A stretch of 64,000 nt of DNA from Ranitomeya imitator (taxonomy: Eukaryota), in the NCBI RefSeq assembly GCF_032444005.1, contig NC_091289.1, forward strand, positions 90,210,001-90,274,000. The letters run 5' to 3'. The translations under genes were made by a program, and so were the position numbers. Below, piece by piece: positions 1 through 64,000 of the stretch (position 1 is its first letter; every line of letters starts with the position of its first letter). The notes under the pieces are model-generated. The model was given only the letters and a program-made list of their open reading frames with translations, was not told where the DNA came from and did not search any database.

Positions 1-532
1 GGCGATCAAAAGAACGTATCTGCACCGAAATGCTATCATTAAAAACGTCATCTCGGCACGCAAAAAATAAGCCCTCAACCGACCCCAGATGATGAAAAAT
101 GGAGACGCTACGAGTATCGGAAAATGGCGCAATTTTTTTTTTTTTTTTTTTTAAGCAAAGTTTGGAATTTTTTTTCACCACTTAGATAAAAAATAACCTA
201 GTCATGTTTGGTGTCTATGAACTCGTAATGACCTGGAGAATCATAATGGCAGGTCAGTTTTAGCATTTAGTGAACCTAGCAAAAAAGCCAAACAAAAAAC
301 CAATGTGGGATTGCACTTTTTTTGCAATTTCACTGCACTTGGAATTTTTTTCCCGTTTTCTAGTACACGACATGCTAAAACCAATGATGTCGTTCAAAAG
401 TACAACTCGTCCCGCAAAAAATAAGCCCTCACATGGCCAAATTGACGGAAAAATAAAAAAGTTATGGCTCTGGGAAGGAGGGGAGCGAAAAATGAACACG
501 GAAAAACGAAAAATCCCCCGGTCATGAAGGGG
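1..532. mobile_element. Right end of a non-autonomous piggyBac-like (TTAA) element
   Basis: Ends ...GAAGGGG|TTAA (533-536). The body recurs at about 32740-33072, 34850-35306 and 53640-54215. Confidence 0.6.
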
Positions 533-536
533 TTAA

Positions 537-1090
537 AGGGACCAAAAGTAATTGGAGAATTTACCCCAAGACTAGTTCATGGACAGGTGTGGGCAATCCC
601 TTCGTTATGTCATTCTCAATTAATTAGATACATGGCCTGGAGTTTATTTGAGGTGTGGTGCTTGCATTTGGAAGGTTTTGCTGTGAAGTAAACATGCGGT
701 CAAAGGAGCTCTCCATTCAGGTGAAAAAAGCCATCCTTGAGCTGCGAAAACTGAAAAAACCCATCAGAGAAATTGCTACAATATTAGGAGTGGCAAAATC
801 TACAATTTGGTTCATCCTGAGAAAGAAAGAAAGCACTGGTGAACTCATCAATGCAAAAAGACCTGGGCACCCACGGAAGACAACAGTGGTGGATGACCGC
901 AGAATAATCTCCATGGTGAAGAGAAACCCCTTCACAACAGCCAACCAAGTGAACAGCACTCTCCAGGATGAAAACTGAAAGTCTGAACTTCAACTGCATC
1001 TGAATTGTTTTGTTTAAAATTCATTGTGGTAATGTCTATAACCAAAATTAGAAAAATGTTGTCTCTATCCAAATTTATATGGACCTACTG
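537..1090 (+). mobile_element. Internally deleted Tc1/mariner element (N-terminal HTH of transposase, 694-978)
   Basis: MRSKELS...GVAKSTIWFILRK...RPGHPRKTT is a paired-like Tc1 DNA-binding domain. Right TIR ends ...GGACCTACTG|TA. Confidence 0.8.
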
Positions 1091-2874
1091 TAACTGTACA
1101 CTTCTTATAAATATGGTATTGATGGTAGTCATCACTGGCTCCAGCGAGTCTGAGATTCCTTTTGAACAGACAAAGCCCCTGTACTTCTCTCCCTTTGAGT
1201 ATACAAATCCTAGTCTTGTTGGCTGGTTCTCATCAGGTTTCCTGGGGTAATTTGGGGATTTCCTAACAAACAGGCAACCCCCACATGTACTTAGGCTGGC
1301 TAGCAACTGCAAATCATGCAGCTACAGCGACAGAAACTAAATCTCCGAGCAGTCACAAATACTCGGAGACCACCCGAGCGTGCTCAGGAAATCACAAGTA
1401 ACGAGTATACTCGCTCATCACTAGTAATTACTTGTTCACGGCAAGAGGTGTTGCCTCAATGGAGGTTGAAGTGTCAGCTCTTTCTCACCTCCCTAGTTCT
1501 AATTAATCCCAGATGTTCAATATGATGGTGATATGTCCCCTTTCCAGAGATGTCTTTATGGATCTTAGTTTTTCTCTTCAACAACCATGAAAAATAAAGA
1601 ATAATTTAACAAAAAAGTGCAAATGGAAGCCTGGATCATGAAATAAAGTAAATGCCTAAAATAATTGTTTTAGAATAAAGGATCTTTGAAATTTACTTTT
1701 CTTTAAGAGTTATTCCCTAAACCTTTATTTAAACCCCGAGGAACCTTGGAATTAATTTTGTAAATCAATTCATCTCTTGTTAACATAACTATTGGAACCA
1801 GCCCTGTATGGTGCCATGAATATGTTTCCCAGGTGTACCAATAGAACTTCGTGTCACCATGTCAGCAACGACCTGACAGAAGTGCGCTGGTGAGCACAAC
1901 TGACTGCAGATCCTGTCATTACACTAATCTGACCAAAACTTCAGCCTTTTGTATATGTTCACACTGGGAGTTTTTGCAATGTTTTTTTTTTTTTTTAAAC
2001 AAATTTTCATCTGCTTTTTACAGTGCCAGCAAAGCCTGTGAGATTTCAGAAATCTCTTGCACACAGCTTGTTTTCTTGTCATCAGTATTTTCTGCTTTGT
2101 ATGTTTGTTTTTTTTTTTTGCACAATAGCACATGTCACTTCTTTTAGCTTTTTTTCAGGGTTTTTGACCCATTGAAATGAATGGGTGGTGAAAAAAACGC
2201 ACCAAAAATGGAGATATCAGGTTTTGCTGTGTTTGTGTCAAAACCCGATTCTGTAGAATAGGACTTTTTTCAACACTAAACAGCTTTTTTAGCACGCAAA
2301 TCCGCGAACCTTTATACACCTGCGGTTTGGCTGCGTATGTTACTGACTCAATGGAAGTTAGTGGGTGCTGAAATGCTGCAGATCTGCAAAAAGAATTGAC
2401 ATGCTGTGGAAAATAGGAAAATAAGTGTTATGGCTTTTGGAAGAAGGGTAAAAAAAAAGTGCAAAAATGAGCATTAGCTTTGACTGGATGGGGTTAAATT
2501 CACCTAATAACTTTGGGTTATGCAGAGAAACACATGTCTAAACCTTGTTTGTTAATGCAAAAGCTACATGCAGTCAAATGCATTTGGTTTGGACTACTGA
2601 AAACTGTGTGACAACTGCACTGTGTGGCTTTACCCTTACATGGGATGTAATTTGACTAATGGTTTAGAATCAGGCTTAGCTCGGCTTGCTGTGAATTTGT
2701 GATGGCCTCCCTCCACTTTTCTAGTTGAAGATTTGCAATGAGCAGGCAATTTACATGGGTATAGAAGGATTATTTTGATTATTACTGGTCATTTATCAAT
2801 CAACTATTTAATCACCAATTGTTGGTAGTTCTGATTGTATTTCACGGTAAACAATTCTGGTTTCTTTAATGCAG

Positions 2875-2994
2875 ACACTACAGGAATCTCAGCAACATCT
2901 GACGAATAAGCTGAACAGTGCTCATGAGCTAACAAGCAACCAAGAATGCGTATTGCAGAGCTTGAGGGATACCCTTCAGAGTAGAGACCATGAG
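2875..2994 (+). CDS. PDE4DIP: PDE4DIP/myomegalin coding exon (TLQESQQHLTNKLNSAHELTSNQECVLQSLRDTLQSRDHE)
   Basis: tttctttaatgcag| acceptor and |gtaggt donor; 120 nt, open, phase 0-0. Resembles the recalled human segment ILQEKLNEMSYELKCAQESSQKQDGTIQNLKETLKSRERE and joins in frame to the next exon. Confidence 0.85.
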
Positions 2995-3789
2995 GTAGGT
3001 CATCTGGTGAAAGTTCTGTAACAAAGCTGGCCATACACACTAGACGACTGTCAGCCACATGACCACCATCTCAGTCGACTGTCCCATACACAGGAGAGCT
3101 TGTTCGGCCGAGCGCCCCTGTCTTCTCTATGAGAATGTCGGCGACTGACATGTCGGATCAGGCTTATCTCAGGGAGAACAATGTGATGGGCAGTCTGAAA
3201 TCAGATCTGCACAATCGACATCTCTCCCAATTATTAGTCGACTGGCACTCCCATACTTAATAGACCAAGGGCTGAACCCATCGATATCAGCGAGTTCAGC
3301 CGACTTAAGTCTAATGAATATGGGGGTCTCAAGTGTCTTTTGTGTAGTCGAAATGTCCAATTACATTTATAACTCTTAGGATATGCAGCTATATAACCCA
3401 ATTTGCTGCACCAAGTCCTCTATGGCAGAGAGATATGTGTCTACTGTACCACCTATAGCCTTTTCTAATACTGAAGACTCAGGGCTTGTAGTCTTTAATT
3501 TGGCTAATCACATTTTATTGATCTACTAGCTGAAGAACCCGGCGTTAGTTATAGCACCTCACTTCTCTTATTTTCCCATCACGCCTCTCATTTTCCCAAT
3601 CACATCTTTCATTTTCCCCCTCATATCTCTCATTTTCTCCCTTACACCTCTCATTTTCTCCCTCACTCCTCTCATTCCCCCCTAACACTTGTCATTTCGA
3701 CCTCACATCTGTCATTTTCCGATCACTCCACTATTTTCCCTCACTCCTCTCATTTTGCACTCACAACTTTTCATTTTCACCTCAGTATA

Positions 3790-4310
3790 TACATGTTTGT
3801 CATCTCCCTTATATATAGTATACACCTGTCATCTCCTGTATATAGTATATACCTGTATGTCATCTCCCCTGTATATATAATATACCTGCTGTGTGTCATC
3901 TCCCCTGTATATAGTATATACCTGTATGTCATCTCCTTCTATATATAGTATATACCTGTATGTCATCTCCTCCTGTATATAGTATATACCTGTGTGTCAT
4001 CTCCCCTGTATATAGTATATATCTGTGTGTCATCTCCTCCTGTATATAGTATATACCTGTATGTCATCTTCTATATATAGCATATACCTGTATGTCATCT
4101 CCTCCTGTATATAGTATATACCTGTAGGTCATCTGCTCCTGTATATAGTATATACCTGTGTGTCATCTCCTCCTGTATATAGTATGTACCTGTAGGTCAT
4201 CTGCTCCTGTATATAGTATATACCTGTGTGTCATCTCTCCTGTATATAGTATATATCTGTGTGTCATCTCCCCTGTATATAGTATATACCTGTGTGTCAT
4301 CTCCTCCTGT
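3790..4310. repeat. ~35-bp minisatellite (TGTCATCTCCTCCTGTATATAGTATATACC) inside the Helitron
   Basis: Direct tandem copies visible. Confidence 0.9.
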
Positions 4311-5214
4311 ATTAGACCTCGTTTACACATTGTTTGCTCAGTATTTTTACCTCAGTATTTGTAAGCTAAATTGGCAGCCTGATAAATCCCCAGCCAACAG
4401 GAAGCCCTCCCCCTGGCAGTATATATTAGCTCACACATACACATAATAGACAGGTCATGTGACTGACAGCTGCCGTATTTCCTATATGGTACATTTGTTG
4501 CTCTTGTAGTTTGTATGCTTATTAATCAGATTTTTATTTTTGAAGGATAATACCAGACTTGTGTGTGTTTTAGGGCGAGTTTCGTTTGTCAAGTTGTGTG
4601 TGTTGAGTTGCGTGTGGCGACATGCATGTAGCGACTTTTGTGAGATGAGTTTTGTGTGGCAACATGCATGTAGCAACTTTTTGTGTGTCGAGTTGCATGT
4701 GACAGGTTAGTGTAGCAAGTTGTGTGCAGCAAGTTTTGCGCATGGCGAGTTTTGCGCATGGCGAGTTTTATGTGTGGTGCCTTTTGAGTATGTGCAAGTT
4801 GTGTGTGAGGCAACTTTTGCATGTGCTGCAACTTTTGTACATGTGGAAAATTTTCCACGTGTGCAAGTTTTGCGTGTGGCGAGTTTTCCATGAGGTGAGT
4901 TTTGCACTTGTGGCGAGTTTTGCGTGAGCCTAGTTTTTGCATGTGGCGAGTTTTGCGCGTGGCGAGTTTTGAGCGGCGTCTTTTGTGTTTCGACTTTTAT
5001 GTGGCGAGGTTGGTGTATGTGTGGTGAAATGTGTGCTGAGGGTAATATGTGTTCAAGCACGTGGTAGTGTGTGGCGCATTTTGTGTGTGTCCATATCCCC
5101 GTGTGTGGGGAGTATCCCATGTCGGGGCCCCACCTTAGCAACTGTACGGTATATACTCTTTGGCGCCATCGCTCTCATTCTTTAAGTCCCCCTTGTTCAC
5201 ATCTGGCAGCTGTC

Positions 5215-6050
5215 AATTTGCCTTCAACACTTTTCCTTTCACTTTTTCCCCATTATGTAGATAGGGGCAAAATTGTTTGGTGAATTGGAAAGCGTGGGGT
5301 TAAAATTTCACCTCACAACGTAGCCTATGACTCTCAGGGACCAGACGTGTGACTGTGCAAAATTTTGTGGCTGTGGCTGCGACGCATCCAACACTTTTCC
5401 TTTCACTTTTTTCCCCATTATGTAGATAGGGGCAAAATTATTTGGTGAATTGGAAAGCGTGGGGTTAAAATTTCACCTCACAACGTAGCCTATGACTCTC
5501 AGGGTCCAGACGTGTGACTGTGCAAAATTTTGTGGCTGTGGCTGCGACGCCTCCAACACTTTTCCTTTCACTTTTTTCCCCATTATGTAGATAGGGGCAA
5601 AATTATTTGGTGAATTGGAAAGTGTGGGGTTAAAATTTCACCTCACAACGTAGCCTATGACGCTCTCAGGGTCCAGACGTGTGACTGTGCAAAATTTTGT
5701 GGCTGTAGCAACGACGCCTCCAACACTTTTCCTTTCCCTTTTTTCCCCATTATGTAGAGAGGGGCAAAATTGTTTGGTGAATTGGAACGCGCGGGGTTAA
5801 AATTTCACCTCACAACGTAGCCTATGATGCTCTCGGGGTCCAGACGTGTGACTGTGCAAAATTTTGTGGCTGTAGCTACGACGCCTCCAACACTTTTCCT
5901 TTCCCTTTTTTCCCCATTATGTAGAGAGGGGCAAAATTGTTTGGTGAATTGGAACGCGCGGGGTTAAAATTTCGCCTCACAACATAGCCTATGACGCTCT
6001 CGGGGTCCAGACGTGTGACTGTGCAAAATTTTGTGGCTGTAGCTGCGACG
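5215..6050. repeat. ~180-bp tandem repeat (4-5 copies) inside the Helitron
   Basis: CCAACACTTTTCCTTTC...GTGACTGTGCAAAATTTTGTGGCTG recurs at roughly 180-bp spacing. Confidence 0.9.
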
Positions 6051-6069
6051 GTGCAGATGCCAATCCCGG

Positions 6070-6081
<12 letters not shown>

Positions 6082-6160
<79 letters not shown>
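6082..6160. repeat. (CA)n microsatellite
   Basis: Pure CA run next to the Helitron 5' end. Confidence 0.98.
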
Positions 6161-6161
<1 letters not shown>

Positions 6162-7737
6162 TCAGCTTTATATAGTAGATTGATTTACAAACTACAAAAT
6201 ACAAAATATGGTGCACTTAAAATCATCCATCATAGGGTGGCATGGTATTGGTAAGGATCAAACATGGGATAATGAATAAGACTTTTTTACACTTTATTAT
6301 GGTACACTGTATAACTATGCAGTACGCAGTAAAAAATATAGCAGTGTAGATATACATTTCTGGTATCAATATTAAGTGTATGCTACTCTTACTAGAAGCA
6401 TTAACTGCATATAATGCAGAAAGTGTAAAGCTATGTGCTGTGAGCCAGTAAGGGGAATCATATACAAGGGTCATTATGTGTCCCCCAGGATGCGCATACA
6501 AGCATACTAAACCTTCTGAAGTGTATTGTGATTACAGCCACGCCTGTGGTTATAATGCATAATAAATAAGAGGGTGTGGATTTGGTCAAACTATTTGATC
6601 AAGTCAAATGCTAAGAAAATCCGACATGGGCTTTTATTTTTGGAGAGATCTGCAGGATTGGTAGTGGGGCAGATCCCTCCCTTCACTCTGGGTTTTAGGA
6701 GGGGCTCATGTCCACAAAACCCATTTAAACACATTGAAATCTCTGTTTGTGTGCATGAGTCCAGTGGGCCGTCCTGCTAGTGATTGACAGCTCTCTCTGC
6801 ATATACAGTCATACAGGGAAGACTGTGTAACATTTGCGATCTAATGAGAGCAGATACATTTTCCTTTGAATGGCCGTAATGGACATTCGCCTGTCAATTT
6901 GGTCTTGGCCAGAAACAAGCATTACCCATTTCTAGGAAGTGGGGTTCCTTGGCGAAGTGTCCAGAAGACAGCTGGTTGTCAGTTAGTGTGGCTGAAATGC
7001 AGTAATGGAGCCCTACTCCTGCATATGGCGGTAAGGCAGACACATGGATGCACTCTAGTGGACCCTGTGTAGTGACAAAAGTGGGTCTCGGGCCTGCCTG
7101 CAGATGTGCAACCTGGACACTGAATGACAGATTCTGAAGTATTGGTGGTGCTGGCCTTTTCCTTCTCGATCTACTGAATAATTGGGTCAAGTTTATAAAG
7201 AGTTTCTGTATTTACTACCTTTTGCTTTACTTGTATCTGGAATTGATAATTTTTTTATCTTGTGTATTTCAAAAATTGTGCACAAATACCTTTTACAATA
7301 AAAGATTTCACTCCTCTGGTGCTGTACATGATATGTGTCACAAAGGTGCTTTCCTGCGTGATGTGAAAGCCATAAGTACTTTCTTCCTCATGATATATGC
7401 TGAGAGCAATATATGGCATTTATGCCTACCCACCATATCTCCACCTTCAGGGTGTGTCTGCAGGAAGTTAAATGTCCAGATAACTTTTTTTTCTTCTCGG
7501 TTAGTATGTGTGAGGAAAGGAAGCCTCCAGCCTACTAGCTTCTGTGAGAGTTGTCCTATGTGTTGTCCCAGAGGAACTGGGCAGGACTATACATGAACTG
7601 TGTTTTTCTGTTACCAGCTTGGTCACTCTTGTGCTAAGCCACTTCTTTGATGTTTCCCCCGTGTTTCTTGGTATATCTATTGCCTTGGAAATTTTTGTGA
7701 TTCCTGTATTGGGATGTAAAAGACATACTGATAGGGA

Positions 7738-7832
7738 TTCTAGATTGTGAGCCCCATCGGGGACAGTGATGATAATGTGTGCAAAACTGTAAAGCGCTGC
7801 GGAATATGTTAGCGCTATATAAAAAAATAAAG
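7738..7832 (+). mobile_element. L2 LINE (or L2-mobilised SINE) 3' end stub
   Basis: TAGATTGTGAGCCCC... followed by the AGCGCT-GCGGAATATGTT-AGCGCT stem-loop and an AATAAA tail; similar to the 3' end at 20190-20358. Confidence 0.65.
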
Positions 7833-8535
7833 ATGATGTAAGCGGTGTATGAACCATGGCTTTTACTGTAAAATGAAACACAGAAATAGGCATTAAATAT
7901 GGCATTAATCATAATTACTGTAAATGATGGCAGCTGTGTACTTATTACTATGTAACAGAACACACCCCCACTTATGAGAGCGTGTGAAGACTTATGCAAC
8001 CACTTTAGTTTTACTTGTATTTCGTATTTACTCCCCCAAAATGATTTTATTTTGACTCTTAAAGGTTTTCTACAGATTATGGGTGGCATTAAAGATGAAA
8101 AAGAACTGAAATGATTCTTCTTCCTATGATTTATTTGTCTTAACCTGTCAGAAACCTGGCATTGTAACAGGGATGTGTAGACTTTTTTTTATGTCCACTG
8201 CATCATTTATAGAGTCTTGGCAAAAAGTGTTGGGACCCTTAAAATTAATCCAGAATACGAAGTATTTCTCAGAAAATTATAGCAATTACATATAATTTGT
8301 TATACACATGTTCATTTCCCTTGTGTGCATTTTAACAATATAAAAAAAGCAAAAAAAAGGCAAATTAAACATAATTTCACACAAAATGCCAAAAATGGGC
8401 CAGTCAAAATTGTGGGGCAACAATGTTGTTTCAAGCATGTGATGCTCGTTTAAACTCACCTATGGCAAGTCACAGGTGTGGGCAATATAAAAATCACACC
8501 TGAAACCATATAAAAAAGGGGATAAGTTGACTTAA

Positions 8536-8863
8536 AGGGACTCTCACTTGAATTTGGAGGGAACAATTTTCAGCTATAGAGGCGGGGTTTTCGGGTGTTT
8601 GATTCACCCTTTCCTTACCCGCTGGCTGCATGCTGGCTGCAATATTGGATTGAAGTTCATTCTCTGTCCTCCGTAGTACATGCCTGCACAAGGTGCAATC
8701 TTGCCTTGCGCAGGCGTGTACTATGGAGGACAGAGAATTAACTTCAATCCAATATTGCAGCCAGCATGCAGCCAGCGGGTAAGGAAAGGGTGAATCAAAC
8801 ACCCGAAAACCCCGCCTCTATGGCTGAAAATTGTTCCCTCCAAATTCAGGTGACAGAGTCCCT
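8536..8863. mobile_element. T2/Kolobok-like foldback MITE
   Basis: TTAA|AGGGACTCT...AGAGTCCCT|TTAA; near-perfect palindrome over its whole length. Confidence 0.85.
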
Positions 8864-9511
8864 TTAATCTTTGCATATCTTGCCTGTGTGTGCCACACTA
8901 AGCATGGAGATCAGAAAGAGAACAAACTGTCTGAGGACTTGAGAACCAAAATTGTTAAAGAATATCAACAATCTCAAGGTAACAAGTCTGTCTCCAGAGA
9001 TCTTAATATTCCTTTGTTCACGGTACGCAACATAATCAAGAAGTTTATAACCCATGGCAGTGGAGCTACTCTCCCTGGACGGCAGAGAAAAATTGAAAAA
9101 TCAAATTTCAAAGAAACTCAAGCTGACCTGCAGGCTGAGTGTGCATCAGTGTCAGCCTGAATTATCCCTTGACATTTGAATGAAATGAAACACTGTAGCA
9201 GGAGGACCCCATTGCTGACACAGAGACCTATAAAAGCTAGACTGTAGTTTGCCAAAATCCTTCTGGGAAAGCGTTTTGTGGACAGATGAGACCAGGGGTG
9301 GATTAATGGTAGCCAGGGCCCCGGGCTGTTCAGACACTGTGGGCCCCCCCCCTGGTCATGTGACGGGGGTCATGTGACGGGGGTCATGATATACCTGAAT
9401 CAGATTATTCCAGAAAAATGGCCGGGCCCTACTCTACTGTAATCTATTAAATATTTGTTAAAATCTGCAATACAATTTAGGTATATTTTGACCAATAATA
9501 TCACATACAAG

Positions 9512-10538
9512 TGCAGCGCCCCAGAGTCCCGGTCGTTGCAGTAATGTCGCTCTGCCACTAAGGGGAGTGATGTTGCGTCTGATTGCACTAAAAGAGTTCA
9601 CCTGACCAGGTATCACAGTCACACATTACACTTCACACTCCGGCCACAAGGGGGAGCAAAAGGCACTATGTACTAGGTCACTCCTCACACGCTGGTAAAA
9701 CTGGGGGTTGGACAGGAAGTTAGGGAGAAAGTAGCCTGGGAGAGCTCCAGGGAGGACCTGTCGGAGGTGGGTTCCTGGCAGGAGCCTAGCAGAAAGGACC
9801 AATTGTTACGGGGCTGCGCCTGCACTACCTTGCGGCGGCATCTTAGGAAAGGACACAAAGCGAAGTATATTGTGGAGAAGTGAGAAACTGGATCAGAGTA
9901 GGAAGGAGATAGAACCAGAAGGAGTCGTGTCCCTAAGACCGCGGCAACATCCTTCTGAGGCGCGTAGCCGGTGGCCAGAGCACCGAGGAAGTAACAGACT
10001 CTACGCATTACTTCAAACAGCGGCAGGACAATTAGTTATAGTTTGGCTGTCCGACCTAAATGACCTGAACGGACAAAGGAGGCAATCATGGGAGAGGGGC
10101 GTCTCTAGGGTCCCAGAATAACTACAGGTCTACCTGTCATACGGGTGCGTCCTAGCCATATCATACTTGGGGACGGAGAGAAGAGAAAGAACGGATACGA
10201 CAGTTGTGAGGACTATCCCATGGTGCTCAGCAGGGAAGGAGTACAACACAGGCGCTAGAAGGTAGACACTGATTTTCACCTGCAAAGGGAACTCTGGATG
10301 TGCCTTCGGACCGGCCAGTCTCAGCCAGCCCTGTTAGCAGTGCTCTGGATTGCGGATCCCGAAGCCTTCAGTAAAAAGGTAAAGAGACTGCAACCCTGTG
10401 TCCTTTTTATTCCTCGCGTTCTGCACCACGCACTATCACCTTTTATTGGATGCCCCTTAGCAGGGTCACGGACCGGGTCTTGCCACCGTGACAACCCCGG
10501 ACCGAGTACCCCGCGGCCCTGCGTCTGGGGGCGCTCCA
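9512..10538. mobile_element. Solo LTR (Gypsy-like) inside the hAT element
   Basis: TGCAGCGCCCC...GGGGCGCTCCA termini (TG...CA with short inverted ends); 4-bp TSD CAAG; no coding core. Confidence 0.8.
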
Positions 10539-11439
10539 CAAGGAACAAATACCACCGCACCATGACCAGACCACAAATTACAACCACAGTGATCGAATAA
10601 TATCACATACAAGGATCAAATACCACCGCACCATGTCACGACCACATATTACCACCTCTTGGTGACCAAATAGCACATACAAGGGATAAATGCCACAACA
10701 CCATTTCCAGACCACATATTACCACCACATAGTGACTGAATACTACAATACTGATCAGTAATAAAAAAAAACAAAACACAATACTATCACCATAAGTGCC
10801 AGTATTCACAGGAGATCTGAATTTAGTATGCAGTGTCTGTGTAGAGGTAATACAGAGATCACTGGTGACATTGTACACAGGACCTCTGTATATAGTATAC
10901 AGTGTATAGTGTCAGTGTATAGGTAACACTGACTCACCAGTGACATCTCTAGGTGAAGTCCTTCATCTTTCTTTCATCCAGCACAGACCGCCATCATTTC
11001 TTCCAGCCAGGACTCGTTTCTGCAGGAAATAAGTTATCACAAGCTCTGCTTGCAGAACACATTACTTAATTTGTCACAACTTCTACATTACACCACATGA
11101 AGAAAAAAGGCGATCTAGTATCACTCTGCACAGTAACAGGACCGCTCCCCCATTTAAAACAGTATACTCAAAAAATAAAATAAATACATCACTGCAGTGA
11201 TAATATCCCTTAATTAGACCCTATGGTAATAATATTCCCCAACCCTGGCCCCGTTTATCTCATTCCTGGCTCCAGCCATATGTTCTCGCATCCTGCCCTC
11301 ATGAGTATCCATTCTACCCCATATGATCTCCACATCCTGCCCCATCTGTCTCCATCCTGCCCCATGATTCAATCCTGCCCTATGTCTTTCATTCTGCCAC
11401 GTGTCTCCAATCATGTCCCGTGTCTACATTCTGCCCATG

Positions 11440-12743
11440 CCTCCAGTCCTGCCCCCAGTGTGTCCAGCAATCTGCGCCAGTGTGTCCAGCATATTACCCC
11501 CAGTGTGTCCAGCATATTGCCCCAGTGTGTCCAGCATTGCCCCCAGACAGTGTGTCCAGCAATCTGCCCCAGTGTATCCAGCATTGCCTCCAGTGTCCAG
11601 CAATCTGCCTCAGTGTGTCCAGCATATTACCTCCAGTGTGTCCTCCAGCATTGCCCCAGTGTGTCCAGCAATCTGCCCCAGTGTGTCCTCCAGCATTGCC
11701 CCAGTGTGTCCAGCAATCTGCTCCAGTGTGTCCAGCAATCTTCCCCAGTGTCTCCAGCATTTCCCCAGTGTCTCCAGCATTGCCCCCAGTGTGTCCAGCA
11801 ATCTGCCCCAGTGTGTCCAGCAATCTGCCCCAGTGTCTCCAGCATTTCCCCAGTGTCTCCAGCATTGCCCCCAGTGTTTCCAGCAATCTGCCCCAGTATG
11901 TCCAGCATTGCCCCAGTGTCTCCAGCATTGCCCCCAGTGTGTCCAGCAATCTGCCCCAGTGTATCCAGCATTGGCCCCAGTGTGTCCAGAAATCTGCCTC
12001 AGTGTGTCCAGCAATCTGCCCCAGTGTGTCCTCCAGCAATCTGCCCCAGTGTGTCCTCCAGCATTGCCCCAGTGTCTCCAGCATTGCCCCCAGTGTGTCC
12101 AGCAATCTGCCTCAGTGTGTCCAGTATATTACCCCCCAGTGTGTCCAGCAATCTGCCTCAGTGTGTCCAGTATATTACCCCCAATGTGTCCAGCAATCTG
12201 CCCCAGTATGTCCAGCATTGCCCCAGTGTCTCCAGCAATCTTCCCCAGTGTCTCCAGCATTGCCCCAGTATCTCCAGCGTTGCCCCAGTGTCTCCAGCAT
12301 TGCCCCAGTGTCTCGAGCAATCTGCCCCAGTGTCTCCAGCATTGCCCCAGTGTCTCCAGCAATCTGCCCCAGTATGTCCAGCATTGCCCCCAGTGTGTTC
12401 AGCAATCTGCCCCAGTGTCTCCAGCATTGCCCCAGTGTCTACAACATTGCCTCAGTGTCTCCAGCAATCTGCCCCAGTGTCTCCAGCCTTGCCCCAGTGT
12501 CTCCAGCATTGCCCCAGTGTCTCCAGCATTGCCCCAGTGTCTCCAGCAATCTGCCCCAGTGTCTACAGCATTGCCCCAGTGTCTCCAGCATTGCCCCAGT
12601 GTCTACAGCATTGCCCCAGTGTCTCCAGCAATCTACCCCAGTGTCTCCAGCATTGCCCCAGTGTCTCCAGCAATCTACCCCAGTGTCTCCAGCATTGCCC
12701 CAGTGTCTCCAGCATTGCCCCAGTGTCTCCAGCAATCTGCCAC
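11440..12743. repeat. 20-22-bp minisatellite (CCCCAGTGTSTCCAGCA[ATCTG/TTG]) inside the hAT element
   Basis: Dozens of tandem copies; source of the spurious 450-500 aa ORFs in all three + frames. Confidence 0.95.
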
Positions 12744-12807
12744 AGATAATCCGCCCCTGGATGAGACCAAGGTAGAGCTTTTTTGTGAAGCACATCATTT
12801 TGTTTAA

Positions 12808-13638
12808 AGGTACCGTTACACTAAACGACTTACCAACGATCACGACCAGCGATACGACCTGGCCGTGATCGTTGGTAAGTCGTTGTGTGGTCTCTGGGGA
12901 GCTGTCACACAGACAGCTCTCTCCAGCGACCAACGATCAGGGGAACGACTTCGGCATCGTTGAAACTGTCTTCAACGATGCCAAAGTCCCCCTGCAGCAC
13001 CCGGGTAACCAGGGTAAACATCGGGTTACTAAGGGAAGGGCCGCGCTTAGTAACCCGATATTTACCCTGGTTACCATTGTAAAAGTAAAAAAAAAAACAC
13101 TACATACTTACATTCTGATGTCTGTCACGTCCCCCGCCATCGGCTTCCCACACTGATTGTGTCTCAGCACCGGCCGTAAAGCAGAGCACAGCGGTGACGT
13201 CACCGCTGTGCTCTGCGCGCTTTACGTCCGGCTGGCGCTGACAGTCAGTGCAGGGAAGCTGACGGCGGGGGACGTGTCAGACATCGGAATGTAGGTATGT
13301 AGTGTTTTTTTTTTTTTTTTTTACTTTTACAATGGTAACCAGGGTAAATATCGGATTACTAAGCGCGGCCCTGCGCTTAGTAACCCGATATTTACCCTGG
13401 TTACAAGTGAACACATCGCTGGATCGGCATCACACACACCAATCCAGCGATGACAGTGGGTGATCAGCGACCAAAAAAAGGTCCTGATCATTCCCCACGA
13501 CCAACGATCTCCCAGCAGGGGCCTGATCGTTGGTCGCTGTCACACACAACGATTTCGTTAACGATATCGTTGCTACGTCACAAAAAGCGTGACGTTGCAA
13601 CGATATCGTTAACGAAATCGTTATGTGTGAAGGTACCT
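12808..13638. mobile_element. MITE with nested inverted repeats (AGGTACC...GGTACCT)
   Basis: TAA duplicated on both sides (12805-12807, 13639-13641); internal inverted arms GGTAACCAGGGTAAA...TTTACCCTGGTTAC. Confidence 0.75.
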
Positions 13639-14344
13639 TAAGGAACACAGTACCTAATGACAAATATGGTGGAGGTTCAAAGCTGTTTTGGGGTTGTTTG
13701 CTTCCTCTGTCACAGGGTGACTTGACTGTGTACCAGGCATCATGAAATCTGAAGATTGCCAAAGGATTTTGGGTAACAATGTAGTGCCCAGTGTCAGAAA
13801 GCTGGGTTTGCGTTCTAGGTCATGAGTCTTCCAGCAGGACAATGACTCAAAGCTTCTGCTTCAAAAGCACCCACAAAAGGAAGGAAGCAAAGCACTGGAG
13901 AGTGGCCTGCAATGAATCCTGATCTAAATCCCAATGAACACCTGTGGAGAGATCTTAAAATTGCTGTTGGGAGAAGGCACCTTCAAATATGATAGACCTG
14001 GAGCAGTTTGTAGTAGAAGAGTGGTCTAAAATTACACTTGAGTTGTTAGAATTTTTTATTTGTTATAGGAAGCGCTTGATTGCAGTTATTTATTACCAAG
14101 GGTGCTCAACCAAATATTAAGTTGAGGGTGTCAACAGTTTTATCCAGCCCATTTTTGATGTTTTATGTGAAATGATGTACAATTTGCCTTTTTTGTGACT
14201 TTCCAATATACATCCAAAGGAAATAAACATGTGTACAGCAAGATATGTGTAATTGCAATTATTTTCTAGAAGCACTTCATTTTCTGGAACAATTTCAAGG
14301 GTGCAAACACTTTCGGCCATGACTCTATATGAGTGCTCCAGTGA

Positions 14345-14740
14345 GGCTATGTGCACACGATGCAGATTTTGCTGCGGATCCGCAGCGTTTCCGCAGCTGC
14401 GGATCTGCAGCGTTTCCGCAGCTGTGGATCCGCAGCAGCTTCCCATGCGTTTACAGTTCAATGTAAACCTATGGGAAACAAAAAACGCTGTGCACATGCT
14501 GCGGAAAAAAAACGCGCGGAAACGCAGCGGTTTACATTCCGCAGCATGTCGCTACTTTCTGCGGATTCCGCAGTGGTTTTACAACTGCCTTTATGGTAAA
14601 CCGCTGTTGTAAAACCGCAGTGGAAAACGCAGAAAATCTGCGATAAATCCGCAGCGGTTTTCCACTGCGGATTTATCAAATCTGCTGGAATCGGCTGCGG
14701 AAAAATCCGTAGTGGACCCAGAATACGTGTGCACATACCC
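14345..14740. mobile_element. PIF/Harbinger-like MITE (GGCTATGTGCACAC family)
   Basis: TIRs GGCTATGTGCACAC / GTGTGCACATACCC, flanks TGA/TTA, internal GCGGA/TCCGC repeats. Confidence 0.7.
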
Positions 14741-14887
14741 TTAGAGAGTGCTGTGAAGTTTTTTTTTAATGGGCCAGATGGTGGGTGTGGGATTTAGGGG
14801 TGACTGAAGAGCCTGGGAATGGTCGCTCCCATTCAATCCAGCCCAGTTTTACAAGCCACAGTGAGCAGCTGGATTGGCTCAGGTGGG

Positions 14888-15580
14888 TAACATAGTAACA
14901 TAGTAACATAGTTAGTAAGGCCGAAAAAAGACATTTGTCCATCCAGTTCAGCCTATATTCCATCATAATAAATACCCAGATCTACGTCCTTCTACAGAAC
15001 CTAATAATTGTATGATACAATATTGTTCTGCTCCAGGAAGACATCCAGGCCTCTCTTGAACCCCTCGACTGAGTTCGCCATCACCACCTCCTCAGGCAAG
15101 CAATTCCAGATTCTCACTGCCCTAACAGTAAAGAATCCTCTTCTATGTTGGTGGAAAAACCTTCTCTCCTCCAGACGCAAAGAATGCCCCCTTGTGCCCG
15201 TCACCTTCCTTGGTATAAACAGATCCTCAGCGAGATATTTGTATTGTCCCCTTATATACTTATACATGGTTATTAGATCGCCCCTCAGTCGTCTTTTTTC
15301 TAGACTAAATAATCCTAATTTCGCTAATCTATCTGGGTATTGTAGTTCTCCCATCCCCTTTATTAATTTTGTTGCCCTCCTTTGTACTCTCTCTAGTTCC
15401 ATTATATCCTTCCTGAGCACCGGTGCCCAAAACTGGACACATTACTCCATGTGCGGTCTAACTAGGGATTTGTACAGAGGCAGTATAATGCTCTCATCAT
15501 GTGTATCCAGACCTCTTTTAATGCACCCCATGATCCTGTTTGCCTTGGCAGCTGCTGCCTGGCACTGGCTGCTCCAGGTA
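14888..15580 (-). mobile_element. 5'-truncated CR1 LINE (RT C-terminus, 3' UTR and tail)
   Basis: ORF 15001-15420 ELERVQRRATKLI...LFSLEKRRLRGDLI...TRGHSLRL is a CR1 signature; (TAACATAG)n tail. Confidence 0.92.
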
Positions 15581-15915
15581 ACGTGTGTGAGGGATTAGTT
15601 TTGTTGCTGACCCACTCTGAGTGAGGAGCAGAGGCTGAAATTGCCATACAGGTAGGAGACCATGTAAGCTTGCCAACTCAGAGGAGGGACTGTTTCTTTG
15701 TTTGCGTGTTACTCGTTTATTCGGAGAAAAGCTTTTTTTGTTTCGTGTGGACTTTGTTAATCTTTATGCTGGGGAGTAAACCTAAGATGGTTTTTGCGCC
15801 AGGAACCAAGTGCCTGTGTGTGTATCCAATCCGAGCAGCGGAAGTGGGAACCCCTAGTGTATATAATATATGTTAGGCTTTTGTGTACTTACAGAACTTT
15901 TACATTTTCTTGTAG

Positions 15916-16008
15916 GTTATGGAACTATATCAAATAGTAGACGAACACAATTCTACTATTGCTAAATTACAGGATGTGCTATTAAAGAGTCAAAATGAAC
16001 AGCTACAA
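15916..16008 (+). CDS. PDE4DIP: PDE4DIP/myomegalin coding exon (VMELYQIVDEHNSTIAKLQDVLLKSQNEQLQ)
   Basis: cattttcttgtag| acceptor and |gtaagt donor; 93 nt, phase 0-0. Resembles recalled human TEELYQVIEGQNDTMAKLREMLHQSQLGQLH. Confidence 0.9.
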
Positions 16009-17075
16009 GTAAGTAATGCTAAAGGACTGCCACCAAGCGTGTAACACAATCCTGACTTCCTATACTGCCAAGCATTGATCAGCAGCCATAACCTATTGAG
16101 TAAGTTCTGGGATGGTCCCTGAAATATCCTATCATAAAGCAGAGCAACTATAGTAAATCCCCTGTGGTCACCATCAGCAAACTGCAACCCACTACGTATC
16201 TTAAGTTGAAATAAAAATCACCAGCCACAAATTGATACAACAATCACCAATATATTGACTCTGACATAGCACTTTGAAAATAGGAGAACCTGAGTCTTCA
16301 TATATTAAAAGATAGCATTTATTAATAAAAAAATGAGATAAGTACTCAATACAATAAATAAAAAAATTCTATAAATATTGCGTATGTATGGATAAAAGTG
16401 TGATCCTCAAAAGTGACAAAAAATTGAAAGAAAAAAGAAAAAAACAGACAGAGATGCTTACCTGTCTAACTGGACCTCAATACAATTTGCACGTTATATT
16501 TTTATCGGGGTGCAGTTGGGCCCAAATGGTTCTGTAAACTGTGGCCTCTGTTCACACAGGATGCATTATAGTTATCACTGGGCAGCCCGCCATAGGGCGT
16601 CATTAATAGGCTGAGAACAAGATGCTCTGCAATCCTTGTGTGAACATTGCCAATCCCTGATTGATAGCTGGCTCTCATTTGGTATTATTGCACCTGTGCA
16701 GTTGCCATTTTACTTGGGTCCACTGCACCCTGTTATTGCAATTGTATTGAGGCCCAGTTAGGCAAGTAAGCATCTCTGCCTGTTTTTTCCTTTTTTTGTG
16801 GTTTTCATGACAACAAATTGAGTAGCTGCAGACCCGGATCGAAATGGTGCAGCACCAGGGATAATATCCTAGTAGGTATAAATATACAGCCACATATAGT
16901 GAGGGAAATCAAGTGAGGAAACTCTAATCAAAACATGTGGCTAAAATAGGCTGAAAGCAGCCATAAAGTAAGTTATACTGAAGTGCTGCACCAAAAACAC
17001 AGAGCTTGAAATAGATCAGGGGTCAATTACCTATAGTGATGATCTCTCCGGTCTAGTTCAGGGAGCGGCCACTCA

Positions 17076-17120
17076 CCCCGACGCGAGTTTCGCGAGCGTG
17101 ACTTTCGCTTCTTCAAGGGG
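17076..17120 (-). ncRNA. Degenerate type I hammerhead ribozyme in the old PLE left arm
   Basis: Minus strand CCCC-UUGAAGA-A-GCGA...UCGC-GAAA-CUCGCGUC-GGGG; C3 is replaced by U. Confidence 0.5.
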
Positions 17121-17512
17121 GCGTGGTCTCATTTGCATAGACGTTGGTCACAAATACATGGTCGTTCCAGTCACATGACCAAGAACTGACCAATTGCATC
17201 TTTTGCCTTCACGTATGTGCAGACGTCACTCCCAGGTCCTGTAGCACAAACTCCATGCCGCCCCAGCCAGGAGCAGCGGCCAGCGCCTACCTGCATAGCC
17301 CCCAACAGGAACAGAGCACCATGGAGAACGCACAGGAACCAGGGACATGACCAAAACACAAGCGGAAAAACAATTACAATAAAGGTAAAATAAACAAGTG
17401 TTGAAAAAGTGAACATTTGTATATATATTAAAATATAATTAATTGCGGGGACATATAAGTGACAATTTGTGAAAAAATACAATGTGCACATAAATATCAA
17501 AAATTACAAATA

Positions 17513-20500
17513 CCGTATATACTCGAGTATAAGCTGAGAATTTCAGCCCTTTTTTAGGCTTAAAGTGCCCGTCTCGGCTTATACATGAGTCATTGTCCCA
17601 GGGGCTGGCGGGGGAGCGGCAGGAGTGGTGCCTGTTACATCATACTCACCTCCTCCTGGTGCGGTCTCTGCCTGTCCCTGCTTCTCAGATGGTCTCTGGC
17701 GCTGGCCACTCTTCCTGTGTTCAGCGGTCACGTGGTACCGCTCATTAAAGTAATGAATATGGACTCGCCTCCACACCCATAGGCGTGGAGCGCATATTCA
17801 TTACTTTAATGAGCGGTGCCATGTGACTGCTGAACACAGGAACAAGCTGCCGTCTCGCGCTGGAGACCATCGGAGAAGCAGAGACCGCGTCGGGAGGAAG
17901 TGAGTATGACGGGGGAGGGTGAGCCATGCGATATTCACCTGTCCCCGTTCCACCGCCGGGCTCTGTCTTCCTTGTCCTCTGGCTGTGACGTTCAGGTCAG
18001 GGGGCGTGATGACGTGATTAGTGTGTGCCCGCTGCCTGGACAGTCACAGTCAGAGGACCCGGAAGACACAGCGGCGCTCAGTGGTGGAACGGGGACACGT
18101 GAATATCGTAAGTGCCGGGGGCCTGAGCCAGCGGCGACATCGGCACCTGGCCCCCATAGCGCGCTGGTGTCCCCACCTGCTCAGGACACCGGCATCTGGT
18201 ACCCAGCGACGAGAGGTGAGTATGTCTTTTATTTTTAATCGCAGCAGCAGCATATGGGGCATATTATTCTATGGAACATTTTATGGGGCCATCAACTTTT
18301 ATGGAGCAGCGTATGCGCAATATTATTCTATGGAGCATCTTATGGGGCCATCAACCGTTATGGAGCATTATATGTGGCATATTATTCTGTGGAGCATCTT
18401 ATGGGGCCATCAACCTTTTATGGAGCAGTATACGAGGCATATTATTCTATGGAGCATCTTATGGGGCCATCAACTTTTATGGAGCAGCATATGCGGCATA
18501 CTATTCTATGGAGCAGCTTATGGGGCCATCAACCTTTATGGAGTATTATATGTGGCATATTATTCTATGGGGCCATCAACCTTTATGGAGTATTATATGT
18601 GGCATATTATTCTATGGGGCCATCAACCTTTATGGAGCAGAATATGGGGCATATTATTCTATGGAGCATCTTATGGGGCCATCAACCTTTATGGAGCAGC
18701 ATATGCGGCATACTATTCTATTGAGCATCTTTTGGGGCCATCAATCTTTATGGAACAGCATATGGGGCATATTATTCTATGGAGCATCTTATGGGGCCAT
18801 TATTAACCTTTGTGCAGCAACCTTTATCCCTTCTCCCTTATGCCTCAAAACTACTGGAACAGCATGTCCATCTTGAACTGTCCTCCAACTTCTCCTCCTG
18901 CTCCCTCTTTGACCGGTTATAATCTGGCTTCCGACCACATCACTCAACTGAAACTGCCCTTACTAAAGTGACCAATGACCTACTAACCACCAAGAGCAAG
19001 CGACACTACTCTGTCCTCCTCATCCTGGACCTGTCTTCTGCCTTAAACACTGTGGGCCACTCCCTCCTGTTACAGAGTCTCTCATCTCTTGGCATCACAG
19101 ACTTGACCCTATCCTGGATCTCCTCATATCTAACAGACCAGACATTCAGTGTCTCCCTCTCCTACACCACCTCCTCATCTTGCCCCCTGTCTGTCGGTGT
19201 TCCCCAAGGCTCAGTTCTAGGACCCCTACTCTTCTCCATCTACACCTTCGGCCTGGGACTGCTCATAGAATCCCACGGTTTACAATATCATCTTTACGCT
19301 GATGACACGCAGATCTACCTATCTGGACCCGACCTCACTTCCTTACTGACCAAAATCCCACAATGTCTGTCTGCCATTTCATCCTTCTTTTCCGCTCGTT
19401 TTCTAAAACTGAACATGGACAAAACAGAATTCATCATCTTTCCCCCACCTCACTCTACCCCTCCACCGGACCTATCCATCAATGTCAATGGCTGCTCACT
19501 TTCCCCGGTCCCACACGCTTGGTGCCTCGGGGTGATCCTTTACTCTACCCTCTCTTTCAAGCCACATATCTAAGCCCTTGCCTCCTCTTGCCGATTCCAA
19601 CTCAAAAACATTTTTCGGATCCATGCATTCCTTGACCACGAAACCACAAAAACACTAGTACATGCCCTTATCTCCCGCCTCGACTATTGCAACCTCCTAC
19701 TCTCTGGCCTCCCCTCTAGAAGTCTGGCACCACTCCAATCCATCCTAAACTCTGCTGCCCGACTAATCCACCTGTCTCCCCATTATTCCCCAGCCTCTCC
19801 TCTCTGCCAGGCCCTTCACTGGCTTCCTATTGCCCAGAGGCTACAGTTCAAAACACTAACAATGACATACAAAAGCCATTCACAACCTGACTCCTCCATA
19901 CATCTGTGACATGGTCTCCCTGTACCTACCTACACGCAACTTTCAATCGTCTCATGATCTCCTTCTTTACTCCTCTCTTCCTCCCACAGCCGCATCCAAG
20001 ACTTCTCCCGTGCTTCCCCTATACTCTGGAACTCTGTACCCCAACACATCAGGCTCTCGCCTACCACGGAAACCTTCAAAAGGAACCTGAAGACCCACCT
20101 CTTCCGACAAACCTACAAACTGCAGTGATCCCCAGTCTACTGAACCACCGCATGACCAGCTCTACCCTCTCCTAGTGTATCCTCACCCATCCCCTGTAGA
20201 CTGTGAGCCCTCGTGGGCAGAGTCCTCTCTCCTCCTGTACTTGTGTGTGCCTTGTCGTACTCATGTTTATTGTACTTGTCTATATTTGCCCCGTTTACAT
20301 GTAAAGCGCCATGGAATAAATGGCGCTATCAAAATTTATAATAATAATAATAATAATAAATATATGGGGCATATTTTTGTATGGAGCATCTTATGGGGCC
20401 ATCAACTTTTATGGAGCAGCATATAGGGCATATTATTCTATGGAGCATCTTATGGGGCCATTATTAACCTTTGTGCAGCATTATATGGGGCATTTTTTTG

Positions 20501-20789
20501 TATGGAGCATCTTATGGGGCCATCATGAATTTTATGGAGCATTATGTGGGGCGTATTTTGTATAGAGCATCTTATGGGGCTCCTGGATATTCAAAAACAT
20601 TTACCCTACTTATGTCTCAATTACTTTTACTTTTGTTGGTTTCTATTTTTATTTTTGAAATGTATCAGTAACTGCTGCATTTCCCACCCTAGGCTTATAC
20701 TCGAGTCATTAAGTTTTCCCAGTTTTTTGTGGCAAAATTAGGGGTCTCTGCTTATACTCAGGTTGGCTTATACTCGAATATATATACGG
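17513..20789. mobile_element. Non-autonomous Tc1/mariner-type MITE (CCGTATATACTCGAG ends) with internal satellite and an L2 insertion
   Basis: TA|CCGTATATACTCGAGTATAAGC ... TACTCGAATATATATACGG|TA; TATGGAGCATCTTATGGGGCCAT satellite at 18245-18810 and 20360-20580. Confidence 0.8.
18815..20358 (+). mobile_element. 5'-truncated L2 LINE (RT, 3' stem-loop, (AAT)n tail)
   Basis: [44 protein letters not shown]; stem-loop AGCGCCAT-GGAATAA-ATGGCGCT at 20305-20327. Confidence 0.92.
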
Positions 20790-21049
20790 TATATAAGCAA
20801 TATCATACACAATAATCCATTTTACATCAATGGATAATATTGCAAAATATGAGAAGGCATACAAAAATACATCCTATATGCAAAAAATAAAAAAATAAAA
20901 TAAAGGATATATAATGAGGTGAATTAAAACAATAAAGTGAGGTGAAGTGTGAATAATAAATACATTGTTTCATTAAATTGTCCAAGGCGGAATAAATCCG
21001 AAAACAAAATTCGCTATATATCAACATACAGATGAGAGCCTGCATTCAG

Positions 21050-21680
21050 AAACATTGGAATGTCCTTAAAACTGATCCGACGTCGGCTGAATGCCTCACT
21101 GAGTATCCTCTTATGACCTCGAGACGTAGCAAAAATTTGAGGGATTTATTGATGAGCAGCCATTATGTCCCTTCTTAGATCAAAGAAGTGCTTATTTTGG
21201 CTCAATTGGACTAGTTAAAGGTTGTTTTTGCTGTGGGAACTGTATTGTTTGTAGGAATATCACTCGTTCCTCAAATTTTGAATCCGCAGACGGAATAAAA
21301 CAATTTGCTATTAAACAACATATAACATGCAAAACAACGCAGGTTATTTATTATACGAAATGTACCTGTCCAAAGATATACATCGGTCCGACTTCTAGAC
21401 GTCTTGGTACTCCTACACGCGATCATGTTCGGGACATCATGGCAGCAGAATCAGAAACTGAGATCTCGCATTTAAAAACATTGCCCCGTCATTTTCGGTT
21501 GTTTCATAATTGCAATCCCAAATTTCTTTCCATGAGGGGTATTGAGCATGTACAATGTGGGATAAGGGGGGCGATATTAAACGCCTCCTAACACAAAAAG
21601 AATGCAGGTGGATCTTTACATTGGGCACTATGGTGCCCGATTGGTTAGATGAAGCCGCTATTCATACTTCTTATAGATCA
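21050..21680 (+). pseudogene. Decayed Penelope RT-linker/GIY-YIG endonuclease fragment
   Basis: Manual translation gives WNVLKTDP..., CGNCIVC, HITCKTTQVIYYTKCTCPKIYIGPTSRRL...PRHF...ECRWIFTLGTMVP, which parallels the ORF at 57898-59433. Confidence 0.8.
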
Positions 21681-22256
21681 GATGTAGTACTACATTCAGT
21701 TTCTATATTGGTTGGGCCCTTTCTCCAAATATATTGCCTCCTGTTAGTTGGTCTCTTTTTTTATTCTTTATTATTTTTCTTGTTTTTAATTGCATTTTTT
21801 GCTATTTTTAGTTTTATCTTGGTCAGATGTGATCTGAATTTATAGTGAATTATGAAGACGCATGGTGGACATTGTCATCTTTATTTACACCAAGCGATCG
21901 TTATTCCCTTCAAGCATTTCATTCATACATCTTATGATCCAATAATCATGGACAATTTAATGAAACAATGTATTTATTATTCACACTTCACCTCACTTTA
22001 TTGTTTTAATTCACCTCATTATTTATCCTTTTTTATTTTTTTTATATATTATTTTTATTTGTTGTATATATGATGTATTTTTGTATGGTTTGTCACATTT
22101 TGCAATATTATCCATTGATGTACAATGGATTATTCTGTATGATATTGCTTACCGTATACCGTATATATTTGTAATTTTTGATATATATGTGCACATTGTA
22201 TTTTTTCACAAATTGTCACTTATATGTCCCCACAATGAATTATATTTTAATATATA

Positions 22257-23875
22257 CAGTACAGACCAAAAGTTTGGACACACCTTCTCATTTAATGATT
22301 TTTCTGTATTTTCATGACTATGAAAATTGTAAATTCACACTGAAGGCATCAAAACTATGAATTAATACATGTGGAATTACATACTTAACAAAAAAGTGTG
22401 AAACAACTGAAATTATGTCTTATATTCTAGGTTCTTCAAAGTAGCCACCTTTTGCTTTGATTACTGCTTTGCACACTCTTGGCATTCTCTCGATGAGCTT
22501 CAAGAGGTAGTCACCGAGAATGGTCTTCCAACAACCTTGAAGGAGTTCCCAGAGATGCTTAGCACTTGTTGGTCCTTTTGCCTTCACTCTGCGGTCCAGC
22601 TCACCCCAAACCATCTCGATGAGTTTCAGTTCTGGTGACTGCGGAGGCCAGGTCATCTGGCGTAGCACCCCATCACCCTCCTTCTTGGTCAAATAGCCCT
22701 TTCACAGCCTGGAGGTGTGTTTGGGGTCATTGTCCTGTTTAAAAAATAAATGATGGTCTAACTAAACACAAACCGGATGGAATAGCATGCCACTGCAAGA
22801 TGATGTGGTAGCCATGTTGGTTCAGTATGCCTTCAATTTTGAATAAATCCCCAACAGTGTCTCCAGCAAAGCACCCCCACACCATCACACCTCCTCCTCC
22901 ATGCTTCACGGTGGGAACCCGGCATGTAGAGTCCATCCGTTCACCTTTTCTGCATCGCACAAAGAGACGGTGGTTGGAACCAAAGATCTCAAATTTGGAC
23001 TCATCAGACCAAAGCACAGATTTCCACTGGTCTAATGTCCATTCCTTGTGTTCTTTAGCCCAAACAAATCTCTTCTGCTTGTTGCCTGTCCTTTGCAGTG
23101 GTTTCCTAGCAGCTATTTTACCATGAAGGCCTGCTGCACAAAGTCTCCTCTTAACAGTTGTTGTAGAGATGTGTCTGCTGCTAGAACTCTGTGTGGCATT
23201 GACCTGGTATCTAATGGGTGCTGCTGTTAACCTGCGATTTCTGAGGCTGGTGACTCGGATAAACTTATCCTCAGAAGCAGAGGTGACTCTTGGTCTTCCT
23301 TTCCGGGGCGGTCCTCATGTGAGCCAGTTTCTTTGTAGCGCTTGATGGTTTTTGCTACTGCACTTGGGGACACTTTCCCCATTTTTCGTACTGACTGACC
23401 TTCATTTCTTAAAGTAATGATGGCCACTCGTTTTTCTTTACTTAGCTACTTTTTTCTTGCCATAATACAAATTCTAACAGTCTATTCAGTAGGACTATCA
23501 GCTGTGTATCCACCAGACTTCTCCACAACACAACTGATGGTACCAACCCTATTTATAAGGCAAGAAATCCCTCTTATTAAACCTGACAGGGCACACCTGT
23601 GAAGTGAAAACCATTCCCTGTGACTACCTCTTGAAGCTCATCAAGAGAATGCCGAGAGTGTGCAAAGCAGTCATCAAAGCAAAAGGTGGCTACTTTGAAG
23701 AACCTAGAATATAAGACATGTTTCAGTTGTTTCACACTTTTTTGTTAATTATATAATTCCACATGTGTTAATTCATAGTTTTGATGCCTTCAGTGTGAAT
23801 GTACAATTACATAGTCATGAAACTACAGAAAAATCTTTAAATCAGAGGGTGTGTCCAAACTTTTGGTCTGTACTG
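22257..23875 (-). mobile_element. Full-length degenerate Tc1 element
   Basis: TA|CAGTACAGACCAAAAGTTTGGACAC ... GTGTCCAAACTTTTGGTCTGTACTG|TA with about 200-bp TIRs; DDE motifs WSDESKFE, QDND, WPPQSPELKLIEMVW. Confidence 0.92.
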
Positions 23876-24190
23876 TATATACAAATGTTCACTTTTTTCA
23901 ACACTTTTTTTATTTTACCTTTATTGTAATTGTTTTTCCGCTTGTGTTTTGGTCATGTCCCGGGTTCCTGTGCGCTTTCCATGGTGTTCTATTCCTATTG
24001 GGTGCTATGCAGCTAGGCGCCGGCCGCTGCTCCTGGGTGGGGCTTGGGCGGCATGGAATTTGTGCTACAGGACCTGGGAGTGACATCTGCGCATGCGTGA
24101 AGGCAAAAGGTGCAATTGGTCTGTTCTTGGTCATGTGACCAGAACGACCATGTATTTATGGCCGACATCTTATGCAATGGGGACCAGGTG

Positions 24191-24236
24191 CCCACTAGAG
24201 GAAGTGACAGTCACACTCGCGAAACGCGCGTCGGGG
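24191..24236 (+). ncRNA. Degenerate hammerhead remnant in the old PLE right arm
   Basis: ...CUAGAGGAAGUGA...UCGC-GAAA-CGCGCGUC-GGGG; the 3' half is recognisable and the CUGANGA box is eroded. Confidence 0.4.
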
Positions 24237-24506
24237 TGAGTGGCCGTTCCCTGGACTGGAGAGATCATTACTATGGGTAATTAACCCCTGATCTATTTCA
24301 AGCTCTGTGTTTTTGGTGCAGCACTTCAGTATAACTTACCTTATGGCTGCTTTCAGCCTATTTTAGCCGCATGTTTTGATTAGGGTTGCCTCACTTGATT
24401 TCCCTGTATATTTATACCTACTAGGATATTATCCCTGGTGCTGCACTATTTGGGTCCAGGTCTGCGGCTACTCAATTTTTTGTCACTTTTGAGGATCACA
24501 CTTTTA

Positions 24507-24913
24507 GGGTAAGTTCACACAGGGCGTTTTTGCTGCTTTTTTTTTCTGCAGCAAAACCTGATCTTCTTGGCAGGAAAGAAGATGCGTTTTTTTGCTTCGT
24601 TTATTTCTCTTTGTCCATGCTAATGTCTTTGGATTTTCAGCAGCAAAAACACAGCAAATAATGATACCTGTGTTTTTGCTGCGTTTTTTTCAACACCCAT
24701 TCAAGTCAATGGGTGAAAAACGCAGCAAAAACGCTGGAAGAAGTGACATGCTCTATATCCACAAAACGCAGCAAAGCACAAAATACTCGTCAAACAAAAA
24801 ACCAATGTGTGTGCATGAGATTTCTGAAATCTCATTGGCTTTGCTGGTACTGTAAAAAGCTGCTGAAAATTAGCATAAAAAGCACAGCAAAAAGGCCCTG
24901 TGTGAACTTACCC
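24507..24913. mobile_element. PIF/Harbinger-like MITE
   Basis: TTA|GGGTAAGTTCACAC ... GTGAACTTACCC|TTA. Confidence 0.8.
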
Positions 24914-25207
24914 TTATCCATACATATGCAATATCTATAGAATTTGTTTATTTATTGTATTGAGTACTTATCGCATATTTTTGTATTAATAAATTCTATC
25001 TTTTTATGTATGAAGACTCAGGTTCTCCTATTTTCAAAGTGCGTTTCTTAAGTATTTGATTCCTTGCTGATTTTGTAAGTTTGCCCACTGACAAAGACAT
25101 GAACAGTCTGTAATTTTAAAATTGAGAGATAGAATATCAGAAATAAAATCCAGAAAATCACATTGTATAAATTATATACATTTATTTACATTTTGCAATG
25201 AGAAATA

Positions 25208-26442
25208 CAGTATATACTCAAGTATAAGCCGAGAATTTCAGCCCATTTTTTTAGGCTGCAATTGCCCCTCTCGGCTTATACTTGAGTCATACCCAGGGGT
25301 CGGCAGGGGAGGGCGAGCGGCAGCTGTCTAATAATACTCACCTGCTCCTGGCACGGTCACTGGACATCCGTGGTTCTCCGCTGCTGCCAGCTTCTTCCTG
25401 TAGTGAGCGGTCACATGGTACCGCTCATTACAGTAATGAATATGGACCTCACTCCCATAGGGGTGGAGCTGCATATTCATTACTGTAATGAATGGTACCA
25501 TGTGACTGCTCATTACAGGAAGAAGCTGTCAGCGCCCGGAGAACCAGGGACTGCACCACGCCAGGAGTAGGCGAGTATAATGCAGTGCGCGATATTCACC
25601 TGCTCCCCGTTCCACCGATGGCCGCCGCTGCGTCTTCCCCGTTCTCTGCAGTGACGCTCAGGTCAGAGGGCGCGGTGACTCAATTAGTGTGCGTTCCGTC
25701 CTCTGCCTGAGCATCAGTGCACAGGACGGGGAAGACACAGCGGCGACCGTCAGTGGAATGTGGGACAGGTAAATATAGCAAGTGCCGGGGACCTGAGCGA
25801 CGAGAGGTGAGTATGTGTTTTTTTTTCTTTTTTTTCGCAGCAGGAGCATATGGGGCAAATGTCTGTATGGAGCATCTTATGGGGCCATGTGCAGCGTTAT
25901 ATGGGGGGCAAATATCTCTATGGAGCATCTTATGGGGCCATGTGCAGCATTATATGGGGCAAATATCTCTATGGGGCCATGTGCAGCATTATATGCGGCA
26001 AATATCTTTATGGGGCCATGTGCAGCATTACATGGGGCAAATATCTCTATGGAGCATCTTATGGGGCCATAATCAGCATTTGTGGAGCATTATATGGGGC
26101 AAATGTCTGTATGGAGCATCTTATGGGGCCATAATCAACATTTGTTCAGCATTATATGGGGCATATTTTAATATGGAGCATCTTATGGGGCCCATCATAA
26201 ACTGTGTGGAGCATTATATTGGGCTCCTGATTCAATATGGATATTCAAATACACTTAAACTACTGATTTCTCAATTAATTTTACTTTTATTGGTATCTAT
26301 TTTTATTTTTGAAATTTACCGGTAGCTGCTGCATTTTCCACCCTAGGCTTATACTCGAGTAATTAAGTCTTCCCAGTTTTTTTGTGGCAAAATTAGGGGT
26401 CTTGGCTTATACTCGGGTCGGCTTATACTCGAGTATATACGG
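25208..26442. mobile_element. Second copy of the CCGTATATACTCGAG MITE, inserted in a Tc1 5' fragment
   Basis: TA-flanked ends and the same ATGGGGCCAT satellite. The Tc1 flank continues to ATGGGCAAGACCAAAGAGCT (MGKTKEL) at about 26607. Confidence 0.8.
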
Positions 26443-26629
26443 TAACTATTTGATCCTCTACCAACCAGTTCTGGCTCCTACAGACCAGTTAGATGCTCCT
26501 AATCAACTCATTACCTGCATTAAAGACAGCTGTCTTACATAGTCGCCTTTATAAAAGACTCTTGTCCACATACTCAATTAATCAGTCATTCTCTAACATC
26601 TACAACATGGGCAAGACCAAAGAGCTTTA

Positions 26630-26980
26630 GGCTATATTCACACTTTGCGGATTTCACTGCGGATCCGCAGCGGATTTGACCGCTGCGGATCTGCAGCAGT
26701 TTCCCATGAGTTTACAGTCCAATGTAAACCTATGGGAAACAAAAAACGCAGTGCACATGCTGCGGAAAAAAACGCGCGGAAATGCTGTGGATTACATTCC
26801 GCAGCATGTCACTTATTTTCTGCGGATTTTCACCTGCTCCAATAGAAAACTGCAGATGAAAATCCGCAGAAGAAAACCGCGATAAATCCGCAGTAAAAAC
26901 CGCGACGGGTTTTCATTGCGGATTTTGGAATTCTGCTGCGGAAAAATCCGCAGTGGAATCTGCAAAGTGTGAACATAGCC
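26630..26980. mobile_element. PIF/Harbinger-like MITE
   Basis: TTA|GGCTATATTCACACTTTGC ... GCAAAGTGTGAACATAGCC|TTA. Confidence 0.82.
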
Positions 26981-27272
26981 TTATAAGGCTGTCAGGGACA
27001 AGATTATTTCCTCCACTGTATTACTAAAACCAGCAATGAATCTCTGTATGGCCTTTACACTTTTTGCCAGGAAGCCACTGAAAAAATAAAACTTATGTTC
27101 GTGTTGCTTCTACATGTTCTGGAGATATTACTCTAACGACCGTGTATGAATTTACATTATAAGTCAATTTTAGTTTTTGAGAACTCATAATATTTGTCTA
27201 ACTGGTCTAATATGCAATACCATTTATAGAACTAGTTGGTGTTTAAGCTCAAAACATTGCGTTCCTGCAGAG

Positions 27273-27446
27273 CAGTGTTTCCCAAACTCCAGTCCTCCCG
27301 GACATCAACAGGTCATGTTTTCAGGATTTCCTTAGTATTGCACAGGTGATGGAAGTATCAGGAGTTCTCTTACTTGTGCAACACTATGGAAATCCTGAAA
27401 ACATGACCTGTTGGGAGCAGTGAGGACTGGAGTTTGGGAAATGCTG
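27273..27446. mobile_element. Short hAT-like foldback MITE
   Basis: CAGTGTTTCCCAAACTCCAGTCCTC ... GAGGACTGGAGTTTGGGAAATGCTG; same family as 31396-31557. Confidence 0.7.
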
Positions 27447-27562
27447 CTTGTAGAGCAATAGAGCTATAAAGTGCCGCTTAGCAGTTATGAAGTATGGTAA
27501 ATCCCTGTATTGAAATTGTTCTGCATTTCTCTTTGATCTCATTCACCGTTCCTACAGTGTAA

Positions 27563-28958
27563 TCTATAATATAACGCTGGGAGCGTCCCTCTGTCCGAAG
27601 CCTTTATAGACTGCGCAAGCGCCGGTGCAGTCTGGCCCCCACAGAGTGATGCTCCCAGGAGATCGCGGTATGCATAAGCACTGAACGCACACCGCGATCT
27701 CCACCGGAGAGTCAGGGACCGCCAGGAGGGTAAGTATATTCACCTTTCCCCGTTCCAGCGCTGCGTGCGGCTCCGTCTCCCGGGTCCTCTGCTGTGACAG
27801 TTCAGAGGGCGCGATGACGCGCTTAATGCGCGCCGGCGCCACCCTCTGACTGACCAGTCACTGGCAGAGGAGCTGGAGTGTGTCTTCAAGAAAATGGCAC
27901 TGGAAAGCGAGGACTGCGCAGGCGCCGATTCCTGCTGCCGGAATCGGCGCCTGCGCAGTCCGCGCTTTCCGGCGCCATTTTCTTGAAGACACACTGCCGG
28001 CGCCATTTTCTTGAAGACACACTGCAGGTGTGTCTTCAAGAAAATGGCGCCGGAAAGCGCGGACTGCGCAGGCGCCGATTCCGGCAGCAGGAGGACGAAC
28101 AAAATGGGCGGAAAGGAATTGCGTAAGTAACAAATTGCTTTAGCATGAAGCTGTGACACTTCATGCCACAGCAATTTATTTACGCCACCTGATTCCTTTC
28201 CGCTGCCATTTTCTTGGTCCTGCTGCCGGAATCGGCGCCTGCGCAGTCCGCGCTTTCCAGCACCATTTTCTTGAAGACACACCTGCAGTGTGTCTTCAAG
28301 AAAATGGCGCCGGCAGTGTGTCTTCAAGAAAATGGCGCCGGAAAGCGCGGACTGCGCAGGCGCCGATTCCGCCAGCAGGAGGACCAAGAAAATGGCGGCG
28401 GTAAGGAATCAGGTGGCGCAAGTAACAAATTGCTGTGGCATGAGGCTGTGGCATACAGTAGAAGGTGCGTGCAGGACAGGAAGCAGCGCCAGCAAGGGAG
28501 CCAGGTGAGTATTTTAATAACAGCGGGCGGGCGCACAGGGGGGGAGGGGGCTGGTGACATGGATCTTGATTTTACACACGAGAAACAAACAAAAAAAAAA
28601 AGGAATATTCATATCTTCTCTACAGCAAATGCTGCTGCAGAGAAGATATGAATGGCGGCTTCAGCACCAGTGGGGGGGACAGTGCTTAATGTAGCGCTGT
28701 CTCCTGCACGGCACACGGACTGTGCGGTGCGGTACGTGTTTTACATGGACCCATTGACTTTAATGGGTCTGTGTAATCCGTGCGCTCCCACGAACACTGA
28801 CATGTCTCCGTGTTTGGCACACGGAGACACGGTCCGCAAAAAATCAATGACATCTGCACAGATGCATTGATTTCAATGTGTCTACGTGTGTCAGTGGCTC
28901 CGGTACGTGAGGAAACTGTCACCTCACGTACCGGAGCCACTGACGTGTGAAACCGGCC
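27563..28958. mobile_element. Composite GC-rich non-autonomous element (Helitron-like left end, Harbinger-like right end) with palindromic array 27878-28410
   Basis: Left A|TCTATAATATAA; right GTGTGAAACCGGCC|TTA. The partner ends were not found. Confidence 0.4.
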
Positions 28959-29092
28959 TTAAAGTTATGGGCATGGATACAAATCCCATCTGTGCCATAT
29001 TATGGCTGTTATGTTTGTGGCAGGAAAAGGATGGATTGTTATTCTTGATTCTGTATAAAGTCTATCATCAGAGACTGTGTTGTGTTTTCCAG

Positions 29093-29296
29093 ACTTTCCC
29101 AGTAATGCCAACCCAGCTCCAGTTTTTAGACCTGCAGAACACATTATTCTCTACTCAGATGGAACTTCAGAAAACGCAAATGGCTCTCCGACAAAAGGAA
29201 CGTCAGCTAACTGAGGCTAAAAGATCGCAGAGGTTACTGGAGGTTGATATCCTAGAAGGACAGGAGCAGAAAGAAACTACATGGAAACACAATCAG
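29093..29296 (+). CDS. PDE4DIP: PDE4DIP/myomegalin coding exon (TFPVMPTQLQFLDLQNTLFSTQMELQKTQMALRQKERQLTEAK...KETTWKHNQ)
   Basis: gtgttttccag| acceptor and |gtgctg donor; 204 nt, phase 0-0. Matches recalled human LLDLQSALFCSQLEIQKLQRVVRQKERQLADAK...KEASWKHNQ. Confidence 0.93.
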
Positions 29297-29574
29297 GTGC
29301 TGCCTTCTTCTTGTCTTTCTGTATTATGTGAATTCAGGGCGCACACAGCATATTGTGGCTACTGTCGGTTGTGTGCACTTATAAGATGGACATTTGACAG
29401 ATGTGTACCAGCCAGATGAAAACCAAAAGAACACTACTCTTGCCTCTGTCTTGTAATTGGGGCCTTTGGAAAGGTTTAGGTATACTGCAGTAGCATTCCC
29501 AGTATGTAAGTGCAGCTAAGTGCACAGTCCCAGTATCACGGGTATCTCTACCTGTTGTACACTGCATGTAGTTA

Positions 29575-31156
29575 CAGTGGGGAAAAAAATTATTTAGTCA
29601 ACCACCATTTGTGCAAGTTCTCCCACTTAAAAAGATGAGAGAGGCCTGTAATTGACATCATAGGTAGACCACAACTATGAGTGTCAAAATGAGAAAACAA
29701 ATCCAGAAAATCAATTTGTCTGATTTGTCAAGATTTATTTTGCATATTATGGTCGAATATAAGTATTTGGTCATTAACTAAAGTTCATCTCAATATTTTG
29801 TTATATATCCTTTGTTGGAAATGACAGAGGTCAAACGTTTTCTGTAATTTTTCACAAGGTTGGCACACACTGTTTTTGGTATGTTGGCCCATTCCGCCTT
29901 GCAGATCTCCTCTAGAGCAGTGATATGTTGTTGGGCAGTATGGACTTTCAACTCCCTCCAAAGGTTTTCTATGGGGTTGAGATCTGGAGACTGGCTAGGC
30001 CACTCCAGGACCTTCATATGCTTCTTACAGAGCCACTCCCTCATTGCCCTGGTGGTGTGCTTGGGATCATTATCATGCTGAAAGGCCCATCCACATTTCA
30101 TGTTCAATGCCCTTGCTAATGGAAGGAGGTTTGCACTCAAAATCTCACGATACATGGCCCCATTCATTCTTTCATGTACACAGATCAATTGTCCTGGTCC
30201 CTTTGCAGAGAAACAGCCCAAAGCATGATGTTACCACTCCCATGTTTAACAGTAGGTGTGGTGTTCTTGGGATGCAACTCAGCATTCTGTCTCCTCCAAA
30301 CACAACGAGTTTTTTTTCTACCAAACGGTTCTACCTTGCTTTCATCAGACCATATGACATTGTCCCAATACTCTTCTGGATAATCCAAATGCTCTCTAGC
30401 AAACTTCAGATGGGCCCGGACATGTATTGGCTTATGCAGGGGGACACGTCTGGCACTGCAGGATCTGAGTCCCTGGCAGCGTAGTGTGTTACTGATAGTA
30501 GCCTTTGTTACGGTGGTCCTAGCTCTATACAGGTCATTCACTAGGTCCCCCCGTGTGGTTCTGGGATTTTTGCTCACCGTTCTTATGATCATTTTGACCA
30601 CACGGGGTGAGATCTTGCGTGGAGCCCCAGATCGAGGGAGATTATCAGTGGTCTTGTATGTCTTCCATTTTCTAATTATTGCTCCCACAGTTGATTTCAT
30701 TACAACAAGCTGCTTGCCTATTGCAGATTCAGTCTTCCCAGCCTGGTGCAGGGCTATAATTTTTTTCTGGTGTCCTTCAACAGCTTTTTGGTCTTCACCA
30801 TAGTGAAGTTTGGAGTGTGAGTGAGGTTGTGGATAGGTCTTTCATACTGATAAGTTCAAACAGGTGCCATTACTACAGGTAATGAGTGGAGGACAGAGCA
30901 GCATCTTAAAGAAGAAGTTACAGGTCTGTGAGAGCCAGAAATCTTGCATGTTTTTAGGTGACCAAATAGTTATTTTCCACCATAATTTTCAAAATAAATC
31001 TTGCCAAATCAGACAAGGTGATTTTCTGGATTTGTTTTCTCATTTTGACTCTCATAGTTGTGGTCTACCTATGATGTCAATTACAGGCCTCTCTTATCTT
31101 TTTAAGTTGGAGAACTTGCACAACTGGTGGCTGACTAAATACTTTTTTCCCCACGG
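29575..31156 (-). mobile_element. Full-length degenerate Tc1 element
   Basis: TA|CAGTGGGGAAAAAAATTATTTAGTC ... GACTAAATACTTTTTTCCCCACGG|TA; [18 protein letters not shown] and [15 protein letters not shown] in two frames. Confidence 0.93.
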
Positions 31157-31395
31157 TATGTCCACTACAAAACTGCGGGTATCTATAGAATCACCTGTAG
31201 TGCATTATAAAAGATGGCAGCCTTGGATAAACGGATGCTAGAGTGCTTCTCATTAACTATGATCCATGAGAGTTTTAATTTTATCCAATTGAAGGAGTTT
31301 TCCAAGCTCCTGCAAAAGTAATTTTGGTGGTAAGGAACATATAGGAGATTAGTTTTTGAGTGTGTTTGGAGGTATCCTGTATAGGTCTGTTAAGT

Positions 31396-31557
31396 CAGAG
31401 GTCCCCAACTCCAGTCCTCAAGGCCCACCAACATGTCATGTTTTCAGGATTTCCTTAGTCTTGACCAGGTAATAATTGCATCACCTGTGCAATGCAAAGG
31501 AAATCCTGAAAACATGACCTGTTGGTGGGCCTTGAGGACTGGAGTTGGGGACCTCTG
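31396..31557. mobile_element. Short hAT foldback MITE
   Basis: CAGAGGTCCCCAAC...GTTGGGGACCTCTG; exact 8-bp TSD TGTTAAGT. Confidence 0.88.
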
Positions 31558-31774
31558 TGTTAAGTAACCCCTTCCGGGAAGATCCGGTAGGGGATACTCT
31601 ATTACTGTCTGCATACGGTGATACAAAGTAAATAAAAAAAACAAACCCTCATTCCCTGTACCCTAACAAAGGAATTGGGCCGTGGAGATCCCAGGAAAAT
31701 CTGTGGCTACCTACGGGGTTGTTAATAAATAGCTCATGAGGAGTTTATACCCAGATTTCACCAAAGAGGTATTA

Positions 31775-32180
31775 GGCTATGTGCACACGATGCGGATTTG
31801 CTGCGGATCCGCAGTGGATTTTTCCTCGCAGAAATGCTGCAGGTCCGCACTGTGATTTACAGTACCATATAAATCAATGTAAAAAAAAAAAAAAAATTAT
31901 GCACATGGTGCAGAAAATCAGTGCGGTATTGCTGCGGATTTAAAAGAAGTGCATGTCACTTCTTTTGTGCGGATCTGCAGCGTTTCTGCACCCCTCCATG
32001 TTAGAAATCTGCAGTGGCGAAAACTGCATAAAATCCGCACAAAATCCGCATCAATTCCGCTGCAAATCTACACAAAATCCGCATAAAAACCGCTGCAAAT
32101 CCACAGCTGCGGATTCTGCCAGGAGATGCGGATTTTGTGCAGAAAATTCTGCACCACATTTTCTACGTGTGCACATAGCC
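31775..32180. mobile_element. PIF/Harbinger-like MITE
   Basis: TTA|GGCTATGTGCACAC ... GTGTGCACATAGCC|TGA. Confidence 0.75.
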
Positions 32181-32184
32181 TGAA

Positions 32185-32583
32185 TGGGAATCTGTCAGCA
32201 GATTTTGATACCTCAACTGATGGCAGCATAATGTACAACATGGGACCCTGAAACCACAGATGTATCACTTAGATTACTAAGTGCAGCCGTTCTGACACAA
32301 TCCGAGCTTTTACATGCATTATGTAGCAGAGCTGAGAATGCTAACTCCGCCCACACAACAGCTTGCTATGTGCATAGTCTACTGAGAGCGGATTATCACA
32401 GGAGGAGGCGTGGTCGGGCTATCAGGCAAGTGCACATCAGACATCGCTGTGATCATCTCCTTGTGATAACATTTTCAGGGTAAGTGAACAGCACAGGGCT
32501 TAATAAATGACACATCGTTTGATTCAAGTTTCGGCCGCTGCTGTCTTTTGATTAGCTAGAAAAAATCTGATGACAGATTCCCT
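32185..32583. mobile_element. T2/Kolobok-like MITE
   Basis: GGGAATCTGTCA ... TGACAGATTCCCT|TTAA. Confidence 0.65.
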
Positions 32584-33853
32584 TTAATAGAAAGTTTATC
32601 CAGCCAATCTGTGAACGATAAAAATTACCAAAGATCCTACTCATAGCCGCGCATGTAGGACAGTTTATGTAACCCCTTACCAGCATAATCTCTTTCCCCG
32701 CACGTGACAGCTGATTTAATTAAAAATTTAAAACGCCAGAATTACTTTTTTTGGTCACCGCAACATTGAATTAAAATGCAGTAATGGGCAATCAAAAGAT
32801 AGTATCTACACCAAAATGTTGCCAATAAAAACGTCAGCTCAGAACGCCAAAAATAAGCACTTTTTTTTTGCAATTTTACCATCCTTGGAATTTTTGTTTC
32901 TGTTTTCCAGTACATTTTATGGCAAAACCAATGGTGTCGTTCAAAAGTACAACTCATCCCGCAAAAATCAAGCCCTCATATTGATGGAAAAAAAAAAAGT
33001 TATGGCTCTGGGCAGAAGGGGAGCAAAAAACAGAAATGCAAAAAAATGGAAAATGAAATGGGGATGAAGGGGTTAGTAGCATACCCTATCTTATGAAATG
33101 GAGCAGTCATTATCTGTGTGATGCTCATTGGGCTTGGATATTACATTAATGTGGGCAAGATTAAAAAAGGGCCCAACCATCCATCACAGCAGAAGTGCCT
33201 TAAGAACAACGCTAGTTGGGGGAACTAAAATAGGAGCAGTTTTTTTTATAATGAGTAGGCAACCTGTCAGGGCCTGGACATGGAAGGTGCCATAAAAAAA
33301 ATTCAACAATTGAAAAAATTTTAATCCTTCTCGACATTTTCCACATATTTTCGTCATAGTCAGGCAGGACTTCCTGAACAATGCAGTATATATGTCATGG
33401 CGACTGCTCGCACAAAGTGGGCTGTGCGTTGGAAATCGCCTCCGTGTGTCAGTTGATTCTGACAGTTGACACCTGGCTTCAGTGCCAGGAGCCGTACCTG
33501 TACCGCTCTCAGCACTTTAGCCACCTAAATGCTGCGTTCGGTGCTGTGCAATCGCAGCATTTAGAGAGCAGGCAGAGCGAAGACAGCCCCTCTGCCCTTG
33601 GATCAGAGATTCTGCAACATCATCGCAGGGTCCCGATCGCTGCCATGGTGAAAAAATGTTGTTATGAGGCACTAGCAAGTTAGTTAGATCATGTGCAATG
33701 CATGATCTAAGTAACTTGTGTCTACAGCTCCTGCATTGCTATACCTTATTAACTGCGACAAGGACGTGAAGATCCCACACTGGCAATAAATAAAAAAGTA
33801 AAACAAAGTTGTAAAAATATGTAAAAAAAAGTGTGTGCGCCACATATAGATTA

Positions 33854-34196
33854 GGCTACTTTCACACTAGCGTCGGGCAACATCAGTCGCAGTGCGTCGT
33901 TGTGGAGGAAAAAGCATCCTGCAAAGTTGCCCGCAGGATGCGTTTTTTCTCCATAGACTTTTATTACCGACGCATTGCGACGGATTGCCACACGTCGCAT
34001 CCGTCGTGCGACGGATGCATCGTGTTTTTGCAGTCCGTCGTGACAAAAAAAGTTCCATGCAACTTTTTTTGTATGTCAGTTCCGCCCCCTCCTCCCTGCC
34101 CATCACACTGGGCAGCGGATGCGTCGTAAGACTGCATCCGCTGCCCACATTGTAATTAATGACGGCCCGTACCGACGGACTAGTGTGAAAGTAGCC
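33854..34196. mobile_element. PIF/Harbinger-like MITE
   Basis: TTA|GGCTACTTTCACACTAG ... CTAGTGTGAAAGTAGCC|TAA. Confidence 0.78.
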
Positions 34197-35859
34197 TAAT
34201 TTATTTGCACTGGTGTACCAAGCGGCCAATCCCTGATTGTGGGTTGGCTGCCTCATCGGTATTACTGCACCTGTGTAGTTGCCATCTTTACTTGGGTCCG
34301 CTGCACCTTGATAGTGCAATTGTTTAGAGGCTGTGACAGGTAAGCACCTTTGCCTGTGTACTCATGTTTTTTTGGAATCGTGATCCACCAGCGCTGTTAT
34401 GTTAAATGCCGCTGTCAATCTCTGACAGTGGCATTTAACATGCTCGCGTCGGAAGCTCTGATGGGTTGGCATCACAACCCGAGGTCCGCAGGAGACCCCT
34501 GTGGTTGCCATTGCCAGATTGCTATGAGTGCCTACCTGTGGCCGGTGCTTATAGCAGATAAGCATTTTAGCTACACATATAAGGGCTGCAGCCCTGCTCT
34601 GTAGTACAAGTGATCGAGTGAGCGCAGCTTCTAGTTTCCCATGACTTTTGAAGCAAGTAAAAATGTAAAGAAAAAAAAAAAAAAAGGTTTTATAAAACAT
34701 TAAAATAATATAAAAGTTCAACTCACCCTACATTTGCTCCATAAAAGAAATAAAAAAATACACATTTTTGCTATTGCCGCATTTACAAATGTCTGGTCTG
34801 TCAATATATAAAACTAATTAATCCAATCAGTAAAAGGTGTAATGAGAGAAAAAGTAAAAAATCTAGAATTACGTTTTTTGGTCGCCACAACTGTACAATA
34901 AAATGCAATAACAGTTGATCAAAAGAACGTATCTGCACCAAAATGGTATCGATAAAAACATCAGCTCAGCACGCAAAAAATAAACCCTCACCCAGGCTTG
35001 TAAACTCATAATGACCTGGAGAATCATAATGGCAGGTACGTTTTAGCATTTGGTGAACATGGTAAAAAAATAAAAAAAAACAATTGTGTAATTGGCACCT
35101 TTTTGCAATTTCACCGCACTTGGAATTTTGTTCCTGTTTTCCAGTACACGATATGGTAAAACCAATGCTGTCGTTCAAAAGTACAACTTGTCCTGCAAAA
35201 AATAAGCCCTCACTTGGCCATATTGATGGAAAAATACAAAAGTTATGGCTCTGGGAAAGAAGTGGAGCACAAAATGAAAACAGAAAACCCCAAGGTTGTG
35301 AAGGGGTTAAACACTATGGAGAGCAACTGGTGAAATTTGCCATGAAAACCTAGTGTACAACTAGCTCACATTAGGACTGCAGTAAATGAGGGCTGGATCT
35401 ATTCACATGTCTGACTTCTCCTCTCCTCTCCTTCTGGGTGTTTGTAAAAAGATAAGAGAGGATGAAGTTTAGGATCACAGTGAAGAGCCATTAAGTTGGT
35501 GACTAGTGTTGAGCCACCTCCCTAGTGTTCGGGTCCGGTTCGGTTCGACGAACTGTTCGTCGAACCCCATTGAAATCAATGGCAGGCAAACACAAACACA
35601 TACAAACACATGGAAAACACATAGAAAACACTTTAAAAGGTGTCCAAAAGCTGACAAACTGCTCAGAAGACACAACAAACACATGGAAAAATCACAACTA
35701 CATATAGTCATGCGAAAAGAAAAGAGGTGGAGGAGTAAAAGGAGGAGGAGACACAGATATAGGCATGGTGTGCCCTTCTAAAATCAAGAAAGGCTGGAGT
35801 AAAAATCTAAACTCACTCTACCAACACCCAGACGTCTTGACAAAAAAATAAAAAAAATA

Positions 35860-36365
35860 AAATATCTTTAGGTAGAATGGTGGCGGGTCCATTCAGAACA
35901 CTTTCCTTGGAAGACGTAGTGGTACCCCCATTGGGAGTTGTGCCAAAAAATGAACCCAATACATTCAGACTAATCCACCATTTGTCATATCCAAGGGGCA
36001 GGTCAGTAAACGACAACATCGACGCGGAACCAAGTACAGTACTATGTACTGTACCTCCTTTGACGAGGCAATCAGGCGGGTCAAGAAGTTGGTAAGGGGC
36101 ACCCTAATGGCCAACAGAGACATTGAGGAGGTGTTCCGGTTACTACCTGTGCCTCCGAATATTGTCCTCCCATTGGGCTGCTTCTGTGAAGGAGCATACT
36201 ACATAGATCGCTGTTTGCCCGTGGGGTACTCCATATCCTGCTCACTATTTGAGGCGTTTAGTTGCTTCCTCGAATGTGTTGTCATGGACGTTTGTAAGGC
36301 GGCACATATTATCCATTACCTCGACGACTTCTTATGCCTGGGCCCAAAAGATTCGCCACAGTGTG
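35860..36365 (+). mobile_element. DIRS/tyrosine-recombinase retrotransposon RT fragment
   Basis: PLGVVPKNEPNTFRLIHHLSYPRGRSVND...FRLLPV...YYIDRCLPVGYSISCSLFEAFS..L...HYLDDFL with a frameshift. Confidence 0.8.
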
Positions 36366-36454
36366 GAAACACACAGTATTCCACCTGTGAGAAGGAGAGA
36401 GCTGGAGGGAGAGTGGACACCCCAGAGCCGAAGGGTTAGATTGAGAAAGAAAGA

Positions 36455-37170
36455 AAGCGGTGTAGCTTGCTTCATGGGTGGGGTACTCTGAGTAGCAGAA
36501 ATTGCTACTAGGCCCAAAAGGATTTCCTAAGCCAAATGCCGTTAAAAAATAGTACTTAGGTAAACAGGCAGTGTAGCTTGCTTCATGGGTGGGTTACGCT
36601 GCTGAGTAGCACTGAATTCTACTAGGCCCAAAAGGATTTCCTGGGCCAGATGCCGTTACAAAATAGTAGTTAGGTAAACAGGCGGTGTAGCTTGCTTCAT
36701 GGGTGGGGTACTGTGCTGAGTAGCACCAAATTCTACTAGGCCCAAAAGGATTTCCTGGGCTAGATGCCGTTACAAAATAGTAGTTAGGTAAACAGGCGGT
36801 GTAACTTGCTTCATGGGTGGGGTACTGTGCTGAATAGCACAAAATGCTATTAGGTTCCAAACGATTTCCTGGGCTAGATGCAGTTAAAAATTAGTAATTA
36901 GATCAAGAGGCGGTGTAGCTTGCTTCATGGGTGAAGTACGCTGCTGAGTAGCACCAAATTTTACTACGCCCAAAAGGATTTCCTGGGCTAGATGCCGTTA
37001 AAAAATAGTACTTAGGTATGCAGGCGATGTGTAGCTTGCTTCATGGGTGGGGTACGATGCTGAAGAGCACCAAATTCTACTAGGCCCAAAAGGATTTCCT
37101 GGGCTAGATGCCGTTACAAAATAGTAGTTAGGTAAACAGGCAGTGCGTGGCTGGGCTACTCTGCTGACTA
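36455..37170. repeat. ~114-bp tandem repeat (about 6 copies) inside the hAT element
   Basis: GTGTAGCTTGCTTCATGGGTGGGGTAC recurs near 36460, 36571, 36685, 36799, 36913 and 37029. Confidence 0.9.
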
Positions 37171-38949
37171 GCAGACACTGAAGCTTTGGAGCAGACCTCT
37201 GAATCCCAGGCCATAGTATGAGGAAACAACTCTGCAGACGACCCCACCCACCTGGAATTGACGATGGCAATGTCATGTAAAACTCAGCAAGGGGACTAAA
37301 TAAGAGTCTCCATTTTTTTCCAAAAATTCGGCCACAGATACCACTTAAGTGGCATCAATTTCGCCAGAGTTTTTTTAAAATGGTTGGTGATGTGATTTTC
37401 AAAAATCATCAAGCTTTTAGTCTCCCCAAGATGACACAGGAGTAGAAAAGTCCTTGCGGATCCAGGATTTGTTCATCTTGATGAATGTTAGTCTGTCTAC
37501 ATTATCACTGGACAGCCGCGTGCGTTTATCTGTCAGCACACCACCAGCAGCGCTGAACATCCGTTCAGAGAGAACGCTGGCTGCGGGTCACGACAAGATG
37601 TCCAAGGCGTGAGTGGCGAGCTCAGGCCATTTTTCAAGATTGGAAGCCCAAAATGAGCAAGGGTCCAGTTCCATAGTCATGGAATACATAGTAACATAGT
37701 AGCATAGTTAGTAAGGCCGAAAAAAGACATTTGTCCATCCAGTTCAGCCTATATTCCATCATAATAAATCCCCAGATCTACGTCCTTCTACAGAACCTAA
37801 TAATTGTATGATACAATATTGTTCTGCTCCAGGAAGACATCCAGGCCTCTCTTGAACCCCTCGACTGAGTTCGCCATCACCAACTCCTCAGGCAAGCAAT
37901 TCCAGATTCTCACTGCCCTAACAGTAAAGAATCCTCTTCTGTGTTGGTGGAAAAACCTTCTCTCCTCCAGATGCAAAGAATGCCCCCTTGTGCCCGTCAC
38001 CTTCCTTGGTATAAACAGATCCTCAGCGAGATATTTGTATTGTCCCTTTATATACTTATACATGGTTATTAGATCGCCCCTCAGTCGTCTTTTTTTCTAG
38101 ACTAAATAATCCTAATTTCGCTAATCTATCTGGGTATTGTAGATCTCCCATCCCCTTTATTAATTTTGTTGCCCTCCTTTGTACTCTCTCTAGTTCCATT
38201 ATATCCTTCCTGAGCACCGGTGCCCAAAACTGGACACAGTACTCCATGTGCGGTCTAACTAGGGATTTGTACAAAGGCAGTATAATGCTCTCATCATGTG
38301 TATCCAGACCTCTTTTAACCCCTTCAAGACCCAGCCTATTTTGACCTTAAAGACCTTGCCGTTTTTTGCAATTCTGACCAGTGTCCCTTTATGAGGTAAT
38401 AACTCAGGAACGCTTCAACGGATCCTAGCGGTTCTGAGATTGTTTTTTCGTGACATATTGGGCTTCATGTTAGTGGTAAATTTAGGTCAATAAATTCTGC
38501 ATTTATTTGTGATAAACACGGAAATTTGGCGAAAATTTTGAAAATTTCGCAATTTTCACATTTTGAATTTTTATTCTGTTAAACCAGAGAGATATGTGAC
38601 ACAAAATAGTTAATAAATAACATTTCCCACATGTTTACTTTACATCAGCACAATTTTGGAAACAAAATTTTTTTTTGTTAGGAAGTTATAAGGGTTAAAA
38701 TTCGACCAGCGATTTGTCATTTTTACAACGAAATTTACAAAACCATTTTTTTTAGGGACCACCTCACATTTGAAGTCAGTTTGAGGGGTCTATATGGCTG
38801 AAAATACCCAAAAGTGACACCATTCTAAAAACTGCACCCCTCAAGGTACTCAAAACCACATTCAAGAAGTTTATTAACCCTTCAGGTGCTTCACAGCAGC
38901 AGAAGCAACATGGAAGGAAAAAATGAACATTTAACTTTTTAGTCACAAA

Positions 38950-41900
38950 AATTATCTTTTAGCAACAATTTTTTTATTTTCCCAATGGTAAAAGGAGAAA
39001 CTGAACCACGAAAGTTGTTGTCCAATTTGTCCTGAGTACGCTGATACCTCATATGTGGGGGTAAACCACTGTTTTGGCGCACGGCAGGGCTTGGAAGGGA
39101 AGGAGCGCCATTTGACTTTTTGAATCAAAAATTGGCTCCACTCTTTAGCGGACACCATGTCACGTTTGGAGAGCCCCCGTGTGCCTAAAAATTGGAGCTC
39201 CCCCACAAGTGACCCCATTTTGGAAACTAGACGCCCCAAGGAACTTATCTAGATGCATAGTGAGCACTTTGAACCCCCAGGTGCTTCACAAATTGATCCG
39301 TAAAAATGAAAAAGTACTTTTTTTTCACAAAATTCTTTTAGCCTCAATTTTTTCATTTTCACATGGGCAACAGGATAAAATGGATCCTAAAATGTGTTGG
39401 GCAATTTCTCCTGAGTACACCAATACCTCACATGTGGAGGTAAACCACTGTTTGGGCACATGGTAAGGCTCGGAAGGGAAGGAGCGCCATTTGACGTTTT
39501 GAATGAAAAATTATTTCCATCGTTAGCGGACACCATGTCGCGTTTGGATAGCTCCTGTGTGCCTAAACATTGGCGCTCCCCCACAAGTGACCCCGTTTTG
39601 GAAACTAGACCCCCCAAGGAACTAATTTAGATGCCTAGTGAGCACTTTAAACCCTCAGGTGCTTCACAAATTGATCTGTAAAAATGAAAAAGTACTTTTT
39701 TTTCACAAAAAAATTCTTTTCGCCTCAATTTTTTCATTTTCACATGGGCAGTAGGATAAAATGGATCATAAAATTTGTTGGGCAATTTCTCCCGAGTACG
39801 CCGATACCTCATATGTGGGGGTAAACCACTGTTTGGGCACTCGGCAGGGCTCGGAAGAGAAGGCGCGCCATTTGACTTTTTGAATGGAAAATTAGCTCCA
39901 ATTGTTAGCGGACACCATGTCGCGTTTGGAGAGCCCCTGTGTGCCTAAACATTGGAGCTCCCGCACAAGTGACCCCATTTTGGAAACTAGACCCCCCAAG
40001 GAACTTACCTAGATGCATATTGAGCACTTTAAACCCCCAGGTGCTTCACAGAAGTTTATAACGCAGAGCCATGAAAATAAAAAATAATTTTTCTTTCCTC
40101 AAAAATGATTTTTTAGCCTGGAATTTCCTATTTTGCCAAGGATAATAGGAGAAATTGGACCCCAAATATTGTTGTCCAGTTTGTCCTGAGTACGCTGATA
40201 CCCCATATGTGGGGGTAAACCACTGTTTGGGCGCACGGCAGGGCTCGGAAGGGATGGCACGCCATTTGGCTTTTTAAATGGAAAATTAGCTCCAATCATT
40301 AGCGGACACCATGTCACGTTTGGAGAGCCCCTGTGTGCCTAAACATTGGAGATCCCCCAGAAATGACACCATTTTAGAAACTAGACCCCCAAAGGAACTA
40401 ATCTAGATGTGTGGTGAGGACTTTGAACCCCCAAGTGCTTCACAGGAGTTTATAACGCAGAGCCATGAAAATAAAAAAAAAAATTATTTTCTCAAAAATG
40501 ATCTTTTAGCCTGCAATTTTTTATTTTCCCAAGGGTAACAGGAGAAATTTGACCCCAAAAGTTGTTGTCCAGTTTCTCCTGAGTACGCTGATACCCCATA
40601 TGTGGGGGTAAATCACTGTTTGGGCACATGCCGGGGCTCGGAAGTGAAGTAGTGACGTTTTGAAATGCAGACTTTGATGGAATGCTCTGTGGGCGTCACG
40701 TTGCGTTTGCAGAGCCCCTGATGTGGCTTAACAGTAGAAACCCCCCACAAGTGACCCCATTTTGGAAACTAGACCCCCAAAGGAACTTATCTAGATGTGT
40801 GGTGAGCACTTTGAACCCCCAAGTGCTTCATAGAAGTTTATAATGCAGAGCCGTGAAAATAATAAATACGTTTTCTTTCCTCAAAAATAATTATTTAGCC
40901 CAGAGTTTTTTAATTTTCCCAAGGGTAACAGGAGAAATTTGACCTCAATATTTGTTGTCCAGTTTCTCCTGAGTACGGTGATACCCCATATGTGGGGGTA
41001 AACTACTGTTTGGGCACATGCCGGGGCTTGGAATTGAAGTAGTGACGTTTTGAAATGCAGACTTTGATGGAATGCTCTGCGGGCGTCACGTTGCGTTTGC
41101 AGAGCCCCTGATGTGCCTAAACAGTAGAAACCCCCCACAAGTGACCCCATTTTGGAAACTAGACCCTGAAAGGAACTTATCTAGATGTGTGGTGAGCACT
41201 TTGAACCCCCAAGTGCTTCATAGAAGTTTATAATGCAGAGCCGTGAAAATAATAAATACGTTTTCTTTCCTCAAAAATAATTATTTAGCCCAGAATTTTT
41301 TATTTTCCCAAGGGTTACAGGAGAAATTGGACCCCAAAAGTTGTTGTCCAGTTTCTCCTGAGTACGCTGATACCCCATATGTGGGGGTAAACCACTGTTT
41401 GGGCACACGTCGGGGCTCAGAAGGGAAGTAGTGACTTTTGAAATGCAGACTTTGATGGAATGGTCTGCGGGTGTCACGTTGCGTTTGCAGAGCCCCTGGT
41501 GTGCCTAAACAGTAGAAACCCCCCACAAGTGACCCCATTTTAGAAACTAGACCCCCCAAGGAACTTATCTAGATATGTGGTGAGCACTTTGAACCCCCAA
41601 GTGCTTCACAGACGTTTACAACACAGAGCCGTGAAAATAAAAAATCATTTTTCTTTCCTCAAAAATTATGTTTTAGCAAGCATTTTTTTAGATTCACAAG
41701 GGTAACAGGAGAAATTGGACCCCAGTAATTGTTGCGCAGTTTGTCCTGAGTATGCTGGTACCCCATATGTGGGGGTAAACCACTGTTTGGGCACACGTCA
41801 GGGCTCGGAAGTGAGGGAGCACCATTTGACTTTTTGAATACGAGATTGGCTGGAATCAATGGTGGCGCCATGTTGCGTTTGGAGACCCCTGATGTGCCTA
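38950..41900. repeat. ~385-bp tandem repeat (about 8 copies) inside the piggyBac-like element
   Basis: CCTGAGTACGCTGATACCCCATATGTGGGGGTAAACCACTGTTTGGGC recurs near 39030, 39410, 39790, 40185, 40580, 40970, 41360 and 41745. Confidence 0.9.
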
Positions 41901-41920
41901 AACAGTGGTAACCCCTCAAT

Positions 41921-42041
41921 TCTAACTCCAACACTAACCCCAACACACCCCTAACCCTAATCCCAACTGTAGCCATAATCCTAATCACAACCCTAACCCC
42001 AACACACCCCTAACCACAACACTAATTCCAACCCTAACCCT
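41921..42041. repeat. Degenerate telomere-like (CCCTAA)n tract inside the element
   Basis: CCCTAACCCTAATCCC...ACCCTAACCCTAA; mirrored at 63805-63965. Confidence 0.7.
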
Positions 42042-42043
42042 AA

Positions 42044-42387
42044 GGCTATGTGCCCACGTTGCGGATTCGTGTGAGATATTTCCGCACCATTTTTGAAAAA
42101 TCTGCGGGTAAAAGGCACTGTGTTTTACCTGCGGATTTTCCGCGGATTTCCAGTGTTTTTTGTGCGGATTTCACCTGCGGATTCCTATTGAGGAACAGGT
42201 GTAAAACGCTGCGGAATCCGCACAAAGAATTCACATGCTGCGGAAAATACAACGCAGCGTTCCCGCGCGGTATTTTCCGCATCACGGGCACAGCGGATTT
42301 GGTTTTTCGTATGTTTACATGGTACTGTAAACCTGATGGAACACTGCTGCGAATCCGCAGCCAAATCCGCACCGTGTGCACATAGCC
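42044..42387. mobile_element. PIF/Harbinger-like MITE within the piggyBac-like element
   Basis: TAA|GGCTATGTGCCCAC ... GTGTGCACATAGCC|TAA. A second related MITE starts at 42398. Confidence 0.8.
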
Positions 42388-42724
42388 TAATTCTAAAGGT
42401 ATGTGCACACGCTGCGGAAAGCGCTGCGGATCCGCAGCAGTTTCCCATGAGTGTACAGTTCAATGTAAACCTATGGGAAACAAAAATCGCTGTACACATG
42501 CTGCGGAAAAACTGCACGGAAACGCAGCGGTTTACATTCCGCAGCATGTCACTTCTTTGTGCGGATTCCGCAGCGGTTTTACAACTGCTCCAATAGAAAA
42601 TCGCAATTGTAAAACCGCAGTGAAATGCGCAGAAAAAAACGCGGTAAATCCGCCATAAATCCGCAGCGGTTTAGCACTGCGGATTTATCAAATCCGCAGC
42701 GGAAAAATCCGCAGAGGACCAGAA

Positions 42725-42974
42725 NNNNNNNNNNNNNNNNNNNNNNNNNNNNNNNNNNNNNNNNNNNNNNNNNNNNNNNNNNNNNNNNNNNNNNNNNNNN
42801 NNNNNNNNNNNNNNNNNNNNNNNNNNNNNNNNNNNNNNNNNNNNNNNNNNNNNNNNNNNNNNNNNNNNNNNNNNNNNNNNNNNNNNNNNNNNNNNNNNNN
42901 NNNNNNNNNNNNNNNNNNNNNNNNNNNNNNNNNNNNNNNNNNNNNNNNNNNNNNNNNNNNNNNNNNNNNNNNNN
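42725..42974. other. Assembly gap (250 N)
   Basis: Run of N. Confidence 1.
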
Positions 42975-45099
42975 AAAAAAAAAATTTCTTTATTTTTTTA
43001 TTGTCCCTACCTATGGGGGTGACAAAGGGGGGGGGTCATTTATTATTTTTTTTATTTTGATCACTGAGATAGATTATATCTCAGTGATCAAAATGCACTT
43101 TGGAACGAATCTGCCGGCCGGCAGATTCGGCGGGCGCACTGCACATGCGCCCGCCATTTTGGAAGATGGCGGCGCCCGGGAGAAGACGGACGGGACCACG
43201 GCTGGATCGGTAAGTATGATAGGGTGGGGGGGGACCACGGGGGGGGACCACGGGGGGGGGGATCGGAGCACGGGGGGGGGATCGGAGCACGGGGGGGGGA
43301 ATCGGAGCGCGGGAGGGGTGGAACGGAGCGCGGGGGGCGTGGAACGGAGCACGGGGGGGCTGGAATGGAGCACGGGGGGGTGGAACGGAGCACGGGGGGG
43401 GTGGATCGGAGTGCAGGGGGGGTGATTGGAGCACGGGGGGGTGATTGGAGCACGGGGGGAGCGGACACGAGCACGGGGGGGAGCGGAGCACAGGGCGGAG
43501 GGGAGCCGGAGCAGTGTACCGGCCAGATCGGAGGGGTGGGGTGGGGGCACACTAGTATTTCCAGCCATGGCCGATGATATTGCAGCATCGGCCATGGCTG
43601 GATTGTAATATTTCACCCGTTATAATGGGTGAAATATTACAAATCGCTCTGATTGGCAGTTTCACTTTCAACAGCCAATCAGAGCGATCGTAGCCACGAG
43701 GGGGTGAAGCCACCCCCCCTGGGCTAAACTACCACTCCCCCTGTCCCTGCAGATCGGGTGAAATGGGAGTTAACCCTTTCACCCGATCTGCAGGGACGCG
43801 ATCTTTCCATGACGCCGCATAGGCGTCATGGGTCGGATTGGCACCGACTTTCATGACGCCTACGTGGCGTCAAAGGTCGGGAAGGGGTTAATGCACCCCA
43901 TGATCCTGTTTGCCTTGGCAGCTGCTGCCTGGCACTGGCTGCTCCAGGTAAGTTTATCATTAACTAGGATCCCCAAGTCCTTCTCCCTGTCAGATTTACC
44001 CAGTGGTTTCCCGTTCAGTGTGTAATGGTGATATTGATTCCTTCTTCCCATGTGTATAACCTTACATTTATCATTGTTAAACCTCATCTGCCACCTTTCA
44101 GCCCAAGTTTCCAACTTATCCAGATCCATCTGTATCAGAATACTATCTTCTCTTGTATTAACTGCTTTACATAGTTTTGTATCATCTGCAAATATCGATA
44201 TTTTACTGTGTAAACCTTCTACCAGATCATTAATGAATATGTTGAAGAGAACAGGTCCCAATACCGATCCCTGCGGTACCCCACTGGTCACAGCGACCCA
44301 GTTAGAGACTATACCATTTATAACCACACTCTGCTTTCTATCACTAAGCCAGTTACTAACCCATTTACACACATGTTCCCCCAGACCAAGCATGGATGGA
44401 TGTTAACTTGGAGATACTCTTGTACCATCCTCTCTAGGCGTTGGCTGTGCGTCAGACTTCTTGTCTCCTGTGGCCTTGCAAAGGATGGTCTAAAAAAATC
44501 TTGAAATGATTGGAAAAACTTGCTGTTACCACCAGATACCATGTTACTGTTACGGTTTGAGTGATGACTCGATAGTCCCACGGTTGGCAAGTTAGAATTC
44601 AGAGACTCGCTACGTGTACCACTGGTGTTTTGTGGAAAAGCAGATGTTAGATTCTGTAAAAATCTCTGCTGATAATCCTGCATGCGTGAATCCCTTTCTA
44701 TGGCAGGAATTATTTAGCCAAATTTGCTTTTGTACCAGGGATCTAAGAGTGTGGCAACCCAGTATTCGGCATTAGTTCGGATTCTGACAATCCGAGGGTC
44801 ATGTTGCAGGTAGTGCAGCAAGAAGGCACTCATGTGTCTTGCGCATCCAGGAGGACCAAGTCCTTGTTGTCTTGGTGGTGGCGAGGTGAGAATCATGCTT
44901 CCTTCGTCTGCCCTCTCCCCCCAACCTCGCACAACAGAAATTTGATCAAGGTCTCCCTCATCTGATGAGTCTTCCATGCCCAGCGCCAGTTCGTCCTCCA
45001 CTTCTTCCTCGACTCCTGCACCTTACTCAACAGTTTGGCTGCTACCATGCGCCCTCGGTAATCCCTCTCCCCCAGCCTCCAATGCCAGCCGCCTTGGTG

Positions 45100-46308
45100 C
45101 TACCAACCTTCTTGACTTGGAGATATGATCCCTTCCGCATATGACTCCTCGTTTTCCTCCTCCTCCTCCTCCTCTTGTTCCACCACTTGACTCCGAACAC
45201 TGTGTAAGGTGTGCCTCCTATGCCTCATATCCATGTGACGGTTCATGCATGGAGTACTCAAGCTAGTGATTTTTTGTCCTCTACTGAGATTTTGTTGACA
45301 AATCTTACAGACAACATGATTTGGGTCATCCTTTGTGATGTAAAAAAATGCCCAGGCTATGCAAGGCTTAGAGCCCGTGCGACCTGAATAGCCACCACGA
45401 CTTCTGATCTGAGGCACAGTTGGGGTTGAGGATGCAGTTGTTGACATGCTTCCAGTACTCCGTCTCTGTCCAGGAAGGCGCACCGTTACCTCATTGTCAG
45501 ACTCGTCACTAGCATCCTCCTCCACCTCCTCTGCTGACCTCATGGACTGGCGGACTGGGGGTTGACAGTAAGTGGGGTCTACAACCTCGTCATCATCATC
45601 CTGTGTGTTCTCATACCCGTCATCCTCAGAGTTAACCTCTTCCTTCCCCGACCGAAAAGTCAAGTTTTCGTTCCAATCAGGTATCTCAGTCTCATCATCA
45701 TCTTCCTCATTGTCTCCACCAACAGGAGTTACAGTTTGGGAACGAGGGTCTACATTATGCTCAGAACCTTCTTCCTCTGGGCCTGGATCCGACTCACAAA
45801 GATTCTGGGCATCAGTGCAGATCATTTCCTCGTCTGGATTCACAGAAGCTCTGGAGCAGACCTCTGATTTCCAGGCTATAGTATGCGTAAACAACTCTAC
45901 AGACTCAACCATGTGTGTTACCCCATGCTCAGACGGGCAGCTGGAGACTTGGGAACTGTGAGGAAGCAAGTGCGATTGGGGTGACAACTCTGAGGACTTG
46001 AGTAGTTGCGATGTTGAAGTTGACATGGAGGAGAGCCCACTTGAACGAGCACTTGATATCCGTTCAAGCACCTGCTGTTTTTGTTCCTCATTTGAAATTT
46101 TTGGCGATGCTTGTAGCGATGGTCGTAAGAAAGGGATCATATCCGATTGTCCACGAAAAGAAGTAGACATCTTACTTTGGCTGGAAGATGGTCTTTCTTT
46201 TGCAGATGTTACTGTTGCTTTACCACCTACCCCACGGACACAACCTTTTTTTCCCTTTCCAACACACCTATTCCCCTTTCCACCATCAGCAGGCCTTTTG
46301 CCACTCAT
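45100..46308 (-). pseudogene. hAT transposase N-terminal ORF (acidic region and BED zinc finger)
   Basis: 402-aa ORF with AWAFF...VVCKIC...STPCMNRHMDMRH. It jumps directly to late catalytic-domain sequence, and downstream pieces are frameshifted. Confidence 0.8.
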
Positions 46309-48009
46309 TTTAGTGCTTAACTAATTGGCAACTCTGTATCTGTAGTTGTTGGCACAACATGGATGGATGAAAACTGAGCAGAACTGAGTGGCCAAACTGT
46401 GGTACTAGGCCCGAAACTATTAACTGGATTAGATGCAGTGAAAATTGAGATACACAGGCGGTATAGTTTGTTTCACAGGCGGGCTACTCTGCTGACGTGC
46501 AGACACTGCTCTTAGGCCCAAAACTAATAACAGGATTAGATTCAGTAAAAATAGATATACACAGGCGGTATAGTTTGTTTCACAGGCGGGCTACTCTGCT
46601 GACATGCAGACACTGCTCATAAGCCCTAAACTATTAACTGTGTTAGATGCAGTAAAAATTGAGATACACAGGCGGTGTAGCTAGCTTCACAGTCCGGCTA
46701 CTCAGATGACTATCAGATAATGCTACTAGCCCAAAAGGATTGGCTGAGCTAGATTATACCAAATGCTCTTACAAACACTTGCACAGCACTGGCACAGACC
46801 TGCCTGGCAAACAGTGCTATGAACTGCTGTAATATATCCTGAAAAGGGCTGATATTACAACTAATCCCGACTCCCTAAACCTATCTCCCTGACAATTCGC
46901 TCCAAAAAAACACTTAGTCTGTACAGCGTCCACAGCAGCAGCGGTGCCGTCTAACACTAAGCTGCAGCAGTGAGGAAATGGTGGCGACGGGGCAAATGGC
47001 TGATTCTTATAGGGCAAGGACAAGCCCTTGCTTGTGTGCATCACATGCACATTGCCGTGTGTGTTCGCACTGCTGATAGGCTGAGAGACTGCACCTCCCC
47101 ACTGTAAATGCGGGAAAGAAAAAAATATGGAGATCGGTGTTATTTCAGCACAGATCTATCCCCTGCCCACTATACACTGAAACAGTCTATTAACAATGAT
47201 AAACAGTTTTAATGTGCAAATCAAGCGAGGCTTTTGGTGAACGAACAGTTATCAAACAGAAACTCGAACAGACGAATTTTAAGCAAATTGTTCGGGTTCG
47301 TCGAACGACTCGAACACCGCCCAAAACAGCTCGAATTTGAAATTGGCGAACAGTTCGACTCGAACACCGCTCATCTCTATTGGTGACTGCCAGTGATACT
47401 CACAAGTAGTTGGTGTCACCGAGAATGACCGGCAGTGCACGTTCTGTTAGTTAGTGCTGCTCGCTGTATCATAAGCTGGGATTAGATACGTGGAGTATAA
47501 CATGCTGGGATTAGTCACAGCACGTGATAAGCTACGTGCATCTAGATACAGGGCTCAGTGTAGTGTATCACATTATGCAATTAGATACACAAGTCCGGAG
47601 CGTATCAAGCATGATGAGATTAGATACACTGGTCTGATCTACATATTGAGGCCCTATAGATGACTGGCACTTGGCCGCTTCGGTACACTGATACAAGTTA
47701 TTTTTCAATGTAATATACAGATGTATCTTAAAAGATAATGACAGCAATAGGGACTTTTTATTTTGTACTGTGACCCCCATACAACCCTTCATACAGTAAA
47801 ATGGGCTACATATATTATAATGACCTCCACAGCTTTCCACACGGCATAATGGCCCCCTCTAGCCCTAAACAGTATAATGCAGCCCATAGTCATCCATACA
47901 GTATAATGCACAGCCTATAGTCCTCAATACAATATATTGCACCCAATAGCCATCCATACAGTATAATGCACTGCCTATAGTCCTCCATATAATATATTGC
48001 ACCCCATAG

Positions 48010-48774
48010 TGTTGTGAATTCTGCTCTTGGGCTCCCTCCGGTGGTTATGAGTGGTAGTGCTGCTGTCTTTGGATCTCAACATTCATCAGGTGTGTCCACT
48101 TTTTGCAATTAGGACTGGGCTATTTAGTCTTGCTTGATTCTTTAGTCAGTGCCAGTTGCCCATTGTTTTTGGAGGATTCACATCCCTGCCTGGTCTCTCC
48201 TGTTTTGCTGTTCTTTTCATCAAAGATAAGTTCTGGTTTTGTTTTTGCAGTCCACATGCTGTGGGCCTTATTGTTCAATGCATTTCCATGTTTTGTCTTG
48301 TCCAGCTTTGTCTGTGTAAGGATTTTTTCAGCCAAGCTGGTATCTCTGGAGATGCAGATATACCCTCCATGTCTTTAGTCAGATGTGGAGATTTTGTATT
48401 TTCTGTGGTGGATATTTTCTAGTGTTTTAATACTGACCGCATAGTACTCTGTTCTATCCTTTCTTTTTAGCTAGAATGGCCTCCTTTGCTAAATCCTGAT
48501 TTCAGTCTGCGTATGTCATTTCCCTCTCCTCTCACAGTAAATATTTGTGGGGGGCTGTCTATCCTTTGGGGATTTTCTCTGAGGCAAGATAGTTTTCCCG
48601 TTTCTATCTCTAGGGGTATTTAGTCCTCCGGCTGTGTCGAGGTGTCTAGGGAGTGTTAGGTACATCCCACGGCTACTTCTAATTGCGGTGTTAGGTTCAG
48701 GGTCTGCGGTCAGTACAGGTAACACCTTCTCCAGAGTATGTCTCATGCTGCTCCTAGGCCACCAGATCATAACA
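48010..48774. mobile_element. Solo LTR
   Basis: TGTTGTGA...TCATAACA termini; CCATAG duplicated on both sides; interrupts a ~35-bp minisatellite (47870-48870). Confidence 0.78.
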
Positions 48775-49639
48775 CCATAGCCATCCATTGAGTATAATGT
48801 ACTGCCTATAGTCCTCCATCTAATATATTGCACCCCATAGCCATCCATACAGTATAATGCACACTCAATAGTCCTCCACCACTTTGGGGCGTAACACATA
48901 TGGTGGAATTACATACACAGCTCTGCTATGGCAGTGTATGAATCCTTCAGAGGCGTTACTGTGCTATAGCAGAGCTGTGTCAGTGAACAGGGCACAGCAG
49001 AGTCATAATTATTCTGCTGTGCTCTGAACACTAGGGCCACGGCGATGATCAGCAGCCTGATAATGTACTATGTTTCCCAGGCTGCTGATCACTGCCGTTT
49101 TATGCTCACCTCACCCTGGACCTCCTCTCCTCTGCAGCTCCTGTCATCACACGTACTGAGCAGTGTGGGTGGTGACAGGGCGAAACTGAAGCTTGTAGCA
49201 TACATTGTGGGCTGCAGCAAAATGACCTCTATCTCCTCCCACAGTTGTGACCTGGACAGCCTAGGGGGCTGAGCAGTGATTATCTCCTGGTCATAAAACA
49301 TTAATTACGGTATCTGGAAAAAAGAGCACACAGCCTAACAAGTGACAAATCGATGAAATCTGTCTTAGACTCTGCCTCACCCTGCCCACAGATTACATAT
49401 CCAAAACCTGCTAACAGATTCCCTTTAAGAAGGGTGATAGTGTTGGAACTGTAGTAGGTAAACCTAAGAAAAAGCGCTCATCGGGATCCCGAGTCATATC
49501 CTTGGTTGCAAACTGAAGATTTGGAGAACCACCGACCACCCTGCAGAACAACCCCTTAAGTACAGAACTTATAGGAACATTGAACATTTTTGTAGAAAAA
49601 ATATATCTTGATTACATCATAATAAATGTTGTTTGGCAG

Positions 49640-49786
49640 GAGTTACATGGAGCATTACACAAACTTCAGAGAGAATTGCAGGAGAAGAGTGAGCATCTTA
49701 AGAACCTTGAAGAAGAGAAATGTACTAAGGAGCACAACATCGATAGCCTGAAGCAAACTGTATCCCAGAAAGAACAAATACTGCAA
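49640..49786 (+). CDS. PDE4DIP: PDE4DIP/myomegalin coding exon (ELHGALHKLQRELQEKSEHLKNLEEEKCTKEHNIDSLKQTVSQKEQILQ)
   Basis: gttgtttggcag| acceptor and |gtgagt donor; 147 nt, phase 0-0. Continues WKHNQ|EL as in recalled human ELRKALQQLQEELQNKSQQL...LSHKEQLLQ. Confidence 0.92.
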
Positions 49787-49875
49787 GTGAGTAAATTTAT
49801 GTCTCATGAATATTCAGAACTCGCGTAAAGATGTAAAGTATATTTCCTTAAGTCAATATGCATCGCAGCTATATA

Positions 49876-51463
49876 CAGTACAGACCAAAAGTTTTACACA
49901 CACCTGCTCATTTAAAGATTTTTCTGTATTTTCATGACTATGAAAATTGTACATTCACACTGAAGGCATCAAAACTATGAATTAACACATGTGGAATTAT
50001 ATACTTAACAAAAAAGTGTGAAACAACTGAAAATATGTCTTATATTCTAGGTTCTTCAAAGTAGCCACCTTTTGCTTTGATGACTGCTTTGCACACTCTT
50101 GGCATTCTCTTGATGAGCTTCAAGAGGTAGTCACAGGGAATGGTTTTCACTTCACAGGTGTGCCCTGTCAGGTTTAATAAGTGGGATTTCTTGCCTTATA
50201 AATGGGGTTGGGACCATCACTTGTGTTGTGCAGAAGTCTGGTGGATACACAGCTGAGAGTCCTACTGAATAGACTGTTAGAATTTGTTTTATGGCAAGAA
50301 AAAAAGCAGCTAAGTAAAGAAAAACGAGTGGCCATCATTACTTTAAGAAATTAACGTCAGTCAGTCCGACAAATTGGGAAAACTTTGAAAGTGTCCCCAA
50401 GTGCAGTGGCAAGAACCATCAAGCGCTACAAAGAAACTGGCTCACATGAGGACCGCCCCAGGAAAGGAAGACCAAGAGTCGCCTCTGCTTCTGAGGATAA
50501 GTTTATCCGAGTCATCAGCCTCAGAAATCAACAGCTCAGATTAGAGACAAGGTCAATGCCACACAGAGTTCTAGCAGCAGACACATCTCTACAACAACTG
50601 TTAAGAGGAGACTTTGTGCAGCAGGCCTTCATGGTAAAATAGCTGCTAGGAAACCACTGCTAATGAAAGGCAACAAGCAGAAGAGACTTGTTTGGGCTAA
50701 AGAACACAAGGAATGGACATTAGACCAGTGGAAATCTGTGCTTTGGTCTGATGAGTACAAATTTGAGATCTTTGGTTCCAACCACCATGTCTTTGTGCAA
50801 CGCAGAAAAGGTGAACGGATGGACTCCACATGCCTGGTTCCCACCATGAAGCATGAAGGAGGAGGTGTGGTGGTGCTTTGCTGGTGACACTGTTGGGGAT
50901 TTATTCAAAATTGAATGCATACTGAACCAGCATGGCTACCACAGCATCTTGCAGCGGCATGCTATTCCATCCGGTTTGCATTTAGTTGGACCATCATTTA
51001 TTTTTCAACAGGACAATGACCCCAAACACACCTCCAGGCTGTGTAAGGGCTATTCGACCAAGAAGGAGAGTGATGGGGTGCTACGCCAGATGACCTGGCC
51101 TTCACAGTCACCAGACCTGAACCCAATCGAGATGGTTTGGGGTGAGCTGGACCGCAGAGTGAAGGCAAAAGGGCCAACAAGTGCTAAGAATCTCTGACCA
51201 TTCCCGGTGATTACCTATTGAAGCTCATCAAGAGAATACCAAGAGTGTTCAAAGCAGTCATCAAAGCAAAAGGTGGCTACTTTGATGAACCTAGAATATA
51301 AGACATATTTTCAATTGCTTCACACTTTTTTGTTAAGTATATAATTGCACATGTGTTAATTCATAGTTTTGATGCCTTCAGTGTGAATTTACAATTTTTA
51401 TAGTCATGAAAGTACAGAAAAATCTTTAAATGAGGTGTGTCCAAACTTTTGGTCTGTACCGTG
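49876..51463 (+). mobile_element. Full-length degenerate Tc1 element, same family as 22257-23875 but opposite orientation
   Basis: TA|CAGTACAGACCAAAAG TIR; [33 protein letters not shown]. Confidence 0.92.
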
Positions 51464-51763
51464 TATATATAATATATTAAAAGTAAAAATGTAAAAAAAT
51501 TGTAAATATGTTAAGAAAATCACATAATACAAATATACTGTAACCATAAATAAGTATTTTTATGTAAAAAAAACAAAACAAATCAAAAGTACACACCCAA
51601 CCTATAAAAACTGTCACACTAGTTAACTATTCAATGAACACTGTAAAAAAAAATTAAATAAAAAAAGCACAAAACAAAGCTTTATCATCATACTGCATAA
51701 CAAAAACTGGAATAAAACGCAATCAAAAAGGGAAATGTAAATAAAAATGGTACCTCTGAAAAC

Positions 51764-51876
51764 AGGTTCTGTAGAAGGACGTAGATCTGGGGATTTATTA
51801 TGATGGAATATAGGCTGAACTGGATGGACAAATGTCTTTTTTCGGCCTTACTAACTATGTTACTATGTTACTATGT
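51764..51876 (+). mobile_element. CR1 3'-end stub with (TATGTTAC)n tail
   Basis: Reverse complement of 37690-37800. Confidence 0.85.
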
Positions 51877-53008
51877 AACATCATCTTGTCCCACAAAAAA
51901 ACAAGCCTCCATACAGCTCCATCAGTTGAAAAATAAAAAAGTTATTGCTCTCAGAATACAGCAATGCAAAAAATAATTCTTTTTTCTATAAAATAGTTTT
52001 TGTGTAAGAGTGCCAAAACAATAAAAATATAAATGTGATATCTCTACCAAAAGTAGTTTTTGGCCACACATCGGGGCTCTGCTAATGTGACATGGCCCCT
52101 TCAAACCATTCCAGCAAAATCTGAACTCCCTTTTGAGCTTTGCACTGTGCCTCAAATGTTGTTTTCAGTCACATATGGGGTATCTGCTTACTCAGTAGAA
52201 ATTGAAAAACAAACTTTAGAGTGTAGTTTCTCCTGTTATCCTTGTGCAAATGAGAACATTTAGAGCTAAAACAACATTTTTGTGGGAAAAATAAATTTCT
52301 TTAATTTTCACAGTTTAACATTGTAAAATTCTCTGAAGGACCTGTTAGTTCAATGTGCTCACCAAACATCTAGATGAGTTCCATGAGGGGGTCTACTTTC
52401 CACTTTTCGAGGGTCTCCACTGTTTAGGCTCATCAGAGGTTCTGCAAATGCAACATGGCATCTGCCATCTTGTCCTGCCATTTTTGTTTTCAAAAAGTCA
52501 AACAGTGCTGTTTTCTTTCCGAGCACTGCTATGCACCCAAACAGTAGTTTTCCCCCACATATGGCGTATTGGCATATGGAAATTGCACAACAGATTGTGG
52601 GTTCTATTTTTTCCTGTTACTGTTGTGAAAACAAAATTTGTGGCTAAAGTTAAAATTTTAGTGAAAAAAAGGTAAATATTCATTTTTTTCCCCTTCACAT
52701 TGCTTAATTCTTGTGAAGCACCTGAAGGGTTAAAAAAAACTTATTGGCTGTTTTGAGCAGTTTGTGGGGTGCATTTTTTAGAATGGTGTCATTTTTAGGT
52801 ATTTTCTGTCCTATAGGCCCTCAAAGTCAATTCAAATGTGATTTGGTCCCAATAAAAAAATTTTTTGTAAATTTTTGTTGGAAAAACTAGAAATCGCTGA
52901 TCAACTTTTAACCCTTATAATTTCGTAATAGCAAAACTAATACAAAATGGTGCAGATGTAAAGACATGTGGGAAACGTTATATTTTGTGGCCTAAATCTC
53001 TGGTTTAA

Positions 53009-54215
53009 CCCCTCACAACATGCACCATACATGTACTACTCATGTCGGGTCTCTCCCTTTGATGGGGGTTCTGGCGCTAAGCCCACATCTTTCCCCACAC
53101 ATGTCAGCTGATTTAATTAGCTAATATGTGCCCCTAACAGCCGTGGGTGGAATCGCAATCCACCCGCAGCTGTTAACCTGTCAATTGCCACTGTCTATCT
53201 CTGACAGGGGCATTTAATGTGGTTGCGCCGGAAGCGCGTCACTAATCCTGCCCATCGGCGCCTATGTCACATGACCGTGGGTCGCCGATGGGTTGGCATG
53301 ACAACCCGGAGTCTGCAGCAGACCCCTGTGGTTCGACGCTCAAAGCAAGTGAGCATTTCTGCTACATAGAGTTGGGCTACAGCCCTGTTCTATGTAGCAT
53401 AAACGATCGGATGATTGTAGGTTCTATTCTCCCATGGAGACTATTGAAAAAAGTGAAAAGAAAAAATTGTTTTTAAAAATAGTAAAAAAAATAAAAAATA
53501 AAGTTTAAATCACCCCCCATTCACCTCATTCAAAATAAAAATATATATACATATTTGTTATCCCCGCTTTCAGAATTGCCCGATCTATCGATACATAAAA
53601 ATAATTAATCCGATCAGTGAATGGCTTAGTGAGGAAAAAGTAGTTACACCAGAATTACGTTTTTTTGGTCTCTGCAACATTGCATTAAAATGCAAACGGG
53701 CAATCAAAAGATTGTATCTACACCAAAATGGTAGCAAGAAAAACATCAGTTCGGCACACAAAAAGTAAGCCCTCACCCAGCCCCAGATCACAAAAAATGG
53801 AGACGCTATGGGTCTCAGAAAATTACGCAAAGTTGTATATATTTTTTTAACAAACTTTTTTTTACCATTTAAATTAAAAAGAAAGCCTATTCATGTTTGG
53901 TATCTATAAAATCGTAATAACCTGGAGAATCCTAATGGCAGGTCAGTTTTAGCAATTGGTGAACATAGTAAAAAAAAAACCCTTGTGGAATTGCTCTTTT
54001 TTTTTTTGCAATTTAACCGCACTTGATTTTTTTCCCCATTTTCCAGTACACTATATGGTAAAACCAATAAGATTATTCAAAAGTACAAATTGTCATGCAA
54101 AAAACAAGCCATCAGATGGTCATATTGACGGAAAAGTAAAAAAGTTATGGCTCTGGGAAGCAGGGGAGCAAAAATCAGAAATGCAAAAATGAAAAATGGC
54201 CCGGGTGTGAAAGGC
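53009..54215. mobile_element. Non-autonomous piggyBac-like element nested in a related decayed element
   Basis: TTAA|CCCCTCACAAC start; the right part matches 1-532. The flanks (about 52000-53004 and 54220-54420) resemble 38330-39500 in reverse. Confidence 0.5.
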
Positions 54216-55102
54216 ATAACAATTCAGTTTTGAAAATTGCTAAATTTTCACCAAGTTTGCAATATTTTCACGAATAAGCAAAAGGCATATCAAAGAAATT
54301 AACACTATAATGAAGTACAACGTCATTAAAAACAACCTCACTGGGATCCGTAGAAGCGTTTCAGAGTTATTACCACTGGTCAGAATTGTAATATATGGCC
54401 TGGTCATGAAGGTGAAAACAGGCATTCTATATTCTGATATTCTGTGGATGTTTTGTGCATATCCTTCTCTTTTCTTGTAATCCCAGACTCGTTGATGATG
54501 AGATCAGTGCACTGTGGGGACCATATAATCACTTCTAGGACTCCTTGTTCTTCTGTATGCTGAATCTAGTTCTTATAATGAAATAATATAATAAATACAC
54601 CGGCGCTCCGAATGATAGTGGGTGTAGGAGTAAAGGGAAGCTGCAGGTGCCTAGACGGCTACTGCGCCAAGCCTGTCATGTATATGCAGAGGAGTAAAAC
54701 TAAAAGTTAGGCCACCGCGCTACCTATCTCCTAGATAATAAATATAATGAACTAAAAAGTACCCACAAAAGGGTTAACATAAAGCACTTACTGAGTGGTT
54801 AAAGTGCCAGGACTTGGACTGCGGAAGCTTGATGGAGCGCTGAAGTGATGAAGACAGACGCTCCTCCGTGAGTCCGAGGTGAGTCCGAGGTACGGAGGTC
54901 CGGACGGCAGCGTGAAGCGACAGGCCCGAGGGGAGCGTCCTCCCTATTGGCGCCTGGCTTCCACGCGCACGCCGAGAAAGTAGACAAGCGGCGTCCTGGC
55001 CAGGGGCGCCGCTACACTGCGACAGGGAATAGGGGGGCGTGGTCTGGGTGACGTCACCCGGAGCTACAAGAAAATGGAGCAGGAGACAAGTGCCAAACAG
55101 GG

Positions 55103-55158
55103 CCTCTATTGCCTACGCGTTTCGAAGGTCACCGGACCTTCTTCGTCAGGGCTAGAGG
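55103..55158 (-). ncRNA. Type I hammerhead ribozyme (intact cleavage triplet GUA) in the inverted pseudo-LTR
   Basis: Minus strand CCUCUAGCC-CUGACGA-A-GAAGGUC-CGGU-GACCUUC-GAAA-CGC-GUA-GGCAAUAGAGG; stems I and II pair, and stem III is the palindrome ACGCGU. Confidence 0.88.
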
Positions 55159-55916
55159 TCCCTGGCTGTCTGCTGCTCTATATAGGATATAAAAGCGCCG
55201 CCCACTATACAAAAAACTAAATGCATGTATGTGCATGAGAGTGTCGCTAGGCTACAGGAAGTCCATGGACCTGATGGCATACCTCAGAATAATAGGTGAT
55301 CTATGTTACTATGTACAAATGTTAAAAAATTTTTATTGTTAAATAAATACATTAAAAAATACATTAAGAAATCTATATTTGAGAGGGACAATTATTATAA
55401 AAATATATAAAAGAAGAAGGGGGGAATTTTTATATATAATTTGTTAAAAAAGGGGGGGGAAGAGAAAAAAACAAGAATACTGATAAAAAGTCATACTTAA
55501 GCCAGGCGCCAATAGGGAGGACGCTCCCCTCGGGCCTGTCGCTTCACGCTGCCGTCCGGACCTCCGTACCTCGGACTCACCTCGGACTCACGGAGGAGCG
55601 TCTGTCTTCATCACTTCAGCGCTCCATCAAGCTTCCGCAGTCCAAGTCCTGGCACTTTAACCACTCAGTAAGTGCTTTATGTTAACCCTTTTGTGGGTAC
55701 TTTTTAGTTCATTATATTTATTATCTAGGAGATAGGTAGCGCGGTGGCCTAACTTTTAGTTTTACTCCTCTGCATATACATGACAGGCTTGGCGCAGTAG
55801 CCGTCTAGGCACCTGCAGCTTCCCTTTACTCCTACACCCACTATCATTCGGAGCGCCGGTGTATTTTATATTATTTCTTTTAGCTCTTTCTGTGCACATA
55901 CACCTAGGCAGCTTCA

Positions 55917-57923
55917 ATGGCGTTTAGGGCATTGAGACATGATAGGGATTATCGTTTAACCCTTGTTAATAAACAATTTTCTTTTAACATTTCCCCTCCC
56001 CCTATGGATGAACAAGCATTATTGAAAACATTAGAGAAACTTTTAATTACGGAAATGAGGGACATATGGGAGGTGGCCACACTTGAGAAATATGTACAGA
56101 CTAACATTATTCCGAAGGGATTAGTGATTTATAAATCCCTAGCAGGGGACTTCGGGGACCCCCAAATACAGCAAGACTGGGATGATATGTTCAATAATTT
56201 TTCAAAGCAAACTTTGCAATTTATCATAGACAAACGGAGGATAAAATTGAATCATACGAGCCAACAAATTATTGCGCTTTTTGAACAGCTCGATGAATAT
56301 GAAAACTTGGCTGACTTCCAAACTCTCACTGATAGCATACTGATCAGATTAAAAGAAAAAGAGAAAGAAATCATAGCCAAAAAAGTGAGGAAATTTCACA
56401 GAGATAGGGTGCCTAATGCACTCTCTGATAATATGGCGTACTGCCGAGAAACGCATTCGCCTTCTGCTAGTATACATCAAGCTTCTATGGACCTCGTAGT
56501 CCTAGATGAATACAATGAAACTCCAACACACAATACGCTAGATCGTTCGGAAATTTTTTCAACTTATACTAACACAAATTCCACCCAGTATACACCTGTT
56601 TCCATTGGTAATAGGAATCAGGTTAATATTAGACCGTCTGTTAATTCAGTAGCAGCCAACGTATCATTTGATTTTAGTACCCACGAACATTCAGGGCCAT
56701 CATTAGAACTACAAGAGTCTCCTATTGCTTCCACCTCCAACTATTATGCCCCACTATCTCTAATTGATGATACGGATGACACCTTTAGGAGCAATGAATT
56801 ACCTGGATCAAGCCAGAGCGCAAGTATGGCACCTAATCTAGGAACCCATAATGGCTATTCAGATAAAAATAAAAGATTGATGGAAGTAAAATATGGCACT
56901 AATACCCCCATTACTCAAAAACGACAACAAAAAAGACCAGAAGGGGTTACTAATAATAATAATAAAATTAAAAATAACCCCAAAAAAATCTCCAGCCTTA
57001 TACCAAACAGAGGTAGAGGATTTAAAACACAGACTAAAATCACTTGGGATTTTTTTCGGTCACATACTCTAAAACCAAAAGAAGTAGGAGGGGGGGGGGG
57101 GAAACTCTCCAAAAAGAAAATAAAGAATTCCCTCCCCTCCACCCAAAAAATATTTAACCTGAGTTCGCATGTACTTTCGGATAACGAAAAGTCCCTCTTA
57201 CAAAAGGGCCTGAAATTCGCACCAACCACAACAGCAAAACCTTTTAACCTTTTCATCAGTATGAAGCAGTTTTTGCGCAATTTGGCCATTAAGAAATATT
57301 TCCTCAAAAAAGCACCACAAGTCCCTAATCCTGTTTCTCATGAGTACATACAGACTTCGCTATCTAATCCCTCTACATTTCATCCCGTACAAGAATACTC
57401 AAATGCCTTTCGGTCTTTTGAAACTGCGGTCACACAGGATATTAGGAAAATGAGGAGAAAGAATCCCAAATATATATCCCAAAATTTAAATAACTTTGAA
57501 CGGAAGGCACTACTGGACCTTCAAGTAAACCATGATATTATTATACGTCCAGCGGATAAAGGGGGTGGGATTGTTATCCTCAATAAAACCACATATCAGG
57601 AGGAATCTGATAGACTCCTGAATGATGAGACTACCTATAGGAAATTAAATAGTGACCCTACTGAACGGTATACCAAAAATTTGAATATTTTAATATCACG
57701 AGGTAAATCTTCAGGTATTGTAAATAAAAAAGAATCTTTATTCATCATGAACAAAACCCCCAGTGTGGCAGTGTTCTACTACCTCCCTAAAGTCCATAAA
57801 GATGCAATGCGCCCACCTGGGAGGCCTATTATTTCGGGGATCAATTGCCTGACAGCTAATCTGTCACGCTACATAGACACACACCTCCAAAAAATGCATG
57901 CCTATTATCCCCGCATATCTTAA
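55917..57923 (+). CDS. Penelope ORF, 5' part (N-terminal domain and start of RT)
   Basis: IFNLSSHVLSDNEKSLLQKGLKFAPT, IIIRPADKGGGIVIL, FYYLPKVHK..RPPGRPIISG are PLE hallmarks. The frame is lost at the A6 run 57889-57894. Confidence 0.92.
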   Translation: MAFRALRHDRDYRLTLVNKQFSFNISPPPMDEQALLKTLEKLLITEMRDIWEVATLEKYVQTNIIPKGLVIYKSLAGDFGDPQIQQDWDDMFNNFSKQTLQFIIDKRRIKLNHTSQQIIALFEQLDEYENLADFQTLTDSILIRLKEKEKEIIAKKVRKFHRDRVPNALSDNMAYCRETHSPSASIHQASMDLVVLDEYNETPTHNTLDRSEIFSTYTNTNSTQYTPVSIGNRNQVNIRPSVNSVAANVSFDFSTHEHSGPSLELQESPIASTSNYYAPLSLIDDTDDTFRSNELPGSSQSASMAPNLGTHNGYSDKNKRLMEVKYGTNTPITQKRQQKRPEGVTNNNNKIKNNPKKISSLIPNRGRGFKTQTKITWDFFRSHTLKPKEVGGGGGKLSKKKIKNSLPSTQKIFNLSSHVLSDNEKSLLQKGLKFAPTTTAKPFNLFISMKQFLRNLAIKKYFLKKAPQVPNPVSHEYIQTSLSNPSTFHPVQEYSNAFRSFETAVTQDIRKMRRKNPKYISQNLNNFERKALLDLQVNHDIIIRPADKGGGIVILNKTTYQEESDRLLNDETTYRKLNSDPTERYTKNLNILISRGKSSGIVNKKESLFIMNKTPSVAVFYYLPKVHKDAMRPPGRPIISGINCLTANLSRYIDTHLQKMHAYYPRIS

Positions 57924-59433
57924 AGATACTAGTCAAGTGCTCCAAATATTGGAAAAAATCGAATGGGAAAGTGGCTTCACACTGGGGACATTAGACATAA
58001 AATCTCTGTATACAGTAATAGACCATTCAAAAGGATGTGAAGCGGCAGAACACTACCTTAATAAACTGGCCACCCACAAGAAACCACAGATCCAGTTCAT
58101 TGTGGAAAGTATTTTATTTATTTTGGAACATAATTATTTCACCCATGATGGCCAATTTTACCTCCAAACACGGGGCACGGCTATGGGCACTTGTTTCGCT
58201 CCCAGCTACGCAAACATCTATGTAGCCAAGTGGGAGGAGCTACATATTTCGCTCACAAAAAGCCCCAATACTGGCTTGATTATGTGGAGGCGTTTTATCG
58301 ATGATATACTATTCATCTGGAATGGCCCCCAAAGAGAATTAGATGTATTTATTGCCAATCTCAATTCTAATGACTTTGGGTTGGAATTTACGGCCACTAC
58401 CAGCAAATCGGAAATACATTTTTTAGACCTAAACATCTTTATTGAAAATAATCGGATACTAACTAAATGCCACCATAAACCAGTAGACTCTAATGGATTT
58501 ATTGATATTAATAGCTGTCATCTACCGATTTGGTTGACTAATATCCCCAAAAGCCAATTTACCCGGGTAAGACGTAATTGCACTAAAAAACGAGACTATA
58601 TAATAGAAGCAGAACAACTTACCAAGAAATTTCTGGAAAAAGGATACCCCAAAGACCTACTAGATGTGGCTAAACAGGAGGTCTATGAAACATCGAGGGA
58701 TACCCTAGTACAGAGAACAACTAGGGATAAATTTACTCCAACTGATATCCCTACACAAATTCATCAGTTACCTATTATTACGCAGTTCCATTATGGATAC
58801 AAACAGTTTACTAAAATCATCTATAAACACTGGTCAATCCTCCAGACGGACAAAGTAATAGGGGAACTGCTACCAAAACGACCCAAATTTGTTTTTAGAA
58901 AATCACAAACAATAGGTAACATTATAGCTCCAACTACCAACAAGGGTCCTGCCAAGAGTATATCCTCAAAAAATCCAGGCTTTGTACCTTGCGGCACTTG
59001 TTCCTGTTGTGTGCGTACAAATTTTAAAAAAATAAAACAGCTTAAATTTTTTAACTCTAACGCCACTGAGGAATTTACTATTAAAGACCAAATTTCATGC
59101 TGGTCGTCAGGAGTTATTTACTTAATCAAATGCCCCTGTGGTAAAATTTACGTGGGTCGCACTAAACGTAAATTGAGGGACCGCTTGAAAGAACATTTTA
59201 ATAATATAGAAAAAGGCTTCATTGGCCACCCCCTTTCCAGGCATTTTAGGGAATACCACGGTAGATCCACTAAGGGATTAATATTTTGCGGCATCCAAGT
59301 AGTTCCAAAAAACTGGAGGGGAGGGGACTACATAAAACTAATGTCACGCACCGAATCTAGGTGGATTTTTATGCTGGATAGCCTGGCCCCTAAGGGTCTT
59401 AATCATGAATTGGAGCTTTATGCTTTTAAATAG
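57898..59433 (+). CDS. Penelope ORF, 3' part (RT core, CxxCxxC linker, GIY-YIG endonuclease)
   Basis: LDIKSLYT, QTRGTAMGTCFAPSYAN, WRRFIDD, FLDL, CGTCSCC, GVIYLIKCPCGKIYVGRT, HPLSRHF, ESRWIFMLDSLAPKGLN. Confidence 0.95.
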   Translation: MPIIPAYLKDTSQVLQILEKIEWESGFTLGTLDIKSLYTVIDHSKGCEAAEHYLNKLATHKKPQIQFIVESILFILEHNYFTHDGQFYLQTRGTAMGTCFAPSYANIYVAKWEELHISLTKSPNTGLIMWRRFIDDILFIWNGPQRELDVFIANLNSNDFGLEFTATTSKSEIHFLDLNIFIENNRILTKCHHKPVDSNGFIDINSCHLPIWLTNIPKSQFTRVRRNCTKKRDYIIEAEQLTKKFLEKGYPKDLLDVAKQEVYETSRDTLVQRTTRDKFTPTDIPTQIHQLPIITQFHYGYKQFTKIIYKHWSILQTDKVIGELLPKRPKFVFRKSQTIGNIIAPTTNKGPAKSISSKNPGFVPCGTCSCCVRTNFKKIKQLKFFNSNATEEFTIKDQISCWSSGVIYLIKCPCGKIYVGRTKRKLRDRLKEHFNNIEKGFIGHPLSRHFREYHGRSTKGLIFCGIQVVPKNWRGGDYIKLMSRTESRWIFMLDSLAPKGLNHELELYAFK

Positions 59434-59781
59434 TTATCTACTTAAGTATGACTTTTTATCAGTATTCTTGTTTTTTTCTCTCCCCCCCCCCTTTTTTAAC
59501 AAATTATATATAAAAATTCCCCCCTTCTTCTTTTATATATTTTTATAATAATTGTCCCTCTCAAATATAGATTTCTTAATGTATTTTTTAATGTATTTAT
59601 TTAACAAAAATTTTTTAACATTTGTACATAGTAACATAGATCACCTATTATTCTGAGGTATGCCATCAGGTCCATGGACTTCCTGTAGCCTAGCGACACT
59701 CTCATGCACATACATGCATTTAGTTTTTTGTATAGTGGGCGGCGCTTTTATATCCTATATAGAGCAGCAGACAGCCAGGGA

Positions 59782-59837
59782 CCTCTAGCCCTGACGAAGA
59801 AGGTCCGGTGACCTTCGAAACGCGCAGGCAATAGAGG
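59782..59837 (+). ncRNA. Type I hammerhead ribozyme with mutated cleavage triplet (GCA) in the 3' pseudo-LTR
   Basis: Identical to the other copy except T->C at 59825 (U16.1). Confidence 0.82.
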
Positions 59838-60979
59838 CCCTGTTCGGCACTTGTCTCCTGCTCCATTTTCTTGTAGCTCCGGGTGACGTCACCCAGACCA
59901 CGCCCCCCTATTCCCTGTCGCAGTGTAGCGGCGCCCCTGGCCAGGACGCCGCTTGTCTACTTTCTCGGCGTGCGCGTGGCAGCCAGGCGCCAATAGGGAG
60001 GACGCTCCCCTCGGGCCTGTCGCTTCACGCTGCCGTCCGGACCTCCGTACCTCGGACTCACCTCGGACTCACGGAGGAGCGTCTGTCTTCATCACTTCAG
60101 CGCTCCATCAAGCTTCCGCAGTCCAAGTCCTGGCACTTTAACCACTCAGTAAGTGCTTTATGTTAACCCTTTTGTGGGTACTTTTTAGTTCATTATATTT
60201 ATTATCTAGGAGATAGGTAGCGCGGTGGCCTAACTTTTAGTTTTAGTTCTTATAATGATCTACTAGTGTTTTTGTACTGCTGCAAAATAAATTTGGAGCC
60301 ATTGGTATGCCTGCCTCTTGGTACTGCTTGATGGAGAAGTTAAACATCAAGGGATTTTTCATATAGAATAAACATATTTGTGGATCACTACTTAATACAT
60401 ATGATTACATAAACATAAGGTGCTTATAAACCAATGAATATATTAACCGCTTCCCGACCACCGGCGGTAGATATACGTCAGTGCTTGCAGGGATTTGTGC
60501 AGTGCTGACACTTATACCTAATAACTCGGGGTTTACAGTACAGAACGCTGGCTGTGACCATAGACCTCGTCAATTTCTGATTGGTTCAGGTCCTGGTGAT
60601 GTCATCCCAACAATCATTGGGAAAGTTTGTGGTAGGAGCAACCTTTTCTGGTTGATCTGCTTCATAAAAATTCTGTTTCTCCTCTGATCTTCTGTCAGCG
60701 AGAGATCAGAGGAGAAACATTTTGACAAGTGCTGCTGACAACAGCTGTGTCAGTCAGCAATCTTGTTATAAAGTAAAAAAAAAAACACATACAAAGCAAT
60801 AGCTTAGTGTTAGGCTTAAAGTTAGGGTTGGGCTTGATCGCAATTGTTTTACCAATAATTTGATTGTAGTCATGTCAGTTAGTTCGTTAATTATATAGTA
60901 TACTGTAGGTAACTATACATAATTTGATAGAAACTTCGTTTGCACTAAAATATAACAAATACTCTTGAGTTTTCTATTG

Positions 60980-62004
60980 CCATATATACTCGTGTATAAG
61001 CTAAGTTTTTCGGCACATACACGAGTCATTATCCCAGAAAGACAGGGGCCAGCGGCTGCGGCTAAAGCCTGTGCCCGCGGCTAACGAAAAATGAATATTC
61101 ACTGCGCTGGCAGGGACTATTCATTTCTCTTATGGCGCACAGTTACAGCCACAGCCGCTGGCTTCCAGCACACATCCTACTTATCCTCCCTGCGCACCCT
61201 TGCTGCATCTCGTTCCGGTGCCAGCAGCTCGTCCAGCCAATCGATCAGGCCTCCTGCTCATGAAGGTAATGAATATTCACCTCTCTCCACTCTCATAGGC
61301 TTGAAGTGAATATTCATTACCTTAATGAGCGGGAACACGTTATCGCTCGGCCAGAAGAGCTGCTGGCACGGAACGAGATGCAGCAAGGGAGCGCAGGGAA
61401 GATAAATAGAATGTTTTTTTTGTTGTTTTTTTTTTATAGGAACCATGCATAAGAGGACAGGGATGGGGAGCCATGCATACAAAGATAGGGGATAAGGAGC
61501 TATACATACAGGGATGGAGAGCCATGCATTCAAGGACAGGGAGCCATGCATGCAAGGACATGGATGGGGAGGCAAGCATGCAAGGATAGGGGATAAGGAG
61601 CTATACATACAGAGATGGAGAGCCATACATGCAAGGACAGTGATAGGGAGCCATGCATACAAGGACAGGGATGGGGAGCCATGCATGCAAGGACAGGGTT
61701 GGGGAGCCATGCATTCAAGGATAGGGGATAAGGAGCTATATATACAGGGACGGAGAGCCATGCATACAAGGACAGAGACAGGGAGCCATGCATGCATGCA
61801 AGGGCAGGGATGGGGAGCCATGCATACAAGGATAGGGAGCCATGCATGCAAGGACAGGGATGGGGAGCAATTCTTACAAGGATAGGGATGGGGGGACAAT
61901 GCATACCCAGCTTATACTCAAGTCAATAAGTTTTCCCAGTTTTTTGTGGCAAAATTAGGTGCCTCGGCTGATACTTTGGTCAATTTATACACGAGTATAT
62001 AGGG
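60980..62004. mobile_element. MITE related to the CCGTATATACTCGAG family, with a different internal satellite (61440-61900, GCCATGCATACAAGGACAGGGATGGGGA)
   Basis: Ends CATATATACTCGTGTATAAGC / TTTATACACGAGTATATAG, plus the same subterminal CCCAGTTTTTTGTGGCAAAATTAGG. Confidence 0.7.
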
Positions 62005-62026
62005 TAATTCCGGAAACAATATTTAA

Positions 62027-64000
62027 CCCCTTCCCGACCCATGACGCCACGTAGGCGTCATGAAAGTCGGTGCCATTCTGACCCATGACGCCTATGCGGC
62101 GTCATGGAAAGATCGCGTCCCTGCAGATCGGGTGAAAGGGTTAACTCCCATTTCACCCGATCTGCAGGGACAGGGGGAGTGGTAGTTTAGCCCAGGGGGG
62201 GTGGCTTCACCCCCTCGTGGCTACGATCGCTCTGATTGGCTGTTGAAAGTGAAACTGCCAATCAGAGCGATTTGTAATATTTCACCCATTATAACGGGTG
62301 AAATATTACAATCCAGCCATGGCCGATGCTGAAATATCATCGGCCATGGCTGGAAATACTAGTGTGCCCCCACCCCACCCCTCCGATCGCCCCCCCACCC
62401 CCCCGATCTGGCCGGTACACTGCTCCGGCTCCCCTCCGCCCTGTGCTCCGCTCCCCCCCGTGCTCGTGTCCGCTCCCCCCGTGCTCCAATCACCCCCCCG
62501 TGCTCCAATCACCCCCCCTGCACTCCGATCCACCCCCCCCCCGTGCTCCGTTCCACCCCCCCGTGCTCCATTCCAGCCCCCCGTGCTCCATTCCAGCCCC
62601 CCCGTGCTCCGTTCCACGCCCCCCGTGCTCCGTTCCACCCCCCCGTGCTCCGTTCCACCCCCCCGTGCTCCATTCCAGCCCCCCCCGTGCTCCGTTCCAC
62701 GCCCCCCGCGCTCCGTTCCACCCCTCCCGCGCTCCGATTCCCCCCGCCCGTGCTCCGATCCCCCGCCCCCCGTGGTCCCTCCCCACCCTATCATACTTAC
62801 CGATCCAGCCGTGGTCCCGTCCGTCTTCTCCCGGGCGCCGCCATCTTCCAAAATGGCGGGCGCATGCGCAGTGCGCCCGCCGAATCTGCCGGCCGGCAGA
62901 TTCGTTCCAAAGTGCATTTTGATCACTGAGATATAATCTATCTCAGTGATCAAAATAAAAAAAATAATAAATGACCCCCCCCCCCCCTTTGTCACCCCCA
63001 TAGGTAGGGACAATAAAAAAATAAAGAAATTTTTTTTTTTCCACTAATGTTAGAATAGGGTTAGGGGTAGGGTTAGGGTTAGGGCTAGGGTTAGGGCTAG
63101 GGTTAGGGTTAGGAATGTGCACACGTATTCTGGTCCTCTGCGGATTTTTCCGCTGCGGATTTGATAAATCCGCAGTGCTAAACCGCTGCGGATTTATGGC
63201 GGATTTACCGCGTTTTTTTCTGCGCATTTCACTGCGGTTTTACAATTGCGATTTTCTATTGGAGCAGTTGTAAAACCGCTGCGGAATCCGCACAAAGAAG
63301 TGACATGCTGCGGAATGTAAACCGCTGCGTTTCCGTGCAGTTTTTCCGCAGCATGTGTACAGCGATTTTTGTTTCCCATAGGTTTACATTGAACTGTACA
63401 CTCATGGGAAACTGCTGCGGATCCGCAGCGTTTTCCGCAGCGTGTGCACATACCTTTAGAATTAGGCTATGTGCACACGGTGCGGATTTGGCTGCGGATT
63501 CGCAGCAGTGTTCCATCAGGTTTACAGTACCATGTAAACATATGAAAAACCAAATCCGCTGTGCCCATGGTGCGGAAAATACCGCGCGGGAACGCTGCGT
63601 TGTATTTTCCGCAGCATGTCAATTCTTTGTGCGGATTCCGCAGCGTTTTACACCTGTTCCTCAATAGGAATCCGCAGGTGAAATCCGCACAAAAAACACT
63701 GGAAATCCGCGGAAAATCCGCAGGTAAAACACAGTGCCTTTTACCCGCAGATTTTTCAAAAATGGTGCGGAAATATCTCACACGAATCCGCAACGTGGGC
63801 ACATAGCCTTAGGGTTAGGGTTGGAATTAGGGTTGTGGTTAGGGTTAGGGGTGTGTTGGGGTTAGTGTTGTGGTTAGGGGTGTGTTGGGGTTAGGGTTGT
63901 GATTAGGATTATGGCTACAGTTGGGATTAGGGTTAGGGGTGTGTTGGGGTTAGTGTTGGAGTTAGAATTGAGGGGTTACCACTGTTTAGGCACATCAGGG
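62027..64000. mobile_element. Second copy (inverted, runs off the window) of the 38319-43887 piggyBac-like element
   Basis: TTAA|CCCCTTCCCGACCCATGACGCC; reverse complement of about 41870-43887. Confidence 0.92.
63056..63113 (+). repeat. Interstitial telomeric (TTAGGG/CTAGGG)n tract
   Basis: About nine hexamers: TTAGGG GTAGGG TTAGGG TTAGGG CTAGGG TTAGGG CTAGGG TTAGGG TTAGG. Confidence 0.92.

What the first reader, a model, noticed from the sequence alone, without database searches (positions are those of the whole stretch)
55103..59837. Twin hammerhead ribozymes in a young Penelope element: only the copy in the host pre-mRNA sense is catalytically mutated
Seen: two near-identical 56-nt type I hammerheads, at 55103-55158 (-) and 59782-59837 (+). 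Each has a CUGACGA/GAAA core, a 7-bp stem II, a 9-bp bulged stem I and a palindromic ACGCGU stem III. The + copy has T->C at 59825, turning GUA into GCA and breaking A15.1-U16.1. Established: PLE pseudo-LTRs carry minimal hammerheads thought to act as dimers via the palindromic stem III; U16.1 is essentially required; an extra A between A9 and G10.1 (also present here) is tolerated in the CChMVd viroid hammerhead. Inference: the element sits in sense orientation in a PDE4DIP intron, so the + copy would cut the host pre-mRNA. One of the very few differences between the arms falls on this nucleotide, which hints at selection defusing a ribozyme in a host intron.
Basis: partly seen in the sequence, partly recalled or inferred. 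Interest (0 to 1): 0.82.

Follow-up and report, generated by a model that had tools for sequence, protein, structure and literature searches.

The report
Penelope retrotransposon with one mutated hammerhead
A young Penelope-like retrotransposon in an intron of a poison frog's myomegalin (PDE4DIP) gene carries the usual minimal hammerhead motif on both inverted arms, and the single base change in the gene-sense copy looks like an ordinary chance mutation, not evidence that the host disarmed a ribozyme.

Summary
Two 56-nt type I minimal hammerhead motifs lie at 55103-55158 (-) and 59782-59837 (+). They are identical except for T/C at 59825, which is position 16.1 (GUA versus GCA). They belong to one Penelope-like (PLE) insertion: an inverted 5'-truncated copy joined to a partial-tandem copy with an RT/GIY-YIG reading frame, flanked by a 13-15-bp target-site duplication.

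The host claim also holds. Four colinear myomegalin exons lie on the + strand upstream, so the + motif is sense to the pre-mRNA.

New here: every public-run contig laid on 59825 reads T, in two frog species. GUA is therefore the family state and C is private to this copy, or an assembly error.

The selection story is not supported:
- It rests on one site. The nominal chance is 1.4-4%, and several such hits are expected among the family's hundreds of copies.
- Published PLE min-hammerheads show no detectable cleavage as single motifs.
- The window has no second sense copy to form a dimer.
- In the pre-mRNA the arm can pair with its roughly 808-nt inverted twin.

The extra A after A9 is a class feature, not an oddity. 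The scan already has many notes on hammerhead/Penelope insertions in this genome. This is an ordinary member of a known kind.

The parts
54567..54581 (.). Left copy of the target-site duplication TAGTTCTTATAATGA
   Evidence: Read directly. The same 15-mer stands at 60244-60258. The first 2 nt overlap possible element sequence, so the duplication is 13-15 bp.
54582..55499 (-). Inverted, 5'-truncated PLE copy (3' UTR/pLTR part only, no ORF). Its 3' end faces outward to the left.
   Evidence: Inverted repeats I1-I4. Alignment A1 shows identity to 59441-60245 except for 3 substitutions and 2 small indels. blastn gives 99.0% over 808 nt.
55103..55158 (-). Minimal type I hammerhead motif with an intact core (GUA cleavage triplet), antisense to the host gene
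   Evidence: Structure elements checked.
55500..60245 (+). Partial-tandem, near-full-length PLE copy, sense to the host gene
   Evidence: Direct repeat D4. The junction with the inverted copy lies at ~55499-55501. The right end lies at the target-site duplication.
55500..55764 (+). 5' pLTR fragment that duplicates 59981-60245. It starts downstream of the hammerhead, so this copy carries only one sense hammerhead.
   Evidence: blastn 100% over 265 nt. D4.
55917..57923 (+). Upstream open reading frame (668 aa) with no significant Pfam or PDB match. It overlaps the next ORF in another frame.
57898..59433 (+). Downstream open reading frame (511 aa) with reverse-transcriptase and GIY-YIG endonuclease domains. 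The RT match starts at profile position 72, so the RT appears split between the two frames.
   Evidence: Pfam GIY-YIG 27.3 bits (above cut-off) and RVT_1 22 bits (below cut-off). 91 homologues, mostly frog RT/GIY-YIG proteins, best E 8e-143.
59782..59837 (+). Hammerhead motif with C at position 16.1 (GCA), sense to the host pre-mRNA
59825..59825 (+). The private T-to-C difference (U16.1C)
   Evidence: Alignment A1. All contigs of 4 public runs read T here: 17, 16, 1 and 2 contigs.
60244..60258 (.). Right copy of the target-site duplication
2875..2994 (+). Myomegalin (PDE4DIP) exon, AG/GT-bounded
   Evidence: tblastn with frog myomegalins. Splice sites read.
15916..16011 (+). Myomegalin exon (approximate bounds taken from tblastn)
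29087..29302 (+). Myomegalin exon (approximate bounds taken from tblastn)
   Evidence: up to 86% identity over 72 aa.
49640..49786 (+). Myomegalin exon (49 codons), the last one upstream of the element. It matches residues ~567-620 of the 2473-aa Xenopus tropicalis protein.
   Evidence: Splice sites read. phmmer hits are named myomegalin. tblastn.

Best explanation
This is one recent insertion of a Penelope-like retrotransposon into an intron of the poison frog's myomegalin (PDE4DIP) gene. It has the standard PLE layout: a 5'-truncated inverted copy joined head-to-head to a partial-tandem copy, with both 3' ends facing outward, bounded by a 13-15-bp target-site duplication. Each 3' region carries the family's minimal hammerhead motif: a long helix II, an unpaired base after A9, and a palindromic mini helix III that needs a second copy to build the active form. 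The two arms have since picked up, or were born with, three substitutions and two small indels. One of these, private to the + arm, changes U16.1 to C and should weaken or abolish that motif's catalytic potential. The most likely cause is a neutral point mutation or a reverse-transcription error with no consequence for the host. A lone minimal hammerhead is practically inactive, it has no sense partner nearby, and in the pre-mRNA it can be tied up in a long duplex with the inverted arm. Shown here: the anatomy, the host gene and strand, and the polarity of the change. Inferred: neutrality, the inactivity of the monomer (from literature on other PLE hammerheads), and the duplex formation.
For: Anatomy: repeats and alignment, target-site duplication, RT/GIY-YIG frame. 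Host: four colinear + strand myomegalin exons. Polarity: all contigs of runs X1-X4, from two organisms, read T at 59825. No variant rows appear at 59845 or 59980, so the other two substitutions are derived in the left arm; one of them is CpG to TpG. Chance: 1.4% per substitution and 4% for any of three; 2-12 comparable hits are expected in a family of about 150-440 copy equivalents, where flank depth is 9 against 1400-4000 in the arm, a rough figure. Mechanism: single min-HHRs show no detectable self-cleavage and dimers are slow (PMC4209133; PMC6765202). In the Anolis PLE, ribozyme cleavage is protein-assisted and not needed for insertion in vitro, and no RNA-seq ends map to the cut site (PMC11167929). 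No other sense-strand motif or pLTR piece lies in the 64-kb window. Dual min-HHRs on opposite strands a few hundred bases apart are already described.
Against: The single derived substitution in the sense arm does land on one of the most conserved bases of the motif, which is a nominal 1.4% event. No other variant at 5% share or more appears inside the motif among family contigs, so the motif is well conserved in the family. A 2026 preprint reports that hammerhead-bearing retrozymes are depleted from Xenopus introns, so some selection against genic copies exists in general. No activity was measured for this sequence; its 6-nt palindrome and 9-bp stem I might make it more active than the tested Schistosoma and Drosophila motifs.
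Confidence: 0.8

Rival explanations
1. Host-level selection favoured the U16.1C allele because an active sense-strand hammerhead would cleave the myomegalin pre-mRNA.
For: The + copy is sense to the gene. C is derived and private. 16.1 mutants are at least 10-fold less active. The change also stabilises the competing non-catalytic fold by 2 kcal/mol. Retrozymes are depleted in Xenopus introns.
Against: It rests on one site in one element, picked out after the fact. Several such hits are expected by chance in the family. Single PLE min-HHRs show no detectable cleavage and no sense partner lies within 54 kb upstream or 4 kb downstream. The inverted arm can sequester the motif in an ~808-bp duplex. 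Unchecked notes from this scan list apparently intact sense-strand intronic hammerheads in other genes of the same genome. Intron depletion is common to most transposons and is not ribozyme-specific.
Confidence: 0.05
2. The C at 59825 is an assembly or consensus error, or a heterozygous or rare allele, not a fixed difference.
For: None of the 36 contigs covering the site in four runs shows C. This includes runs X1/X2, which carry the element's unique 3' flank without differences (record 8).
Against: Logan contigs drop rare variants. A single-copy C path at depth ~9 next to a T path at depth ~4000 is expected to be lost, so its absence says little (notes). The site is not in a homopolymer, and the neighbouring arm differences show that the assembler kept the arms apart.
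Confidence: 0.1
3. The T-to-C change was favoured, or tolerated, for a reason unrelated to catalysis, such as loss of a weak cryptic 5' splice-site-like GUAGG in the sense transcript.
For: The sequence itself: CGCG|GUAGGC becomes CGCGCAGGC on the sense strand.
Against: The GUAGG site has a poor exonic side and no supporting data. This is another after-the-fact story for one site.
Confidence: 0.02

Closest known systems
Minimal hammerhead ribozymes (min-HHRs) in the pLTRs of metazoan Penelope-like elements (Cervera and de la Pena 2014, PMC4209133)
   Same: Type I topology, helix II of 7-8 bp, an unpaired nucleotide between A9 and G10.1, a conserved G10.1-C11.1 pair, palindromic 15.2-16.2 with almost no helix III, and a location in the repeat flanking an RT/GIY-YIG ORF. 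Copies on opposite strands a few hundred bases to kilobases apart are described. The motifs are reported in amphibians (about 9,000 in Xenopus tropicalis).
   Different: Helix I here is long (9 bp with an AA bulge) against the 4-5 bp quoted for Schistosoma families. This copy set comes from a poison frog. One of the two copies has C at 16.1.
Dimer-dependent hammerheads (newt satellite 2, avocado sunblotch viroid; Forster et al. 1988, as cited in PMC4209133 and PMC6765202; Lunse et al. 2017 for PLEs, cited in PMC6765202)
   Same: An unstable helix III with a palindromic loop, so the active form is built from two motifs.
   Different: Those RNAs arise from tandem multimers that place two sense motifs on one transcript. 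Here each strand carries a single motif.
CChMVd hammerhead with an extra A between A9 and G10.1 (De la Pena and Flores 2001, as cited in PMC4209133)
   Same: An extra unpaired nucleotide at the same core position.
   Different: It is a viroid type III hammerhead and is not related by descent. In PLEs the extra base is the rule, so no special explanation is needed.
Animal non-LTR retrozymes (Cervera and de la Pena 2020, PMC7229834; Li, Clavereau and Pollet 2026 preprint)
   Same: The same hammerhead class and the same inverted/tandem insertion style. The hammerhead-core bin here is about 5-8 times deeper in contig depth than the rest of the arm, which suggests the core is shared with other abundant repeats.
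   Different: Retrozymes are short and non-coding. This element carries the RT/GIY-YIG frame.
Poseidon PAc element of Anolis carolinensis (PMC11167929)
   Same: A PLE with an RT/GIY-YIG ORF, a partial-tandem structure and a hammerhead.
   Different: In PAc the hammerhead overlaps the start codon. Here it lies about 350 nt downstream of the stop codon, in the 3' region.

Membership tests
Hammerhead ribozyme (type I) | Conserved core C3 U4 G5 A6 N7 G8 A9 / G12 A13 A14 / A15.1-U16.1 / H17 | tested here: met
   Fully met by the - copy at 55103-55158. The + copy fails at one position, C16.1 at 59825.
Hammerhead ribozyme (type I) | Three helices around the core, with helix I open | tested here: inconclusive
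   Helix I (9 bp with a bulge) and helix II (7 bp) are present. In a monomer, helix III is only the A15.1-U16.1 pair closing CGCG; a 6-bp helix III needs a second copy. The minimum-energy monomer fold is a different structure.
Hammerhead ribozyme (type I) | Match to a curated Rfam hammerhead covariance model | tested here: not met
   No hammerhead family is listed at gathering score or at E<=10 on 6-kb or 141-nt slices. This is expected for min-HHRs, which lack a helix III hairpin and carry an inserted base.
Hammerhead ribozyme (type I) | Site-specific self-cleavage after H17 | not testable with these tools
   Only contigs were available, not raw RNA reads, so no RNA ends could be seen.
PLE min-HHR class (Cervera and de la Pena 2014) | [quoted passage not shown] | tested here: met
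   Extra A, G-C closing pair, ACGCGU palindrome and 7-bp helix II.
Penelope-like element | A single coding region with a reverse transcriptase followed by a GIY-YIG endonuclease | tested here: met
   Pfam GIY-YIG is above its cut-off; RVT_1 is below its cut-off. There are 91 homologues with RT, GIY-YIG, DUF8422 and HTH_animal domains in frogs. The frame is interrupted near 57.9 kb.
Penelope-like element | Pseudo-LTRs from partial tandem structure, often with an inverted 5'-truncated copy, and a variable target-site duplication | tested here: met
   D4 and I1-I4, alignment A1, 13-15-bp duplication.
Neptune clade of PLEs (named in another first-stage note) | Phylogenetic placement of the RT among reference PLE clades | not tested
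   No reference clade sequences were available. The homologues found carry no clade names.

The most novel reading that the evidence does not exclude
The U16.1C allele rose because an intact sense-strand hammerhead, perhaps activated in trans by abundant family transcripts or by the element's own protein, lowers myomegalin expression. On this reading, host introns would act as a filter that preferentially retains catalytically dead sense copies.
Probability: 0.04. Interest if true: 0.55.

Novelty: new member of a known kind. Interest (0 to 1): 0.15.

Why it matters
As it stands, this is a clean, well-bounded example of a young Penelope-like insertion with its minimal hammerheads in an amphibian gene. 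It is useful as an annotation and as a test substrate, since a natural GUA/GCA pair sits in otherwise identical arms. It is not a discovery. The general question it raises, whether sense-strand ribozymes in introns are selected against, is real. It can be tested genome-wide in this repeat-rich genome, but a single site cannot answer it.

Tried and rejected
- Rfam scans of the whole window, the 6-kb region and two 141-nt slices found no hammerhead family, so formal model membership could not be shown.
- Both sequencing-run searches returned only Logan contigs, with no raw reads and no run on record as RNA. RNA ends at the cleavage site, strand, and the single-copy C allele could therefore not be examined. 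The one read-laying run gave the family state but not this locus's allele.
- PDB sequence searches with both ORFs found nothing.
- I tried to fetch DNA around related PLE proteins to compare their hammerheads. The two poison-frog genome records were too large to serve. Two ENA contigs of 38-39%-identical relatives (L001, L002) contain no hammerhead under a strict or a loose descriptor and no pLTR similarity. No cross-family covariation test was possible.
- A look-up of earlier notes by sequence was blank, and the words PDE4DIP and myomegalin are in no note.
- The subfamily-variant explanation (GCA inherited from a source copy) is rejected, because no contig carries C.
- A CpG-deamination explanation for 59825 is rejected, because neither strand places the change in a CpG context. 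It does fit the left-arm change opposite 59845.
Full report
**1. Observation**

Reading the two sites confirms the motif CCUCUAGCC-CUGACGA-A-GAAGGUC-CGGU-GACCUUC-GAAA-CGCG-(U/C)-A-GGCAAUAGAGG at 55103-55158 (- strand) and 59782-59837 (+ strand).

- In hammerhead numbering this gives C3-A9, one inserted A, a 7-bp helix II closed by G10.1-C11.1, G12A13A14, A15.1, the palindrome ACGCGU, H17 = A, and a 9-bp helix I with an AA bulge.
- These pairs are all standard and evaluate to -19.8 kcal/mol.
- The single difference inside the motif is T (left) versus C (right) at 59825, which is position 16.1.
- A 34-nt core pattern occurs exactly twice, against zero expected. The copies are not independent, because they sit inside long inverted arms.

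Two caveats apply. No Rfam hammerhead model matches at gathering score or at E<=10, even on 141-nt slices. The predicted minimum-energy monomer fold pairs core bases with the 16.1-17 region and is not the catalytic shape.

**2. What the thing is**

Repeat analysis, the arm alignment and blastn show one composite insertion.

- 54582-55499 is an inverted, 5'-truncated copy of the element's 3' region.
- 55500-60245 is a + strand copy. Its first 265 nt repeat its last 265 nt (59981-60245), which is a partial tandem, or pseudo-LTR.
- The whole is flanked by TAGTTCTTATAATGA at 54567-54581 and 60244-60258. The duplication is 13-15 bp, because 2 nt are ambiguous with the element's end.
- The + copy has two long overlapping open frames, 55917-57923 and 57898-59433, in different frames.
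- The second frame has GIY-YIG (above the Pfam cut-off) and RVT_1 (below the cut-off, starting at profile position 72).
- It has 91 homologues, mainly frog proteins with RT, GIY-YIG, DUF8422 and HTH_animal domains. The best is 52% identical, from Ranitomeya imitator.

This is the standard architecture of a Penelope-like element. The 5' pseudo-LTR fragment begins downstream of the hammerhead, so each strand of the locus carries exactly one motif.

**3. Host gene and orientation**

- A coiled-coil-like, AG/GT-bounded exon at 49640-49786 (+) was searched against 1.8 billion representatives.
- All six hits at E<=0.001 were full-length proteins, and the five looked up are named myomegalin in frogs.
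- tblastn of these proteins on the window finds four colinear + strand exons at about 2875-2994, 15916-16011, 29087-29302 and 49640-49786. They cover residues ~428-620 of the 2473-aa Xenopus tropicalis protein.
- No later exon lies in 49787-64000, so the next one is beyond the window.

The element therefore lies in the following intron, with the + copy in the sense of the pre-mRNA. That the gene continues downstream is inferred from the orthologues.

**4. Polarity and rarity of the change**

Contigs of four public runs were laid on 59441-60400 at 90% likeness or more.

- At 59825 every covering contig reads T: 17 in X1, 16 in X2, 1 in X3 and 2 in X4. X4 is a different organism label.
- T (GUA) is thus the family and ancestral state. 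C is private to this copy, or an error.
- At the two other substitutions between the arms (59845 and 59980) no variant row appears. The right arm therefore has the family state there, and the left arm carries two derived changes, one of them CpG to TpG.
- Contig depth is about 9 on the unique flank, 1400-2500 along the arm, about 4000 at 59825 and about 11,300 over the hammerhead core bin. As a rough guide only (the tool warns that depth is not copy number), this points to hundreds of family copies and a core shared with other repeats.
- No other variant at 5% share or more lies within the motif, while the downstream pseudo-LTR shows about one variable site per 15 nt.
- The C allele itself could not be confirmed. 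A single-copy path beside a path about 400 times deeper is expected to be dropped from contigs.

**5. Does the difference indicate selection?**

With one derived substitution in ~808 nt of the sense arm, the chance of hitting one of 11 invariant core bases is 1.4%. For any of the three substitutions in either arm it is 4%. At this divergence, a family of 150-440 copies is expected to contain 2-12 copies with such a hit. This locus was also noticed because of the hit.

The mechanistic premise is weak as well.

- Single PLE min-hammerheads show no detectable self-cleavage in vitro, and dimeric or trimeric constructs cleave poorly (PMC4209133; review PMC6765202).
- In the Anolis PLE, cleavage was protein-assisted and dispensable for insertion in vitro, and it left no RNA-seq ends (PMC11167929).
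- The window has no second sense-strand motif or pseudo-LTR piece that could supply a dimer partner on the pre-mRNA.
- In that transcript the sense arm is preceded, about 4 kb upstream, by its near-perfect ~808-nt complement, which can hold it in a duplex (inference).
- Unchecked notes of this scan list other sense-strand intronic hammerhead motifs in this genome. These are leads only.

In favour of some effect:

- Mutants at 15.1/16.1 are at least 10-fold less active (PMC3088659).
- The C variant stabilises the competing fold by 2 kcal/mol.
- Retrozymes are reported to be depleted from Xenopus introns (preprint). That depletion is neither orientation-specific nor ribozyme-specific.

**6. Comparison with what is known**

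- the long helix II;
- the G10.1-C11.1 pair;
- the palindromic mini helix III;
- copies on opposite strands.

These motifs are reported in thousands of copies in Xenopus. The longer helix I is the only modest departure.

**7. Verdict**

The change is shown to be derived and private. The selection reading is an over-interpretation of a single neutral-looking substitution, a reverse-transcription error or, less likely, an assembly error. The locus is an ordinary new member of a known kind.

Earlier follow-ups in this scan reached the same 'known kind' verdict for related hammerhead and Penelope insertions elsewhere in this genome.

Noticed in passing
window 17078-17116 (-), with flanks 17040-17130: A second, unrelated hammerhead-like motif: UUGAAGA core (U at position 3), an extra A, a 4-bp helix II, GAAA, then CUCGCGUC, with a helix I-like pairing CCACGCCCC/GGGGUGAGUGG. 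It shows no similarity to the Penelope arm beyond a short GACCACGCCCCC string. It is probably a decayed motif of another hammerhead-bearing repeat family.
   Followed up: partly
window 59793-59824: Summed contig depth over the hammerhead core bin (about 11,300 in X1) is 5-8 times that of the neighbouring pseudo-LTR bins and about 1200 times the unique flank. The exact 32-mer core seems to be shared by far more repeats than this Penelope family, possibly retrozyme-like non-coding elements.
   Followed up: no
window 57898-57923: The two long frames of the element overlap here in different reading frames, and the RT domain appears to be split across them. I did not analyse the nature of the interruption.
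   Followed up: no
window 11223-12807 (+) and 62298-63013 (both strands): Stretches open in several frames at once and G+C/C-rich (GC 0.50-0.55). At 62454-62747 there is a ~20-21-nt C-rich tandem array (CCCCCCGTGCTCCRTTCCA-type units), and at 61408-61906 a ~79-101-nt repeat array. These are satellite-like sequences just downstream of the element.
   Followed up: no
window 15004-15441 (-), 38059-38346 (-); 13846-13989 (+), 22423-22701 (-), 23230-23445 (-), 50355-50639 (+): Open segments whose translations look, by my own reading, like LINE reverse-transcriptase C-terminal regions (two near-identical pieces) and Tc1/mariner-type transposase fragments. The myomegalin introns are packed with other transposon remnants.
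   Followed up: no
window 42725-42974: A run of 250 N (a gap or masked stretch).
   Followed up: no
run X3, contig record 17 laid on 59492-60245: A 1661-nt contig at depth 57, from a small run of unstated type, covers the arm with T at 59825 and an 18-nt insertion after 59678. Beyond 60245 it continues into the sequence that follows the pseudo-LTR inside the element (as at 55765 onward). It is therefore another, tandem-type family copy, or possibly a transcript.
   Followed up: no
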